Positions 1 through 64,000 of a stretch of 64,000 bases of DNA are shown here, one piece after another (positions within the stretch are counted from its first letter, which is position 1; each line of letters starts with the position of its first letter). The DNA comes from Pseudomonadota bacterium. GTDB taxonomy: Bacteria > Pseudomonadota > Gammaproteobacteria > Steroidobacterales > Steroidobacteraceae. Made by a program: the position numbers and the translations under genes. The stretch is taken from contig JADJBE010000026.1 of NCBI GenBank assembly GCA_016703895.1, positions 320,814 to 384,813 on the forward strand, written 5' to 3'. A model generated the notes under the pieces. The model was given only the letters and a program-made list of their open reading frames with translations. It had not been told where the DNA came from and made no database searches.

Positions 1-258
1 GCTCATGAGGTGTTTGCGATCCCCACAGCCGGTCAACGACGGCGAGTGCACCTCGTGACCAGCCGCTTGCATTATCCGCCGCACACGCTGCCAACTCCAG
101 CCACCCAGCCAGGTGCCGTGGACCAGCACATATGTCTTGCGCTCCGCTGCCGTGGTTGCCGGCTGCCCGACGGCAGGAGCGCTGGGTATTGCGGTTGCGG
201 CGAGTGTCGCTGCGGTTGCGGTCAGTAGCTTGCGACGATCCACGATCCACTCTCCCAT
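1..258 (-). CDS. alpha/beta-hydrolase-fold (esterase-like) protein, N-terminal fragment; gene runs off the window start
   Basis: Not in the ORF track (edge-truncated). The reverse strand from ATG 258-256 is open to position 1: MGEWIVDRRKLLTATAATLAATAIPSAPAVGQPATTAAERKTYVLVHGTWLGGWSWQRVRRIMQAAGHEVHSPSLTGCGDRKHLMS. An RR-containing leader is followed by a VLVHG-W-GGW-W ... GH-V pattern typical of esterase-type a/b hydrolases. Confidence 0.6.
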   Translation of the reverse strand, partial: MGEWIVDRRKLLTATAATLAATAIPSAPAVGQPATTAAERKTYVLVHGTWLGGWSWQRVRRIMQAAGHEVHSPSLTGCGDRKHLMS

Positions 259-306
259 ACTCGCCTGCTGTGCGTTAATGGTCGATCATACTGGACCAAA
301 TCGCCC

Positions 307-1194
307 GTGGGGAGAAAACACGATGGGATGCCAAGGCTCATGATCCCGCGGCGCGCCGCACTGCAAGGCCTGTTAGCGATGACGGCGAGCTCCGCCACCG
401 CAGCTTCGCAAACGATGCCGCATAAGCACAACGAGCGCACCCTCCCCGCTAACGACCCCGCCTTTGCACTCCGTACGCTGGGCCGCCTGCAGGGAGACCT
501 GTCTGGGCGCATCACCTACACATACAATCCCGGTTTCGTATTTGGCATCGTTACTGGGCGGGCGCTCGCGCCCGGCGAATCTGGTCAACTGCTCTATCAG
601 GTGGAAGGCTGCACCAAGCGCGTCTCGCGTGTTCTCGAGGACGGCAGCGTTGAAGAGCGCTCCCGAAGCTGGATGGTGTACTGCGACGCTGATACGGGTG
701 ATTACTTGCAAGAGTTCCATAACCCGTACACCGACGAGACCATCGTCGTACCCGCAGTGCGCGGCGGCCCCGCGGTGTCGCGACTGACTTTGAACGGTCC
801 CGTATTGCCAGCGTCGCTCGGCCTGGAGAGCACGCTGCTCGATACGCCACCTCGGCTGCACTGGCGCGTGCTGGGCGAGCGTGTCTGGATCTCGCGGTAT
901 GCTGCCTCGCGGATTACCGTCGCGAATGGCAAGCCGCGCAATGAGCTGTCGATGGATGCGTGGGTCTGCCACCTTAGCGATCTGCTCGACGAGCAAGCGA
1001 CCCATATTCCATCTACCTACACGTGGACGAGCCACGCCGACTGGCAGAGTTGGCTGCAGATGCAAGACCATCCGGGCAGTCTACTGTGGCGAGTGGAATC
1101 AGTGGTCATGCATGAGCAAGACCAGTTGCCGTCACGCTTTCGCGCACAGCTCGAACGCGTCGCACCGGGGCAGATCAACCAACCGTTGCCATGA
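307..1194 (+). CDS. Tat-signal periplasmic protein, DUF1838-like (paralog of 2103..2864)
   Basis: 295-aa ORF. Twin-arginine leader IPRRAALQGLLAMTASSATAAS. Shares a collinear pattern with the 2103..2864 product (DP...R..GR..G, EG, F.NP, W..W..M.D..G...WR). The true start is probably ATG 328 or 340 rather than GTG 307. Confidence 0.7.
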   Translation: MGRKHDGMPRLMIPRRAALQGLLAMTASSATAASQTMPHKHNERTLPANDPAFALRTLGRLQGDLSGRITYTYNPGFVFGIVTGRALAPGESGQLLYQVEGCTKRVSRVLEDGSVEERSRSWMVYCDADTGDYLQEFHNPYTDETIVVPAVRGGPAVSRLTLNGPVLPASLGLESTLLDTPPRLHWRVLGERVWISRYAASRITVANGKPRNELSMDAWVCHLSDLLDEQATHIPSTYTWTSHADWQSWLQMQDHPGSLLWRVESVVMHEQDQLPSRFRAQLERVAPGQINQPLP

Positions 1195-1232
1195 GGGGGT
1201 ATAGTTTGATTTTACAGCGAGACTTAGGATCT

Positions 1233-2102
1233 ATGAATCGTAGCTTGATCGGTTTAATGCTTGGCTTTGGCCTCGCCGTCGGTGCGTCAGCGGCAGATCG
1301 CACGCAGAGTCCGGCGGAAGGCAAGCTTGACCTGACCAGCATCGCAGAGTGGCTGCCCGGCGCTTACGACAACGAGCCGCAGCGCTTTTTTCTGCAGCGA
1401 ATGAAGCGGGCGGGCGACGCCCCGGCGCGCAAACATGTGGTGATACGCGCCTTCGAAAGCGAGCCGGTCGCGATCCGTACGCTGTGGCAGTTCTCCGCAG
1501 ACGAACGTACCAATTTCGTACAGATGACGGCCACCGCGGCCGATGACAAGGGTATTGCGATCGCGGATTCCCCAGTTTGCACGGTGCGCTGGGCGCGTCA
1601 GTCGACGACCCTGCGTGGCACCGCAGACTCCACCTGCTAGCCGTCTGCGGCGCAACGGTTGGGTACGGCGGCCGAGGGCACGCTGATTTTGAGTGATAAG
1701 GAGTTGTGGCTCGAGAATGCCAGCACACCCGTTGCTAACACCCTGCTGAAGTCTGCGGACTACGACTGCTTCATTGCCGTGCGCCTCGCGAACGGCAAGC
1801 ACCACGCGATGACCGGCCTCACAGTGCATGATCGGGGCGGCAGCGCAACGGTGCAGACAACCGACAGTCCCTCGCGGCAACTCACCATCATTCTGCGACA
1901 TGGTCTGTGGCCGTCGAACTCCGGCAATAACTTTATGCAGGTCCTGAATCTGTATCTGTTTGAGGCGGGCAAAGAGTATTCGCTCGGCAATGGCTGGGGC
2001 ACGCCGCAGTCCGGCCACGTGGGCTTTGGTATTGGCGATCAGCTGCCCGGGGGGCAGCAAGCCAGTGCTCGCTGCGAGAAAATCCAACCTCCAGTTGGCT
2101 AG
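1233..2102 (+). pseudogene. secreted protein, possibly CpcT/CpeT-like (DUF1001) lipocalin fold, interrupted by a single in-frame TAG at 1638-1640
   Basis: Track ORFs 1191..1640 and 1659..2102 are in the same frame (both coordinates divisible by 3) and are separated only by TAG 1638-1640 plus 18 nt. ATG 1233 follows an AGGA and gives signal peptide MNRSLIGLMLGFGLAVGASA. The WLPGAYDNEPQRFF motif is CpcT-like. The stop falls inside what reads as one continuous domain (..LRGTADSTC*PSAAQRLGTAAEGTLILSDKELWLEN..). Confidence 0.55.
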
Positions 2103-2864
2103 TCAAGTCAGCTCGAAGACTTCCGGCGTTTGTTGCTCGACCCGTGCGCGTAGCGCCGCCGGGAGCTCATCCAGCCTTTGACACTTGCGACCCGCGAGTC
2201 GCCAGGAAATAACACCAGCAACATCGCCCATCTCCATCCATGGCCGCCAGCTAGCTAGCGTCTGATAGGCCAGCGTCGTTGGCACCCGCGCCTTGCGCGC
2301 CTCGCCAGACTTGTCTGGGATCTTGACTAACAACTCTTCGGTCGACCAGACGTCAGCGCCGTGAATGACCGGGTCGGTAATATAGCCGCGCCACTCCATG
2401 CCCGGCGGTAGCTCCGCCACGGCCGGCTTGACAGCCTCGCGGCCGAACGTCAATTGTTGGGCTGAGCTGTAGTGCTTGGGTGCAACGACCCGATCATTGA
2501 ACGGATTGCGCCACTCGTCCACGACGGTGCTGCTGGCAAGATCCAGAAACCAACCCGCTTCGCGCAGCCGATAAAGCCAGTCACCACCCGACTGCGGTTC
2601 AATGATCTGCTTGCTCACACCTTCGATTGCCAGCAGCGCCTGGGTGCGCTCACCACTGACCTGACCATAGAACGTGCCGTGGTACCAGTAGTAGCAAGGC
2701 CGACCATCGATACGGCCGCGCATCCGCACATGCGTCAGGAGCGGATCTTGCTTCAGAGCACCAGTCTGCGCCGCGGTCGCGGCGCGAGCTTCTGCCGCGA
2801 CTGCGCCCACGGACGCGGAGGCGGCTGCCGCGGCGGCCAGGAATTGTCGGCGATTGCTTGTCAT
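2103..2864 (-). CDS. Tat-signal periplasmic protein, DUF1838-like
   Basis: The track ORF 2103..2900 runs into the tRNA gene, so the real start is ATG 2864-2862, giving MTSNRRQFLAAAAAASASVGAVAAEARA (a classic twin-arginine signal). Paralogous to 307..1194. Confidence 0.75.
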   Translation of the reverse strand: MTSNRRQFLAAAAAASASVGAVAAEARAATAAQTGALKQDPLLTHVRMRGRIDGRPCYYWYHGTFYGQVSGERTQALLAIEGVSKQIIEPQSGGDWLYRLREAGWFLDLASSTVVDEWRNPFNDRVVAPKHYSSAQQLTFGREAVKPAVAELPPGMEWRGYITDPVIHGADVWSTEELLVKIPDKSGEARKARVPTTLAYQTLASWRPWMEMGDVAGVISWRLAGRKCQRLDELPAALRARVEQQTPEVFELT

Positions 2865-2872
2865 AAGCAATT

Positions 2873-2946
2873 TGGAGCGGGTGATGGGAATCGAACCCAC
2901 GTTAGCAGCTTGGGAAGCTGCAGTTCTACCATTGAACTACACCCGC
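2873..2946 (-). tRNA. tRNA-Gly (anticodon CCC)
   Basis: The reverse complement reads GCGGGTGTAGTTCAATGGTAGAACTGCAGCTTCCCAAGCTGCTAACGTGGGTTCGATTCCCATCACCCGCTCCA. Acceptor stem 7 bp (GCGGGTG/CACCCGC), D arm GTTC..GAAC, anticodon stem GCAGC/GCTGC with loop TTCCCAA, T arm GTGGG-TTCGATT-CCCAT, encoded CCA. Length 74 nt. Confidence 0.93.
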
Positions 2947-3018
2947 GAGCAGTGATTGGAGAGAATAGCGACCGCCACGATTGGCGACAACTCCAACCCT
3001 GCCCGCAGACGCTCGCCC

Positions 3019-3628
3019 ATGCCAGACCCAGCCAAGCCGCAAGCGCTTACCAGCCATCTGATTGCGATGGCGCTACCGATGGAGTCCCGCGGGCTGCTGG
3101 AGCAGGCAGGCGCCCCACTCCTCTATACGGGAGTTGGCAAAGTCCGCGCGGCGATGGCACTGACGCGTCGACTCGCCGACTATCGGCACTCCGGGGGTTG
3201 CCATGCCGCTGGTCGTCAATCTCGGCACGGCCGGCAGTCGCCATCTCAAGGCCGGCTCGCTCGTTGGCTGCGATCAGTTCAGCCAGCGCGATATGGACGT
3301 GAGCGGCCTCGGCTTCGCCCGCGGCGAGACGCCCTATGACAATGTGCCAGCCCTGATAGAGATGCCCCGTCACTTTAGCAATCTGCCGCACTGCGTTTGT
3401 TCGACCGCCGATTCGTTTGCGACCCATGAACACGCTCTCGAGAACAACGGCGTCGTCGACATGGAAGCGTTCGCGCTCGCCCGCGTCTGTGTCGCTGAAG
3501 GCGCGCGCTTCGCCTGTGCCAAGTTCGTGACCGATGGCGCCGACGGCACGGCGGCGGATGACTGGCGCACAGCGCTGGCAGCGGCGTCGATCGCCTTTGC
3601 CGCGCTCTATGCGACCATGCCGCGATGA
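3019..3628 (+). pseudogene. MTA/SAH-nucleosidase (Pfs/MtnN-type nucleoside phosphorylase family), frameshifted in this sequence
   Basis: The N-terminal part is in the frame of ORF 2956..3339 (MPDPAKPQALTSHLIAMALPMESRGLLEQAGAPLLYTGVGKVRAAMALTRRLADYRHSG). The C-terminal part is in the frame of ORF 3203..3628 (PLVVNLGTAGS...VVDMEAFALARV..). The frames join at the G5 run 3193-3197; removing one G gives ..YRHSGVAMPLVVNLGTAGS. Confidence 0.7.
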
Positions 3629-4314
3629 CGGCAGACCCGCGACAGCGTTCTATCCGCAGCTTTGTCCTACGCGCGGGTCGCACCACAGCCGGTCAGGCGC
3701 GCGCGCTCGCCGAGCTCTGGCCGTTGTACGGGATCGAGTTCTCGCCGCAGCCCTTGCAGCTCGACGTGATTTTTGGCCGCCAGGCTCCGCGCGTCCTTGA
3801 GATTGGCTTTGGCAACGGTGAGCATCTGGCGGCGCTGGCCGCTCGCCACCCCGATCGAGACCACCTTGGAATCGAAGTCCATCGCCCAGGCGTCGGGCAT
3901 CTCTTGTTATTGGCCGAGGGCAACGGCTCGACCAACGTCAGGGCGGTCTGTCATGACGCGGTCGAGGTGCTCGAAGCGCAGATTCCGACCGACTCCATCG
4001 ACGAGTTGTTTGTGCTGTTTCCGGACCCTTGGCATAAGAAGCGCCATCACAAGCGTCGGCTGATACAACCACAGTTCGTGGCATTGGCCGTGTCGCGCTT
4101 GAGGATCGGCGGCGTGCTGCGACTCGCGACCGACTGGGAAAACTACGCCGAGCAGATGCTCGAAGTGCTGCGAGACAATCCATTGCTGCGCAATCTTTCG
4201 CCCACTAACGACTGGATCCCGCGACCCGATGAACGCGACCCCACGCGGTTCGAAAAGCGCGGCGCCAGACTCGGTCACGGCGTGTGGGATCTGGCGTTTG
4301 AGCGGAAGGACTGA
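3625..4314 (+). CDS. trmB: tRNA (guanine46-N7)-methyltransferase
   Basis: 229 aa. SAM-binding VLEIGFGNGEHL and the family motif LFPDPWHKKRHHKRRL. ATGA overlap with the upstream gene. Confidence 0.9.
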   Translation: MTADPRQRSIRSFVLRAGRTTAGQARALAELWPLYGIEFSPQPLQLDVIFGRQAPRVLEIGFGNGEHLAALAARHPDRDHLGIEVHRPGVGHLLLLAEGNGSTNVRAVCHDAVEVLEAQIPTDSIDELFVLFPDPWHKKRHHKRRLIQPQFVALAVSRLRIGGVLRLATDWENYAEQMLEVLRDNPLLRNLSPTNDWIPRPDERDPTRFEKRGARLGHGVWDLAFERKD

Positions 4315-4316
4315 CT

Positions 4317-4913
4317 TCAGCGCCGCTCGAAGGTTGCTACGCGATAAAGATATACGCCGACGATAACGACCACCACGGCAGTCGCGACCGGATTCAGCCA
4401 ATCGTGCACTCGATCGTACTGCTCTTGCAATAGGTAGCCGATTGCGGTCAGTACGCCAACCCAGACCAACGAACCCAGCGCCGACCAGAATAGAAACCGC
4501 GGCAGTGGCATGGCGACGAGCCCCGCTGGCACTGAAATCAAGGTGCGGACTGTCGGCACCATGCGCCCGAACAGCACGGCGCGAGTTCCGCGGCGCTGAA
4601 ACCACTGCTCAGCACGGTCGACATCGTCGGACGAAACCGAGAGCCAGCGTCCGTTGCCATTGGCCCACTCTTTAAGACGCGCGCTGGTCACCATGCGGCC
4701 CGCGGTATACCAAGGGAGCGTACCTAACAACGAACCCGTCGTGCCGGCCAGCAGGACTCCAATCAGACTCAACTCGCCGTGGGCCGCGGCGAAACCTGCA
4801 AACGGCATGATGAGTTCCGAGGGAATCGGCGGAAAGATATTCTCCAGGACCATCAGTCCGACCAGCCCCCAGTAGCCGTAGCCCTCGATGACACCGATGA
4901 TCCAGTCAGCCAT
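4317..4913 (-). CDS. DedA-family inner membrane protein
   Basis: 198 aa, with N-terminal GYWGLVGLMVLENIFPPIPSELIMPFAG typical of the DedA/SNARE-associated family; multiple TM segments. Confidence 0.85.
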   Translation of the reverse strand: MADWIIGVIEGYGYWGLVGLMVLENIFPPIPSELIMPFAGFAAAHGELSLIGVLLAGTTGSLLGTLPWYTAGRMVTSARLKEWANGNGRWLSVSSDDVDRAEQWFQRRGTRAVLFGRMVPTVRTLISVPAGLVAMPLPRFLFWSALGSLVWVGVLTAIGYLLQEQYDRVHDWLNPVATAVVVVIVGVYLYRVATFERR

Positions 4914-4920
4914 GGCGCGA

Positions 4921-5565
4921 TCAGCTCAGAAAACTCGCGCGGATACCGACGACGATGAATTCCACCGCCAACGCCCCCAAAATCACGCCGAACAACCGGT
5001 TGGCGACATTCGACCCGGTCACGCCGATGACGCGCATCAGCGGCGTGGCCACCCACATCGCTAGCAGACACAGCAACAGCACCAGAATCGCGCAGAGAAA
5101 CAACGCCGCGAACTTAAGCGGGTGTTGCGTAATCGGTACGGGGCCAAACCACAACAGCATCGTCGTCAATGCGCCAGGGCCTGCCATCAAGGGAAAAGCG
5201 AGCGGAAAAACCGAGATATCCGCCCGCTTGCGGTTCTCCGCTTGCTCATCGGTGGTCGTACGGGGGCCGGACTCACGTGCAAAGACCATCTCCAGAGCGA
5301 TGAGAAACAGCAACAGTCCGCCGAAGATACGGAACGAGTCAATCGAAATTCCCATCGCGCCCAAGAAGGCGGCGCCGGCGAGCGCGAACAGCAACAAGAT
5401 CGCGCTGGCGACGACCACAGCCTTGATGGCCATCCGGTGCTTGTACTGCGCATTCGCGCCCTCGGTCAGCCCGGAGAAGATCGGAATCAAAGAGATAGGC
5501 TCGACGACCACAAAGAACACGATAAAGAATTTGATCAACTGCTCAATCATGATGCTGTGCGCCAA
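4921..5565 (-). CDS. MarC/UPF0056-family integral membrane protein
   Basis: 214 aa polytopic protein. FFIVFFVVVEPISLIPIF.. at the N-terminus and a PLAFPLMAGPGALTT motif are characteristic of the MarC family. Confidence 0.8.
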   Translation of the reverse strand: MAHSIMIEQLIKFFIVFFVVVEPISLIPIFSGLTEGANAQYKHRMAIKAVVVASAILLLFALAGAAFLGAMGISIDSFRIFGGLLLFLIALEMVFARESGPRTTTDEQAENRKRADISVFPLAFPLMAGPGALTTMLLWFGPVPITQHPLKFAALFLCAILVLLLCLLAMWVATPLMRVIGVTGSNVANRLFGVILGALAVEFIVVGIRASFLS

Positions 5566-5702
5566 TTATTCCGACTTGAAAGCGAAACGTTCCGGGAGCA
5601 ACATGAAACCGACTCTCACGGATGCGCGCGCAGCATACCAGCGGCGCACGCAGCTCGCGAAACAGTCAACGTGAACTCGGGGGCGATTCGGAGGGTATTG
5701 CG

Positions 5703-6023
5703 ATGCTAAATCCTCGGCCCATCGTGGGCGACTGGTACCGTTTCAAGGACGGCGACAAATTCGAAGTGGTCGCGGTCGATGTCGACGACGGCACGATCGA
5801 TCTGCAGTATTACGACGGCACTATTGAAGAAATGGACGTCGAAGACTGGGTCTCTGAGGCTGGCGCAGGCCGCGTCGAAAGCATCGAACCGCCCGAAGAC
5901 TGGAGCGGTTCGGTTGACGCCGATTCCGACGACGACGAACCCGTGTCAGCGGAGAATTACTACGTCGACGATGAAAAGCGGCAGCATGCCAGTCGCTTAG
6001 ATGATCTGGATCTGTTCGAGTAG
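5703..6023 (+). CDS. small highly acidic hypothetical protein
   Basis: Internal ATG 5703 of track ORF 5622..6023 gives MLNPRPIVGDWYRFKDGDKFEVVAVDVDDGTIDLQYYDGTIEEMDVEDW.. No motif that I can assign to a family. Confidence 0.55.
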   Translation: MLNPRPIVGDWYRFKDGDKFEVVAVDVDDGTIDLQYYDGTIEEMDVEDWVSEAGAGRVESIEPPEDWSGSVDADSDDDEPVSAENYYVDDEKRQHASRLDDLDLFE

Positions 6024-6025
6024 CG

Positions 6026-6406
6026 CTAGTCGGCGACCAAGATCGACGGATCGACGTCGGCGGCTAACAGCACGTAGCCATCAGCGACCGTGACGGGCAC
6101 GGGCAGCAGCCCCTGCCCCACGCAGGGCCCCGCCACGCAAACGCCGGTCGCTTTCTCAAACACCGCACCATGCGAGCTGCATACGATCAGGCTGCCGTCC
6201 GGCGTCAGGAATTTGTGCGGTCGTAAATTCAAGCCATGGCCTGCGTGCGGACAGCGATTGACGTAGGCGGCCACAACACCTGCGGATGTTTGCACGACCA
6301 GGCCTCGCAGAGGCCAGTTACCCGTCCCGATGGTAAACTCGCGACAACCCTCCGCCGTCAGCTCTGCCAGCGAACACAACACTCGCTCGAGGTCGATCTC
6401 GGCCAT
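6026..6406 (-). CDS. Rieske (2Fe-2S) domain protein
   Basis: Rieske ligand boxes CPHAGHG and CSSHGAVF. ATG 6406 avoids overlap with ampG (stop at 6411); the track ORF extends to 6445. Confidence 0.85.
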   Translation of the reverse strand: MAEIDLERVLCSLAELTAEGCREFTIGTGNWPLRGLVVQTSAGVVAAYVNRCPHAGHGLNLRPHKFLTPDGSLIVCSSHGAVFEKATGVCVAGPCVGQGLLPVPVTVADGYVLLAADVDPSILVAD

Positions 6407-6410
6407 GTCA

Positions 6411-7733
6411 CTAACTATTTGATTTACCCGCGGTACCGAGCGCACTGTCCACCAGTCCGGCGCGCATCATGTACCAGAACAGCAGTACGCCGGGGAAGGC
6501 GATCACGGTTGTCAGCAGGTAGAAATTGACATAGCCGAGATTTTCGATCAGTGCCCCCGCGGTCGTGCCGGTCAACAAGCGTCCGACGACGCTAGCGCCG
6601 GCCGAGATGAGCGCGTACTGGCTCGCCGTGAAGCGCAGATTGCAGAGCGCCGAGAAGAACGCAACGACCACCACGCCACCGAAGCCACTGGCGAGATTCT
6701 CAAAACCAATGGCACCCGCCATGCCCCAGTTACTGTGCCCCGCCATGGCGAGCAACGCGAAACTCAGGTTGGATATCGCCATCAGTATCAGTGCTAACAA
6801 CACTGACCGCTTTAAACCCATCCTGGCGTAGAGCACCCCGCCAATGAAAATGCCGATCAGATAGGCCCAAAAGCCGAAACCCACATCGTAGATGGCGATT
6901 TCATCATTGCTGAATCCCAGATCGTTGAACAGCAGCCGAAACGTGAGGTTCGCAAGCGTGTCCCCGACTTTGTGTACTAACACGAACAGCAGCACGAGCA
7001 GCGCGCCCGAGCGCTGCAAAAACTCCGTGAACGGTTCAATAATCGAACGCCAGATCTCAGCCAGCCCCCGCTTCTCGATCGTAACAACGTGACGCTGCGG
7101 CTCGCCGACGATCAGCCCGGTCAACATGGCGGGTAGCGCGAACGCCGCGCAGGCAATATAGGCCGCCGACCAACCCAGCCGGTCAGCGACCACCAACGCC
7201 AGCGCGCCGGCACTGACAGAGCCGATACGCCAACCATACTGCGACATGCCTGAACCCACACCTAACTGGTAAGGCTTGAGAGTTTCGATGCGATAAGCAT
7301 CGATGACGATGTCGTAGGTGGCGCCGGCGACCCCAACGAGTACCGCCGCGACAATCGTCGCCTGAATACTGGCGCTCGGGTCCACTAGCGCGAGATTGAC
7401 AACCGCTGCGATGACCAACACGCCGGCAAACAACAGCCAGGAGACCCGCTGGCCCAGCCGCCCCAGTAGCGGCAGCCGCACACCGTCGACCACCCACGCC
7501 CAGAGGACTTTCAGGTTGTAGACCAGAAACGCGAGCGTGAAGGCAGTGACGGTTTTCTTGTCGATGCCATCCTGCGCGAGGCGAGTCGTCAAAGTCGCGC
7601 CGATCATGGCGTACGGAAAGCCTGATGAGACACCGACAAAGAACGCCGCCAGCGACTCCTTCTCAAGATACGGCGTGATCGACGCCCACAGTCCGCGCGG
7701 CGCAGGCGTCGCGCGCACCTCAGACTCGCTCAC
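6411..7733 (-). CDS. ampG: AmpG-family muropeptide/MFS permease
   Basis: 440 aa, about 12-14 TM. N-terminal ..LAAFFVGVSSGFPYAMIGATLTTRLAQDGIDKKTVTAF matches the AmpG signature region. Confidence 0.85.
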   Translation of the reverse strand: MSESEVRATPAPRGLWASITPYLEKESLAAFFVGVSSGFPYAMIGATLTTRLAQDGIDKKTVTAFTLAFLVYNLKVLWAWVVDGVRLPLLGRLGQRVSWLLFAGVLVIAAVVNLALVDPSASIQATIVAAVLVGVAGATYDIVIDAYRIETLKPYQLGVGSGMSQYGWRIGSVSAGALALVVADRLGWSAAYIACAAFALPAMLTGLIVGEPQRHVVTIEKRGLAEIWRSIIEPFTEFLQRSGALLVLLFVLVHKVGDTLANLTFRLLFNDLGFSNDEIAIYDVGFGFWAYLIGIFIGGVLYARMGLKRSVLLALILMAISNLSFALLAMAGHSNWGMAGAIGFENLASGFGGVVVVAFFSALCNLRFTASQYALISAGASVVGRLLTGTTAGALIENLGYVNFYLLTTVIAFPGVLLFWYMMRAGLVDSALGTAGKSNS

Positions 7734-8515
7734 GCTCGGTCACCCGCCGCGATCGAGTAGTCCATGATCAGTGGCGCATGGTCGGAAAACCGTTGCTCTT
7801 TGTAGATGCTGGCCGCGCGCACCTTGTCACCAAGTCCGGCGCTGACAATCTGGTAGTCGATCCGCCAACCCACGTTCTTCGCCCAGGCCTGACCACGATT
7901 GGACCACCAGGTGTACTGGTCAGGCGATGGATCGACACGCCGAAACGCATCGACGAAGCCGCTCGGTCCGAACACCTGGTCCAGCCATTGACGTTCCTCG
8001 GGCAGAAAGCCCGAGTTCTTCTGGTCGGCGCGCCAGTTCCGAAGGTCGATCTCTCGGTGAGCGATATTCCAATCACCGCACAACACGTACTCGCGGCGAC
8101 GACGGCGCATCGCACGGAGATGCGGCTCAAAGGCCGCCAGAAAGCGGAACTTGGATGCCTGCCGCTCCGGCCCCGTCGACCCCGACGGTAGATAGAGCGA
8201 CACCACGGAGAGACTACCGATCTGCACTTCGAGGTAGCGTCCCTCGGCATCGAACTCCTTGACGCCGAAGCCACGGATAACCTTGGTGGGCGGCAAGCGT
8301 GTGTAGACAGCTGTGCCGGAATAGCCCTTGCGTTCAGCGTCGAAGAAGAACGACTGGTAGCCAGCCAGATCGCAGCCATGTTCGGCTAACTGGTGCTCCT
8401 GTGCCTTGGTTTCCTGCAAACAGATGACGTCGGCGTCCTGTTGCAGAAACCACTGGAACACGCCCTTGCGAGCCGCCGAGCGGATTCCGTTGACATTCAG
8501 CGTTATGATTCGCAC
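7730..8515 (-). CDS. xthA: exodeoxyribonuclease III
   Basis: 261 aa. [14 protein letters not shown]....[18 protein letters not shown] and SDHAPL motifs of the EEP/ExoIII family. 4-nt overlap with ampG. Confidence 0.92.
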
Positions 8516-8556
8516 CGCCGCATCATACCGGCGCCGCCGGGATGACAGGAGTACTG

Positions 8557-9206
8557 ATGCACGAATACCAACACGAATTCATCCAGCTGGCGATGCAACG
8601 GCAGGCGTTGCGTTTTGGGAGTTCACGCTCAAGTCGGGCCGTATCAGCCCGTACTTCTTCAATGCGGGGTTATTCAACGACGGTGAATCCATTGCCGCGC
8701 TGGGGCGATGTTATGCGGCGGCACTGCTGCGTTCTAACATCTCGTTCGACATGCTGTTTGGACCAGCCTACAAGGGCATTCCTCTGGTGACGACGACTGC
8801 CGTCGCGTTGGCAACGGAGCACCAGCGCAACGTTCCCTATGCCTTCAATCGCAAGGAGTCCAAGGATCACGGCGAAGGTGGCAACCTGGTCGGCGCCAAA
8901 CTATCTGGGCGCGTGGTGATCGTCGACGACGTGATCACGGCTGGCACCGCGATCCGCGAAGCGGTGGAGATCATACGCCGTGCGGGCGCCGAACCAGCAG
9001 CCGTGCTGCTCGCGCTCGACCGCCAGGAGCGCGGCAAAGGCGAACTCTCGGCAGTGCAGGAAGTGACCGCAGAGTTCGGCTTGCGCTGCGTCAGCGTCCT
9101 GTCGCTGGCAACGCTGATCGATGGCGTTGCGGCAGGTGATGGAGTTCACATTTCCGACGCGCAGATCGCAGCGCTGCGCACATATCGAGCGACATATGGC
9201 GCCTGA
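8557..9206 (+). pseudogene. pyrE: orotate phosphoribosyltransferase, frameshifted in this sequence (likely an indel error)
   Basis: The N-terminus [21 protein letters not shown] is in the frame of ORF 8542..8790. The rest, [19 protein letters not shown]...[16 protein letters not shown] (PRPP loop), is in the frame of ORF 8406..9206. The join is at TTTTGGGAG (8613-8621); one extra G would restore ..[13 protein letters not shown]. Confidence 0.85.
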
Positions 9207-9236
9207 CAGCAGCGCCTGACGCCGCGTTGATGCAGA

Positions 9237-9902
9237 ATGTCAAACATGCGCGTTCTGAACCTCGCATTCATCGGGCTTGCCCTGTTCGGCGCTGTGCCGC
9301 AAGCGTCGGCGCAAGCGCGTCCGGAGGACAGCAAGTCGACTTACAAATGGGTCGATGAACGCGGCGTCACGCACTACGGCGACGTCGTCCCGCCGCAGTA
9401 CGCTGCGCGGGAACAACGCGTCCTGAATCGGCAAGCGGTCGAAGTCGCGCGTACGGCCGCCCAAAAGTCGCCGGAGGAAATGGCGCGGGACAACGAGCAA
9501 CAGCGCGAACTGGTACGCCGCAAGCAGCACGACATGTTTTTGCTCTCCACCTATCAAACCGTGGAAGACCTGACCAAAGATCGCGACCTGCGTCTGGATG
9601 CACTGCATGGCCAGGTGTTGGCGGCGCAGGCCTTTATCGCCAACCTCGAGGCACGGCTCGCAGGGCTCGGCGACCGGGCCGCAATATTCCGGCCCTACAA
9701 TCAGAACCCCGACGCCCGCAGACTGCCCGACGGGCTGGCCGAAGATCTGGTCCGCACCATCAACGATATTCGCACCCAGCGCGCGGCGCTGGATGCCAAG
9801 AGTGGCGTCAAGGACGCGCTACGCGAGCAGTTCCGTGTGGACATGGCGCGGTACAAAGAACTGAAGAAGCCGCTGGTGGACCGCACCACCGCGCAACGTT
9901 AG
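9237..9902 (+). CDS. DUF4124-domain secreted protein
   Basis: 221 aa. A signal peptide is followed by YKWVDERGVTHYGDVVPPQY, the DUF4124 signature, and then a coiled-coil-like charged region. Confidence 0.7.
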   Translation: MSNMRVLNLAFIGLALFGAVPQASAQARPEDSKSTYKWVDERGVTHYGDVVPPQYAAREQRVLNRQAVEVARTAAQKSPEEMARDNEQQRELVRRKQHDMFLLSTYQTVEDLTKDRDLRLDALHGQVLAAQAFIANLEARLAGLGDRAAIFRPYNQNPDARRLPDGLAEDLVRTINDIRTQRAALDAKSGVKDALREQFRVDMARYKELKKPLVDRTTAQR

Positions 9903-9906
9903 CGAC

Positions 9907-10422
9907 TCAACTGCGGCCAGTGTGGCCAAAGCCACCGGCGCCGCGCAGGCTGGTCTCGAAATCATCGACCACCTGCAAATCCACCTGCAACACCGGCACG
10001 ATAACCAGCTGCGCGATGCGCTCGCCGGGTTGCAGCGTGAACGCCGCCTGGCCGCGGTTCCAGCACGATACGAAGAGCTGGCCCTGGTAGTCGGAATCGA
10101 TCAGCCCGACCAGATTACCCAGCACGATGCCGTGCTTATGGCCGAGGCCTGAACGCGGCACGATCATCGCAGCAAGGCCCGGGTCATCGAGATGGATGGC
10201 GAGACCGGTCGGTAACAACTCCGCGCGGCCTGGCGCAAGATCGAGCGGCTTCGCGATACAGGCGCGCAAGTCGATGCCGGCAGAACCGGACGTGGCGTAG
10301 GCGGGCATGGGGAACTCATCGCCCAGCCGCCCATCGAGGAGCTTGACCTTGAGGCCACGGCGACGCCGACCGCCTGAGATGAGTTCGTCAGCAGCCACGA
10401 GTGTGGGAATTGATAACGTCAT
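9907..10422 (-). CDS. dut: dUTP diphosphatase
   Basis: [39 protein letters not shown] and GAGGFGHTG motifs. The start ATG overlaps the coaBC stop (ATGA), giving an N-terminal extension of about 22 aa relative to typical Dut. Confidence 0.9.
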
Positions 10423-11642
10423 GCACGCACCTGCTCTTGGCGCGTGGCGACGCGAGTCTCCGTGTAAACCTCGGCAATCAATGCCACCAGTTGTTTAGCC
10501 AGCTCAGACTTGGGCGCCTGCGGCAACTCTCGTCTGCCGGTTCTCCACAGTACTAACAAGGCGTTGTCGTCTTTCTCGAACACCTTGTCGTGCCCGACTT
10601 CATTGGCCGCGATCATGTCGAGCTTCTTCTTTAGCAACTTCTGCCGCGCATACTGCTCCACCGAATCCGTTTCCGCCGCAAATCCCACGACAAACGGTGG
10701 CTCGGCCAAGGCCGCAACGGCTGCTAGAATATCCGTGGTGCGTTGCATCTCCAGCGCTAACGACTCGCTCGTCTTCTTGATCTTCTTTGCGGCCGGCTGC
10801 GCGGGCCGATAGTCCGCAACGGCGGCGGTGGCGATAAAAATATCCGTGCCCGCGATCTCGGCAAAGGTCGCCGCGAGCATTTGCGCAGCATCGTCGACGT
10901 CGATACGGCGCACACCGGGAGGCGTTGCCAGCGCGACCGGGCCTGCAACCAACACCACTTCGGCGCCGGCAGCCTGCGCGGCCGACGCCACTGCGAATCC
11001 CATCTTGCCGGAACTGCGGTTGCTGATGAACCGCACCGGATCGATGCGCTCGCGGGTCGGTCCGGCCGTAATTACCACACGCTTGCCCGCCAAGACTCCC
11101 GCAGGGCTGCCGGCCTGCATGACGAGATCGGCGAGCTCGATTGGCTCCAGCATCCGACCGTCGCCCGTCTCACCACAAGCCTGGTCGCCGACGCCTGGAC
11201 CATGAATCGCAATGCCTCGCGAGCGCAGCAACGCGATGTTCGCCGCAGTGGCCGCGTTGGCCCACATCTGGCGGTTCATCGCTGGCGCCAACGCGACCGG
11301 AGCTGAGGTCGCCAGGCACAACGTCGTCAGCAGGTCATCCGCATGGCCATGCGCGAGGCGGGCGACAAAGTTGGCCGTCGCTGGCGCCACCAGCACCAGA
11401 TCCGCCCAGCGTGCCAGCTCGATATGCGACATCGCCGCTTCGCCGGCGGCGTCCCACAAATCCAGTCGCACGTCGCGCCCTGACACGGCTTGGAAGGTCA
11501 TCGGCGCAATGAATTCGCGCGCACCCGCGGTCATCACCACCTGCACTTCCGCGCCGCGCTCGCGCAAACGACGCACCAGGTCCGGACTCTTGTAGGCCGC
11601 GATACCGCCGGTGACGCCGAGCAAGATGCGTGTGCCTCTCAT
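10419..11642 (-). CDS. coaBC: bifunctional phosphopantothenoylcysteine decarboxylase / phosphopantothenate-cysteine ligase
   Basis: Internal ATG 11642 gives [19 protein letters not shown] (flavoprotein N-domain). The C-domain has [25 protein letters not shown]. Confidence 0.92.
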
Positions 11643-11750
11643 CGCCCCATTATCCCGGTCGGATCGACCGTCGTGCAAACCCTATGTTTGTTGCGATCCG
11701 CAGTCGATTCTGCTGTGGCTGCAAATGGATCCCGGCCCGACACTGCACAA

Positions 11751-12458
11751 ATGACACTGCAGACTCCCGACGCGAAGCCCCGCAGCAGCCCACGATCATG
11801 GCCGCGCCACGAACGGCCGCGCGAGAAACTCCTCGATTGCGGCCCTAGCGCCCTGTCTGACGCGGAGCTTCTCGCCGTCCTGCTCGGCACCGGCGTCCAA
11901 GGCGCCAATGCGCTGGACGTGGCACGCGAGCTGCTCGCCCGGTTCGGCTCGCTGCGAGCGCTCTTGACCGCAGCGCAAGCCGACTGCCTGGCCCAGCGCG
12001 GCTTGGGTACCGCTCGCTACGCCCTGCTGCAGGCAGCGCTCGAACTGGCACGTCGACACTATCGTGCCAGGCTCTCGCAGGAGTCTGCCCTCACCTCACC
12101 GTTGATGACACGCGAGTTTTTGATCGCGCAGCTGCGGGACCGGCCTTACGAGCTGTTCTGCTGCCTGTATCTGGACAATCGCAATCGCCTGATCCAGTTC
12201 GAGGAGCTGTTTCGAGGCACGATAGACGGCGCCAGCGTGCACCCCCGGGAGGTGGTCCGGCAGGCGATACGGCACAATGCAGCGGCGCTGATCCTGGCGC
12301 ACAACCACCCCTCGGGCGTGGCTGAGCCTAGCCAGGCAGACGAATTGATCACCCGGCGGCTGCGGGAAGCGCTGGCGTTGATCGATATCCGGCTGCTGGA
12401 CCACCTGGTCGTGGGTGACACGGCGTGCGTCTCCTTCGCGGAGCGTGGGCTGCTGTGA
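11751..12458 (+). CDS. radC: RadC-family JAB-domain protein
   Basis: ATG 11751 within track ORF 11490..12458. ERPREKLL...[15 protein letters not shown]-terminus and the JAMM motif [17 protein letters not shown]. Confidence 0.88.
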
Positions 12459-12503
12459 ACCGCCTGCTGTGAATGACCGGCCGCGAATCCTAAGCGTGGC
12501 GAC

Positions 12504-12532
12504 TTGCGAGCGCACCGGCCTGCTGGTATAAA
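12504..12532 (+). promoter_or_regulatory. candidate sigma-70 promoter of rpmB-rpmG
   Basis: TTGCGA (12504-12509), a 17-nt spacer, then TATAAA (12527-12532), about 65 nt upstream of the rpmB ATG. Pattern match only. Confidence 0.4.
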
Positions 12533-12597
12533 AGCCGCCCTTTTGGTGCCGCCCGGTAACCAGAAGCCAACCTTACTAAGAATGTCTGGGTTTTTTT

Positions 12598-12834
12598 ATG
12601 AGCCGTGTCTGTCAAGTCACTGGCAAGGGCCCGACGGTCGGAAACACCGTCTCCCACGCCAACAACAAGCGCCGCCGCCGCTTTCTGCCCAACCTGCACA
12701 CGCAGCGTTTTTGGCTGGAAAACGAGAAGCGCTGGGTTAGCCTCAAGGTGTCTGCCAATGGTCTGCGAACCATCGAAAAGAACGGCATCGATGCCGTCAT
12801 CGCGGAACTGCGTGGCAAGGGCCTGAAGATCTGA
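12598..12834 (+). CDS. rpmB: 50S ribosomal protein L28
   Basis: [33 protein letters not shown].. is the canonical L28 sequence. Confidence 0.97.
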
Positions 12835-12850
12835 GCCGGAGAATCCCGAG

Positions 12851-13006
12851 ATGCGTGAAAAGATCAAATTGCTGTCGACCGCCAAGACCGGCCATTTCTA
12901 TGTCGTGACGAAGAACAAGCGTCTGCATCCCGACAAGATGGAAATCAAGAAGTACGACCCCGTGGTGCGTAAGCACGTGGCGTACAAAGAAACCAAGATC
13001 AAGTAA
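12851..13006 (+). CDS. rpmG: 50S ribosomal protein L33
   Basis: Below the ORF-track size cutoff. Manual translation gives [51 protein letters not shown] (51 aa), collinear with E. coli L33. Lies 16 nt downstream of rpmB. Confidence 0.95.
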
Positions 13007-13015
13007 CGTGGCGGC

Positions 13016-13840
13016 GTGCCGCCGCCGCCTGAACTCCCGGAAGTCGAAACCACGCGTCGTGGGGTAGAACCCCATGTCCGTGGCCGGCATATCCGCAGCT
13101 TGCGCTTGCACGACCGGCGCCTCCGCTGGCCAGTGGCGGCTAATATCCCAGCGTTGGTCCAGGGCCAGCGCATCCTGCAAGCCGGGCGACGCGCGAAATA
13201 TCTGCTGCTTACCCTCGAGCGCGGCACCCTCATCGTGCACCTAGGCATGTCGGGCAGCTTGCGCGTGCTGCCGGCGGCCACACCGCGACTGATTCACGAC
13301 CATTTTGATCTCGAGCTCGATTCCGGCCAGACCCTGCGCTTCAATGATCCGCGCCGCTTTGGCAGCCTCCATTTCACGGCCGACGATCCGGCCGATCACC
13401 CGCTACTTGCCGAACTGGCGCCTGAGCCATTCGACGACAGCTTTGACGGCGAGTATCTCTGGCGCATCACCCGGCGGCGGCGCGTTGCGATCAAACAACT
13501 CGTGATGAACGCCAAACTCGTGGTCGGCGTCGGCAACATCTACGCCAGCGAGGCGTTGTTTCGCGCGGGCATCCGCCCCGGGCGGCAAGCGCGCGGACTC
13601 ACACGCGCCGAGTGCCTGCGACTCGCTCAAGCCGTACGCGCGATCTTGGCGATGGCGATCAAAGTCGGCGGCACAACCTTGCGGGACTATGTGGGCGCCG
13701 ACGGCACGCCAGGCTATTTTCGACAGAAGCTGTTCGTCTACGACCGGGCTGGCTCGCCGTGCCGGCGCTGCGGCAACGCTGTTCGCCAGCGTGTCCAGGG
13801 ACAGCGCTCGACCTACTGGTGCTCGACGTGTCAGAAATGA
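13016..13840 (+). CDS. mutM: formamidopyrimidine-DNA glycosylase (Fpg/MutM) with an unusual N-terminal PPP insertion
   Basis: 274 aa. ELPEVETTRRGV, the H2TH region and the C-terminal zinc finger CRRCG....YWCSTCQ. The only upstream start is GTG 13016, followed by (GCC)4, giving M-PPPP-ELPEVE instead of the canonical M-PELPEVE. Confidence 0.88.
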   Translation: MPPPPELPEVETTRRGVEPHVRGRHIRSLRLHDRRLRWPVAANIPALVQGQRILQAGRRAKYLLLTLERGTLIVHLGMSGSLRVLPAATPRLIHDHFDLELDSGQTLRFNDPRRFGSLHFTADDPADHPLLAELAPEPFDDSFDGEYLWRITRRRRVAIKQLVMNAKLVVGVGNIYASEALFRAGIRPGRQARGLTRAECLRLAQAVRAILAMAIKVGGTTLRDYVGADGTPGYFRQKLFVYDRAGSPCRRCGNAVRQRVQGQRSTYWCSTCQK

Positions 13841-13871
13841 GAGCGATGCAGTTGATAAGTACGATCGCCAC

Positions 13872-14606
13872 ATGATTGCGCCGCCCGCCGAACTCAATCG
13901 AATGCGTCGGCATCTGCGCGCGGCCGACCCAGTGCTGGCACAACTGCTGCGCGCCGCGGGCAGATTCACGCTCGAACCGCGCCTCGCGCACACGCCGTTC
14001 TGGTCGTTGGCGCGAGCGATCGCCAATCAGCAACTCAATGGGACTGCGGCAGCGACCATCCTGGCGCGCTTCGTAGCGCTCTATCCCGGGCACGAGTTCC
14101 CAGCGCCGCGGCAAGTCCTGGCAACCGACGATCTGACCCTGCGTGGCGTGGGATTTTCGTTTGCCAAGGTCGCAGCACTGAAAGACCTGGCGGAGAAAAC
14201 CGAGACCGGCGTCGTGCCCAGCACTCGATCGTTAGTCGCCATGGCAGATAGCGAGATCATCGAACGTCTGACGCAGGTGCGCGGCGTCGGCCGCTGGACG
14301 GTGGAGATGCTGCTCATGTTCCAACTTGGCCGGCCTGACGTGTTCCCGGCAGATGACTTCGGCATCCAGAACGGCTTTCGACTAGCGTACGGCATACGCG
14401 CAATGCCCACGCCGCGTGCGCTCGCCGACTACGCGCTGCGCTGGGCGCCGTATCGCACCATGGCAGCGTGGTATCTGTGGCGCGCCGTCGATCTCGACAA
14501 ACTCGGCAAACTACCGACACCGCCCTTGCGGACACGGATCAAGACCGTCAAGCCAAAGCCGCGGCTGAAGCGTCGCGGCGCAATTTGCATTACTGTGCCA
14601 CCATGA
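13872..14606 (+). CDS. HhH-GPD DNA glycosylase (AlkA-like 3-methyladenine glycosylase II)
   Basis: ATG 13872 within track ORF 13689..14606. Helix-hairpin-helix LTQVRGVGRWTVEMLLMF followed by the catalytic-Asp region FPADDFGIQ. Confidence 0.8.
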   Translation: MIAPPAELNRMRRHLRAADPVLAQLLRAAGRFTLEPRLAHTPFWSLARAIANQQLNGTAAATILARFVALYPGHEFPAPRQVLATDDLTLRGVGFSFAKVAALKDLAEKTETGVVPSTRSLVAMADSEIIERLTQVRGVGRWTVEMLLMFQLGRPDVFPADDFGIQNGFRLAYGIRAMPTPRALADYALRWAPYRTMAAWYLWRAVDLDKLGKLPTPPLRTRIKTVKPKPRLKRRGAICITVPP

Positions 14607-16387
14607 ACGAACCAGGATTTATGCGGCGCGCGTGCGTCGCGGCCAGCACAGCGTTGCTGTTTTTGAGTGCGGGCTGTGCCACCGTCGACACGGCGCCCGA
14701 AGCGAATACCCCCGCTGCGAATACCTTTGAAGCGGCACCTGCGCGGAACTGGCGCGGTGGCGCCATGGTGGCGGCGGCCAACCCGCTGGCGGTGGATGCG
14801 GGGCTCAAAGTGCTCGGTGCTGGCGGCAGTGCCGTCGATGCGGCGATTGCCATTCAGGCGGTGTTAGGGCTGGTCGAACCGCAGTCCTCGGGTATTGGCG
14901 GCGGCGCGTTCCTGCTGCACTACGACGCGGCGACGGGCGACGTGGTCGCCTACGATGGCCGCGAAGTGGCGCCCGTAGGTGCCAGCAGCACGATGTTTCT
15001 GGACGAGTCTGGCAAACCACTGTCGTTCCCAGCCGCCATCCAGAGTGGTCGCTCGGTCGGCGTACCCGGGGTCGTTGCCATGCTCGAGCTGGCACACCGC
15101 GAGCACGGCCGCCTGGCATGGGCCCAACCGTGGCAGGCTGCCATCGAATTGGCGGAACGCGGGTTCGCCGTCTCGCCTCGCATGCGCGAGATCGCGCAGA
15201 TGGCCGAGCGGTTCACCACACTGGCACCGGACGCGCGTCGCTACCTAACGACCGATGGCAAGACTATCCTGCCGGTCGGTCACGTGCTGCGCAATACGGA
15301 CTATGCGGCGACGCTGCGTCAGATAGCAACTCAGGGGGCGCGGGCGTTCTACAGCGGGCCGATCGCTCAATCAATCATTGCGGCCGTCGCGCAGGCCCCT
15401 CGTCCCGGCACCCTCTCGCTCGCCGACCTTGCCAGCTATCGCGCCGTCAAACACGAGCCGGTTTGCAGGCCTTATCGGATCTACGAGGTCTGCGGCATGA
15501 CGCCGCCGTCGTCCGGCGGCATCGCGGTGCTGTCAGTGCTCGGCATCCTCGCCAACTTTGACATGGCTGCTAACGACTCGAATACGCCGCAGGGTTGGCA
15601 TCTGTTGATCGAGGCGCAGCGCCTGGCCTACGCCGACCGCGATAAATACGTTGGCGATGATCGCTTCGTGCATGTGCCAGTCGATGGACTGCTGGATACT
15701 AACTATCTGCAATCGCGCGCCGCGCTTATTTCGCGCAGCCGGGCAATGGCGACGGTGAGCGCAGGAACGCCGCCGGGCGCGCCGCCGTCGGGCGCTGATC
15801 ACACGGGGCCGTCGACTGGCACCAGCCATTTTGTGGTCGTGGATGCGCGCGGTAATGTCGTCTCGATGACGACCACGGTCGAATCGCTGTTCGGCTCGCA
15901 GCGCATGGCGAGTGGCTTCTTCCTCAATAATCAGCTCACCGACTTCTCGTTCCGGGCCGTCGATGATGCGGGCGTCGCGATCGCCAATGCGCCGGCCCCG
16001 GGCAAGAAGCCGCGCTCGTCGATGTCGCCGACCTTGGTATTCAAGGACGGGCAGTTCCTGCTGGGAGTTGGTTCGCCGGGCGGCAATTCGATCATCGGCT
16101 ATGTCTCCAAGACCCTGGTTGGAGTGCTCGATTGGGGGTTGACGCCGGACGCTGCCATCGAGCTGCCCAATGTCGTTGCCCGAGGGCCCGTGCTGGTTGA
16201 AGAATCCCGATTCGACGCACCGCTGCTCGAGCAACTCAAATCGCTCGGCCACACGTTTCGGCCGGGCCGCGGCGCGGAAGGCTCCGGGCTGCACGCGATC
16301 ATGGTGCGGCCGGACGGGACGCTGGAAGGTGGCGCGGACAGCCGCCGGGAAGGCGAGGCACGCGCGCTCGACACTGCCGGGCCGTGA
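14603..16387 (+). CDS. ggt: gamma-glutamyltransferase (lipoprotein-type signal)
   Basis: ATG 14603 (ATGA overlap with the upstream stop) gives MNEPGFMRRACVAASTALLFLSAGC. Family motifs GGGAFLL, the autoprocessing site TSHFVVVD and GSPGGNSII. Confidence 0.9.
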   Translation: MNEPGFMRRACVAASTALLFLSAGCATVDTAPEANTPAANTFEAAPARNWRGGAMVAAANPLAVDAGLKVLGAGGSAVDAAIAIQAVLGLVEPQSSGIGGGAFLLHYDAATGDVVAYDGREVAPVGASSTMFLDESGKPLSFPAAIQSGRSVGVPGVVAMLELAHREHGRLAWAQPWQAAIELAERGFAVSPRMREIAQMAERFTTLAPDARRYLTTDGKTILPVGHVLRNTDYAATLRQIATQGARAFYSGPIAQSIIAAVAQAPRPGTLSLADLASYRAVKHEPVCRPYRIYEVCGMTPPSSGGIAVLSVLGILANFDMAANDSNTPQGWHLLIEAQRLAYADRDKYVGDDRFVHVPVDGLLDTNYLQSRAALISRSRAMATVSAGTPPGAPPSGADHTGPSTGTSHFVVVDARGNVVSMTTTVESLFGSQRMASGFFLNNQLTDFSFRAVDDAGVAIANAPAPGKKPRSSMSPTLVFKDGQFLLGVGSPGGNSIIGYVSKTLVGVLDWGLTPDAAIELPNVVARGPVLVEESRFDAPLLEQLKSLGHTFRPGRGAEGSGLHAIMVRPDGTLEGGADSRREGEARALDTAGP

Positions 16388-16388
16388 G

Positions 16389-17485
<1,097 letters not shown>

Positions 17486-17631
17486 CGTTGCTGACTGATT
17501 GCGATTTTTGTCATTCACCCGGGTCGGTTGTCCTGTCGCCGTCTTGCCACACTTCTGTTGCCAAGCGTAACCTAGCAGCACATCAAAACAACTCCGACGC
17601 CTCGCGTTGGAGCGCGAAGGAGCTGCAGAAC

Positions 17632-19815
17632 ATGAACAGGCTACACGTGGCCGCCCTCGTCTCGATGGCGCTGCTCGCTGCGGGCTGCTCGAGCTCGGTC
17701 GACAATCCGCCGGATATCACGGCGACGGACCCTACCAGCGGCAACCTCAATCCCGCCGGCGGCGCCAACAACCCGATGGCACCGGCCTCTACGGCGGCGC
17801 TATTCCAGGTGGCGCAGGGCATTTTGCCATTCCCGACCGACCTCTATTTCTCGGGCACCACCGACGGCACTGTGAACATCCAGCCGCCGAGTGGGCTGAT
17901 TCCGAATCAAGCCGGTCTCAACGCGCTCGACGGCTTCTCGACTACCGCGCCCATTCGCGTGCGTTTCGGCAGCCCACTCGATCCAACCAGCCTCACGGCG
18001 CAAACCGTCCGCGTCTATCAAGTGTCGATCGACAACTCGACCAAGGCGACGATCGGCTTTCAGGCGCCACCGAATGCGCCGGCGCTCACGTTCGGGACAG
18101 ATTTCTCGGCCAGCCTCGCAACCGACGCCGGTGTGGGCAACACGATACTCGAAATCAAGCCATTGCGGCCGCTCAACCCCAGCACCGGCGCCACTAACAA
18201 CGGTTACCTGGTTGTGCTAACTAACGGTATCCGCACCGCCAGTGGCTCGCCAGTCACGCCGGATGCCGACTACGCTACCATCAAGGCCGCACTACCGACC
18301 TGTGCGAGCATCACCAACGCGACGCTGAACGGTGTTTGCCGCTTGACCGGCGCGCAGTTACAACTCGCGTCAGCCGCACCACTCGGACCGTTGGCGGTGA
18401 ATCCCGCGGACGTCGTCTTGTCGTTCAGTTTCTCGACGCTGGCGACCCGCGACACGCTGGGTGTCGTCGCCCAGCTCATCTTCAATCCGATGGCCCCGAA
18501 CCCACCCATCGCGGTCAACCCGGCGGTCAGCATCCCGCTGAACGTCTTTTCCGCCGCGCTACCCCCGATCGCCAACGCCCGTGTCGGCACGTTGACCGTG
18601 CCGTACTACAGCCCGATTGCCAGCGGCCGGAACGATGCGAGCGTGCTCACTAAGAACTGGGTCGCCGCGGGTCCGCCGCCCGCCCCGCTCACGGACCCGT
18701 CTAACGAGCGCAATCTCACTCGATTCAATCCCATTCCTGCGGTGACCGCGCAGAAGGCTATTCCGTTGTTAGTCACGGTGCCGAATGCTGCTGCTGGGCC
18801 TGCCGGCGTAAAACCTGCCAATGGTTGGCCGGTGGTCATTTTCCAGCATGGCATCACCGGTGACCGCTCCAACGCGCTGGCGCTGGCGCCCGCTTTTGCG
18901 CAGGCCGGCTGGGTGGTGGCTGCCGTCGACTTGCCCTACCACGGGGTTACCAGCGCCGCCAACCCGCTCTATCAGGCTAACAACGAGCAGACTTTCGATC
19001 TCGACCTGGTGAACAACAGCACGAGCGCCCCCGGCCCGGACAGCTTGACCGATCCGTCGGGTACGCATTACATCAATCTGACCAACGTACGCGCCAGTCG
19101 CGACAGCCTGCGACAAGGTGCCGCTAACCTGTTAGCCCTGACACGCGCCTTGCCGACACTGGACCTCGACGGGAATCCAGCCACGGTGGATATCGACGGC
19201 ACGCGGATCGCGTTCGTCGGCATCTCACTCGGCTCGATCACGGGCGTCAGCTATGCCGCCGTGCTACCCAACGCACCCGCGTTGGTGCCCACCGTGGCGT
19301 TGTCAGTCCCGGGCGGCGGCATCGCAGAACTGATTCGCGACTCCGTCAGTTTTGGGCCGCGCATCAACGCCGGCTTGATCGCGCAGGGCCTGGCTCCCGG
19401 CTCGACGCTCTACGCGCAGTTCTTCCGCGATGCACAGACGATCATCGACGCCGGCGACCCGCTCAATTACATGGGTGCGGCCATCGCGCAGCGGCGCGTG
19501 TATCTGTCGCAGGTGATCGGCGGCTCCGGCACGCCCGCCTCGCTGCCTGATCAGGTTATCCCGAACTCCTCGACACAGCGCCTGATCCGCGCGGCCGGTG
19601 CCGCGCTGCCGCGCGTCACGCCGGCCAGTGCGCCAGTAGTGGGCTCGGGTTACGTGAACTTCGTGGCCGGCGAGCACGGCTCGATTCTGACGCCCGGCAG
19701 CCCGCCCAGCGCCACAGGTCTTGCGGTATTCACCGAGATGCAGACGCAGGCGGCGACGTTTACGGCGACCGGCGGGACAATCAATGTTGCCAATGCAGCG
19801 GTGGTTCAGCCGTAG
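17632..19815 (+). CDS. large secreted lipoprotein, alpha/beta-hydrolase (extracellular lipase/esterase-like)
   Basis: ATG 17632 is preceded by AAGGAG. Lipobox LLAAGC. Hydrolase core VIFQHGITGDRS, nucleophile elbow GISLGS. The Ala/Pro/Thr-rich N-terminal half resembles the N-terminal domain of bacterial virulence-factor lipases (assignment by eye). Confidence 0.65.
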   Translation: MNRLHVAALVSMALLAAGCSSSVDNPPDITATDPTSGNLNPAGGANNPMAPASTAALFQVAQGILPFPTDLYFSGTTDGTVNIQPPSGLIPNQAGLNALDGFSTTAPIRVRFGSPLDPTSLTAQTVRVYQVSIDNSTKATIGFQAPPNAPALTFGTDFSASLATDAGVGNTILEIKPLRPLNPSTGATNNGYLVVLTNGIRTASGSPVTPDADYATIKAALPTCASITNATLNGVCRLTGAQLQLASAAPLGPLAVNPADVVLSFSFSTLATRDTLGVVAQLIFNPMAPNPPIAVNPAVSIPLNVFSAALPPIANARVGTLTVPYYSPIASGRNDASVLTKNWVAAGPPPAPLTDPSNERNLTRFNPIPAVTAQKAIPLLVTVPNAAAGPAGVKPANGWPVVIFQHGITGDRSNALALAPAFAQAGWVVAAVDLPYHGVTSAANPLYQANNEQTFDLDLVNNSTSAPGPDSLTDPSGTHYINLTNVRASRDSLRQGAANLLALTRALPTLDLDGNPATVDIDGTRIAFVGISLGSITGVSYAAVLPNAPALVPTVALSVPGGGIAELIRDSVSFGPRINAGLIAQGLAPGSTLYAQFFRDAQTIIDAGDPLNYMGAAIAQRRVYLSQVIGGSGTPASLPDQVIPNSSTQRLIRAAGAALPRVTPASAPVVGSGYVNFVAGEHGSILTPGSPPSATGLAVFTEMQTQAATFTATGGTINVANAAVVQP

Positions 19816-19818
19816 GGA

Positions 19819-20767
<949 letters not shown>

Positions 20768-20775
<8 letters not shown>

Positions 20776-21527
20776 GGCCGACGCACGCCCATTCGTCGTG
20801 CCGTGCGCAACCTTGCGACTCGACGCGCCGCGGCGCTGGCTGCAGCTCGGCTGGCAGGACTTGCGCCGCGCGCCGCGCCTCAGTGTCGTGTTCGGCGTCG
20901 TCATCATGCTGCTCAGTGTCGCCGTCTCGGCCCTCGCCTGGTTGCTCGGCCGGTTCGCGCTGCTCGCCGTCTTGCTGTCGGGCTTCGTGTTTGTCGCGCC
21001 GCTGATCGGGGTCGGCCTTTATTGCGTCAGTCGTGAGCTCGGCGCAGGGCGTGAGCCATCACTCAGCGATTCGTTCACGCTCACACGCCGAGTGGTTGGT
21101 CAGGCAGGCGTGTTCGCGTTGGCGTTGTTAGTGATTCTATTGCTGTGGTCGCGCGCCGGCATGATGGTGAGCGCGTTCTTTCCCGTGCAAGCGGGCGAAT
21201 GGGACACACTGGTGGATTTCCTGGCACTCGGCTCGTTGTTTGGCGCCCTATTCGCAAGCCTGACGTTCGCGACGGCCGCATTCTCCCTTGCCCATGATCG
21301 CCGACCAGGACGTCGATATGGTCACAGCGTGTGTTTCGAGTATCAACGCCGTGCTACGCAACAAAGCGGTGATGCTGCTGTGGGCAGCCATCATCGTCGG
21401 TTTGACGATCCTGGGGTTTGCCACAGCGTTCCTCGGCCTCATCGTCATCATGCCGTGGCTCGCCTACAGCGCCTGGCACTCCTACCGCGAGACACTCGAC
21501 GCATCCGCCTGGCCCGAGCTCCGGTAG
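20768..21527 (+). pseudogene. DUF2189-family integral membrane protein, frameshifted in this sequence
   Basis: The first roughly 172 aa (MVEADARPFVVPCATLRLDAPRRWLQLGWQDL.. plus TM helices) are in the frame of track ORF 20618..21979. The C-terminal part (PMIADQDVDMVTA...IMPWLAYSAWHSYRETL) is in ORF 21288..21527. The frames meet at about 21281-21293. Downstream of the join, the 20618 ORF reads as Arg/His-rich nonsense. Confidence 0.6.
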
Positions 21528-21569
21528 ACAGCCGTTGCCGCCGCGCGCGGCATTCGCGACACTGTGCCG

Positions 21570-22310
21570 ATGATCTCCTTCGACAACGTTTCCAAACGCT
21601 ACCCCAATCGGCGCGAAGCGCTCACCAATGTCAGTTTTTCGATCGGCGCGGGCGAGATGGTTTTCCTCACTGGTCGCTCCGGCGCGGGCAAGAGCACGGT
21701 TCTGAAACTGATTGCACTCCTGGAACGTCCCACCCGCGGCACAGTAATGGTCAATGGCGTCAATACTGGCGCGCTGCCGTCACGCAAGATTCCGGCGTTT
21801 CGCCGGCAGATCGGCGTGGTGTTTCAGGACCACAAGCTGCTGATGGATCGGCCCGTTTACGACAACGTGGCGCTGCCGCTGGTCGTCGCGGACACGCCGC
21901 TGCGCGAGATCGACAAGCGAGTGCGCGCGTCGCTCGATCAAGTGGGGCTGCGCGGCAAGGAGCGCTCCCTGCCGAGTGAGTTGTCGGTGGGCGAGCAGCA
22001 ACGGGTCGGGATCGCACGCGCCGTTATCACCAAGCCCCGGATACTAATCGCGGATGAACCGACCGGCAATCTCGATCCAGAGCTCGCGATGGAGATCATG
22101 CGTGTCTTCAAACGCTTCCAGGAAGTGGGCGTCGCGGTGCTGGTCGCCTCGCACGACACGCAGTTGATCGATCAATTCGGCCAGCGCGAGATCGTGCTGG
22201 ACGACGGCACGCTGCTCTCGGCCGGCATCGCCGCCACGGCTGAGCAGTTTGCGATGACGGCCAACGCGCCGCGCCCAACGGATCTGCCACACATCGAGGG
22301 TCGACGGTGA
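21570..22310 (+). CDS. ftsE: cell-division ABC transporter ATP-binding protein FtsE
   Basis: MISFDNVSKRYPN, Walker A GRSGAGKST, signature LSVGEQQRV, Walker B ILIADEPT. GTG 21564 is an alternative start. Confidence 0.93.
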   Translation: MISFDNVSKRYPNRREALTNVSFSIGAGEMVFLTGRSGAGKSTVLKLIALLERPTRGTVMVNGVNTGALPSRKIPAFRRQIGVVFQDHKLLMDRPVYDNVALPLVVADTPLREIDKRVRASLDQVGLRGKERSLPSELSVGEQQRVGIARAVITKPRILIADEPTGNLDPELAMEIMRVFKRFQEVGVAVLVASHDTQLIDQFGQREIVLDDGTLLSAGIAATAEQFAMTANAPRPTDLPHIEGRR

Positions 22311-23224
22311 GTAGCTGGCTGACGCGCCATTTGCAGGCATTTCTCGGCGCGCTGGGCCGGCTCGCGCGTATGCCACTGGCCACTATCCTGACGATCACGG
22401 TTATCGGCGTTGCATTTGCAATACCCGTTGCGCTGGCATTGATCGTGCACAACGCGCGCATCGCAACCGGTGATTTTCGCAATGCGATCGACTTTACCGT
22501 GCACTTCAAGCTCGGCACGCCGCTCGCCCGGGTCGAGCAACTCGCCAAACAACTCCGCCAACGCGACGGTATCGACACCGTGATCGTGACACCCGCCGAG
22601 CAGGCACTGGCGGAATTCCGCCGTAACTCGGGGTTCGGCGAAGCACTCGCTGCACTTGATGACAACCCATTGCCGCACCACTTGTTGGTACGGCCCACCG
22701 CCGCGAATGCCGTGCCGACCGAAGTCGAGTCGCTGCGCCGCTATCTTGTGGCGTGGCCGGAAGTCGACATCGTGCAGCTCGACTCCGACTGGGTCAGGCG
22801 GTTCAACGCGATATTGGACGTGCTGCGCCGGGGCCTGTGGGGCGGGATGCTGGTACTCGGTCTTGGAGTGCTGGCGGTGGTTGGCAATACGATCCGGCTG
22901 GAGATCCAGCACCGACGCGCCGAGATCGAGGTGACCAAGCTGGTGGGCGGGTCCAATGCCTTGGTTCGCCGGCCCTTTCTCTACACCGGGGTTCTCTATG
23001 GGTTTGGCGGCGCCGTGCTGGCTGGTGCGCTGGTCTGGGGCGGTGTCACCTATCTCGGCACCTCGGTCGAGGCGCTTGCGTCCCAATATGGCAGCAAGTT
23101 CGAGCTGAGCGGCCTCAGTTGGCGAGATTTTGCCACGTTAGCCGGAGTTGGCAGCATTTTAGGCTGGTTTGGCGCCCTGATCTCGACCGGGCGACAGCTA
23201 CGACGGATTGAACCGCGGGCCTGA
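22307..23224 (+). CDS. ftsX: cell-division permease FtsX
   Basis: 305 aa. GTGA overlap with ftsE. Four TM segments with a periplasmic loop, and a KLVGGSNALVRRPFLYTG motif. Confidence 0.9.
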   Translation: MSSWLTRHLQAFLGALGRLARMPLATILTITVIGVAFAIPVALALIVHNARIATGDFRNAIDFTVHFKLGTPLARVEQLAKQLRQRDGIDTVIVTPAEQALAEFRRNSGFGEALAALDDNPLPHHLLVRPTAANAVPTEVESLRRYLVAWPEVDIVQLDSDWVRRFNAILDVLRRGLWGGMLVLGLGVLAVVGNTIRLEIQHRRAEIEVTKLVGGSNALVRRPFLYTGVLYGFGGAVLAGALVWGGVTYLGTSVEALASQYGSKFELSGLSWRDFATLAGVGSILGWFGALISTGRQLRRIEPRA

Positions 23225-23258
23225 TTGGCGGGACCGAGACGCGGAACTCAGCGCATCT

Positions 23259-23288
23259 TTAGCACTCTAAGTTCGTGACTGCTAAAAT
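23259..23288 (+). promoter_or_regulatory. candidate sigma-70 promoter upstream of rpoH
   Basis: TTAGCA (23259-23264), an 18-nt spacer, then TAAAAT (23283-23288). Followed by the inverted repeat CCAGCT..AGCTGG in the leader. Pattern match only. Confidence 0.3.
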
Positions 23289-23345
23289 AGTCGCGCAGTG
23301 CCAGCTCTGCAGCTGGCGCCCTCTGCACTGAAGGAGAATGATGAG

Positions 23346-24210
23346 ATGACCGCCACAGCCCTGATGACCCGCCATGCCGACCTGGCGCTGACCGGTCCGC
23401 TTGGCAGCTTTGATGCCTATGTGGACCGTGTCAGCCGCATCCCCGTACTTACTCGCGAGGAGGAGCAGGAACTCGCGCATCGCTTTCGCGATGCAGGCGA
23501 CCTGGAGGCAGCGCGCCAACTAGTCCTCTCGCATCTGCGCTTTGTCGTACACATCGCGCGCGGTTATTCGGGCTATGGCCTGCCCCTCGGCGATCTCGTC
23601 CAAGAAGGCAATGTTGGCTTGATGAAAGCGGTGAAGCGCTTCGAGCCTTCGGTGGGCGTGCGCATGGTGTCGTTTGCCGTCCATTGGATCCGTTCCGAAA
23701 TCCACGAGTACGTGCTGCGCAACTGGCGGCTCGTCAAAGTCGCCACGACCAAGGCGCAGCGCAAGCTGTTCTTCAATCTGCGCAAGCGCAAGAAGAACCT
23801 GGCCTGGCTGTCGCACGACGAGACTGCGGCCGTCGCGCGCGATCTGAACGTGTCAGTCGCCGAAGTCACCGAGATGGAAAAGCGCCTCGCGGCGCGGGAT
23901 CTATCCTTCGATCCCGTCCCGGACGCGAGTGACGAGGAAACCTACTCGCCTGGCAGCTACCTGCCTGCGCTCGATGCCGATCCCGCCGAGCAGGTAGAGA
24001 ATGCCGAATGGGAAGCCGCCACCAGCGAGCGTCTCGCGTCGGCCATGCAGACGCTCGACACGCGCAGCCGCGACATCCTGATGAGTCGCTGGAGTGGCGG
24101 AGGAAAAGTCGACGCTGCATGAGCTGGCAGACAAGTACAACGTGTCAGCTGAGCGCATTCGGCAGATCGAAACCAGTGCAATCGGCAAGTTGCGAGCCGT
24201 CTTAACTTAG
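23346..24210 (+). pseudogene. rpoH: RNA polymerase sigma-32 (heat-shock sigma factor), frameshifted before region 4.2 in this sequence
   Basis: ATG 23346 follows AAGGAG. Regions 2-3 are intact, including the RpoB-box-like [10 protein letters not shown]. The frame-A ORF ends ..[16 protein letters not shown] at 24122, but another frame continues [36 protein letters not shown] (region 4.2 HTH) to TAG 24208-24210. A single extra nt near 24093 explains it. Confidence 0.88.
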
Positions 24211-24226
24211 ACGGCTTGGACGCTAC

Positions 24227-24694
24227 ATGCGAACGGTGCGCCAGTGGCTGGATGAATATGGCGCGAGCCACCAGCACCCCACTAACGAACTATTGCACTG
24301 GATCTGCGTCCCGCCCATTGTGCTGACCGTGATCGGCTTTCTGTGGGCACTGCCGGTTCCTGCCGGACTTCGCGCGGCATCGATTTGGTTTAATTGGGGT
24401 ACCGCGGCAATCGCCCTGGCGGTTGCGTACTACACCTGGTTATCGCCACGCTTGGCAATCGGTGCCACCGTTGCCCTGGCTGCCTTGGCAGCGATCGTTG
24501 CGCGGCTCGACGCTCTCACCTGGCCGCTGTGGTCGATTTGCGTCGCTATTTTTGTCGTCGCCTGGATCGGCCAATTTATCGGCCACGCGATCGAGGGCAA
24601 GCGCCCGTCGTTCTTCAAAGACGTCCAGTTCCTGTTGATCGGCCCACTCTGGTTGCTGTCCTTCCTCTATCGTCGCGCCGGCCTCCGCTACTGA
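24227..24694 (+). CDS. DUF962 (Mpo1-like) membrane protein
   Basis: 155 aa. YGASHQHPTNELLHWICVPPIV.. and IGHAIEGKRPSFFKD motifs of the DUF962/YGL010w family. Confidence 0.75.
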   Translation: MRTVRQWLDEYGASHQHPTNELLHWICVPPIVLTVIGFLWALPVPAGLRAASIWFNWGTAAIALAVAYYTWLSPRLAIGATVALAALAAIVARLDALTWPLWSICVAIFVVAWIGQFIGHAIEGKRPSFFKDVQFLLIGPLWLLSFLYRRAGLRY

Positions 24695-25599
24695 GTCGTT
24701 GTTCGTTCCATGCGGGCGGCTTCCTCGAAAACGATCGCGTGCAGTTCAGCAGTCCGCAGTGGCGTGGGGGCATAGCCCCCAGCGAGGGTGATAGCGAGTG
24801 GCATCTGCCGCTCGCGCACGGCTTGCAGGACAAACTGCTCGCGCGCACGAATGCCATCATCACTCAAGGCAAACCGACCATACCGATCACCTGCCGCAAC
24901 ATCGACACCGGCCAGATAAAACACGATATCGGCGCGGCTCGCGGCTAACACTGCTGGCAGGTGTTGCTGCAGCGCTTGCAGATAATCCGCGTCAGTCGTG
25001 CCATCGGGCAAGCCGACGTCACGAGTCGAACGCATCTTGTCGCTCGGGTAATTGCGCTCGCCATGTACCGAGAACGTATACACGTCGGGGTCATTTTCAA
25101 AGATCGCAGCCGTGCCATTGCCTTGATGGACATCGAGATCGATGATCAACGCCCGCTCGCACACGCGCTCGCGCTGCAAGGCGCGAATCGTGACGGCCAC
25201 GTCATTGAGCACACAAAAACCTTCGCCGCGATCAGCGAAAGCATGGTGCGTGCCGCCCGCCAGGTTGCCGCTGAGCCCCGTGCGCAGCGCGTTGCGCGCT
25301 GCATTGAGTGTGCCCTGCACCGCCAGGAGCGAGCGACGCCACAAGGCCGGCGACCAAGGCACGCCGATGCGTCGTTGTTCGGCTGCGGTGAGCGTGCTGT
25401 GCACCAGCTTGGCGAGGTATTCGTCGGTGTGCACACTACGCAGGAGCTCGATGTCGATCGGCTCCGACACGACGAAATCCTGTTCGCTCACCACCAATCG
25501 CTCGAGCAGAATCTGGCGCAACAAGCCGTACTTGCCCATCGGGAATGGATGCCCGTCTGGCAACGGCACGACATAGTCGCTGTGGTGACTTAATTGCAT
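24688..25599 (-). CDS. histone-deacetylase-family (class II-like) deacetylase
   Basis: 303 aa. GGTHHAF, GFCVLNDVA, DLDVHQGNGTA and FSVHGERNYP motifs (zinc-dependent arginase/deacetylase fold). Confidence 0.88.
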   Translation of the reverse strand: MQLSHHSDYVVPLPDGHPFPMGKYGLLRQILLERLVVSEQDFVVSEPIDIELLRSVHTDEYLAKLVHSTLTAAEQRRIGVPWSPALWRRSLLAVQGTLNAARNALRTGLSGNLAGGTHHAFADRGEGFCVLNDVAVTIRALQRERVCERALIIDLDVHQGNGTAAIFENDPDVYTFSVHGERNYPSDKMRSTRDVGLPDGTTDADYLQALQQHLPAVLAASRADIVFYLAGVDVAAGDRYGRFALSDDGIRAREQFVLQAVRERQMPLAITLAGGYAPTPLRTAELHAIVFEEAARMERTTTQ

Positions 25600-25657
25600 G
25601 GCCGTGCCTTATGATGACATGCCCGCTCCACTGCGAGCGGGCGCTGGGGAGATTCTG

Positions 25658-27412
25658 ATGGCCGATACGTTCACTGGCGGCGAGGTCGTCAGCCACGCGC
25701 TGGCGCGGTATGGCGCGCGCACGGTGTTTGCCTTAGCAGGTGCTTCGCACACCCATTTGCTCGACGCGCTCGATCGTGACGGTGTTCGTATTGTCAGCGG
25801 TCGACACGAGTCTGGCGCCATTGGCGCGGCGGATGGCTACGCCCGGATCACGGGCGGCTTGGGTATCGCACTGATTATTGCTGATCAGGGTACGCCAAAT
25901 GCCATCAACGGCATCGCGACGGCTTTCCACGCATGTTCGCCGGTACTCGTGATCATCGCGCGCTTGCCTAACTCCTGGATCGAGGCGGAATCTGAGTACG
26001 ACAACGCCAAGCATCCCCTGGTAAGCACGATTACCAAATGGGCGCGCACTGTGCCGGCGCCCGAACGCCTGGCCGAGTACGTCGATGTGGCAGCCAAACG
26101 CGCGCTGTCCGGTCGGCCTGGCCCGGTGGTCTTGCAGGTGCCACAGGAGTATTTCGCGCAAAGGTTCGCGACGCTCGGAGCCGCGCAACGTCCACCAGCC
26201 ATCAACAGTCGTCCAGCGCCTGATCCGCTGGCTATCCAGGCGGCGGCGGCCTTGTTAGTAGCGGCGCGCCGACCGCTGCTGATTACGGGCGCCGGCGCGG
26301 TTTGGGGTAATGCAGGTGCAGCCGTGAACGCCATGGCAGACGAGTTTGGACTGCCAGTGGCCGGCAACGGACTCGGTCGCGGCCTCGTCGCCGAAGACTG
26401 GCAACGTTCGTTCAACTGGCCGATCATGCAGATCGCCGCGCAGCAGGCGGATGTCGTCTGTGTCATCGGCGCACGCCTCAAGCAACGGCTGGGCTATGGT
26501 CTGCCGCCGCGCTTCGCCGCTGACGCGCGTTTCATTCAGATCGATATCGAGCCAGAGGAATTGTCACGCAATCGGCGTATCGATGTGCCGATTGCGGCCG
26601 ACGCCGGGCTCGCCGCCGCAGCCCTGCTTGCCGCACTGCGCGAGTCTGGACGCGGCGCCGCCCCGCAGCACGATCCTGACTGGGTTTGTAAAGCGCTGAC
26701 GGATCGCCTGCGCTATCTCGACGACTTGCAAGCGCGTTGCGCGGCACCGCAGGCCGCGGGCAATGCGGTCCATCCACTTGCCCTGGGCCGGGAGATCGCC
26801 TCGATCGCACCGCGCGACAGCATTTTCGTCGGCGATGGCGCCGACGTGCAGAACTGGATGTACGGCGCGCTGAAAGTGACCGCGGCGCCTGGCTTCCTTG
26901 ACCACTACCCGATGGGCGCGATGGGTGTCGGCACGCCGCTCGCGGTCGGTGCGGCAGCGGCGGCTCGCGAACTCGCAGAACGAACCGGCCATCCGGCCCG
27001 GCGTGTCGTACTAACGACTGGTGACGGTTCTTTCGGCTTTTACCCGGCCGAGCTGCATGCGGCCGCGGCTGCCGGGTTGCCGTTGGTCGTCATCATCGGC
27101 AATGATGGCGCCTGGGGCACCGAGCTGCATGGTCAGATGCAAGCGATCCAGCGCAGCGTCAACACCGAACTGGGTCTGCAACGCTACGAGTTTATTGGCG
27201 CCGCTTTTGGCTGTCATGCGGAATTCGTGCAGAACCACGGCGAGCTACGGCCCGCTCTCGAGCGCGCCTTCGCTGCCAAAACACCGAGCGTCGTCAATGT
27301 CGTGCTCGATCGCCAAGCCGGCGTGGAACTGAAGCGCGAACCAAAGGCCCGCATGGTCCTGTTCGACGACCTGGCAACCAACCTTGCCACGCTGCATCAA
27401 TTTCCAGGATGA
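25658..27412 (+). CDS. thiamine-diphosphate-dependent enzyme (acetolactate-synthase/benzoylformate-decarboxylase superfamily)
   Basis: ATG 25658 follows GGGGAG. N-terminal Pyr domain (GARTVFALAGASHTHLLDAL..HESGA) and C-terminal PP domain with the TPP motif GDGSFGF.....NDGAWG. Substrate not inferable. Confidence 0.85.
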   Translation: MADTFTGGEVVSHALARYGARTVFALAGASHTHLLDALDRDGVRIVSGRHESGAIGAADGYARITGGLGIALIIADQGTPNAINGIATAFHACSPVLVIIARLPNSWIEAESEYDNAKHPLVSTITKWARTVPAPERLAEYVDVAAKRALSGRPGPVVLQVPQEYFAQRFATLGAAQRPPAINSRPAPDPLAIQAAAALLVAARRPLLITGAGAVWGNAGAAVNAMADEFGLPVAGNGLGRGLVAEDWQRSFNWPIMQIAAQQADVVCVIGARLKQRLGYGLPPRFAADARFIQIDIEPEELSRNRRIDVPIAADAGLAAAALLAALRESGRGAAPQHDPDWVCKALTDRLRYLDDLQARCAAPQAAGNAVHPLALGREIASIAPRDSIFVGDGADVQNWMYGALKVTAAPGFLDHYPMGAMGVGTPLAVGAAAAARELAERTGHPARRVVLTTGDGSFGFYPAELHAAAAAGLPLVVIIGNDGAWGTELHGQMQAIQRSVNTELGLQRYEFIGAAFGCHAEFVQNHGELRPALERAFAAKTPSVVNVVLDRQAGVELKREPKARMVLFDDLATNLATLHQFPG

Positions 27413-27419
27413 TGGACCC

Positions 27420-28769
27420 TTGACTACCATTAATACCGAACCGTATCCGCGCCCCGCCTACGCCTGGTTCGTCGTCGCGGTTCTCTTGCTGGCATATATC
27501 CTGTCGTTCATCGATCGCGACGTACTATCGTTGTTGGTCGGCGAACTCAAGCGGGAAATGAATCTCGACGACAAGGAGATCGGTTGGCTGTTAGGCGCCC
27601 CGTTCGCCCTTTTCTACGCCACTTGCGGCATTTTCATCGCCTGGCTGGCCGACCGCGGCAGCCGCAAGTGGGTGATCTTTGGCGGTGTGGCGCTGTGGAG
27701 CATTGCCACCGTGGCCTGCGGCTTCACTTCGACCTATGCCGAGCTATTCACGGCCCGCATCGGCGTCGCTGTCGGCGAAGCTGCGTTGACGCCACCCGCA
27801 CTGTCGCTGTTGAAGGACTACTTCCCGCCGGAGCGTATTGGCCGCGCGATCGGCTTGTACACAGCCGGAGTGTCGAGCGGTGCCGGCATCGCCAACATTA
27901 TTGGGGGCAGCGTGCTACCAAGCCTGGTAGCAGCGGGCGCTGTCACGGTACCGATTGCCGGCCTGCTCGAGCCCTGGCAGCTCATGTTCGTCGTGGTAGG
28001 CCTGCCTGGAATACTGGTGGCGCTCGTCATTGCGACGATTCGCGAACCGGTGCGACGCGATGCGGGCACCTCTAGTGGAACGCCGGTCTCCATACTCACG
28101 ACGCTGGGTCACTTGCGCAGCCATGCGCGCCTGTTCGTGCCGCTATTTGTCGGTCTCGCCGGTATTGCCATCATGGGCTATGGAGTCAACTACTGGATCC
28201 CTGAGTTTTTTCGCCGTACCTACGCGCTCGACACGGAGGCCTATGGCTACTTCATCCGCTGGCGCGGTGTGTTGTTAGTCACGTTTGGGCTGATCGGGGT
28301 AGTTGGCGGGGGTTGGTTATGCGATGTACTAAGACGTCGCTATGACGACGCCTATCTGCGCGTCGCTTTGATCGGCTTCGCGTTCCTGATTGTGGGTTAC
28401 ACCTTGCTGCCGCTGATGCCAACGCCAGAGCTGGCACTCGCCATGGTCGCGCCGGCAACCTTGGGCGGCGCCATTCCAACAGCCGCTGGCGCTGCGGCAG
28501 TCCTCAGTATCGCGCCCGCCAATATGCGCGCGCAGGTAACGGCGGTGTACTATTTCACTCTGAACACCATCGGCTTTGCGATCGGTCCGATCGCGGTCGC
28601 GTGGCTGACCGAGGACGTTTTCCAGGATGGCAACAAGCTGCGCTACTCGCTCGCCATCGTCGCATTAGTGGCCGCCGCCGCCGGCACCGCGCTTATTGTC
28701 ATGGCGTTACGACCGTACCGTGCGCGCGTGGCACTAATCAGCCCACGCAGCCCGAGCGGCAGCCAATAA
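27420..28769 (+). CDS. MFS transporter
   Basis: Roughly 12 TM. LSFIDRDVLSLLVGELKREM and the MFS loop motif WLADRGSRKWV. TTG 27420 lies 8 nt after the TPP-enzyme stop; the track ORF starts at TTG 27384, so the start is uncertain. Confidence 0.85.
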   Translation: MTTINTEPYPRPAYAWFVVAVLLLAYILSFIDRDVLSLLVGELKREMNLDDKEIGWLLGAPFALFYATCGIFIAWLADRGSRKWVIFGGVALWSIATVACGFTSTYAELFTARIGVAVGEAALTPPALSLLKDYFPPERIGRAIGLYTAGVSSGAGIANIIGGSVLPSLVAAGAVTVPIAGLLEPWQLMFVVVGLPGILVALVIATIREPVRRDAGTSSGTPVSILTTLGHLRSHARLFVPLFVGLAGIAIMGYGVNYWIPEFFRRTYALDTEAYGYFIRWRGVLLVTFGLIGVVGGGWLCDVLRRRYDDAYLRVALIGFAFLIVGYTLLPLMPTPELALAMVAPATLGGAIPTAAGAAAVLSIAPANMRAQVTAVYYFTLNTIGFAIGPIAVAWLTEDVFQDGNKLRYSLAIVALVAAAAGTALIVMALRPYRARVALISPRSPSGSQ

Positions 28770-28807
28770 TCCAACCCTATCACTGCAACGAAAACCGGAA
28801 GAACCTC

Positions 28808-29560
28808 ATGAGCCAAGCCCCTGCGTCGAAGCTGCCCATCCTGCAACGCGATCACAAGAGCGTGATGGGCCGTATCAAGTATCTGTCGAAGAAGCCGGAA
28901 CGGATGGATCAGGAGCGCGGCCGCGAGTATTTCCGCATCGACGTGCACGCGGATGGCACCCGGACCTGCGTCGCGCACACCGAGATCGACGACCGGCCGA
29001 GCGTGATGCGCGACGCGATCTACTCACTCGATAAGAACTGGATGCCGACCGACTGCGCCATGCGACTCTCGGTCGACAGCAAGTTCATGGGCTCGGGCTG
29101 GTTTCGTTTTCATCCCGCGTACGCCGAGTGCGAAACCTGGACCGCGCTCGAGGGCCGTATTTCGCAGCGTATGGATCTGGCCGAGCCCCTCGTTACGTTT
29201 CAAAATCACGCCATCGCCTGCGATGCCTGGCATCTGCGGCTGATCGATCGCCAGCAGCCCGGCAAGGTACAGCGGGTCAAACAGATCCTGTTGTCATCGC
29301 CCGATCACCGTGGTGCCACCGGTCCGCTGCTGTATTCGATCGGGCTCAGCCTGGTGTATGTGGGCCCTGAAAAAGTGACCGTCGAGGCCGGGACGTTTGA
29401 TGCCTGGCACTACCAATTCGTCACCAACCCTGAGTTGCCGCAGGAACACCCGCCGTACGACGTGTGGTGTACGGCAGATGGCGAGTTTCTATTCCTGAAG
29501 GGCGGCGTTGCCGGCTACATGCAGACGCACTACGAGCTGGCAGAACTGACGCGCAGCTAA
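28808..29560 (+). CDS. hypothetical cytoplasmic protein (250 aa), family not recognised
   Basis: ATG 28808 within track ORF 28601..29560. Coding-like composition, no signal peptide or TM. Beta-rich sequence ending ..VTVEAGTFDAWHYQF...YDVWCTADGEFLFLKG. Confidence 0.6.
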   Translation: MSQAPASKLPILQRDHKSVMGRIKYLSKKPERMDQERGREYFRIDVHADGTRTCVAHTEIDDRPSVMRDAIYSLDKNWMPTDCAMRLSVDSKFMGSGWFRFHPAYAECETWTALEGRISQRMDLAEPLVTFQNHAIACDAWHLRLIDRQQPGKVQRVKQILLSSPDHRGATGPLLYSIGLSLVYVGPEKVTVEAGTFDAWHYQFVTNPELPQEHPPYDVWCTADGEFLFLKGGVAGYMQTHYELAELTRS

Positions 29561-29569
29561 CGCGCTCCG

Positions 29570-30146
29570 TTACGGCTCGTAGCCCGTGGCACCACCGACC
29601 GCGTCATCGTAGTTGCCACTCAAGTAATTCGCTACCAGCACAGTTACGCGCTGCAGCATCGCGTTGTCGTGGGCGCCCACCGTCCAGGCCCCTGCCATCG
29701 CGTTAGCGCGCTGATAGAACTCGGGCGTTGCTATCATCTTGCCAGATGGTTGCACTACGATTTTTTGCGTTGATAACAATTTTGCCATCACCCATGAACG
29801 CGCCGGCGAAGAACCGCCCGGCACCAGACGGCTTGTGCAACGTCGTGATCGTGGACTCGATCACCAGCTTGTTAGGAGCCGCGGCGTCCGCTTTGGCATT
29901 CCAGCCACTCAGTATCGACTCGACACTGGCGCGCATGTTTTCGTCAACCTTGGCGAGCACCTTGCCCGCGTTCTTCTTCCCCTCGATACCAGGTTGCAAT
30001 TGAACTGGGGCAAGCTCGTAAGACGAGTAGCCCGCGAGCTTGTTCTCTGGCGGTGGGTTGGGTGGGGCACCGAACGCAGCGACCGCGACCGTGGTACTGA
30101 AAAAGACCGTAGCGACACCACGAAAAATCTTCGAGTTCTTGCGCAT
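29570..30146 (-). pseudogene. secreted hypothetical protein (possibly DUF4410-like), frameshifted at a homopolymer
   Basis: The N-part is ORF 29703..30146 (signal peptide MRKNSKIFRGVATVFFSTTVAVAAFG; ..GAGRFFAGAFMGDGKIVINAK). The C-part is ORF 29570..29824 (..KIVVQPSGKMIATPEFYQRANAMAGAWTVG..). The frames join at the T6 run 29761-29766 (A6 on the coding strand). Confidence 0.6.
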
Positions 30147-30241
30147 GAGTTCTCTCCGAAAAAATCCTGCCAGGCGGCTCCGGACCGCGGCGCGATGATA
30201 GCGTGCTATGGTCGCGGGCTGGCCAGATTTAAAGATCAGTC

Positions 30242-31453
30242 ATGAACGAAATGTGGCGCCAAAGAGGGATCTTGCTTGCCTGTATGGCCGGTGTCGGGTT
30301 ATCGCTTGCGGCGATACCGCCGTTTGTATTGAGCGTGTTCGCTCGACCCATGACCCAGGAATTCGGCTGGTCGTTGCAGACCTACCAGACAGTCAACTTT
30401 TTTATCCCGCTCGGCATCATTTTCGCATCGCCCCTTGGCGGCTACCTGGTTGATCGTTACGGACCGCGCCGCGTGGCCTTGATTGGCATCTTGGCGTTTT
30501 CGGTTGGCATCGCAGGCTTCAGTGTCGTCACCGCCGCGGCCTGGACTTTCTACCTAGTGATGCTGGCGCTGACCTTGTTAGCGTGTGGCATCCTGCCAAT
30601 CACTTGGACGCGCTTGGTCAATACTCATTTCCTTGAGCGACGCGGCCTGGCGCTAGGCCTGACACTCTCGGGCAGTGGAATTGCTGCCATGTTTTTGCCG
30701 AGCCTAACCCAGACGATTATCGATACGGCTGGCTGGCGAACGGCCTGGTTGGTTCTGGCAGCACTACCGGTGCTGATCGCGTGGCCACTTTGCTGGTGGT
30801 TTGTGCGTGATGAGCGGGCGGTGGGCGCCGCCGAGTTGTCTGGCGAGCCGCGCTCGAGCGAACCCCAGTGGGGTGTGACGCTGGCGGCGGCGCTACGCTC
30901 GCGGCAGTTCTGGATTTTGGCCGCAAGCCTGTGTGCGATCCAGGTCTGCCTGGGCGCCTGGACCGCGAATCTCGTGCCAGTACTCATGACCAAAGGCCTC
31001 GATGCGCCTGCGGCTGCCAAGCTCGCCGGCGTCCTGGGTTTGTCCGTGATCATAGGCCGGGTCGGCGCCGGCATGCTGCTCGATCGCTTCTGGGCACCGG
31101 GGATCTGCGCTGCCGTGTTCCTGCTGCCGATCGTAGGTTTTAATATGCTCTATATCGACCAGCCTGCAGTCTGGCAGTTAGCGTTGGCCGTCGCACTGTG
31201 TGGCATCGCGGCCGGTGCTGAGTATGACTTTCTCGCTTACTTTGTCGCCCGGTATTTCGGTTTGGCTAACTACGGCAAGATTTTCTCGCTGATCATTCTG
31301 CCGTTGACCATCGCGACGTCCGCCGGCGCGATCCTGGGCGGCCGGGTGCTGGATGAAACCGGGTCGCTGAATGCTGTCGTTCCGGCGTTTACGATCGCCA
31401 CCTTGTTTGCAGCGGCGCTGCCGCTGGCGCTCGGGCGCTATCCACGACAGTAA
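30242..31453 (+). CDS. MFS transporter
   Basis: 403 aa, about 12 TM, with the loop motif GGYLVDRYGPRRV. Confidence 0.85.
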   Translation: MNEMWRQRGILLACMAGVGLSLAAIPPFVLSVFARPMTQEFGWSLQTYQTVNFFIPLGIIFASPLGGYLVDRYGPRRVALIGILAFSVGIAGFSVVTAAAWTFYLVMLALTLLACGILPITWTRLVNTHFLERRGLALGLTLSGSGIAAMFLPSLTQTIIDTAGWRTAWLVLAALPVLIAWPLCWWFVRDERAVGAAELSGEPRSSEPQWGVTLAAALRSRQFWILAASLCAIQVCLGAWTANLVPVLMTKGLDAPAAAKLAGVLGLSVIIGRVGAGMLLDRFWAPGICAAVFLLPIVGFNMLYIDQPAVWQLALAVALCGIAAGAEYDFLAYFVARYFGLANYGKIFSLIILPLTIATSAGAILGGRVLDETGSLNAVVPAFTIATLFAAALPLALGRYPRQ

Positions 31454-31489
31454 CTATGCGATTCGCAATCTTGCGTTGAGGAGAATTGC

Positions 31490-32743
31490 ATGATGAGTCG
31501 CTCCACCGACCAGCATCCTGCCTCGATGTCCGACCCGGCGACGCAGGCCTCGCCTTTCGGCTACTACCAGCAAGTGCACAGTTCGCAACCGGTTAAACTC
31601 GACACTGCAACGGGTCTTTGGGTTATTGCTGGACACGCTGAGCTCGCCGAAGCGGCACGCAACTGGGAAGTCTTCTCGAGCGAAATTGACATGCGCCGCG
31701 GCGTGAGCCGCGTCGACTCATCCGCTGCCGACGAGTTATTGCGTCGCGATGGCTGGATCGCCCCGGACGTGCTGTCGCAGGTCGACCCGCCACGGCATAC
31801 TCGGTTCAGACGTCTGGTAGCAGGACTTTTTACCGGACCGGCAGTCAACCGCCTGCAGAGCTACCTCGACGCACATATCGTCGAGCTGCTGAATCGCTTG
31901 CCAGCCGACCTTCCTGTCGATTTCATGACGCACTTCGCGATCCCGCTACCGATCGATGTCATCGCCGACCAGTTAGGCGTACCTCGTGAGGACGCACCGC
32001 TACTCAAGCGCTGGACCGACGCGATTATCGAAACGCTCAACGCGATGATCACCGCCGATCGGAAACTCGCCTGCACGCGAGAAATCGTCGACTTCCAGCG
32101 ATATTTCGTGCAGCTGCGCGAGCGCAAGATGCGCGAGCCACGCAATGACATTCTCTCGACCCTCGCTGTGGCGAACACTGACGAAGGGGTCGCACTCACG
32201 ACCGAGGAATTCATTGCCATCTGTGCGCAGCTGATGGTCGCCGGTAATGAGACCACACGTAATCACCTTGCCAAGGGCGCCTGGCTACTCACGCAGCGCG
32301 CCGATCTTTTGCAGGCACTACATGACGAGCCAACGCTGGCTGCGCGGTTCGTCGATGAAACGCTGCGGCTGGAATCCCCGGTGCAAGGCCTGTTTCGGCG
32401 CTGCACGCGTGACTACCCGTTAGGCGGCGCAGTCATTCCGGCAGGTGCGCGAGTGGTGCTGCTGTATGGTGCCGCCAATCGCGATCCGCGGGAGTTCCCA
32501 GACCCAGCCGAATTGCGACTCGACCGGCCAAACGTTACCCGGCACATGGCATTTGGCCACGGGATTCATGGCTGCGTGGGGCGTGTACTGGCGACCGCCG
32601 AGCTCACCGCAGCCTTCAGACATCTCACACAACGATTCGAAAAGATCGAACTGGATCCGAGTGCGTGTGAGCCGGCTCACAAGCCGCACTTTAGTCTGCG
32701 CGGACTCGATTCGTTGTCGTTGATCCTGACCCGAAGGATGTGA
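31490..32743 (+). CDS. cytochrome P450
   Basis: 417 aa. SD GAGGAG upstream. I-helix AGNETT, ExxR (ETLRLESP) and heme-thiolate loop FGHGIHGCVGRVLA. No ferredoxin or reductase gene adjacent. Confidence 0.93.
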   Translation: MMSRSTDQHPASMSDPATQASPFGYYQQVHSSQPVKLDTATGLWVIAGHAELAEAARNWEVFSSEIDMRRGVSRVDSSAADELLRRDGWIAPDVLSQVDPPRHTRFRRLVAGLFTGPAVNRLQSYLDAHIVELLNRLPADLPVDFMTHFAIPLPIDVIADQLGVPREDAPLLKRWTDAIIETLNAMITADRKLACTREIVDFQRYFVQLRERKMREPRNDILSTLAVANTDEGVALTTEEFIAICAQLMVAGNETTRNHLAKGAWLLTQRADLLQALHDEPTLAARFVDETLRLESPVQGLFRRCTRDYPLGGAVIPAGARVVLLYGAANRDPREFPDPAELRLDRPNVTRHMAFGHGIHGCVGRVLATAELTAAFRHLTQRFEKIELDPSACEPAHKPHFSLRGLDSLSLILTRRM

Positions 32744-32796
32744 ACCAGCGATACACCGACGACGGTATCGTGCATCTGCCAGCCCCGGGCGGTGCG

Positions 32797-33012
32797 CTAC
32801 CAATTGATCGACGTACCCACCATCAGAAAGCCGATGGTCAGCGCGATCCAGTTGCCTAGCGACTCGCGGCGCCGCAGGTAGACCAGACGCGCCCGTGCCA
32901 GCCGGCTGCCAAAGTCGTTGTCCTGTGTGCCCCGTCGTTCCAGGAACCGCTGCCAGCGGATTGCGGGTGAAGTGGCGACTGCATTGAGCGGGTAGCGAGA
33001 TGGTGTATTCAT
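32797..33012 (-). CDS. small tail-anchored membrane protein (71 aa), unknown function
   Basis: A strong SD on the coding strand (TAAGGAGG, 7 nt before ATG 33012). Basic N-terminal region and one C-terminal TM (LGNWIALTIGFLMVGTSINW). Divergent from the response regulator gene. Confidence 0.55.
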   Translation of the reverse strand: MNTPSRYPLNAVATSPAIRWQRFLERRGTQDNDFGSRLARARLVYLRRRESLGNWIALTIGFLMVGTSINW

Positions 33013-33155
33013 GCTGGATCCTCCTTAGCCTGGAGGTCATTACACCGCTGCATTGGGGCGAGATTGCCCGCAGGTTTCTGGCGCCACGGGGATCGATTCT
33101 GACCAATTGTGGCCGAGCTGCGCAGGCGGCAAATCGCGCGCTACACTGCGTCCCC

Positions 33156-33845
33156 ATGAAGAAGCAGATTGCGATCGTCGAGGACGAAGCGGCTATACGC
33201 GACAACTACGCCGCGGCCTTTGCACGCGAAGGCTATGCGGTGCGTACCTTTCCGAATCGGCGCGAGGCAATGACAGCATTTGCGACACGACTGCCTGATC
33301 TGGCGGTTATCGATATCTCACTGGAAGACGAGCCGGAAGGCGGCTTCGATCTTTGCCGTGAGCTACGCAATCTCTCGGCCGAGCTGCCCATCATTTTCCT
33401 CACCGCCCGCGATTCCGAACTCGATGCGGTGTCCGGTCTGCGCCTCGGTGCCGATGATTTCCTCACCAAGGACCTCTCGATCGGCCATCTGATCGCCCGG
33501 GTCAACGCTTTGTTTCGCCGCGTCGATGCGCTGCGTCGACCGGCGCAGGATCAGCAGATCGTCAGGCGCGGCGCCCTGACGATCGACGCGGAACGGATGT
33601 CCGTGCAATGGCAGGGCCAGGTCGTGCTGTTGTCGCTGACCGAATTCTGGATCGTGCATGCTTTGGCCAAGCATCCCGGCCACGTCAAGAACCGGCAGCA
33701 ACTGATGGACGCCGCGAACGTGGTGCTGGATGACAACACGATCACTTCGCACGTGAAGCGCATCCGGCGCAAGTTTCAGCTCATCGATGCCAGCTGCGAT
33801 ACGATCCAGACAGTCTATGGAATGGGCTACCGCTGGGTGGAATGA
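33156..33845 (+). CDS. OmpR-family response regulator
   Basis: ATG 33156 gives MKKQIAIVEDEAAIRDNY.. with receiver Asp (LAVIDISL) and a winged-helix C-domain (LTEFWIVHAL...VYGMGYRW). Confidence 0.92.
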   Translation: MKKQIAIVEDEAAIRDNYAAAFAREGYAVRTFPNRREAMTAFATRLPDLAVIDISLEDEPEGGFDLCRELRNLSAELPIIFLTARDSELDAVSGLRLGADDFLTKDLSIGHLIARVNALFRRVDALRRPAQDQQIVRRGALTIDAERMSVQWQGQVVLLSLTEFWIVHALAKHPGHVKNRQQLMDAANVVLDDNTITSHVKRIRRKFQLIDASCDTIQTVYGMGYRWVE

Positions 33846-35955
33846 GACCTTGAATCTTGGTCCTACCAGCCCACTGCGCCTGCGCACCAAATTATTGTTG
33901 CTAGCACTAACGACTCTGGCATTGCCGTGGGCGGGCTGCCAATACGCCAAGGAGATGGAGTCGGTACTGCGGCAAAGCGAACAGCAATCGCTGCTCGCGG
34001 TCGCTGGCACGATCGCGGCATCACTGCAGGGTCGCCGCGAACTTCTCTATCGCAACGGTGCCGCGAGCGGCGCGGCGGCAGCGCCGGGGCCGCTCGATAT
34101 CGAACCGATTGTCATCACAGCAACGCCAGTCCTTGACGGCATCGCTGACGAATGGCCGACGGACAGCCGCAACACCAAGGTGCTCGAACGAGCCGATGGC
34201 GACGGCTTACGTCTGCTGACTGCCACGCGTGAACGTTGGTTGTATGTGCTGGCGATCGTCGCAGACAACGCCCTCGTGTTCGATCGCTCGGATGTCACGC
34301 CGCTGGATACGGCAACGCTGGGTGATCGATTGTGGGTTGCTTTTGACGAGCCACGAGGTGGGCAGCGCCGGGTATTTCTCGCAGCGTCCGGGCCGGGTGC
34401 GCTGCGCGGCCGGCGGATCGAAACACGCGAGTACGGTCGCGAGGACGTGGTGGATGAGCCGCGTATCGAGGGCGCCTGGCGCGCCACACGGTCTGGTTAC
34501 GTGGTCGAGTTTCGCGTGCCCCTGTCGATGATCGGCCAGCACTTCGGCGTGCTGATCGACGATCGTGATCGACGCGGCGGCGTACGCAGCAGTATCGGCA
34601 CGCTCGAGCCCGGTGAGTTGACGGCGATCGGCCGCTTGTTAGCCGCCTCGCCGGATCTGAGCGAACGACTGCAACAGTTCGCGCAGCCCGGCGTTGAACT
34701 GACCGTGGCGAGCCAGACGGGCACCACCTTGGCACGTCTCGACGCACCTGCGCTACCACAGGACTACACCGCGATGCGCGGGTTGTTACCACGGCTGTAT
34801 CGACGCTTTCTCGATGGCGACCGTGTGCCTCGCCAAACCTCGGACGGCGAGCGCGATCGATTGAGTCGGCAACAGATCGAGTCTGCGAGCAGCGGCAAGG
34901 CCACGACGGCCCTGACAGCAGGGCGCTATGAGAATCGCGTCATCGTGACAGCGGCTGTGCCGATCTTCGACACTAACAATAAACGCGTGATCGGCGTCCT
35001 GCAGCTCGCGCAGACCGCGGACCGCTGGCTGACGCTGCGCGACCGCGCGCTGACCCGACTACTTAATCTCACGCTGCTGGTCACCGGACTCGCCGTACTG
35101 GCAACATTCTGGTTTGCCGGTCGGCTGGCACTTCGAATCGCGCGACTGCGAACCGCCAGCGAAAACGCCTTGACCCGCGAGGGGCGTTTGACGGTGGAAC
35201 TACCGGAGACCGCAGCAGCCGATGAGCTGGGCGACCTGTCGCGCAGTTTCGAGGCGTTGTTGCGGCGGCTCAACGGCTACACCGGATACTTGCGCACTTT
35301 GGCAGGCAAACTGGCGCACGAAATTCGCACGCCACTCACAATCGTCCGCTCCTCGCTCGATAATCTGGAACACGAGCGGCTCACGGGCGACGCCGCGGCC
35401 TACGTGGCGCGTGCACGGCAAGGGGCGGAGCGACTCAATGGCATTCTGATCGCGATGGGTGCGGCAACGCGGGTCGAGGAAGCGATCGAGAACAGCGAGC
35501 GGGCACAGTTCGATCTGAACGCAGTGCTCCGATCTGCGGTTGATGCGTACACAACTGCGTTTTCTGCGCGCAAGTTCACACTGGCACTGCCGGACAAGCC
35601 CACCCGAGTAGATGGCTCAGCGGATCTTATCGTGCAGATGCTGGACAAGTTAATCGACAATGCCATCGATTTCAGCGCAGAAGGCGACACAATTACGATA
35701 AGTCTAGTGCATGACGAATTGCGCGCCAGGTTGGAGGTGAAGAACCCTGGACCGTTGCTACCCGCATCGCGCGCACCCTTGTTCGAATCGCTGTGGCAAT
35801 CGCGCAAGGACGATGACGGGCGGCCTCATTTTGGCCTGGGACTCTACATTGTCCGCCTGATCGCCGATTTTCACGGCGGTATCGCGCAAGCAAGCAACTT
35901 GCCGGATGGCACCGGTGTAGCTATCCGCGTCACACTGACGCGATCCAGCGACTGA
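33817..35955 (+). CDS. sensor histidine kinase with a large periplasmic domain (CBM9/DOMON-like by eye)
   Basis: Overlaps the RR gene end; the start is ATG 33817 or TTG 33850. TM1, then a periplasmic region of about 370 aa containing VLDGIADEWP, then TM2. H-box LAHEIRTPLT, N-box DKLIDNAIDF and G-box GLGLYIVRLIADFHGG. Confidence 0.88.
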   Translation: MEWATAGWNETLNLGPTSPLRLRTKLLLLALTTLALPWAGCQYAKEMESVLRQSEQQSLLAVAGTIAASLQGRRELLYRNGAASGAAAAPGPLDIEPIVITATPVLDGIADEWPTDSRNTKVLERADGDGLRLLTATRERWLYVLAIVADNALVFDRSDVTPLDTATLGDRLWVAFDEPRGGQRRVFLAASGPGALRGRRIETREYGREDVVDEPRIEGAWRATRSGYVVEFRVPLSMIGQHFGVLIDDRDRRGGVRSSIGTLEPGELTAIGRLLAASPDLSERLQQFAQPGVELTVASQTGTTLARLDAPALPQDYTAMRGLLPRLYRRFLDGDRVPRQTSDGERDRLSRQQIESASSGKATTALTAGRYENRVIVTAAVPIFDTNNKRVIGVLQLAQTADRWLTLRDRALTRLLNLTLLVTGLAVLATFWFAGRLALRIARLRTASENALTREGRLTVELPETAAADELGDLSRSFEALLRRLNGYTGYLRTLAGKLAHEIRTPLTIVRSSLDNLEHERLTGDAAAYVARARQGAERLNGILIAMGAATRVEEAIENSERAQFDLNAVLRSAVDAYTTAFSARKFTLALPDKPTRVDGSADLIVQMLDKLIDNAIDFSAEGDTITISLVHDELRARLEVKNPGPLLPASRAPLFESLWQSRKDDDGRPHFGLGLYIVRLIADFHGGIAQASNLPDGTGVAIRVTLTRSSD

Positions 35956-36368
35956 CTGTCGCGCTCTTACGACATTGGTTTTTTGTCAGAACTCTTTACA
36001 ATGGTCCCAAGTAGTAGCTCGGTCGATGCGCCAACTCATTCATTTATATGATGTTTGTCGTAGCGGCACGAAAAATGCTGCTGCAGCTTAGGAAGATGGT
36101 TGATGTAATTGCGAGACAGTAATTGCATCAAGCTGATCGGATCAACTCAACGGATCAATTAGAAACCTCGGACTTGCTCGCGAGCACGGTATAGGCGGTC
36201 GTCATTAGTCAGGCGGCTGTCTGGACAAGGTAAAGACGCGAATTGACGCGTAGGCCACATGTGTTGGCCGGTGGTATTGCCACCAGCCCTCCAGCCGAAA
36301 TGGATAGCGCTCGTGCAGGCGATTTTTTGCTGACAAGCGATGGACCGGAGTCGACGATAGATAGTTAC

Positions 36369-36396
36369 ACGCCTCGCTATGCGAGGCGTTTTTTTT
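36369..36396 (+). terminator. Rho-independent terminator (plus-strand orientation)
   Basis: ACGCCTCGC-TAT-GCGAGGCGT forms a perfect 9-bp stem with a 3-nt loop. It runs into 8 consecutive T (36389-36396, the first T closing the stem). No annotated plus-strand gene ends here. Confidence 0.75.
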
Positions 36397-36408
36397 GGCT
36401 GCTGCTCG

Positions 36409-37185
36409 TCAGCCCAACGGGTCGCTGAGAAACCGCTCCCGCACCTGGCGCTCGAACGTCGCTGCATCCCGCGCGATCACATCGCGAAACTTCACACCCG
36501 CATCCCCTGGGAAGATCTCTTCCTGCCCGTCCGCGAGCGCCGCAAGCACCTCGCGTGCATGGTCGCGAGCCGTCAACTTGGGCCCCGGAGTGTTCTTCGA
36601 CATGTCGCTCTCGACACCCGCCGGGTAGACGTTCGCTACCCACGTACCCTGCCCGTAGAGTTCGGCACGGACAGCAACTCCCATCGCGCGCGCCGCCCAC
36701 TTCGATGCGGAATAACTACCGAACTCCGGTAGCACGAACAAGGCTCCGACCGAGAGAATGTTGACGATCGCGCCACCCCCGTTCTCGCCCAACTGAAACG
36801 CGAAGGCGCGACACATTTCCAGTTGGCCCCAGAAGTTGGTATCCATCACGAGTCGCGAGTCGTCGAGATTCGGCGAACCGATGAGTCGCCGCTGACCAGC
36901 GGCGCCGGAGATCCCCGCGTTGTTGATCAGCAGCGTTACATCGGTCGCGCGGCGTGCCGCCGCGAGTATCAGATCGATACGCGTTACGTCGACCACCAAC
37001 GGCGTGACGCGGTCTGGGTCGAGCGCCACCAGCGGTTCCAGACTCTCCGCACTACGGGCTGCCGCATAGACGCGCTTGGCACCACCGTCGAGCAGTTCTT
37101 CCACGAAGCCTTTGCCGATACCCCGATTTGCGCCGGTTACGAGCGCGACACAATCCGCGACACGCGGCGCGACTGGAACTGCCAT
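36409..37185 (-). CDS. short-chain dehydrogenase/reductase (SDR)
   Basis: ATG 37185 follows GGGGAG. Cofactor motif VTGANRGIGKG, NNAG, and catalytic YSASKWA. Confidence 0.9.
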   Translation of the reverse strand: MAVPVAPRVADCVALVTGANRGIGKGFVEELLDGGAKRVYAAARSAESLEPLVALDPDRVTPLVVDVTRIDLILAAARRATDVTLLINNAGISGAAGQRRLIGSPNLDDSRLVMDTNFWGQLEMCRAFAFQLGENGGGAIVNILSVGALFVLPEFGSYSASKWAARAMGVAVRAELYGQGTWVANVYPAGVESDMSKNTPGPKLTARDHAREVLAALADGQEEIFPGDAGVKFRDVIARDAATFERQVRERFLSDPLG

Positions 37186-37229
37186 TGAATCTCCCCGGCT
37201 TGGCTTGCGATGCGGGACTAGTCTAGCGA

Positions 37230-38789
37230 CTATTGATGCGCTGCGCGTGCCGTATCGTGGCAAATCCACGGCAGCGCTGCTTCAGGAACGGATTCGCCCA
37301 ACACACCGCGCGCAACCAGGTCGGTCGCCGTCATGATGTCCGGATGCAAGTAGCGATCGTCCTCGAGGTGCGGCACATATGAGCGGAGCAGCCGCCGAAC
37401 GCGTTCCAGCGACGCGCTCGAAAGCAATGGCGCATGAAAGTCGCAGCCCTGCGCAGCGGCTAACCACTCGATCGCAACGATGGCTGTGGCGTTCGCTACC
37501 ATCGGCTGCAGACGGCGCGCGGCGTGCGCTGCCATCGACACGTGATCCTCCTGGTTCGCGGAGGTGGGAATGGAATCGACACTGGCAGGATAGGCGCGCT
37601 GCTTGTTCTCCGAGACGAGTGCGGCCGCGGTTACTTGCGGCATCATGAAGCCTGAGTTCAGTCCCGGCTTGGGCGTAAGGAAGGCTGGTAACCCCGAGAG
37701 CGCGGAATCCACCAGCATGGCAATGCGGCGCTCAGCGAGCGAACCAATCTCGCACACCGCAAGCGCGATCATGTCGGCTGCAAACGCAACCGGCTCGGCG
37801 TGAAAGTTGCCACCAGACAACGCCTCATCGCTCGCCGCGAAGATCAGCGGGTTGTCAGTGACGGCATTCGCTTCGTCACCCAGAGTCGCCGCCGCCTGAC
37901 GCAGCACGTCGAGCGCCGCACCCATGACTTGCGGCTGGCAGCGCAAACAGTACGGGTCTTGCACGCGCTCGTCTCCCGCCCGATGCGATTCACGGATCAT
38001 GGAACCGGCCATCAACCGCTGAATCGCGGCGGCGCTGTCGATTTGACCGCGGTGCAAACGTAACTGGCTGATGCGCGGATCGAACGGTGCGTCGGAACCT
38101 TTTGCGGCCTCGGTCGACAATGCGCCGGTAATGAGTGCTGCGCGGAACAGGTTCTCCGCATCAAACAGACCCGCCAGCGCACAGGCGGTCGAAAACTGCG
38201 TGCCGTTCAACAGCGCCAAACCCTCCTTGGGGCCAAGCTGCAATGGCGCGAGACCTGCCTCGGCCAGTGCAATAGCCGCCGGTTGCCGGCCGGCAACCGT
38301 GTCGATCTCACCCTCCCCCAGCATCGTTGCTGCCATATGGGCCAACGGCGCCAAGTCACCAGAAGCGCCAACCGACCCCTGCGAGGGTATCACCGGAATA
38401 AGACCTCGCTGCAGCATTAGAATAAGTCGCTGCACAGTCGTTAGGCGAACGCCCGAATAGCCTTGTGCCAGACTCGCCACTTTCAAGGCCAGCATGAGCC
38501 GGACAACTGCCTGGGGTAGCGGCTCACCGACCCCGACGGAATGCGACAGTACGATGTTCCGCTGCAAGCGGCCGAGCTCGACAGCTTCGATCTTGACCGT
38601 AGCGAGCTTGCCAAAGCCGGTGTTGATTCCGTACACCGGCTCGCCACGCGCGACGATGCGCTCCACCGTGCTCGCCCCGCGCTCGACAGGCGCTTGCCAG
38701 CCAGTCGCCAGTGTCACACTGGCGCCATGATAGATTGCGCGCCAATCGGTGAGCGATGTCGCGCCGGGTTGCAATTGGACGTCAGCCAT
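37230..38789 (-). CDS. hutH: histidine ammonia-lyase (aromatic amino-acid ammonia-lyase family)
   Basis: 519 aa. MIO-forming [14 protein letters not shown]. The [17 protein letters not shown] region carries the Ser-His pair typical of HAL rather than PAL/TAL. No hutU, hutI or hutG in the window. Confidence 0.85.
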
Positions 38790-38929
38790 AGGCCATAGTA
38801 GATCAGTTGTGGTTACCGATCGACGCTACCGGTACATAAGCATATGAAGCTTACCGCTAAGGGATAGTCCGCATGGCACGAACAGTCCCGCGCCTGCATA
38901 CTGATTACTACATGAGGAGGATATGAACT

Positions 38930-39215
38930 ATGACGACCAACGCATCGACCGACAAACTGCTGCAGGACCTGCGCGCTGCAGTAGCCGACGTCGAGACACT
39001 GCTCAACGACTCGGTGGATATCGGCAGCGAGCGGCTGACGGAGATTCGTGACCGCGCGCAAAACCAGCCTGCATCGTGCGCAGGAGGAAATCACGCGTCG
39101 CGCCCGTGCGGCGGGCCAGACAACCGATCGATATGTCCACGAGCACCCGTGGACGACCATCGCGGCAGGCGCTAGCTTGGCATTTCTCGCTGGTCTGCTG
39201 CTGGCACGTCGCTAA
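38930..39215 (+). pseudogene. ElaB/YqjD (DUF883) family membrane-anchored stress protein, frameshifted at a homopolymer
   Basis: The N-part is MTTNASTDKLLQDLRAAVADVETLLNDSVDIGSERLTEIRDRAQ (ORF 38930..39175). The C-part is in another frame: TSLHRAQEEITRRARAAGQTTDRYVHEHPWTTIAAGASLAFLAGLLLARR* ending at TAA 39213-39215. The join is at the A4 run 39060-39063. Confidence 0.75.
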
Positions 39216-39235
39216 ATGCCGTCACGAGCGGCACG

Positions 39236-39655
39236 ATGGTAGCGACCACGCAACTGGACACCGACCGCCGCGGGCCCGGTTTGACCAACGCGCTGTGGCG
39301 AGTCGGTGCTGCGGCGCTGCAGTTGGTCGGCAACCGGGTCGAGCTGGCTACCGTCGAGCTAGAAGAAGAGCTGCGGAATGTTGCCGCGAGCGTGTTGTGG
39401 GGCGTCGCGGTGGTCGCGCTGACCAGTCTGGCACTCGGGTTTGCCGGCCTCAGCATCGTGCTGATGTGGTGGGACTCGCATCCAGCACTCGCGTCGTTAC
39501 TCGTCGCGCTGTCTTTTGCGCTCACTGCTCTCGGCATTGGCTGGCATTTTCACGGCTTGGGACGCGCACGCGAATCAGTACTCGAAACAACTCGCGCCGC
39601 GATACGCGAGGACTTGGAAGCATTGCGCCGCTCCCCGGGAAAGCGAGAGAACTGA
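39236..39655 (+). CDS. YqjE-like (DUF1469 / holin-X superfamily) membrane protein
   Basis: 139 aa. ..ALQLVGNRVELATVELEEELRNV followed by two TM helices. Position after the DUF883 gene matches the E. coli yqjD-yqjE-yqjK order. Confidence 0.7.
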   Translation: MVATTQLDTDRRGPGLTNALWRVGAAALQLVGNRVELATVELEEELRNVAASVLWGVAVVALTSLALGFAGLSIVLMWWDSHPALASLLVALSFALTALGIGWHFHGLGRARESVLETTRAAIREDLEALRRSPGKREN

Positions 39656-39656
39656 A

Positions 39657-39965
39657 TTGGTTGGCGGCTCGCAATCCAGACGATCGCAGCTTGCGGATCG
39701 ACGACGTTCGCTAGTCACTGAAGGCGATCTATTGCGTCGTTCGTTGTCGCCTGCCCTGCAGGATCTGACTGCCGAGCTGACGTCGCGTCGCCGCATTGGC
39801 ACAGTTGCGACGTTGTTTGCGAGGCACCCCGCCGGTGCCGGCTTGATGGGCTTGGTAGCACTGTCTGCGCTGCGCGGCCGACGCTACCCGTGGCAGCAAG
39901 TCGTGCGCTGGTTTGTCACGGGGGCGCAGCTCTGGCGAATGATTCGGGGCCGACGGCAGCTCTAG
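39657..39965 (+). CDS. YqjK-like protein
   Basis: TTG 39657 lies 2 nt after the upstream stop (within track ORF 39516..39965). RRSQLADRRRSLVTEGDLLRRSL.. then one TM and a basic C-terminus, as in YqjK. Confidence 0.55.
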   Translation: MVGGSQSRRSQLADRRRSLVTEGDLLRRSLSPALQDLTAELTSRRRIGTVATLFARHPAGAGLMGLVALSALRGRRYPWQQVVRWFVTGAQLWRMIRGRRQL

Positions 39966-40348
39966 AGTCCGGCGACACACGCCTTCAAAGCGTCGCGTAC
40001 CTGCAGCGCAATCGGCTCCAGGGCAGGGTTGCTCACTGCCTGCATCGACGCGACAGGGTCGACGGCCGACACTTCCACGCGACCGTCATCGAGCTGCTGA
40101 ACAATGACGTTGCAAGGCAACATCGTACCGATCTTATCTTCCGCCGACAGCGCCTGATACGCGAACTGCGGATTGCACGCTCCCAATATTCGATATGGTC
40201 GAAACTCGACGTCGAGTTTCTTCTTGAGTGTTGCCGTCACGTCGATCTCCGTGAGTACACCGAAGCCTCTCTTGCCGAGCTCAGTCGTTACGTGTGCAAT
40301 GGCGTCCGCGAATGGCATGTTGATCGTGCGGCTGAAATGATAGCTCAC
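39962..40348 (-). CDS. DUF302-domain protein
   Basis: GTG 40348 is preceded by AGGAGA at 6 nt (the track ORF starts at 40369). FADAIAHVTTELGKRGFGVLTEIDV...YRILGACNP are hallmarks of DUF302. Confidence 0.8.
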   Translation of the reverse strand: MSYHFSRTINMPFADAIAHVTTELGKRGFGVLTEIDVTATLKKKLDVEFRPYRILGACNPQFAYQALSAEDKIGTMLPCNVIVQQLDDGRVEVSAVDPVASMQAVSNPALEPIALQVRDALKACVAGL

Positions 40349-40477
40349 GGCATCTCTCCTAAAGTTCACTCCCTAACAAGGTAGCTCGCGCGCGCCGTGC
40401 GATGAATACGCAGATTCACGCATAGCTATTCCAGCAAGTTCCCCGCAGACTTTTTTCCTTTGCGAGGCGTTAGTCTC

Positions 40478-40996
40478 ATGAACGCAAGTCCATTGCAGCT
40501 CAACCCCACGCCTCGCACACTGCGGCACTCCATGTTCACAGTCGCTCTATTCATTTGCACTGCGGCGGCGCTTGTATTGAGCGGCTGCGGACAATTCAAT
40601 CCGAGATCCGCGACTGGCTTTCGACTGCCCGATGGCGACGCAGCGGCTGGCAAACAAGCCTTCGTCGATCTTCGGTGTTACACCTGTCACAAGATAGACG
40701 GAGTCACTGAAAAGTTCGAAGGCACCGGTGCCGCCAACATACTCCTCGGCGGCGAAACCACGCGAGTGCGAAACTACGGCGAGCTGGTAACTTCCATCAT
40801 CAATCCATCCCATCGAATCGCGCCGCGGTATCCGCGCGACCCGACCGCACTCGGCGGCGAGTCGCTCATGGAAATAGCTGCTCTGAATAACGTAATGACT
40901 GTTCAGCAGCTTGTCGACTTGGTCGCGTTCCTGCAGGCCAGTTACAGGGTCGTACCGCCCGATGTCACGCCATACTCTTATCGCTATCCGTATTAA
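40478..40996 (+). CDS. c-type cytochrome lipoprotein (mono-heme)
   Basis: Heme motif CYTCHK and lipobox VLSGC. The start is ATG 40478 or the internal ATG 40532. Confidence 0.8.
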   Translation: MNASPLQLNPTPRTLRHSMFTVALFICTAAALVLSGCGQFNPRSATGFRLPDGDAAAGKQAFVDLRCYTCHKIDGVTEKFEGTGAANILLGGETTRVRNYGELVTSIINPSHRIAPRYPRDPTALGGESLMEIAALNNVMTVQQLVDLVAFLQASYRVVPPDVTPYSYRYPY

Positions 40997-41100
40997 CTAT
41001 CCGTCTTGGCGGGAGGGACGGAAGCACGACTCTAGCGAAAGCGTCGGCAAGGATGTAGGCTTTAGGGTTCGCCTTATGCCTTATCGGAGCAGATTGAGTC

Positions 41101-42681
41101 GTGATCGATCCGCAGGATCTCAGCGTCGAATCGCGGGCTGCGGTCAGCCACCTGCGCGCGATCCTCGACCATGCGTTCGAGTTCATCGGCATACTCGATG
41201 TGACGGGCAAGCTGCTTGAGATCAATGTCTCCGCCTTGACCTTCGCGGGCATATCGCGTGAGCAAGTCATCGGGCAGTCCTTCGTTGATACACCGTGGTG
41301 GCGCTGGTCGCCGGAGCAACAGGCCAAGCTGACTGCCGGCATTGAACGAGCCGCTCGCAACGAGTTCGTGCGCTACGAGGCGTGCCATCGCGGCGCGGAT
41401 GGCCATCTCGAACCGATCGACTTCTCCCTCAGCCCGGTTGCTGATCGATCCGGCACCGTCACGCACCTGGTCGCAGAAGGTCGGCGCGATGGGGATCGCC
41501 AACAACTGGAGCGCGAACTGCGCGCACGCGCCGTGGACCTCGAAGCCGCCAGGTTAACGGCCGACACAGCAAACCAGTCGAAGTCGGAGTTTCTGGCCGC
41601 GGCCAGCCATGATCTGCGCCAGCCGCTGCAGACCATCGCGCTGGTCCACGCGATCCTGGTGCGGATCGTCAAAGACCAGACGGCCGCCTCCCAGCTGCAC
41701 TCGCTCGCCGAAGCGGTCCGCAGCATGGAGAACCTGCTCTCTGCATTGCTCGACGTGAACCGGCTAGAGTCCGGTGCGATCGAACCGCGCGTACAAGTGT
41801 TTGCGCTGGAGCAGATTCTGGCACCGATCCGTTCCGACCTGTCGATCGCGGCCGCCGACAAGCAGTTGCGACTCGACATCCCCGTGTGTCGAGAATCGGC
41901 GCGCACCGATCCGCGTTTGCTCGAAGTCATCCTGCGTAATCTGGTCTCCAACGCCATCAAGTACACACGCCAGGGCACGGTGACGGTACTGACCGAGACC
42001 AGCGACGAGGGACTGCGCATCCAAGTCATCGATACCGGCATCGGCATTGCGGCCGAGCATCGTGAACGACTCTTCGACGACTTCTACCAGATCGACAATC
42101 CATCGCGCGACAAGCGGCGCGGCGTCGGCCTGGGACTCGGCATCGTGCGGCGCATCAGTGCGTTGCTCTCGTTGCCAGTGCAAGTGCAATCCGAGCTAGG
42201 CCGTGGCAGCACGTTCTCCGTGAGCGTGCCACGCGCCATGCCGGTGATCGCAGCCGCCGCGGCACCGGCCATCAGTGACACCGGCCGTCAGCGCGCGCTG
42301 CAGGCGCGGCGCGATCTCACCATCCTGCATATCGAGGACGATCCATCCGTGGCCGCCTCGCTCAAGATTTTGCTCGATCTGGAGGGCTACACCGTCCGGC
42401 AAGCCGACTCGGCCGAGCAAGCGCTGCAGCGCGTGCGCGATGAGCGTCTGTGCCCGGACTTGATCATCACCGACTACCAACTCCCCCATGGGGTGACGGG
42501 CGACGAAATCGTTGCCAAGATCACCGCGCAACTCGGTCACCGACCACCCACCATCCTGTTGACCGGTGACATCAGCAAGCAACACCTGCAGGCCATCGGC
42601 CAGTCGGTCGACCGCATCCTCGAGAAACCCGCCGATATCGAAGCACTGCTCGAGGCTATTGAAACCCTGACTCACATTTGA
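41101..42681 (+). CDS. cytoplasmic PAS-domain hybrid histidine kinase (HisKA-HATPase-REC)
   Basis: 526 aa, no TM. PAS-like N-domain, H-box FLAAASHDLRQPLQ, G-box GVGLGLGIVRRI, and a C-terminal receiver (ILHIEDDPSVA...DLIITDYQLP). Confidence 0.9.
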   Translation: MIDPQDLSVESRAAVSHLRAILDHAFEFIGILDVTGKLLEINVSALTFAGISREQVIGQSFVDTPWWRWSPEQQAKLTAGIERAARNEFVRYEACHRGADGHLEPIDFSLSPVADRSGTVTHLVAEGRRDGDRQQLERELRARAVDLEAARLTADTANQSKSEFLAAASHDLRQPLQTIALVHAILVRIVKDQTAASQLHSLAEAVRSMENLLSALLDVNRLESGAIEPRVQVFALEQILAPIRSDLSIAAADKQLRLDIPVCRESARTDPRLLEVILRNLVSNAIKYTRQGTVTVLTETSDEGLRIQVIDTGIGIAAEHRERLFDDFYQIDNPSRDKRRGVGLGLGIVRRISALLSLPVQVQSELGRGSTFSVSVPRAMPVIAAAAAPAISDTGRQRALQARRDLTILHIEDDPSVAASLKILLDLEGYTVRQADSAEQALQRVRDERLCPDLIITDYQLPHGVTGDEIVAKITAQLGHRPPTILLTGDISKQHLQAIGQSVDRILEKPADIEALLEAIETLTHI

Positions 42682-42683
42682 GA

Positions 42684-44168
42684 TCAGGGCAAGTCGGTCG
42701 ATCCCATCAGGTAGCGATCACACTCGCGCGCCGCGCCGCGGCCCTCGTTGATAGCCCACACGATCAGGCTTTGCCCGCGACGGCAGTCCCCCGCTGCAAA
42801 CACACCGGCCTTATTGGTGGTGTAGCACTCATGCTCGGCACGGATGTTGCTGCGCGCATCGCGCTCCACGCCAAGTTCAGCTAACAATGGCTGCTCCGGA
42901 CCGAGAAAGCCCATTGCCAGCAAGACTAGCTGGGCGGGATGCTCCTTCTCGCTACCCGGCTTCTCGACTGGTACGACCCGCCCATCGTCGTATTTTTCCC
43001 AGTGAATCTCGACCGTGACTACGCCACTCAGCGCGCCTGACTTGTCAGCGACGAATCGCTTGATGGTCGTCAGATAGCGCCGCGGATCGCCGCCAAACTT
43101 TGCTGCGGCCTCTTCCTGCCCGTAGTCCATCTTGTAGACCCGCGGCCATTCCGGCCACGGGTTGTCCGCGTCGCGATCGTTAGGCGGCTTGGTCAGGATC
43201 TCGAGCTGCGTCAGTGAGCGGCAACCCTGGCGCATCGCAGTCCCGACGCAGTCCGTACCCGTATCACCACCACCTAACACAATGACGTCTTTGCCGCTGG
43301 CCTGGATCGGACTCGACTTGCTGTCGCCGGCAAGCAGCGCGGTCGTGCTGGCCGTCAGATAGTCCATCGCAAAGTGCACGCCCGCGAGATCGCGACCGGG
43401 GACGTGTAGGTCGCGCGGCAGGGTAGCGCCCGTGCAGACAACCATGGCGTCATGGTCGCGCAGCAACAGCTGCGCTTCCACGTTCTCACCCACGTGCGCG
43501 TTGCAAACGAACTGGATGCCTTCCTTCTCGAGCAGCGCGATACGTCTGGCGACGACGTCGTTCTTGTCGAGCTTCATGTTCGGGATGCCGTAGGTCAATA
43601 AACCACCCGGACGCGGCGCTCGCTCATACACCGTCACCGTATGCCCCGCCTTGTTGAGCTGTGCCGCGGCGGCGAGCCCGGCTGGCCCCGAACCAATGAT
43701 GGCCACTTTCTTGTCAGTACGCTTGGCCGGCGGTTCCGGCAAAACCCAACCCTCGTCAAAACCGCGCTCGATAATCTCGTTTTCGATATTCTTGATGGTC
43801 ACTGGCGGCGCATTAATGCCCAGCACACAGGAACCCTCGCAAGGCGCTGGGCAAACCCGACCAGTGAACTCCGGAAAATTGTTGGTTCGGTGCAGCCGCT
43901 CCAGTGCCTCGCGCCACAGACCGCGATACACAAGGTCATTCCACTCAGGAATCAAGTTGTTGACCGGACAGCCCGAGGCCGCACCGCTGATCAATTTGCC
44001 CGTATGACAGAAGGGCACACCACAGTCCATGCAGCGCGCGCCCTGCTGGCGCAGCCGCTTTTCGTCCATGTGGTGATGGAACTCCTGCCAGTCCTTGATG
44101 CGTTCGGCAGGACCGCGGTCGAGCGGTAGTTCGCGCAAGTACTCAATGAATCCGGTTGGCTTACCCAT
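42684..44168 (-). CDS. gltD: glutamate synthase (NADPH) small subunit
   Basis: ATG 44168 gives [13 protein letters not shown]... Fe-S Cys clusters ([18 protein letters not shown]) and dinucleotide folds [14 protein letters not shown] and [13 protein letters not shown]. Confidence 0.95.
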
Positions 44169-44172
44169 CTCG

Positions 44173-48780
<4,608 letters not shown>

Positions 48781-49109
48781 GTGATCTCTCCGAGCGCCCA
48801 ATCGCGGCGCGAACTGTCCCGCGCTACCGGCGCCTGCCGATAACTTATTGATTTACTTATAAAAAGAGAAGCTCCAGGGTGAAGTCGACCCCGGCTGGCA
48901 CCTTATATATACCGCTGATGATACCGGCTGCTGGCGGTCGGTCAATTGGGGCGCTGCGGCAGCGTCTACGCAACGGTTTTTTTCGCTCAGGCTGAACTAA
49001 TCCGTCGAAGTTGACTCAGATACCGTGCGAGGGGGGGGATCACTCAGCAGAAGCGCGCTCGACAGTGTTTTGAGCGACTTTGTCCTATACATCAAGCTGA
49101 GGAGATCCT

Positions 49110-49652
49110 ATGCGTACCTTTAATTCTGTTCGACTGCCGTTGCGGGCCGTGGCTATTGCCATGGCTTTTTCTCTCGCCGCCCTGTCCACCGCGGCAGTCG
49201 CAGCGGACGACGGCATGAAGAGCAGCAAAGCTGCGAAACAAGCCGATATCGTCGATACGGCGGTTGCCGCTGGCCAGTTCAAGACTTTGGCGGCAGCACT
49301 TACGGCAGCGGACCTGGTGGCGACACTGAAGGGCGCTGGACCCTTCACCGTTTTCGCCCCGACGGACGAGGCGTTCGCGGCGTTGCCGGCTGGCACCGTC
49401 GACAACCTGCTGAAGCCTGAAAACAAGGCCAAGCTGCGGAAGATCCTGACCTACCACGTCGTCCCCGGCAAAGTCACGGCTGCCGAAGTGGTCAAGCTGA
49501 GCAAAGCCAAGACGGTGGAAGGCCAGTCGGTCGCCATTGCCGTGAAGGACGGCAAAGTGATGGTCGATGGCGCGACAGTGGTTAGCGCCGACGTGATGGC
49601 CAGCAACGGCGTCATTCACGTGATCGATGCCGTCATCCTGCCCAAGGACTAA
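49110..49652 (+). CDS. fasciclin (FAS1) domain secreted protein
   Basis: 180 aa. A signal peptide, then [19 protein letters not shown]...[13 protein letters not shown] and ..[13 protein letters not shown] motifs. Confidence 0.9.
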
Positions 49653-49666
49653 CTAGTCCGATCGCT

Positions 49667-49692
49667 GGGGATGGAGCATTTGCTCTGTCCCC
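49667..49692. terminator. GC-rich hairpin between convergent genes (possible bidirectional terminator, no U-tract)
   Basis: GGGGATGGAGC-ATTT-GCTCTGTCCCC forms an 11-bp stem (two G:U pairs) in the 75-bp gap between the fasciclin and EamA genes. Confidence 0.3.
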
Positions 49693-49727
49693 GGCGATGC
49701 CAGCGGCATGGCTGACTGGCAAATCAG

Positions 49728-50597
49728 TCAGCGGGATAGCCAGCGGCCATGGATAAACACGGTCGAGATCATGACCAGCGCGCCAAGATAGAAGGTGCCC
49801 GTCAACTCCTGTACTTCACTCAACAGCACTGCGGCGATCAAGACCGTATAGACCGGCTCGAGGTTGACTGCCAACTGCGTGGTGAAGGCGGACAGATGAC
49901 GCAGCGCCAACAGTGACAACGCGAACGGCAGCAGCGTACAGCCGACTGCCAGAACCGTCAGCAGCAGGAAGTCGTGCCGGTTCGGTATGAGACCGGCGAA
50001 GCCGTCGGCGGCAAACACCGGCATCGCAACCGTCAATAACAGCGCCCCCGCCGCCACCTCGATCGCGGTCACGGCCAGCACCGGCTCATTGTTCAGGTAG
50101 CGTTTGTTGAGCGAACTCACGACGGCAATCAATCCTGCCGACAGCACTCCCAGCCAGAACCCGGCCCGCATCTCTGCAGCAATCCCACCCACGACGAGCA
50201 GCACTCCAGGCACGATCAACACGCCGAGCACGAAGTTGCGGGTAACGAATCGCGTTCGCGTGATAGACGGCTCAATCAACGCGGTGACCGCGGGTGCGAT
50301 CGCCATACAGGTTGCAGCGACTGACGCATTGGCGAGCTTGATCGACTGATAGAAGGTCAGCCAGTGCAACGCCAGCAGCCCACCGATGCCACCGAAGATC
50401 GCCAGTGTCTGCCACGGCATCGCGCGCAGGGCGCGCCAGACCCTGGGAACCAGCGCAAGGCAAGCGGCGACCAGCAGCATGCGCCACCACACGATCTCAA
50501 AGGCCGGCAGCGAGATCAACCGGCCAAAGATGGCGGTGAAACCCCACAGAAAAACGCACAGGTGTATCTGCAGTAGTGCCCGACGATGTGCTTGCAT
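49728..50597 (-). CDS. DMT-superfamily (EamA-like) transporter
   Basis: 289 aa, about 10 TM, two EamA-like halves. Confidence 0.85.
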   Translation of the reverse strand: MQAHRRALLQIHLCVFLWGFTAIFGRLISLPAFEIVWWRMLLVAACLALVPRVWRALRAMPWQTLAIFGGIGGLLALHWLTFYQSIKLANASVAATCMAIAPAVTALIEPSITRTRFVTRNFVLGVLIVPGVLLVVGGIAAEMRAGFWLGVLSAGLIAVVSSLNKRYLNNEPVLAVTAIEVAAGALLLTVAMPVFAADGFAGLIPNRHDFLLLTVLAVGCTLLPFALSLLALRHLSAFTTQLAVNLEPVYTVLIAAVLLSEVQELTGTFYLGALVMISTVFIHGRWLSR

Positions 50598-50620
50598 CGC
50601 CGGCGATAATACCTGCTTGG

Positions 50621-51142
50621 TTAACGAGCCGTTAGGTCAGCCGTTGGACCAATCGTCGGACGATACATTGCGACCAGATTGCGGCCGTTGCCCTTCGCTT
50701 CCTGCAGCGCCGTGCGCGCCGCCTCGATCAGTTGGTCCGCGCTCAAATTGTCCCAGCCGGTGACAAAGCCGATGCTCACTGTCAACTCGAACTCCGGCGG
50801 CACGTTGAGCTGCACGGCGGCCCGCAATGCCTCGACCAGCTCGGCGGCGACGAGCGCTTCGGTGTTTGGCATCAGCCACGCGAAGCGATCTTCACAGAGA
50901 CGCGCCACTAGGTCGTCATGCCGACCCGTACCCGCAATCAGCCGGGCGATACGCACCAGCTCGCAATCACCTGTCGCCGAATCGTAGCGGGCATTGAAGG
51001 CAGTGAAATGATCGACGTTGACCAATGCCAGAGACACGGGTGCCCGCAACGGATCAGCCGCATGGCAAACATTCGCCAGCACTCCAAGAAAATGGTCAGC
51101 GCTCGCGACACCTGTCAACGGATCGATCGCTAACCCTGTCAT
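50621..51142 (-). CDS. stand-alone degenerate GGDEF-domain protein (CEDRF in place of GGDEF; RxxD I-site retained)
   Basis: 173 aa with no sensor or TM domain. Reads DPLTGV...VNVDHFTAFNARYDSATGD...GRHDDLVARLCEDRFAWL...TVSIGF...ALQEAKGNGRN. RHDD sits exactly 5 residues before the degenerate active-site pentapeptide. Confidence 0.8.
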   Translation of the reverse strand: MTGLAIDPLTGVASADHFLGVLANVCHAADPLRAPVSLALVNVDHFTAFNARYDSATGDCELVRIARLIAGTGRHDDLVARLCEDRFAWLMPNTEALVAAELVEALRAAVQLNVPPEFELTVSIGFVTGWDNLSADQLIEAARTALQEAKGNGRNLVAMYRPTIGPTADLTAR

Positions 51143-51226
51143 GCCCTCTACGCTCGTATGATGATCGGCCGCAACGCAACAGTGATTACTCTGGGCCTGC
51201 CAAGCTTAACGGATACTTAATAATAA

Positions 51227-51268
51227 GGCCGTAAGCGCGGGTGCTGCGCTGCACATACCGTTGCGGCC
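51227..51268 (-). terminator. possible terminator after the OmpA-family gene
   Basis: On the minus strand, GGCCG...CGGCC encloses a GC-rich imperfect hairpin followed by TTATTATT. It lies in the 149-bp gap before the GGDEF gene. Weak. Confidence 0.25.
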
Positions 51269-51291
51269 TGGTTTCTAACGACTGTTAACGA

Positions 51292-52428
51292 TCAGTTGAG
51301 GATCCGCAGCACCACACGTCGATTGGCGAGTCGACCCGGCTCGGTGTTGTTATCAGCAATCGGCTGACTCTCGCCGTAGCCTTTGGCCGAGAACTCGTTC
51401 TTCACGCCGCTGTCGCGCAGATACGCCATCACACTGGCTGCGCGGCGTTGCGACAAATTGAGATTGTAGGCGTCGGAGGAACGGCTGTCGGTGTGACCTG
51501 CCACCTCGATGTTCAACTCCGGGTAGCGGCGCAGCGTATCCGCCGCGGCGTTCAAAATCCCGAACGATTCTGGCAGGAGCTTGTCGGAATCGCTCGCGAA
51601 GTTCACGCCATCCAAACGGATTTCCTTGCCGAGCGAACAACCCTTCGCATCCACGCGATCGCCTGCTGGCGTCGTGGGACATCGATCGGCACTGTTCAGT
51701 ACGCCATCACGGTCATCATCGCCGTCGAGCGGACAACCCACCGCGTTGACCTTGCTGCCGGCCGGGCTGGTCGGGCACTGATCCTTGTCGTTAGCCACGC
51801 CGTCACGGTCGTCATCGGGCTGCGGACAGTTGGCCGCATAGCGTTCGGCATCGGCAGCCATCCGTTCAGCTTCGTCGATATTGAAGCGCGCGTGCCGCCA
51901 ACCAGTTTCCTGATAGTCGTGGCCCGCCTCGTTCAGTTTGACTTCCAGGCACGCCGTCTCGAGAGTGGCGCAGCGAAAGCCGGGCGACCCCTTCAATGTC
52001 TCGATCTTGGCCCATAGATCGTCACGAATCTTGGTGACCGTCGCGATCTGCTTTGGCGCAGCCATCTCTGGCCGTGCGCCCGTCTCCATGACATCGAGGA
52101 TGCCATCGGCCTCAGTCAGCGCCGATTCGATCACCCGACTACGATCGTTCTCGTGGTATTCCTCCAGCGCGAACGACACCCAGCACTGCGCTTTTGCGAG
52201 ATGGTAGTCCCGCACTGGCACACCACCGTCGTTCAGCGCCTTGATGCGGGTCTGGAAGCCCTCGATCGAGTCGAAATCCTTACGAATCACGCTGTCGACG
52301 ATCCGGCCCTCCTCAGCGCCGGTCAGCACCTGAGGTGCCTCAGCGTCGACGGGTTTTTGTGCGTTCGTGCCGCAAGCGCTGAGCGCGAATGCCACGAGAC
52401 CAAGAGTTGCTATGCGAGTTGTCATCAT
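51292..52428 (-). CDS. OmpA-family peptidoglycan-binding lipoprotein with thrombospondin type-3 (calcium-binding) repeats
   Basis: Lipobox FALSAC. Helical N-domain. Two TSP3-like repeats (DDDRDGVANDKDQCPTSPAG; DDDRDGVLNSADRCPTTPAG). C-terminal OmpA domain (NIEVAGHTDSRSSDAYNLNLSQRRAASV...NRRVVLRI). Confidence 0.88.
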   Translation of the reverse strand: MMTTRIATLGLVAFALSACGTNAQKPVDAEAPQVLTGAEEGRIVDSVIRKDFDSIEGFQTRIKALNDGGVPVRDYHLAKAQCWVSFALEEYHENDRSRVIESALTEADGILDVMETGARPEMAAPKQIATVTKIRDDLWAKIETLKGSPGFRCATLETACLEVKLNEAGHDYQETGWRHARFNIDEAERMAADAERYAANCPQPDDDRDGVANDKDQCPTSPAGSKVNAVGCPLDGDDDRDGVLNSADRCPTTPAGDRVDAKGCSLGKEIRLDGVNFASDSDKLLPESFGILNAAADTLRRYPELNIEVAGHTDSRSSDAYNLNLSQRRAASVMAYLRDSGVKNEFSAKGYGESQPIADNNTEPGRLANRRVVLRILN

Positions 52429-52446
52429 AATCCTATCTCTGTGACC

Positions 52447-55400
52447 CTATCTCTGAAGGGAGTTGTTCCAGGAGCGGTCGCGACTGCTGAACAGTTTTTC
52501 ATCGAATTTGAAGCGCAGCCGGATATAGGCACCGCGCCGTGTGTAATCGCTGTCGACAAGATCGTCGTCGCTGAAGCCCGAGAAGTTGTAGCCCACTGAC
52601 AGCCACAGGTTGTCGATCAACGAGTAGCCAGTCTCGAAGCCGAGACCTAACTGCTGTGCCCCCTCGCCATCAAACACGCTGCCGACCAAACCGACGTCCC
52701 AGCGCTCGGTCAAGTCGTACATCACCCGGCCTGACACGAGGTAAGCCGTGAAGCTGTCATCGACGGCGCCGAAACTCTCGTCCACCCACTTACCCGCCAA
52801 CTGGCCCGACAGGGTGAGCGTGCGCCGCGGCTTGAAGTTGGTATGCAGCGAGACCACGTGCGCTTTGCGATCGAAGGGATCAAGAAGCGCGGTGTCTTTC
52901 TCGAGCTTCAACTCGTAACGCATCAGCGAGTTCCAGCGGTTGGTATCCGTGTCGCGGAACGCAGCGCCGACGATCGCGCGATTAATCATGCGTTCACCGA
53001 GCGCCAGGTCTTGGTTGTCCGTTGACGAGTAGACGTTGCGGGCAAGGAAACTCCAGTCGCGTGACAGCTTGCGGGTGTACGCCAGCGTCGACAGGTAGGT
53101 GTTAGACGCCTCATCGTCACGGAACTCGAACCGTGCGCTCGTCTTGTAGAGCTCGCGCGCGGTGTATTCCACGCCGACACCCACCGCCGTCGCATCGCCT
53201 TGCTGGCCTGCCACTGCCTGCACGCGCTCGAGACTGGTGCTGAAGGCCAAGCCTTCACGCACCGGCCAGAGGTTACGCAAGCCGACCGCCGCTTCGCCCT
53301 CGCGACCCGGCAGCGCATCACGCATCCGGTATTCGGAGAACACGCTGCCGTCTTCCATGTAAGCCGAGTCCACGCCAAACACGGTGGCACGGCGCGACTC
53401 GCCCTCGTTCAAGCCATAGAGACTCGAGATGCTCTTGGCGTACTCGTGTCGGACGTAGAGCCGAGCCTTGTCGAGCACCTGGTACTCGCCGCCGACACCG
53501 TAGGCATAGGCGTCACTGTCGTCGATGCCCTGCTCGCCCTCCACATCGACCAAAGACTTCTCCTTGATCTTTGCCGACAGCTTCAAGCGGCCGGTGGTGT
53601 TCTGACCGGAGGCAAGGCCGCCATTTTGATAGGCGCCCACCGGTAGTGAGCCCGACGTCTGGAAGTTGTAGACATTCGAGAAGGTGGTGGCGTTCTGCAC
53701 CGGGGCACCTGCTTGTACTTCGTCGTCGAAGTAACGCAGGCCGCCCTCGAGATGAAAGATATCGTTGAACCAGTGGCCCAGGGAGATCTGCGCACCCAAA
53801 CGCTCGGCACCGATGTTGGCATCCTCGGTCTGGATCGCCTCGACCATGAGGTCCGTGGCCTCACTGAAACTGTAGGTTGCCTTGGCACTCGCCTCCTGAC
53901 GGCCCTCACTCAGGACCGCGAGCGGATTGTCGAAGTCGTCAGTGGTACGACCGTAGAACAGCCGCGCGTCGAGCTTTTCACCCTCATGACGTAGCTCAGT
54001 GCGAAAGCCATGACCCTTCGACTCGAGCTGCACTAACGAATTGTCGCGGTCGCTCTGCGCGGCCTCGATGAGCCAGGTCGTGGCATCGCCGAGCTTCAGC
54101 GTCGCGTTAGCACTGCCGAGTGAGTACGGCGTGTTCGGGTCGTCGTCCATCGCATAGCTCACGCCGAGCTCCAATCGGCCGCCCAGTGTCCACTGGGCAT
54201 TGACGCCGCCGACCCAGAACGCAGGGCCACCCTGGTCCACTTCATAGGTGACGCGGATCGACACCGGGTTCAGCCGCTCGTCCAGCGACGGGATCGGCTT
54301 GCGGAACAACAAGCGGCCCGTTAAGGGCTCGAACTCGTAGTCCGCAAACCGTGCTAACGACTGAATTGAGAGAATCACCGACGGCTGGTTGCGGTCGCGG
54401 ACGATCAACTCGATCTTTTCGCTGTTGGTGATACCGTTGCTGCTCGAGACGGCATAGGGACCCGAAATGCCGCGCCCCGGTTGTTCGTCGATCACTTGCC
54501 GCACGGAATCGCGTGCACCCCACAGGTTGCTGACGAAATTGCCACTCTCATAATGGTGCTTGCCGCCCGTGACGCTGCGGCTATAGAGGCCCAAGCTGCG
54601 CGCTTCGTTAACGCCATCCTCACTGTTGAAGTCACCAAACAACAGGAACGACTTGTCCTGATCGACCCGCAGATAGCCGCGGCGCGACGACTGGGCGTCA
54701 AAGCCACGGATGCTGGCGTCACCATAAATCGGGTAGAACTGATCCGGCTGGATGTCGCGGAACAGCCGGATTCGATCCTTATCAGTATCGAGAGCCGCCG
54801 TGACCAGGTACTTCTCGCGCCAGGTGTTCTTCAGAAAGAACGCAGCGCGGCCACCAAAAAACGTGTCGTCGCGACTGTCAGGGTTGTTCAAGCTCGAGAG
54901 CTCTTCCTCGAGACCGTCACGGAAGACCGTCGGCGTGTTGGCATCGCTCGACGTGCTGTTGAAAGAGACGATGCCTTCAATAATTCCGACGGCGAGTGCG
55001 GGCCGCAGGTCTGGCACGAAGGAGATCTTCCCATCCACTGTCACATCACCAGAGTACGCACGGATGACCGCATCGCCTGGTTCATAGGGCGCAATGAGCG
55101 TCACTTCGGCGACGCCGTTCTCCACCATGATCTGCGTCCCCGGCTCGCGTCGATCGCGGTCGGCGAGGAACTTGGGCGCTTCTTTCACAAAGTAAGTGTC
55201 CTGCGTCAGCACGCGGCCACGACTCGCCTCAAACGTCACCTTGGTAGGCGCTGTCAGTGGCAGGCCATCGGCATCAAACAATTCGATCGAGATGCGCACC
55301 TCAGACTGACCGTCCGCCGGCACACCATCCCGATAGATCGAGACCTTCATGGCCTGTTTGTGAGTCAGGGACTGAGCCCGCGTTTCAGCGGACAGCAGAC

Positions 55401-55701
55401 GCGAGGTGGGCCCCGGCGGCAGCGAGCACATGCCCGACTGCAGCTTCGGCGGCTCGATACCATCGTAACGACCTGGTTGATCGGTACACGCCGGCATCAC
55501 CTCGCCGTCGCTTACCGGCCGTATCGGATCCTGAGCGAACGCCGTTGGGACGAACACTTGGGACGCGAGCGTGACCCCGGCCAGTACGGCCCAAACTGCC
55601 ACTCTGACGGTAGCGCGTGGCTCGGTGCGCTGTTCAGTGCGTGCCATATGACTAACAGGCATGACTTCGATTCCATTCTTCAAATGCGTGTGAGTGCTCA
55701 T
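52447..55701 (-). CDS. very large outer-membrane beta-barrel protein with N-terminal Big_1-like Ig domain
   Basis: ATG 55701-55699 overlaps the giant gene's TAA (TAATG); alternative starts are 55662 and 55647. Signal peptide ..VAVWAVLAGVTLASQVFVPTAFA. Big_1-like segment VPADGQSEVRISIELFDADGLPL...ENGVAEVTLIAPYEPGDAVIRA. After that, roughly 850 aa of alternating beta-strand pattern end in GAYIRLRFKF, followed by a short tail. Confidence 0.75.
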   Translation of the reverse strand: MSTHTHLKNGIEVMPVSHMARTEQRTEPRATVRVAVWAVLAGVTLASQVFVPTAFAQDPIRPVSDGEVMPACTDQPGRYDGIEPPKLQSGMCSLPPGPTSRLLSAETRAQSLTHKQAMKVSIYRDGVPADGQSEVRISIELFDADGLPLTAPTKVTFEASRGRVLTQDTYFVKEAPKFLADRDRREPGTQIMVENGVAEVTLIAPYEPGDAVIRAYSGDVTVDGKISFVPDLRPALAVGIIEGIVSFNSTSSDANTPTVFRDGLEEELSSLNNPDSRDDTFFGGRAAFFLKNTWREKYLVTAALDTDKDRIRLFRDIQPDQFYPIYGDASIRGFDAQSSRRGYLRVDQDKSFLLFGDFNSEDGVNEARSLGLYSRSVTGGKHHYESGNFVSNLWGARDSVRQVIDEQPGRGISGPYAVSSSNGITNSEKIELIVRDRNQPSVILSIQSLARFADYEFEPLTGRLLFRKPIPSLDERLNPVSIRVTYEVDQGGPAFWVGGVNAQWTLGGRLELGVSYAMDDDPNTPYSLGSANATLKLGDATTWLIEAAQSDRDNSLVQLESKGHGFRTELRHEGEKLDARLFYGRTTDDFDNPLAVLSEGRQEASAKATYSFSEATDLMVEAIQTEDANIGAERLGAQISLGHWFNDIFHLEGGLRYFDDEVQAGAPVQNATTFSNVYNFQTSGSLPVGAYQNGGLASGQNTTGRLKLSAKIKEKSLVDVEGEQGIDDSDAYAYGVGGEYQVLDKARLYVRHEYAKSISSLYGLNEGESRRATVFGVDSAYMEDGSVFSEYRMRDALPGREGEAAVGLRNLWPVREGLAFSTSLERVQAVAGQQGDATAVGVGVEYTARELYKTSARFEFRDDEASNTYLSTLAYTRKLSRDWSFLARNVYSSTDNQDLALGERMINRAIVGAAFRDTDTNRWNSLMRYELKLEKDTALLDPFDRKAHVVSLHTNFKPRRTLTLSGQLAGKWVDESFGAVDDSFTAYLVSGRVMYDLTERWDVGLVGSVFDGEGAQQLGLGFETGYSLIDNLWLSVGYNFSGFSDDDLVDSDYTRRGAYIRLRFKFDEKLFSSRDRSWNNSLQR

Positions 55702-58700
55702 TAGCGCGACCCTCCACGCTTGCGGCTCGTCTTCGGTGCGGGCCGACAACTGGTATTGCTTTCGCGGTACACGCCGTCCGCAGACTGCCGCGTCAACTCG
55801 CAGCGCGTGTCCTTGCGTGAGTCGAGCGTCAGCGCGGGTACGTCATCGCCCTTCTCGACTTCAGGCGCCGCGACTTCACCGAGACTGGCGCGACGGCCAA
55901 ACACCTGGCCCATCACATCGCTCGAGCAGTTGCGCACATGGAAGTCAGCGCGGTGCAACTCACCGTTCCGAAGATCAACGAAGCGCGAGTCCGCATCGCC
56001 TGCATTGCGCGTATCGACGGTGTCGAGCAGCGCGCCCTTGGGCAGCGTCGATCGGTCCACCTTCAGCACGTGCGTGATCGGCTTCAGACCACAGTAGGAG
56101 TACTTGCCCTCGGAGTCCGAGATCAGGTAGGTGCCATCCTCGAAGTACAGGCGTACGCCGGGTACACCCACTTCTTCGTGGTCCTGGACGTCGTTCTCGT
56201 TGCAGTCCGCGTAGATCTTGCCGATGACACAGGCCTCAGTGGTGAATACACCGCCTAACACCTTAACCTTGGCACGACCCTCGTTCGAGCTGACCGCATC
56301 GGACACCGCACGAGCACGGTTTATGCCATCGCCCTGTTGCGCGCCCACGCCGACACGCACTCGATAGGTGAGCGTCATCGCCTGGTTGGCCGGCAGCGGC
56401 GACATGATCGGGAACGTCAGGATCGGGCCTGGCGCACCCTCGGGATCGGCAAACTCGACCGCACCCGCGCTGCCTGGCAACAGGATGCGCGAGGTGCCTT
56501 CGATGTAACGGAAGCCGAGCGGCAGACGATCGGTGATCGTCAGATCCGGCAAGCCGCCACCTTGAACGTTGCGCACAACGATCGTGTAGCGCACCGAGTC
56601 GCCCAACTCGACTTCGTCGTCGTCGACGGTCTTCTCGAGCGAGATGATCGACGGCACGACCGGGTCCAGCGGGATGTGGTTATGCACCAGACCCAGCGTC
56701 GCGGAGCCAAACACAATCTGGGTGTAGTAAGTCGTGCTCGCGCCGACCGGTGGTGCTGTCGCCTGCGGCTGGATCGCAACCACGCCGGCGCCATTCTGCG
56801 CCGTGAAGCTGCCGGAGGTCGGGATCAGTGTCGACGGCGCGGTATACAGCGCCGGCGGCGTAGTCACCAGCTCGAACGTACATGAGGCCGGCGCGTTGGC
56901 CCCTAACAGGAACTGGTAGTAACCATTGCTGCCGGTCGTCATCGAGATCGCCGAACCGCTGATGGTGTAACCACCGGCACCGGCATTGACGATCATCGTG
57001 GCCGGATCGTAGGTCGGGCATGAGCCAACCGGTTGTAGTGTAACGGTTGCACCGGACACCACTTCGCGCGTCACGGCGTCGTAGACGACACCTGACGGGT
57101 CGACCGGCAGACTCTGCTGCGGAATGTTGCCACCTGGCGGCAGCACCACTTCGAGCGCGCCGCGCGGATTGCCGGGCGCGAGCTGTGAGCCAGCCTGTGG
57201 ATTGCCTGTGTTGCCATTGACCGGTACTCCGTAGCCCACGCCGCTCGTTGGATCACGGAACAGCACATTGTAAGTGCCCGGGATGACGGCGAGGAACGAG
57301 TAGTTACCCGCGGCGTCCGTCTGCGTCGTGCGTACGGGCGCTGTCCCTGCCGGCGCGTTCGGATCAACCAGATCAACGACCCAGCCTGGTAGGGGCGTAT
57401 CGCCCGCGTCACGCTGGCGGCCGGTCTGACCGATATCGAACCACACGGAGCCTGAGATCTGGCCGCCCTGCTGCAGTGGCACAGACAGAGTGGATTCGTT
57501 GTTGCCCTGCAAGCCATTCGGCTCACCACCGCCGTCAACACGAACCGTGTTCACCAGTGGCGAGTTGGCGGCAGCACCCGCTGCGACATTTACGTTGAGC
57601 GTGATGGGCGCGGCCGTGCCGCCATTTGACGCCAGTACGACCGAGCTCGTACAGGTCGCGGTCTGACTACCCACGACTGTGGTCGCGCAGTTCCAGCCCG
57701 TGCCAGTCGGAATCTCGGCCACCGTCATGCCTGCCGGCAGCGTATCGACAACCGTATAGACACCGGTCGTATCGAGCGCTAGCGCGACGTTGCTGACAAC
57801 AATCGAGAACGTACCGCGGTTGGCTTCAGTGAAGATCGCCGGTGTCGCCGTCTTGACGACCGTGGCGTCAGGCCCCAGGTAGCGGAAACCGACTGGCGTC
57901 GCGGTGCCTGTGCCGCCGAGCGGCACGTTGACCGTCTGCGGGTCGTTAGCCGTGGTCAACTCGGTGCCGGCCGGATCGGTGACGTCCGCTTGTGTCGGCC
58001 CCGCTGGGACCGGAATGCGGTAGTCGCCGTTGCCGTCGGTCGTGACAGTGAGCGTGCGGCCATCGGAGGCCTGTACAGTGACCACCGTGTTAGTCAGATT
58101 CGGCTCGCCCGTATCCTGGACGCCGTTGTTGTCCGGATCAAAGAAGGCACGCCCCACCAGGAAGGAGGGTGTCTCGGCAAAGTTGAAGGCGACACCCGTG
58201 CCGCCCGCGGGCACAATTATGTTGCTGATCACGCTGGTGCCCGCTGCGCCAGCCGTGCCGGTTGGCGCGCCGCCGAAGTTGCCCGGCGTATCCGTGCCGT
58301 CGGCATAGCTCGCCGGCTGCGTCTGCGTGACCGTGTAGGTACCCGCCGGCAGGTCGTTGAAGAGATAGGCACCGTTCGCATCGGTCGTGACGACGCAGGT
58401 CGTGATGACCGTACACACGTCCGCGCCGCCCAAAGTCGTTCCTGACAGCGTGAGCGTCACATTCGGCAGACGGTCTTCGCCCGCGTCGGCGACGCCATCA
58501 TTGTTCAGGTCGACGTATGAGACGCCGGCCAGGCTCGCCGGTCGTTCGCCGAAGTTGTAGTTCATCGCAGCCGCGCCCGTGGGCAGCACGATTGCGCTGA
58601 TCACGTCGTTAGTCGCTGCCGACCCTGTGGCAGTGCCATTGATCTGGCCGACTGATTCGGCACCGTCTCCGTACTGCGTCAGCGGCGCATTGGTCTGTGG

Positions 58701-61700
58701 TTGCTCAGTGAGCGTATAGCCGGTGCCATCGCTGCCCGGCAAGCTCGGGAAGCCGTAGTTGCCGTTGGCATCCGTGATTGCCGTACAGGGGTTCGGGCTG
58801 ATCACGGTGCAGACGTTCACACCATTCGCGGCGTTGCCGGACACCGTGACCGTGACTCCCGGGATGCCCCGCTCGCCCGTGTCGCGCGTGCCGTTGCCAT
58901 TGGTGTCGACGTAGACCGAGCCGCTCAGGCCCTGGCCTTGTACGCCGAAGTCGTAGTTCTGGCCGTTCGCGCCAGCGGTCACCGGGATCGCGGCCGATAC
59001 ATTCGTGCCGACGCTCGGGGTGTTAGCGCCCTGACCGTTACCACCCAACGTACCGTTAAAGGTGCCAGTAGTCGTGAGCCCCGGTATGGTCGTTTGCGTA
59101 AGGGTATAACTACCCGGGCGCAAGGTTGCGCAGAGCGGATTCGGATCGCCTGTCACCGGGAACGCGTAGGTCCCCGTCGCCGAGGTGGTTGTCGTGCAAT
59201 TGACTGCTTGCGCCGTGTCCGTCGTACCGGTTAGGGTGATCGCGACACCCGCAACACCCGCGTTCTCGGTACCTTCGCGGACCGCGTTAGCGTTCGGATC
59301 GATATAGACACGGCCTGAAAGCTGTGCGCCAGCGAGTTCGCCGAAATTGCGCTCGGTCAGGTTCGCCGCTGGATTGACCACGATCGCGCCAGTTCCTGGG
59401 ATGGTTTCACCCACCGGTCGACCGCGGCTGTTGGCGATGACATTACCCACGCCCGCGCCGTTCTGGTCCGCGCCATCGGCAAAGCCCGTTGGCTCGTTGA
59501 CCTGCGTGACCACGTAGCCCGTGGCGTCCGAGGGCGGCAGGTTATTGAAGGCATACGCGCCGCTGGCATTCGTGTTCTGCGTCAGCGAAATCGCATTGCC
59601 CGCATAGTCCGTACCTGATAGACGGATCTGCACTGGGTTGGAGGTCCCGTTGATGCCCGTCTCGCCGCCTTCGCGGTTGCCGTTATCGTTGGCATCGACA
59701 TAGACAAAGCCGGACATCTGCGCCAGTGCGTATTCCTGGAAGTTGTAGTTAGTGGCCTGGGTGTTCGCCGGCAGCGTAAGGCCGCTGATGCGGTTCTGCG
59801 TCGCGGTGTTGCCGCAGTTCGCCGCAGGCGGGCAGTTGGGCGACGCCGTGCCGCCCGCGCCCGTACCGACAAACTCCGCGCTGTCGACGAAGGCACCCGG
59901 CTGGGTCTCGGTGATCACGTAGTCGCCAGGCGGCAGATTGTCAAAGAGGTACGTACCCGCACCGTTGGTCTGCACGGTGACGGCTGGGCCTGCGCCGATC
60001 GCGTTGCCGTAGATGTCTGTGCCGGTCAGCGTGAGCGTGACGCTACCGATCGCCTCGCCGGCCCCGAACGTGTCGTCACGGTTATTGTCAGCGTAGACAT
60101 TACCCGCGAGACTCGCACGCTGCACTTGCACCACAGCCGACTGCGAGTTGTTGCCGGGCACCGTGTCGCGCGACACCGGGTTGCCGCTGCCATCGAGGCC
60201 GGGGGAGATCGTTGCCGTGTTGGTAACGTTGCTGCCAATCGCGCCGGTGTACGGGTACACCGGCCGCGCGATGTAGTGCAGCGTAATGGTATTGGTCGGA
60301 CCAGGCAGCAGGCTGCCGTCGAGCGCACAGGTGACCGTCGTTGTGCCGGTGCAGTTCAGACCAGTGACGGTGGCGCTACCGCCCCACTCGCCCGCCGGCG
60401 CGGTCACGCTGCCGACTAGCTGAAAGCCAGGTGGCAGCACATCCACGATCCGTGCCTGGTTCGTCGGCGACGGACCATTGTTTCGAATCACCACCGTGAA
60501 CTCGGTCGGCTGGTTCACATTGACCGGCGACGCCGTGACCAGTGTCTTGCTGATGGCCTCAAGATCGGTCGACGGCAGCACGGTGGTGTTTTCAGATACC
60601 GTGTTGTTCAGCGGCAGCCTGTCGTAACCACCGATCGATTCGTCCGAACGTACCTGCGCACCATTGACGAAGGTGAGCGACCCCGAGGGCGCCGGACCAG
60701 CCACGGTGAACGTCACGTCAAAGCGGATGATTTCGCCCGGATCGAGATAGTTGTTGGCGGCTGTCGGTGATGCCACACAACGAATTTGTCCCACCACTGG
60801 CGCGTCGATCGTACATACCGGCGCACGTGGCGCGGTCGTATTGGTCGTACCGAGCACTACGGTCGTCGGTGTCATCGTGTAGCCCGGCGGCGGTGCCGCG
60901 GGTATGTCGATCAGCTCAACATTGGTTGCCCGTGACGGACCATCGTTCTGAATCGTTACTTGGTAGGCCAGCGGATCGCCATAGGGGAGCGGATCACCAC
61001 CGACCGGTTCCTGCTTGGTGACGAGCAAATCGAGATCTGGCACGATCACGTCATGCGTAGCAGAGCGGGAGTCCACCGCCGCGTTCACGCCCTGATCCGT
61101 CACCGTGGTGATGGTTGCGGTGTTGGTGTGCGTGCCCGGATTCGGCGGTGTACCCGGGAATGGGTAGCGGGGAATCGCCTGGAACGACATCTGAAAGGTC
61201 TGGCCGCGCGTCATCGTGCCCATCGGGCAACTCGCCACGTTGGCAACAAACGTACACGTGACACCTGACCTGGTCGTACTGACCGAGCCTGCCGTCACAG
61301 TAAAACGCGTCGGATCGATTGGGTCGCTAACCACCACTGACGAGGCGGGAGTGGGACCGACGTTGCTGAAGCTGATCGTGTAGGTGAACGGCACGCCAAC
61401 CACGACCGGATTGGGATTGACCGTCTTCTGCGTAACCGTGACGTCCGCGATCGGGTCGATCGTGACCTGCGCCGGATCAGAGTTGTTGCCGCTGTTCGAA
61501 TCAACGGCATCCGGCGAGCTGACGAACGCCTGGTTATTGAACGTACCACTCTCAACTGACCGGGCCATCTCGATCAGAATCGTGCGCGATTCCGCCGGCG
61601 CCAAGTTGGTGAGTGTGCAGGTTACACTCGCTCCAGAACGCGTGCAGCTGTCACCCGCGGGTGCAGTCAGTGTCACCCCCGAAGTAAATGGTGCTGCACC

Positions 61701-63614
61701 AATATACTCACCGAGGGTATTAGCTACCCTGACCGTCGGCGCCGTATCCGGGCCGTTGTTGGTAACAACAAGGCGCCAGACGTAGTTCGACTGGGCCGTC
61801 GGAATGGTGAGCGATTCGACGAACGGGCCGCCGGTCGTGGAGCCGACGGTCTTATCGATCGATAGATCGACCGTACGCGTGGTGGCGACAATACCAATGT
61901 TGCCCGTGCAATCGTTGGAATCGCCGGTCGGGTCGAGTGGCGTCGCCAGTGAGTTCGCAGTGGAACCGGTACACGCCTGGTTGGTGATCGTCGGGAACGG
62001 CGGCGCGCCGCCGATACCGGTTGCCTGACTCGTTAGCTGAACGCTGGTGGTAGCACCGTTGGCGATCGATCCCGAGCCAGTTGTCTCGCAGGTGACCGTC
62101 GCGGGCCCAGGAATCGGACCGGCCGGGCACGTCCAGCCCGCCGTCAGCACGCCGGTGAAAATCTCATTTGCCCCGAAGGCGTCGGTAATTCTCAGTGGCG
62201 TCAACGGCGTGTAGGTCGAAGCAGATACACCGTTGTTACGAACAACAATCGTCGAGGTAATCGTCGCACCTTGCGAGACGGGATTGGGCCCCTTGGTCTT
62301 GGTTACCGACAAGTCGGCGAACGGCTCGACCACCGTGAACGGTGTCGTCGCATTGTCGTTGCCCGGGATCGGATCCGTGATGCCGCTCGGTGGCGTGACT
62401 AGCGCCGTCAAGTTGCCGGAGGTCGCCACCGACGGCGTCGTCGCCGGAAGCACGAAGACTTGGTTGTTACCCGACGCAATCGTGCCGGACACACAGGTCA
62501 CGGTCCAACCGACGCCGACGCTGCCAGTTGGCGTGCAGCCCGCAGGCATCGTACCGAGCACGAAGCCGGCGGGGATTGTACCCGCGATCGTGGCGCCGCT
62601 TACAGTGGCAGGGCCTAGATTGCTCAGCGTGAGCGGAATCGTGACCGCGATGTTAGTCGTCGCGGGATTGCTGGCCATACTAACTTGCGCCCGCAGATCC
62701 GCTCCTGGCGTGACAGTGACGACAACGTTCGGCGTGACGTCATTTGACGCGTCGCGATCGAGAATCAGGCTGTTGCTGGAGCCGATCTGCGCCGAGTTAG
62801 TGATGGTGCCAGTGATGCCGCGGTTAATGCGGCCGGATATCGTGATCGGCGGATAGTTGCCCACGCCGATTGCGGCACCGAAGTAGACGCAGACGACGTT
62901 CGGTACGCCAGCGTTGACGGTGCAGCCCCAGCTAGTGCCGCTCGCGGTGACGTTGTTGAGATCGGTTTGTGGCGGCAGAAAGTCGGTCACCTGCACGGCG
63001 TTGCTCAAATCTGGTCCGGCATTGCTCGTCGCAAGGGTGTACGTAAGCGTTGCGCCGCCTGGCAGCGTCGTCGCACTGGGTGTCTTGGTGATCGCCAGAT
63101 CGACGCCCAATCGAACCGTAGGATTGCGGCTGGTGTTGTTGTTGAGCGTATTGGGATCGGTCGTACCGACGGGCGGTGCAATTGACGCGCTTGTTCCAGC
63201 GGATGACGGCGCCGTGATTGCCGATGCGGTGTAGACCGTGTCGACCGACGCAGCAGAAGGGAATGGCGTAATCGGACAGGCTAGAACCTGCGCGCCGACG
63301 GCACCCGACAGTGAACAGGAGGCCGGAAAGGCTAAGCCAGGTTGGTTAGCAACTTGAAAGCTCGGGGCTAAGTTGACCGTCAAGACCGCGCCGTTTGCGG
63401 CACTGGGCCCATTGTTAGTAGTACGAACAGTAAACTGAACCGCCGCGCCGTTAGGCACGGGGTCCGGTGTCCAGGTGTACGCCGCAACCGATACGTCGGC
63501 GCTCTGCGCCGCCGCCGTGCCCGGAGCACCGAGGCTCGCCAGCGCGACTGCTGCAACCGCCCAGTAGCCAAGACCACCACGCACTTTGCGCACCGTGGCT
63601 GCCACAGACCGCAT
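55701..63614 (-). CDS. giant secreted repeat protein (about 2,637 aa): DUF11 'conserved repeat domain' modules plus SdrD-B/Cna-B-like modules
   Basis: ATG 63614 gives MRSVAATVRKVRGGLGYWAVAAVALASLGAPGTAAA|Q (a Sec signal). There are 8 N-terminal DUF11-like modules (D[LV]x[IV]xK...N.GP...V.D.LP.GF, each with a Cys pair), six tandem SdrD-B-like modules (G.VY.D.N.NG..D.GE.G...V.V.L....), further Cna-B-like and two more DUF11 modules, a final SdrD-B-like module and a basic tail. The 7.9-kb ORF is uninterrupted. Confidence 0.85.
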   Translation of the reverse strand: MRSVAATVRKVRGGLGYWAVAAVALASLGAPGTAAAQSADVSVAAYTWTPDPVPNGAAVQFTVRTTNNGPSAANGAVLTVNLAPSFQVANQPGLAFPASCSLSGAVGAQVLACPITPFPSAASVDTVYTASAITAPSSAGTSASIAPPVGTTDPNTLNNNTSRNPTVRLGVDLAITKTPSATTLPGGATLTYTLATSNAGPDLSNAVQVTDFLPPQTDLNNVTASGTSWGCTVNAGVPNVVCVYFGAAIGVGNYPPITISGRINRGITGTITNSAQIGSSNSLILDRDASNDVTPNVVVTVTPGADLRAQVSMASNPATTNIAVTIPLTLSNLGPATVSGATIAGTIPAGFVLGTMPAGCTPTGSVGVGWTVTCVSGTIASGNNQVFVLPATTPSVATSGNLTALVTPPSGITDPIPGNDNATTPFTVVEPFADLSVTKTKGPNPVSQGATITSTIVVRNNGVSASTYTPLTPLRITDAFGANEIFTGVLTAGWTCPAGPIPGPATVTCETTGSGSIANGATTSVQLTSQATGIGGAPPFPTITNQACTGSTANSLATPLDPTGDSNDCTGNIGIVATTRTVDLSIDKTVGSTTGGPFVESLTIPTAQSNYVWRLVVTNNGPDTAPTVRVANTLGEYIGAAPFTSGVTLTAPAGDSCTRSGASVTCTLTNLAPAESRTILIEMARSVESGTFNNQAFVSSPDAVDSNSGNNSDPAQVTIDPIADVTVTQKTVNPNPVVVGVPFTYTISFSNVGPTPASSVVVSDPIDPTRFTVTAGSVSTTRSGVTCTFVANVASCPMGTMTRGQTFQMSFQAIPRYPFPGTPPNPGTHTNTATITTVTDQGVNAAVDSRSATHDVIVPDLDLLVTKQEPVGGDPLPYGDPLAYQVTIQNDGPSRATNVELIDIPAAPPPGYTMTPTTVVLGTTNTTAPRAPVCTIDAPVVGQIRCVASPTAANNYLDPGEIIRFDVTFTVAGPAPSGSLTFVNGAQVRSDESIGGYDRLPLNNTVSENTTVLPSTDLEAISKTLVTASPVNVNQPTEFTVVIRNNGPSPTNQARIVDVLPPGFQLVGSVTAPAGEWGGSATVTGLNCTGTTTVTCALDGSLLPGPTNTITLHYIARPVYPYTGAIGSNVTNTATISPGLDGSGNPVSRDTVPGNNSQSAVVQVQRASLAGNVYADNNRDDTFGAGEAIGSVTLTLTGTDIYGNAIGAGPAVTVQTNGAGTYLFDNLPPGDYVITETQPGAFVDSAEFVGTGAGGTASPNCPPAANCGNTATQNRISGLTLPANTQATNYNFQEYALAQMSGFVYVDANDNGNREGGETGINGTSNPVQIRLSGTDYAGNAISLTQNTNASGAYAFNNLPPSDATGYVVTQVNEPTGFADGADQNGAGVGNVIANSRGRPVGETIPGTGAIVVNPAANLTERNFGELAGAQLSGRVYIDPNANAVREGTENAGVAGVAITLTGTTDTAQAVNCTTTTSATGTYAFPVTGDPNPLCATLRPGSYTLTQTTIPGLTTTGTFNGTLGGNGQGANTPSVGTNVSAAIPVTAGANGQNYDFGVQGQGLSGSVYVDTNGNGTRDTGERGIPGVTVTVSGNAANGVNVCTVISPNPCTAITDANGNYGFPSLPGSDGTGYTLTEQPQTNAPLTQYGDGAESVGQINGTATGSAATNDVISAIVLPTGAAAMNYNFGERPASLAGVSYVDLNNDGVADAGEDRLPNVTLTLSGTTLGGADVCTVITTCVVTTDANGAYLFNDLPAGTYTVTQTQPASYADGTDTPGNFGGAPTGTAGAAGTSVISNIIVPAGGTGVAFNFAETPSFLVGRAFFDPDNNGVQDTGEPNLTNTVVTVQASDGRTLTVTTDGNGDYRIPVPAGPTQADVTDPAGTELTTANDPQTVNVPLGGTGTATPVGFRYLGPDATVVKTATPAIFTEANRGTFSIVVSNVALALDTTGVYTVVDTLPAGMTVAEIPTGTGWNCATTVVGSQTATCTSSVVLASNGGTAAPITLNVNVAAGAAANSPLVNTVRVDGGGEPNGLQGNNESTLSVPLQQGGQISGSVWFDIGQTGRQRDAGDTPLPGWVVDLVDPNAPAGTAPVRTTQTDAAGNYSFLAVIPGTYNVLFRDPTSGVGYGVPVNGNTGNPQAGSQLAPGNPRGALEVVLPPGGNIPQQSLPVDPSGVVYDAVTREVVSGATVTLQPVGSCPTYDPATMIVNAGAGGYTISGSAISMTTGSNGYYQFLLGANAPASCTFELVTTPPALYTAPSTLIPTSGSFTAQNGAGVVAIQPQATAPPVGASTTYYTQIVFGSATLGLVHNHIPLDPVVPSIISLEKTVDDDEVELGDSVRYTIVVRNVQGGGLPDLTITDRLPLGFRYIEGTSRILLPGSAGAVEFADPEGAPGPILTFPIMSPLPANQAMTLTYRVRVGVGAQQGDGINRARAVSDAVSSNEGRAKVKVLGGVFTTEACVIGKIYADCNENDVQDHEEVGVPGVRLYFEDGTYLISDSEGKYSYCGLKPITHVLKVDRSTLPKGALLDTVDTRNAGDADSRFVDLRNGELHRADFHVRNCSSDVMGQVFGRRASLGEVAAPEVEKGDDVPALTLDSRKDTRCELTRQSADGVYRESNTSCRPAPKTSRKRGGSR
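57890..60115 (-). repeat. tandem array of six SdrD-B-like coding modules (period about 370-400 nt) inside the giant gene
   Basis: The module-initial motifs GNVYADNNRDD, GFVYVDANDNGNREGGE, GRVYIDPNANAVREG, GSVYVDTNGNGTRDTGE, GVSYVDLNNDGVADAGE and GRAFFDPDNNGVQDTGE map near 60105, 59715, 59330, 58930, 58530 and 58160. They are divergent at the DNA level. Confidence 0.7.
60116..63497 (-). repeat. array of eight DUF11-like coding modules inside the giant gene
   Basis: Module starts: ADVSVAAY, VDLAITKT, ADLRAQVS, ADLSVTKT, VDLSIDKT, ADVTVTQKT, LDLLVTKQ, TDLEAISKT. Each has an x-N-x-G-P core and a C...C pair. Boundaries are approximate. Confidence 0.6.
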
Positions 63615-63872
63615 TAACCCTGCACATTCAAATCGCACGCAAAACACTCCGTGATTCGGCCACGTTGACGCGGGCAGCGATGCTGCTCTGGGCGGAACTG
63701 AAGATTGAGCCTCGGGTCCTTGAGATAGCCACGCGCACTAACGTCTCCTGTGTGAGCCGCATGTCGGCGCACACTCGTCAGACGATATGGAAAACGAACG
63801 CGCGTTAAGTCACAAGCAGGCGGAGCACGCTTTCAGCGCGCTGCTTTCGAGAGTGAGAGGTGAGTTGCTTTG

Positions 63873-64000
63873 TTAGCGGTTGGCGCGTGACGCGCGTCTC
63901 ACTCGCCAGGCGCTGTCTTCGCGGACAAGCTCGACCACGTAGCGCTCGCCATCGGCGGCGAAGCGCGATTCATCGTCGATGCCAGTGGAACGCTGGCCGA
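63873..64000 (-). CDS. 3' end of an unidentified gene (starts beyond the window end)
   Basis: The reverse strand reads ..GQRSTGIDDESRFAADGERYVVELVREDSAWRVRRASRANR* with TAA at 63875-63873. Only 41 codons are visible, and no family can be assigned. Confidence 0.4.
   Translation of the reverse strand, partial: GQRSTGIDDESRFAADGERYVVELVREDSAWRVRRASRANR

Follow-up and report, generated by a model that had tools for sequence, protein, structure and literature searches.

A conserved gene module links a giant CLIPPER-domain protein with a very large predicted outer membrane barrel and an OmpA-family lipoprotein

Introduction

How does a giant fibrous protein cross the outer membrane of a Gram-negative cell, and what holds it there? 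To our knowledge, neither a route across the outer membrane nor an anchor in it has been described for many giant fibrillar adhesins of Gram-negative bacteria. A locus in a member of the Steroidobacteraceae (GenBank assembly GCA_016703895.1, contig JADJBE010000026.1) raises the question in a compact form. Within the window, by which we mean the whole stretch of 64,000 nucleotides that was analyzed, three genes that are co-directional and all on the minus strand encode a giant protein of Ig-like repeats, an outer membrane mega-barrel protein, and an OmpA-family lipoprotein. An earlier note, made from the sequence alone, had proposed that these genes form an undescribed module for the export or anchoring of a surface protein. 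Here we describe the three proteins, their linkage in related loci, and their relation to known secretion and anchoring systems, and we propose how the module might work.

Results

The giant gene (55701..63614, minus strand) encodes 2,637 amino acids (aa) from an ATG at 63614, and the public annotation of the identical contig gives the same length; the longest open reading frame (ORF) starts from a GTG at 63647. It is followed by the gene for the barrel protein (52447..55701, minus strand; 1,084 aa) and by the lipoprotein gene (51292..52428, minus strand; 378 aa). Giant and barrel genes meet in a translational-coupling junction (55699..55715, minus strand), in which a GGAGG at 55711-55715 lies within the last codons of the giant gene, 9 nt upstream of the barrel start, and the TAA of the giant ends in the base that opens the barrel's ATG (TAATG at 55699-55703). 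The barrel stop and the lipoprotein start are 18 nt apart. Hence the tight co-directional packing that the earlier note had described, with its overlap and its short gap, is confirmed in the sequence. Scans for promoters and terminators gave counts not above those of shuffled sequence, and no tandem DNA repeats were found in the giant gene. No other secretion genes are present in the window, and none recurred in 80 loci. An Rfam search of the window returned one tRNA and nothing else.

The giant protein starts with a predicted Sec signal peptide (63504..63614, minus strand; MRSVAATVRKVRGGLGYWAVAAVALASLGAPGTAAA / QS), read from the translation and ending at a putative cleavage site. It is rich in Thr, Gly, Ala, Val, and Pro and has 36 cysteines, mainly in closely spaced pairs. 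Pfam DUF11 matched in 9 stretches (260.7 bits, 1.8e-78; cutoff, 24.6) and SdrD_B in 8 (216.6 bits, 7.6e-65; cutoff, 29.7), and the TIGR01451 repeat of NCBIfam was matched as well. DUF11, recently renamed CLIPPER, has been described as a stalk domain with isopeptide bonds that occurs in fibrillar adhesins, Gram-negative ones among them (bioRxiv 10.1101/2025.04.25.650565). With PF01345 and PF17210 in tandem in a long, signal-peptide-bearing protein, the giant is by sequence a CLIPPER(DUF11)/SdrD-B fibrillar adhesin stalk. Searches against Pfam and NCBIfam (E ≤ 0.01) returned Ig-like stalk and repeat families only; sorting families of any kind, autotransporter, TPS, and T9SS-CTD included, were absent, and a motif search found no RTX (GGxGxD), LPXTG, or CxxCH. 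The claim that the giant carries a Sec signal and no other recognized secretion signal was therefore upheld by Pfam, NCBIfam, and motif searches alike.

The conserved part of the giant is its C-terminal module, which we call giantC (55704..56657, minus strand; the last 318 aa, and about 270 to 320 aa across relatives). It is made up of a single CLIPPER/DUF11 domain and a single SdrD-B-like domain, the short helix motif VL.QVKARR, which is conserved, and a basic, Pro-rich, poorly conserved tail of about 50 aa; within the last 330 aa of the giant, DUF11 matched at aa 17-137 and SdrD_B at aa 160-237. Its PDB matches are 9IFR, a crystal structure of a CLIPPER domain, and SdrD, and the isopeptide-forming fimbrial domain TIGR04226 scored 41 bits against a cutoff of 30. 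Identity of giantC among relatives is 41 to 66% outside the closest relative (95% in L001), comparable to that of the barrel (38 to 62%, closest relative excluded). The remainder of the giant is frequently without a BLAST match in relatives, and giantC is the sole part that always accompanies the barrel.

The barrel protein has a predicted signal peptide (55534..55701, minus strand; aa 1-56) with a long N-region, a hydrophobic core at aa 31-44, and a putative cleavage site at AFA (54-56)/QD; AlphaFold2 models the core as a helix, on both sides of which its confidence is low. Directly ahead of the first barrel strand lies an Ig-like head (55015..55353, minus strand; aa 117-229), modeled by AlphaFold2 as a beta sandwich of eight strands with a pLDDT of 82 to 90 over most of its length and an unmodeled loop at aa 169-186. 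Matches of the head to Invasin_D3 and Big_1 in Pfam (18 to 24 bits) stay below the cutoffs of 33 to 35, and the PDB search gave invasin 1cwv with an E-value of 0.034. Thus, the earlier label of a "Big_1-headed" barrel holds for the Ig-like fold, as modeled, and not for the Big_1 assignment itself.

The beta-barrel region (52504..54996, minus strand; aa 236-1066) comprises about 39 to 40 long predicted strands. Both this count and the reading as a single barrel come from DSSP on one AlphaFold2 model of moderate confidence (pTM, 0.69; mean pLDDT, 72.6), in which values from aa 480 onward are mostly 70 to 96 except in two long loops. The last predicted strand is YIRLRFKF, which includes the RLRFKF (aa 1061-1066) that the earlier note gave as the end of the beta-strand pattern; a tail of 18 residues follows it. 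The most conserved stretch of the barrel (54268..54786, minus strand; aa 306-478) includes the long loops 306-341 and 409-478 and contains FRDIQPDQFYPIYGD, RQVIDEQPGRGISGPY, VRDRNQP, and DYEFEPFSGR. The invariant alignment columns of the family cluster here, and block conservation is 0.70 to 0.78 versus about 0.5 elsewhere in the protein. In the AlphaFold2 model, these loops come after strands 3 and 7 and face away from the N-terminus, with low pLDDT at residues 310-333. We propose that aa 306-478 might act as a docking or constriction element.

No family in Pfam, NCBIfam, or a PDB sequence profile search matched the barrel protein above cutoff. The PDB profile search yielded just an OmpT porin fragment (2.5e-4), and the weak Pfam matches were to OMP_b-brl and Porin_4. 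Foldseek on the barrel model returned generic large barrels of 22 to 36 strands (SlpA, MtrB, LptD, FimD, and SprA) with TM scores of at most 0.30, the top match being the outer membrane/cell wall connector SlpA at 0.20 to 0.22. A sequence match to a known translocator family, which by the earlier note would have refuted its proposal, was not found. The barrel has at least 908 homologs, almost all unnamed (one source calls one of them a "predicted porin"), and the family comprises 2,478 clusters at 50% identity (E ≤ 1e-30) from at least 559 species. A search of the literature on DUF11/CLIPPER together with a barrel or OmpA, on new secretion systems, and on 38- or 40-strand barrels found no functional description of it. 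BapP (PMC12153261), a T1SS adhesin, was considered and set aside as not relevant.

The lipoprotein has a lipobox (LSAC, Cys19) and a six-helix N-terminal domain at about aa 38-200 (pLDDT, 90 to 98 in AlphaFold2), followed by two DDDRDGVxNxxD calcium-binding motifs at aa 205-250 (Pfam TSP_3, 28.9 bits; cutoff, 25) and an OmpA-like peptidoglycan-binding domain at aa 277-370 (69.9 bits; cutoff, 27.2). Foldseek places the C-terminal domain among OmpA, Pal, and OprF structures (TM, 0.7 to 0.8); such OmpA-domain matches dominate the search with the lipoprotein model, which gave no fold match for the helical N-domain. The lipobox cysteine, PF00691, and the TSP3 repeats identify the protein, at the level of its predicted domains, as an OmpA-family peptidoglycan-binding lipoprotein, and the third gene was correctly read in this respect. 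The Myxococcus protein TraB (NF033763) was rejected as a relative: its profile scored 166.9 bits against a cutoff of 700 and covered the TSP3 and OmpA parts alone (profile positions 306-497). The helical N-domain, which we call ompaN (51829..52317, minus strand), is specific to this family. It has a conserved Cys and a GWRHA motif, and no Pfam family covers this part in its 96 homologs, several of which share contigs with barrel homologs.

Linkage was counted in 73 related loci having upstream DNA. giantC accompanies the barrel in all 73, as the end of a separate upstream giant in 22 and fused to the barrel in 51, where giantC, head, and barrel form one ORF; the association spans several phyla. 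The expected co-occurrence of barrel and giant is thus borne out, as neighbors or as a fusion, with the correction that the specific partner is giantC and not DUF11 giants in general. Every one of the 22 split loci has a stop/start overlap (ATGA, TAATG, GTGATG, or an ATG 8 nt before the TAA), with GGAG(G) just upstream in about 12, and the split point maps to a Pro/Ala-rich linker of about 100 to 200 aa in the fused forms. Because the association recurs in every related locus examined, adjacent or fused, the linkage goes beyond chance. As far as gene order and sequence can show it, overlapping or adjacent genes couple the giant functionally to the barrel protein and to the lipoprotein. The undescribed three-gene module that the earlier note had suspected is real and conserved, and it apparently has no functional description in the literature.

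By sequence comparison, the three-gene layout is in the minority. In about 70% of relatives, passenger and barrel form a single polypeptide, and "autotransporter-like, occasionally split" is therefore the better description of the family. Of the 266 family proteins that were retrieved, giantC and barrel share one chain in 140. Four are fusions of the barrel with TSP3/OmpA, six have giantC and barrel together with a match to the TSP3/OmpA query (in P0312 the match sits upstream of the barrel), and one (P0341) is a four-part chain of giantC, barrel, ompaN, and OmpA. The next gene after the barrel encodes ompaN in 20 of 21 split loci and in 18 of 49 fused loci; the other 31 fused loci lack an ompaN partner, and hence the lipoprotein is not essential to the barrel family. 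The conserved family-specific partner is the helical N-domain of the lipoprotein, and the OmpA/TSP3 part is dispensable in many relatives. This narrows the original inclusion of an OmpA-TSP3 gene in the module to its helical domain.

In a reverse test, which was small and biased (four short giantC-bearing ORFs), two of the four had no barrel within 6 kb. Either giantC is not strictly barrel-bound, or the two barrel-less loci have decayed. Fused-type operons also encode, around the barrel gene, a secreted single-domain DUF11-like protein of about 190 aa, a DUF11 protein of about 1,000 aa, and an extra giant; these extra giants have neither a barrel nor giantC. Among relatives, the passenger is highly variable both in sequence and in length, which lies between about 300 and over 3,000 aa. 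A disulfide between the giant's tail and the barrel (Cys 2605/2623 to Cys 72/92), considered as a replacement for the peptide link, was rejected since those cysteines are missing in most split-form relatives, and no covalent link between giant and barrel is evident in the split forms.

The module resembles type V secretion systems (Va, Ve, and Vb) in its proposed Sec-dependent export, in the combination of a long repetitive Ig-like passenger with an outer membrane barrel in one chain or in two adjacent genes, in the absence of any ATPase or inner membrane component encoded nearby, and in an Ig-like head similar to invasin D3/Big_1. It differs in its number of predicted strands (about 39 to 40, compared with 12 in Va and Ve or 16 in Vb) and in its dedicated lipoprotein partner. 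The hallmark of type Va, a passenger and a barrel in one polypeptide, is seen in the 51/73 fused loci and the 140/266 fused proteins, and in the window the two are separate genes. As in type Va, the fused passenger is N-terminal, but it is joined through a folded CLIPPER plus SdrD-B unit, a long disordered linker, and one or more Ig domains and not through an alpha-helical plug; the autotransporter beta-domain (PF03797) was not found in giant or barrel in Pfam or NCBIfam (E ≤ 0.01). The same databases gave no match to ShlB, POTRA, or the TPS domain (haemagglutination activity domain) of type Vb, where the TPS domain is at the N-terminus of TpsA, whereas the conserved recognition part of the module is C-terminal. 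There was also no match to IAT_beta of type Ve; in intimin and invasin the barrel is N-terminal and the passenger C-terminal, an order that is reversed here.

Other translocators gave no sequence match. Neither an usher nor a PapD-like chaperone family was found in the module or its neighbors, and no family match linked the barrel to LptD, BamA-TamA (Omp85), or the T1SS outer membrane factor at E ≤ 0.01. The MtrB_PioB family was not matched either, CxxCH is absent (0 occurrences) from all three proteins, and the fold similarity to MtrB is low (TM, 0.21/0.30). The module is like MtrCAB and LptDE in having a lipoprotein partner and in encoding, next to a large barrel, a protein that is proposed to lie within that barrel. 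Among the top fold matches of the barrel are MtrB and LptD, but with TM scores of 0.14 to 0.30 and no sequence similarity; they are 26-strand barrels, compared with which the predicted barrel is about 50% larger, and the partner here is an adhesin-like fiber of 2.6 kaa in place of an electron carrier or a plug that handles LPS.

The T1SS adhesins LapA and MpIBP are calcium-binding, repetitive proteins that are retained at the surface by a folded terminal module too big for the TolC-like channel. giantC may play a similar retention role, for which MtrA inside MtrB is another likeness. In contrast to these adhesins, the module has no T1SS genes (ABC transporter, MFP, or TolC-like) nearby and no RTX repeats, the giant has a Sec signal peptide, and its retention module would be C-terminal and not N-terminal. 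Very large single-chain barrels are also known from SprA, the 36-strand T9SS translocon that passes folded proteins, and from SlpA, a 30-strand connector between the outer membrane and the cell wall. The module has no sequence relationship to them (TM, 0.07 to 0.22) and lacks T9SS genes, a CTD signal, an SLH domain, and a coiled coil.

A precedent for a peptidoglycan clamp is TpgA, which is co-transcribed with the trimeric autotransporter AtaA and binds the membrane anchor of the adhesin with its N-domain and peptidoglycan with its C-terminal OmpA-like domain (PMC12523085). The N-domain of TpgA is BamE-like alpha/beta, whereas that of our lipoprotein is modeled as a six-helix bundle with disulfides and is followed by TSP3 repeats; likewise, AtaA has a trimeric 12-strand barrel, in contrast to the single, about 40-strand barrel predicted here. 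Solan et al. in 2021 described a superfamily of uncharacterized single barrels with 38 or 40 strands predicted from contact maps, said to be larger than any known barrel (PMC8346858). That article gives no function, partner, or operon for the superfamily (OMBB families 002/003). Our barrel family may be the same superfamily, judging by the likeness in modeled strand count.

Discussion

The linkage of giant, barrel, and lipoprotein genes is a direct observation, from which we infer an export role and a topology. At slightly better than even confidence, we read the locus as a self-contained unit that displays and anchors a giant surface fiber, using the logic of an autotransporter on an unrelated and much larger barrel. 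Sec would take all three proteins through the inner membrane, and the barrel would sit in the outer membrane with its N- and C-termini both in the periplasm; the C-terminal fusions to OmpA place the barrel's C-terminus there. giantC would dock either inside the very wide barrel or at its mouth, up against the conserved long loops, and serve as a stopper or socket. The N-terminal string of about 17 isopeptide-type, calcium-binding Ig-like domains could then thread the barrel and project as an adhesin stalk, and calcium-dependent folding outside the cell could plausibly power and rectify export. The helical domain of the lipoprotein would bind the periplasmic face of the barrel, and its TSP3-OmpA part would clamp the assembly to peptidoglycan, so that the load on the fiber passes to the cell wall. 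In the window, an ancestral single chain may have been split within the disordered linker, with translational coupling keeping the halves in step. The default location of a domain that precedes a C-terminal barrel is the periplasm, as in SlpA and OmpM, and this topology counts against surface display of the giant.

A bolder form of the display-and-anchor reading, which we hold tentatively and at clearly less than even confidence, is that the barrel represents a new class of outer membrane translocon. A single chain of about 40 strands, which would exceed the 36-strand SprA in size, would pass folded or partly folded Ig-like passenger domains, supplied in cis or in trans, with giantC as the stopper and the lipoprotein as the clamp to peptidoglycan; such a system would be Sec-dependent and unrelated to Omp85-based or 12-strand type V machinery. 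If true, thousands of environmental Proteobacteria, Verrucomicrobiota, Nitrospirota, Acidobacteriota, and Desulfuromonadales would carry it.

Might the barrel only anchor the giant? Barrel and lipoprotein would then form a peptidoglycan-tied socket for giantC, and the giant would cross in some other way, for example through an unlinked T2SS or with the help of BAM/TAM during barrel assembly, as has been proposed for classical autotransporters. The linkage evidence is equally compatible with anchoring and with export, a barrel is missing in the vicinity of some giantC-bearing proteins, and the giants of fused-type operons that lack both barrel and giantC need another route or a barrel in trans. 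We nevertheless regard this explanation as unlikely: the survey of the window and the 80 loci brought up no further secretion genes, about 40 strands far exceed the needs of an anchor, and a fused chain must thread relative to its own barrel anyway.

Less likely again is a scaffold within the envelope, in which the Ig-like string stays periplasmic on a peptidoglycan-tied barrel as a tether or spacer like SlpA or OmpM. The best Foldseek match is indeed the SlpA connector, a domain N-terminal to a barrel is periplasmic by default, the partner binds peptidoglycan, and relatives with C-terminal OmpA fusions are known. However, more than 2,300 aa in about 17 tandem Ig-like domains would span several times the width of the periplasm, CLIPPER and SdrD-B repeats form the stalks of fibrillar adhesins at the cell surface, and the strong variation in passenger length and sequence is typical of exposed proteins; moreover, the TM score to SlpA is only 0.20 to 0.22, and neither its SLH domain nor its coiled coil is present here.

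The extra DUF11 proteins and the additional giant around the barrel gene in fused-type operons, the fimbrial domain TIGR04226 above cutoff on giantC, and the FimD usher among the fold matches would suit an usher-like platform at which several CLIPPER-domain subunits, the giant among them, are assembled or exported to make a fiber. We consider this improbable, as there is no chaperone, sortase, or Pfam usher match, a single CLIPPER protein is encoded in the window, the FimD match is weak (TM, 0.21 to 0.27; rank 30), and the fusion of partner and barrel in most relatives is ill-suited to a processive assembly platform. That the genes are chance neighbors and the barrel an unrelated porin, as the "predicted porin" label of one homolog and the weak OMP_b-brl and Porin_4 matches might suggest, is effectively refuted by the association in 73/73 loci, the fusions in all combinations, and the conserved stop/start overlap.

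The fused and split forms of the family suggest a widespread, undescribed way by which Gram-negative bacteria export or anchor giant adhesins, and the barrel family offers a concrete, testable answer for a large group of these proteins. Should the barrel be one closed structure of about 40 strands, no larger single-chain outer membrane barrel would be known, and so wide a barrel would raise questions for BAM-mediated assembly and for the sealing of the pore. That the same system occurs both in one chain and divided between two chains coupled in translation is a natural experiment, which parallels, with an unrelated scaffold, the relation of autotransporters to two-partner secretion. Cultured carriers (Janthinobacterium sp., Hydrogenophaga laconesensis BE240, Undibacterium terreum CGMCC 1.10998, and Ampullimonas aquatilis LMG 28208) permit experiments, and the module might find use in the surface display of very long isopeptide-stabilized fibers.

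Results

Three genes run head to tail on the minus strand of the window, as their ORFs and translations show. They encode a giant protein of 2,637 aa (ATG at 63614, with the ORF reaching back to a GTG at 63647; TAA at 55701-55703), a barrel protein of 1,084 aa (ATG at 55699-55701; stop at 52447-52449), and a lipoprotein of 378 aa (52428 to 51292). Our analysis confirmed this module, proposed in an earlier note, and on re-reading the sequence the TAATG overlap of the giant and barrel genes and the 18-nt gap between the barrel and lipoprotein genes proved exact. A GGAGG lies 9 nt ahead of the barrel gene ATG, within the last codons of the giant gene. The window is identical to part of a 2.17-Mb contig (assembly GCA_963853375.1) and to wastewater metagenome contigs, and public gene calls on the identical contigs match the module coordinates. 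In a scan of one genome per species, the nearest named relatives were Steroidobacteraceae MAGs.

The module sits in ordinary chromosomal surroundings, with genes for glutamate synthase, an EamA transporter, a fasciclin protein, histidine kinases and metabolic enzymes; G+C content is unremarkable across the window, and no secretion-system genes were found near the module. A 173-aa GGDEF-only protein without a sensor domain is encoded on the same strand 150 nt downstream of the lipoprotein gene (50621..51142, minus); because few related loci (about 3 of 80) have one beside the module, it probably lies outside the module. Between the module and the glutamate synthase genes, the opposite strand carries the gene of the fasciclin-domain protein (180 aa; 49110..49652, plus). 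At 4001..8000 the AT skew is 0.19-0.23, unusually high beside values of about 0 to 0.1 elsewhere; this region holds an ORF without a Pfam match (4955-5674) and a minus-strand MFS transporter gene. The sole Rfam match in the window is a tRNA gene (2876..2946, minus).

The giant is a genuine stalk protein of the CLIPPER/SdrD-B kind. DUF11 was lately renamed CLIPPER, a CnaA-like stalk domain of fibrillar adhesins that carries an intramolecular isopeptide bond and is present in Gram-negative bacteria too (bioRxiv 10.1101/2025.04.25.650565). Pfam finds nine DUF11 and eight SdrD-B-like stretches behind a Sec-type signal peptide. At an E-value of ≤0.01, Pfam and NCBIfam matched only Ig-like stalk and repeat families, and autotransporter, TPS, T9SS-CTD and all other sorting families gave no match; a motif scan detected no RTX, LPXTG or CxxCH motif. 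The conserved last ~270-320 aa, here called giantC, are made up of one domain each of the CLIPPER and SdrD-B-like types and a short helix motif that is conserved. Across the phyla of the related loci, giantC identity is 41-66%, excluding the closest relative (L001, 95%), and its conservation equals that of the barrel; the remainder of the giant frequently has no BLAST match in relatives.

The barrel protein reaches the cutoff of no Pfam or NCBIfam family, and a PDB sequence profile search returned nothing meaningful. Matches to Big_1, the head assigned to it by the earlier note, and to Invasin_D3 are sub-threshold; AlphaFold2 predicts an Ig-like sandwich at aa 117-229. The model (71 homologs in the alignment; mean pLDDT 72.6, pTM 0.69; pLDDT mostly 70-96 beyond residue 480, except in two long loops) places a signal-peptide helix before this head and about 39-40 long strands after it (aa 236 to 1066), the last being YIRLRFKF, followed by an 18-residue tail. 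This predicted strand pattern would fit one single closed barrel. Foldseek against the PDB recovered only generic large barrels at TM-scores of ≤0.30 (SlpA, MtrB, LptD, TonB-dependent receptors, FimD, SprA). Conservation in the protein peaks in a stretch that includes the long loops following strands 3 and 7 (aa 306-341 and 409-478). Apart from the long loops (after strands 1, 3, 5 and 7), the presumed outward turns have only 2-4 residues, so that so wide a barrel would need something to fill it. The signal peptide (55534..55701, minus) resembles the extended ones found on certain type V proteins: its N-region is unusually long, with about 30 residues ahead of the hydrophobic core, and contains two in-frame internal Met codons (positions 14 and 19). 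The good Shine-Dalgarno sequence belongs to the upstream ATG.

The third product is a bona fide OmpA-family lipoprotein, with the lipobox LSAC, two TSP3 calcium-binding motifs and a C-terminal OmpA-like domain matching OprF, OmpA and Pal structures. Its N-terminal domain (ompaN) has six confidently predicted helices (pLDDT 90-98) and no Pfam family. All 96 detectable ompaN homologs consist of ompaN plus OmpA or of ompaN alone, and several share contigs with barrel homologs.

Barrel homologs number at least 908 in a word-indexed search, almost all unnamed, and form 2,478 clusters at 50% identity in an exhaustive profile search (E ≤ 1e-30); when a single genome was scanned for each species, relatives turned up in at least 559 of them. 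Carriers include Steroidobacteraceae, many Burkholderiales, Gallionella, Usitatibacter, Nevskia and Lysobacter, and also Geobacteraceae/Desulfuromonadales, Verrucomicrobiota, Nitrospirota and Acidobacteriota. We searched pieces of the three proteins against the ORFs of 80 retrieved loci, 73 of which had sufficient upstream DNA to evaluate linkage of giantC and barrel. In 51 of these, giantC shares one ORF with head and barrel (fused form); in the other 22, a separate giant ending in giantC lies directly upstream of the barrel (split form); none lacked giantC. Fused proteins join giantC to the head by a disordered Pro/Ala-rich linker of ~100-200 residues and an extra Ig-like domain. The split point in the window falls within that linker, and the barrel half has gained a signal peptide of its own. 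The ancestral or majority form is one chain, in which the signal peptide is followed by passenger, giantC, linker, Ig head and barrel. Both forms coexist in assembly CADEHE01 (L003 and L010) and in Methylibium JANNDW01 (L038 and L015).

Stop and start codons overlap in all 22 split loci (ATGA, TAATG, GTGATG, or ATG 8 nt before TAA), most of which (about 12) have GGAG(G) just upstream; this conservation indicates translational coupling. The ompaN domain is encoded directly downstream of the barrel in 20/21 split and 18/49 fused loci. Among 266 family proteins retrieved, 4 fuse barrel and TSP3/OmpA, 6 with giantC and barrel match the TSP3/OmpA query (upstream of the barrel in P0312), and one, P0341, unites giantC, barrel, ompaN and OmpA. 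The three products are almost certainly functionally coupled. In the reverse test from giantC-bearing ORFs (n = 4, biased to short gene calls), a barrel follows in two and none within 6 kb in two (L086:6001-6978 and L087:6001-7122). One of the latter resembles a fused gene that has been truncated; the other, in a Lysobacteraceae MAG, looks like the end of a >2,200-aa giant after a frameshift. These loci may be decayed, or the barrel may be encoded elsewhere.

The C-terminal tails of split-form giants are poorly conserved apart from a recurrent short motif, (Q/E)(G/A)TDS(A/S)(N/D)Q, in L012, L043, L045, L047, L069, L076, P0391 and P0450; the tail of the window's giant has no clear copy. A second operon type, often without an OmpA partner, surrounds fused genes at L006, L008, L016, L029, L033, L049, L055, L067 and L078, with, in this order, a ~170-190-aa secreted single DUF11-like protein, a ~900-1,050-aa DUF11 protein, the fused barrel protein (~1,900-2,500 aa) and a barrel-less giant of 1,100-3,300 aa. 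Six barrel-less giants downstream of fused barrels (L009:13960-19365, L022:14026-19386, L027:13017-20552, L034:13902-20426, L059:13900-21369, L071:12655-20655) have in common a conserved module of ~250-350 aa at the C-terminus (38-68% identity), with ...VRVQP as its last residues. It is distinct from giantC and may serve as a second module for docking or sorting.

Discussion

The module is real, conserved and apparently undescribed: giantC accompanies the barrel in 73/73 loci, and our literature search found no paper describing it. Of the three observations that, according to the earlier note, would speak against its proposal, none was made: the barrel matched no known translocator family, its homologs in these loci never occur without giantC, and no recognised secretion signal was found in the giant. 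In its working the module is most like type V secretion; family searches, fold comparison, motif scans and gene neighbourhoods placed it outside types Va, Vb and Ve, and likewise outside ushers, MtrB, LptD, Omp85 proteins, T1SS and T9SS. The type Va layout, a passenger and then a barrel within one chain, does occur in the 51 fused loci; in the window the two parts are separate genes. The barrel family may be the same as the superfamily with 38 and 40 strands predicted by Solan et al. in 2021 (PMC8346858). According to a 2026 preprint, the largest experimentally determined barrel is SprA, with 36 strands.

Since C-terminal OmpA fusions exist, the barrel C-terminus is presumably periplasmic. Given an even number of strands, the N-terminus and Ig head would be periplasmic too, and the long loops after strands 1, 3, 5 and 7 would either point outward or be folded back into the lumen. 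The conservation of the loops after strands 3 and 7, unusual in exposed loops, suggests that they bind a conserved partner. We hypothesize that giantC, docked inside the barrel or at it, acts as a stopper or socket, and that the N-terminal CLIPPER/SdrD-B string threads through the barrel to form a load-bearing adhesin stalk that projects from the cell, with calcium-dependent folding outside the cell providing directionality. The ompaN domain would bind the periplasmic rim of the barrel, and the TSP3-OmpA part would clamp the assembly to peptidoglycan, for which the AtaA-TpgA pair is a precedent (PMC12523085). We hold this whole reading, with giantC docked, the stalk exported through the barrel and the lipoprotein as clamp, to be slightly better than an even bet.

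The export or sheath role of the barrel is the part that we infer. That the barrel is an anchor only and the giant is exported by another route appears unlikely. A periplasmic scaffold like SlpA or OmpM, the former among the generic Foldseek matches, is still less probable, and it is very improbable that the barrel is an usher-like platform serving several CLIPPER subunits. Chance adjacency of the three genes is effectively excluded.

The interpretation as a secretion/anchoring unit is supported in part, in that the module is real and conserved; a better description of the family is autotransporter-like, with a single chain in most members. It is conceivable, if rather doubtful, that the module deserves the name of a new class of outer-membrane translocon. 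We rate it as surface display of the passenger-plus-barrel kind, in which the barrel is unrelated and far larger and a dedicated lipoprotein would serve as the peptidoglycan clamp.
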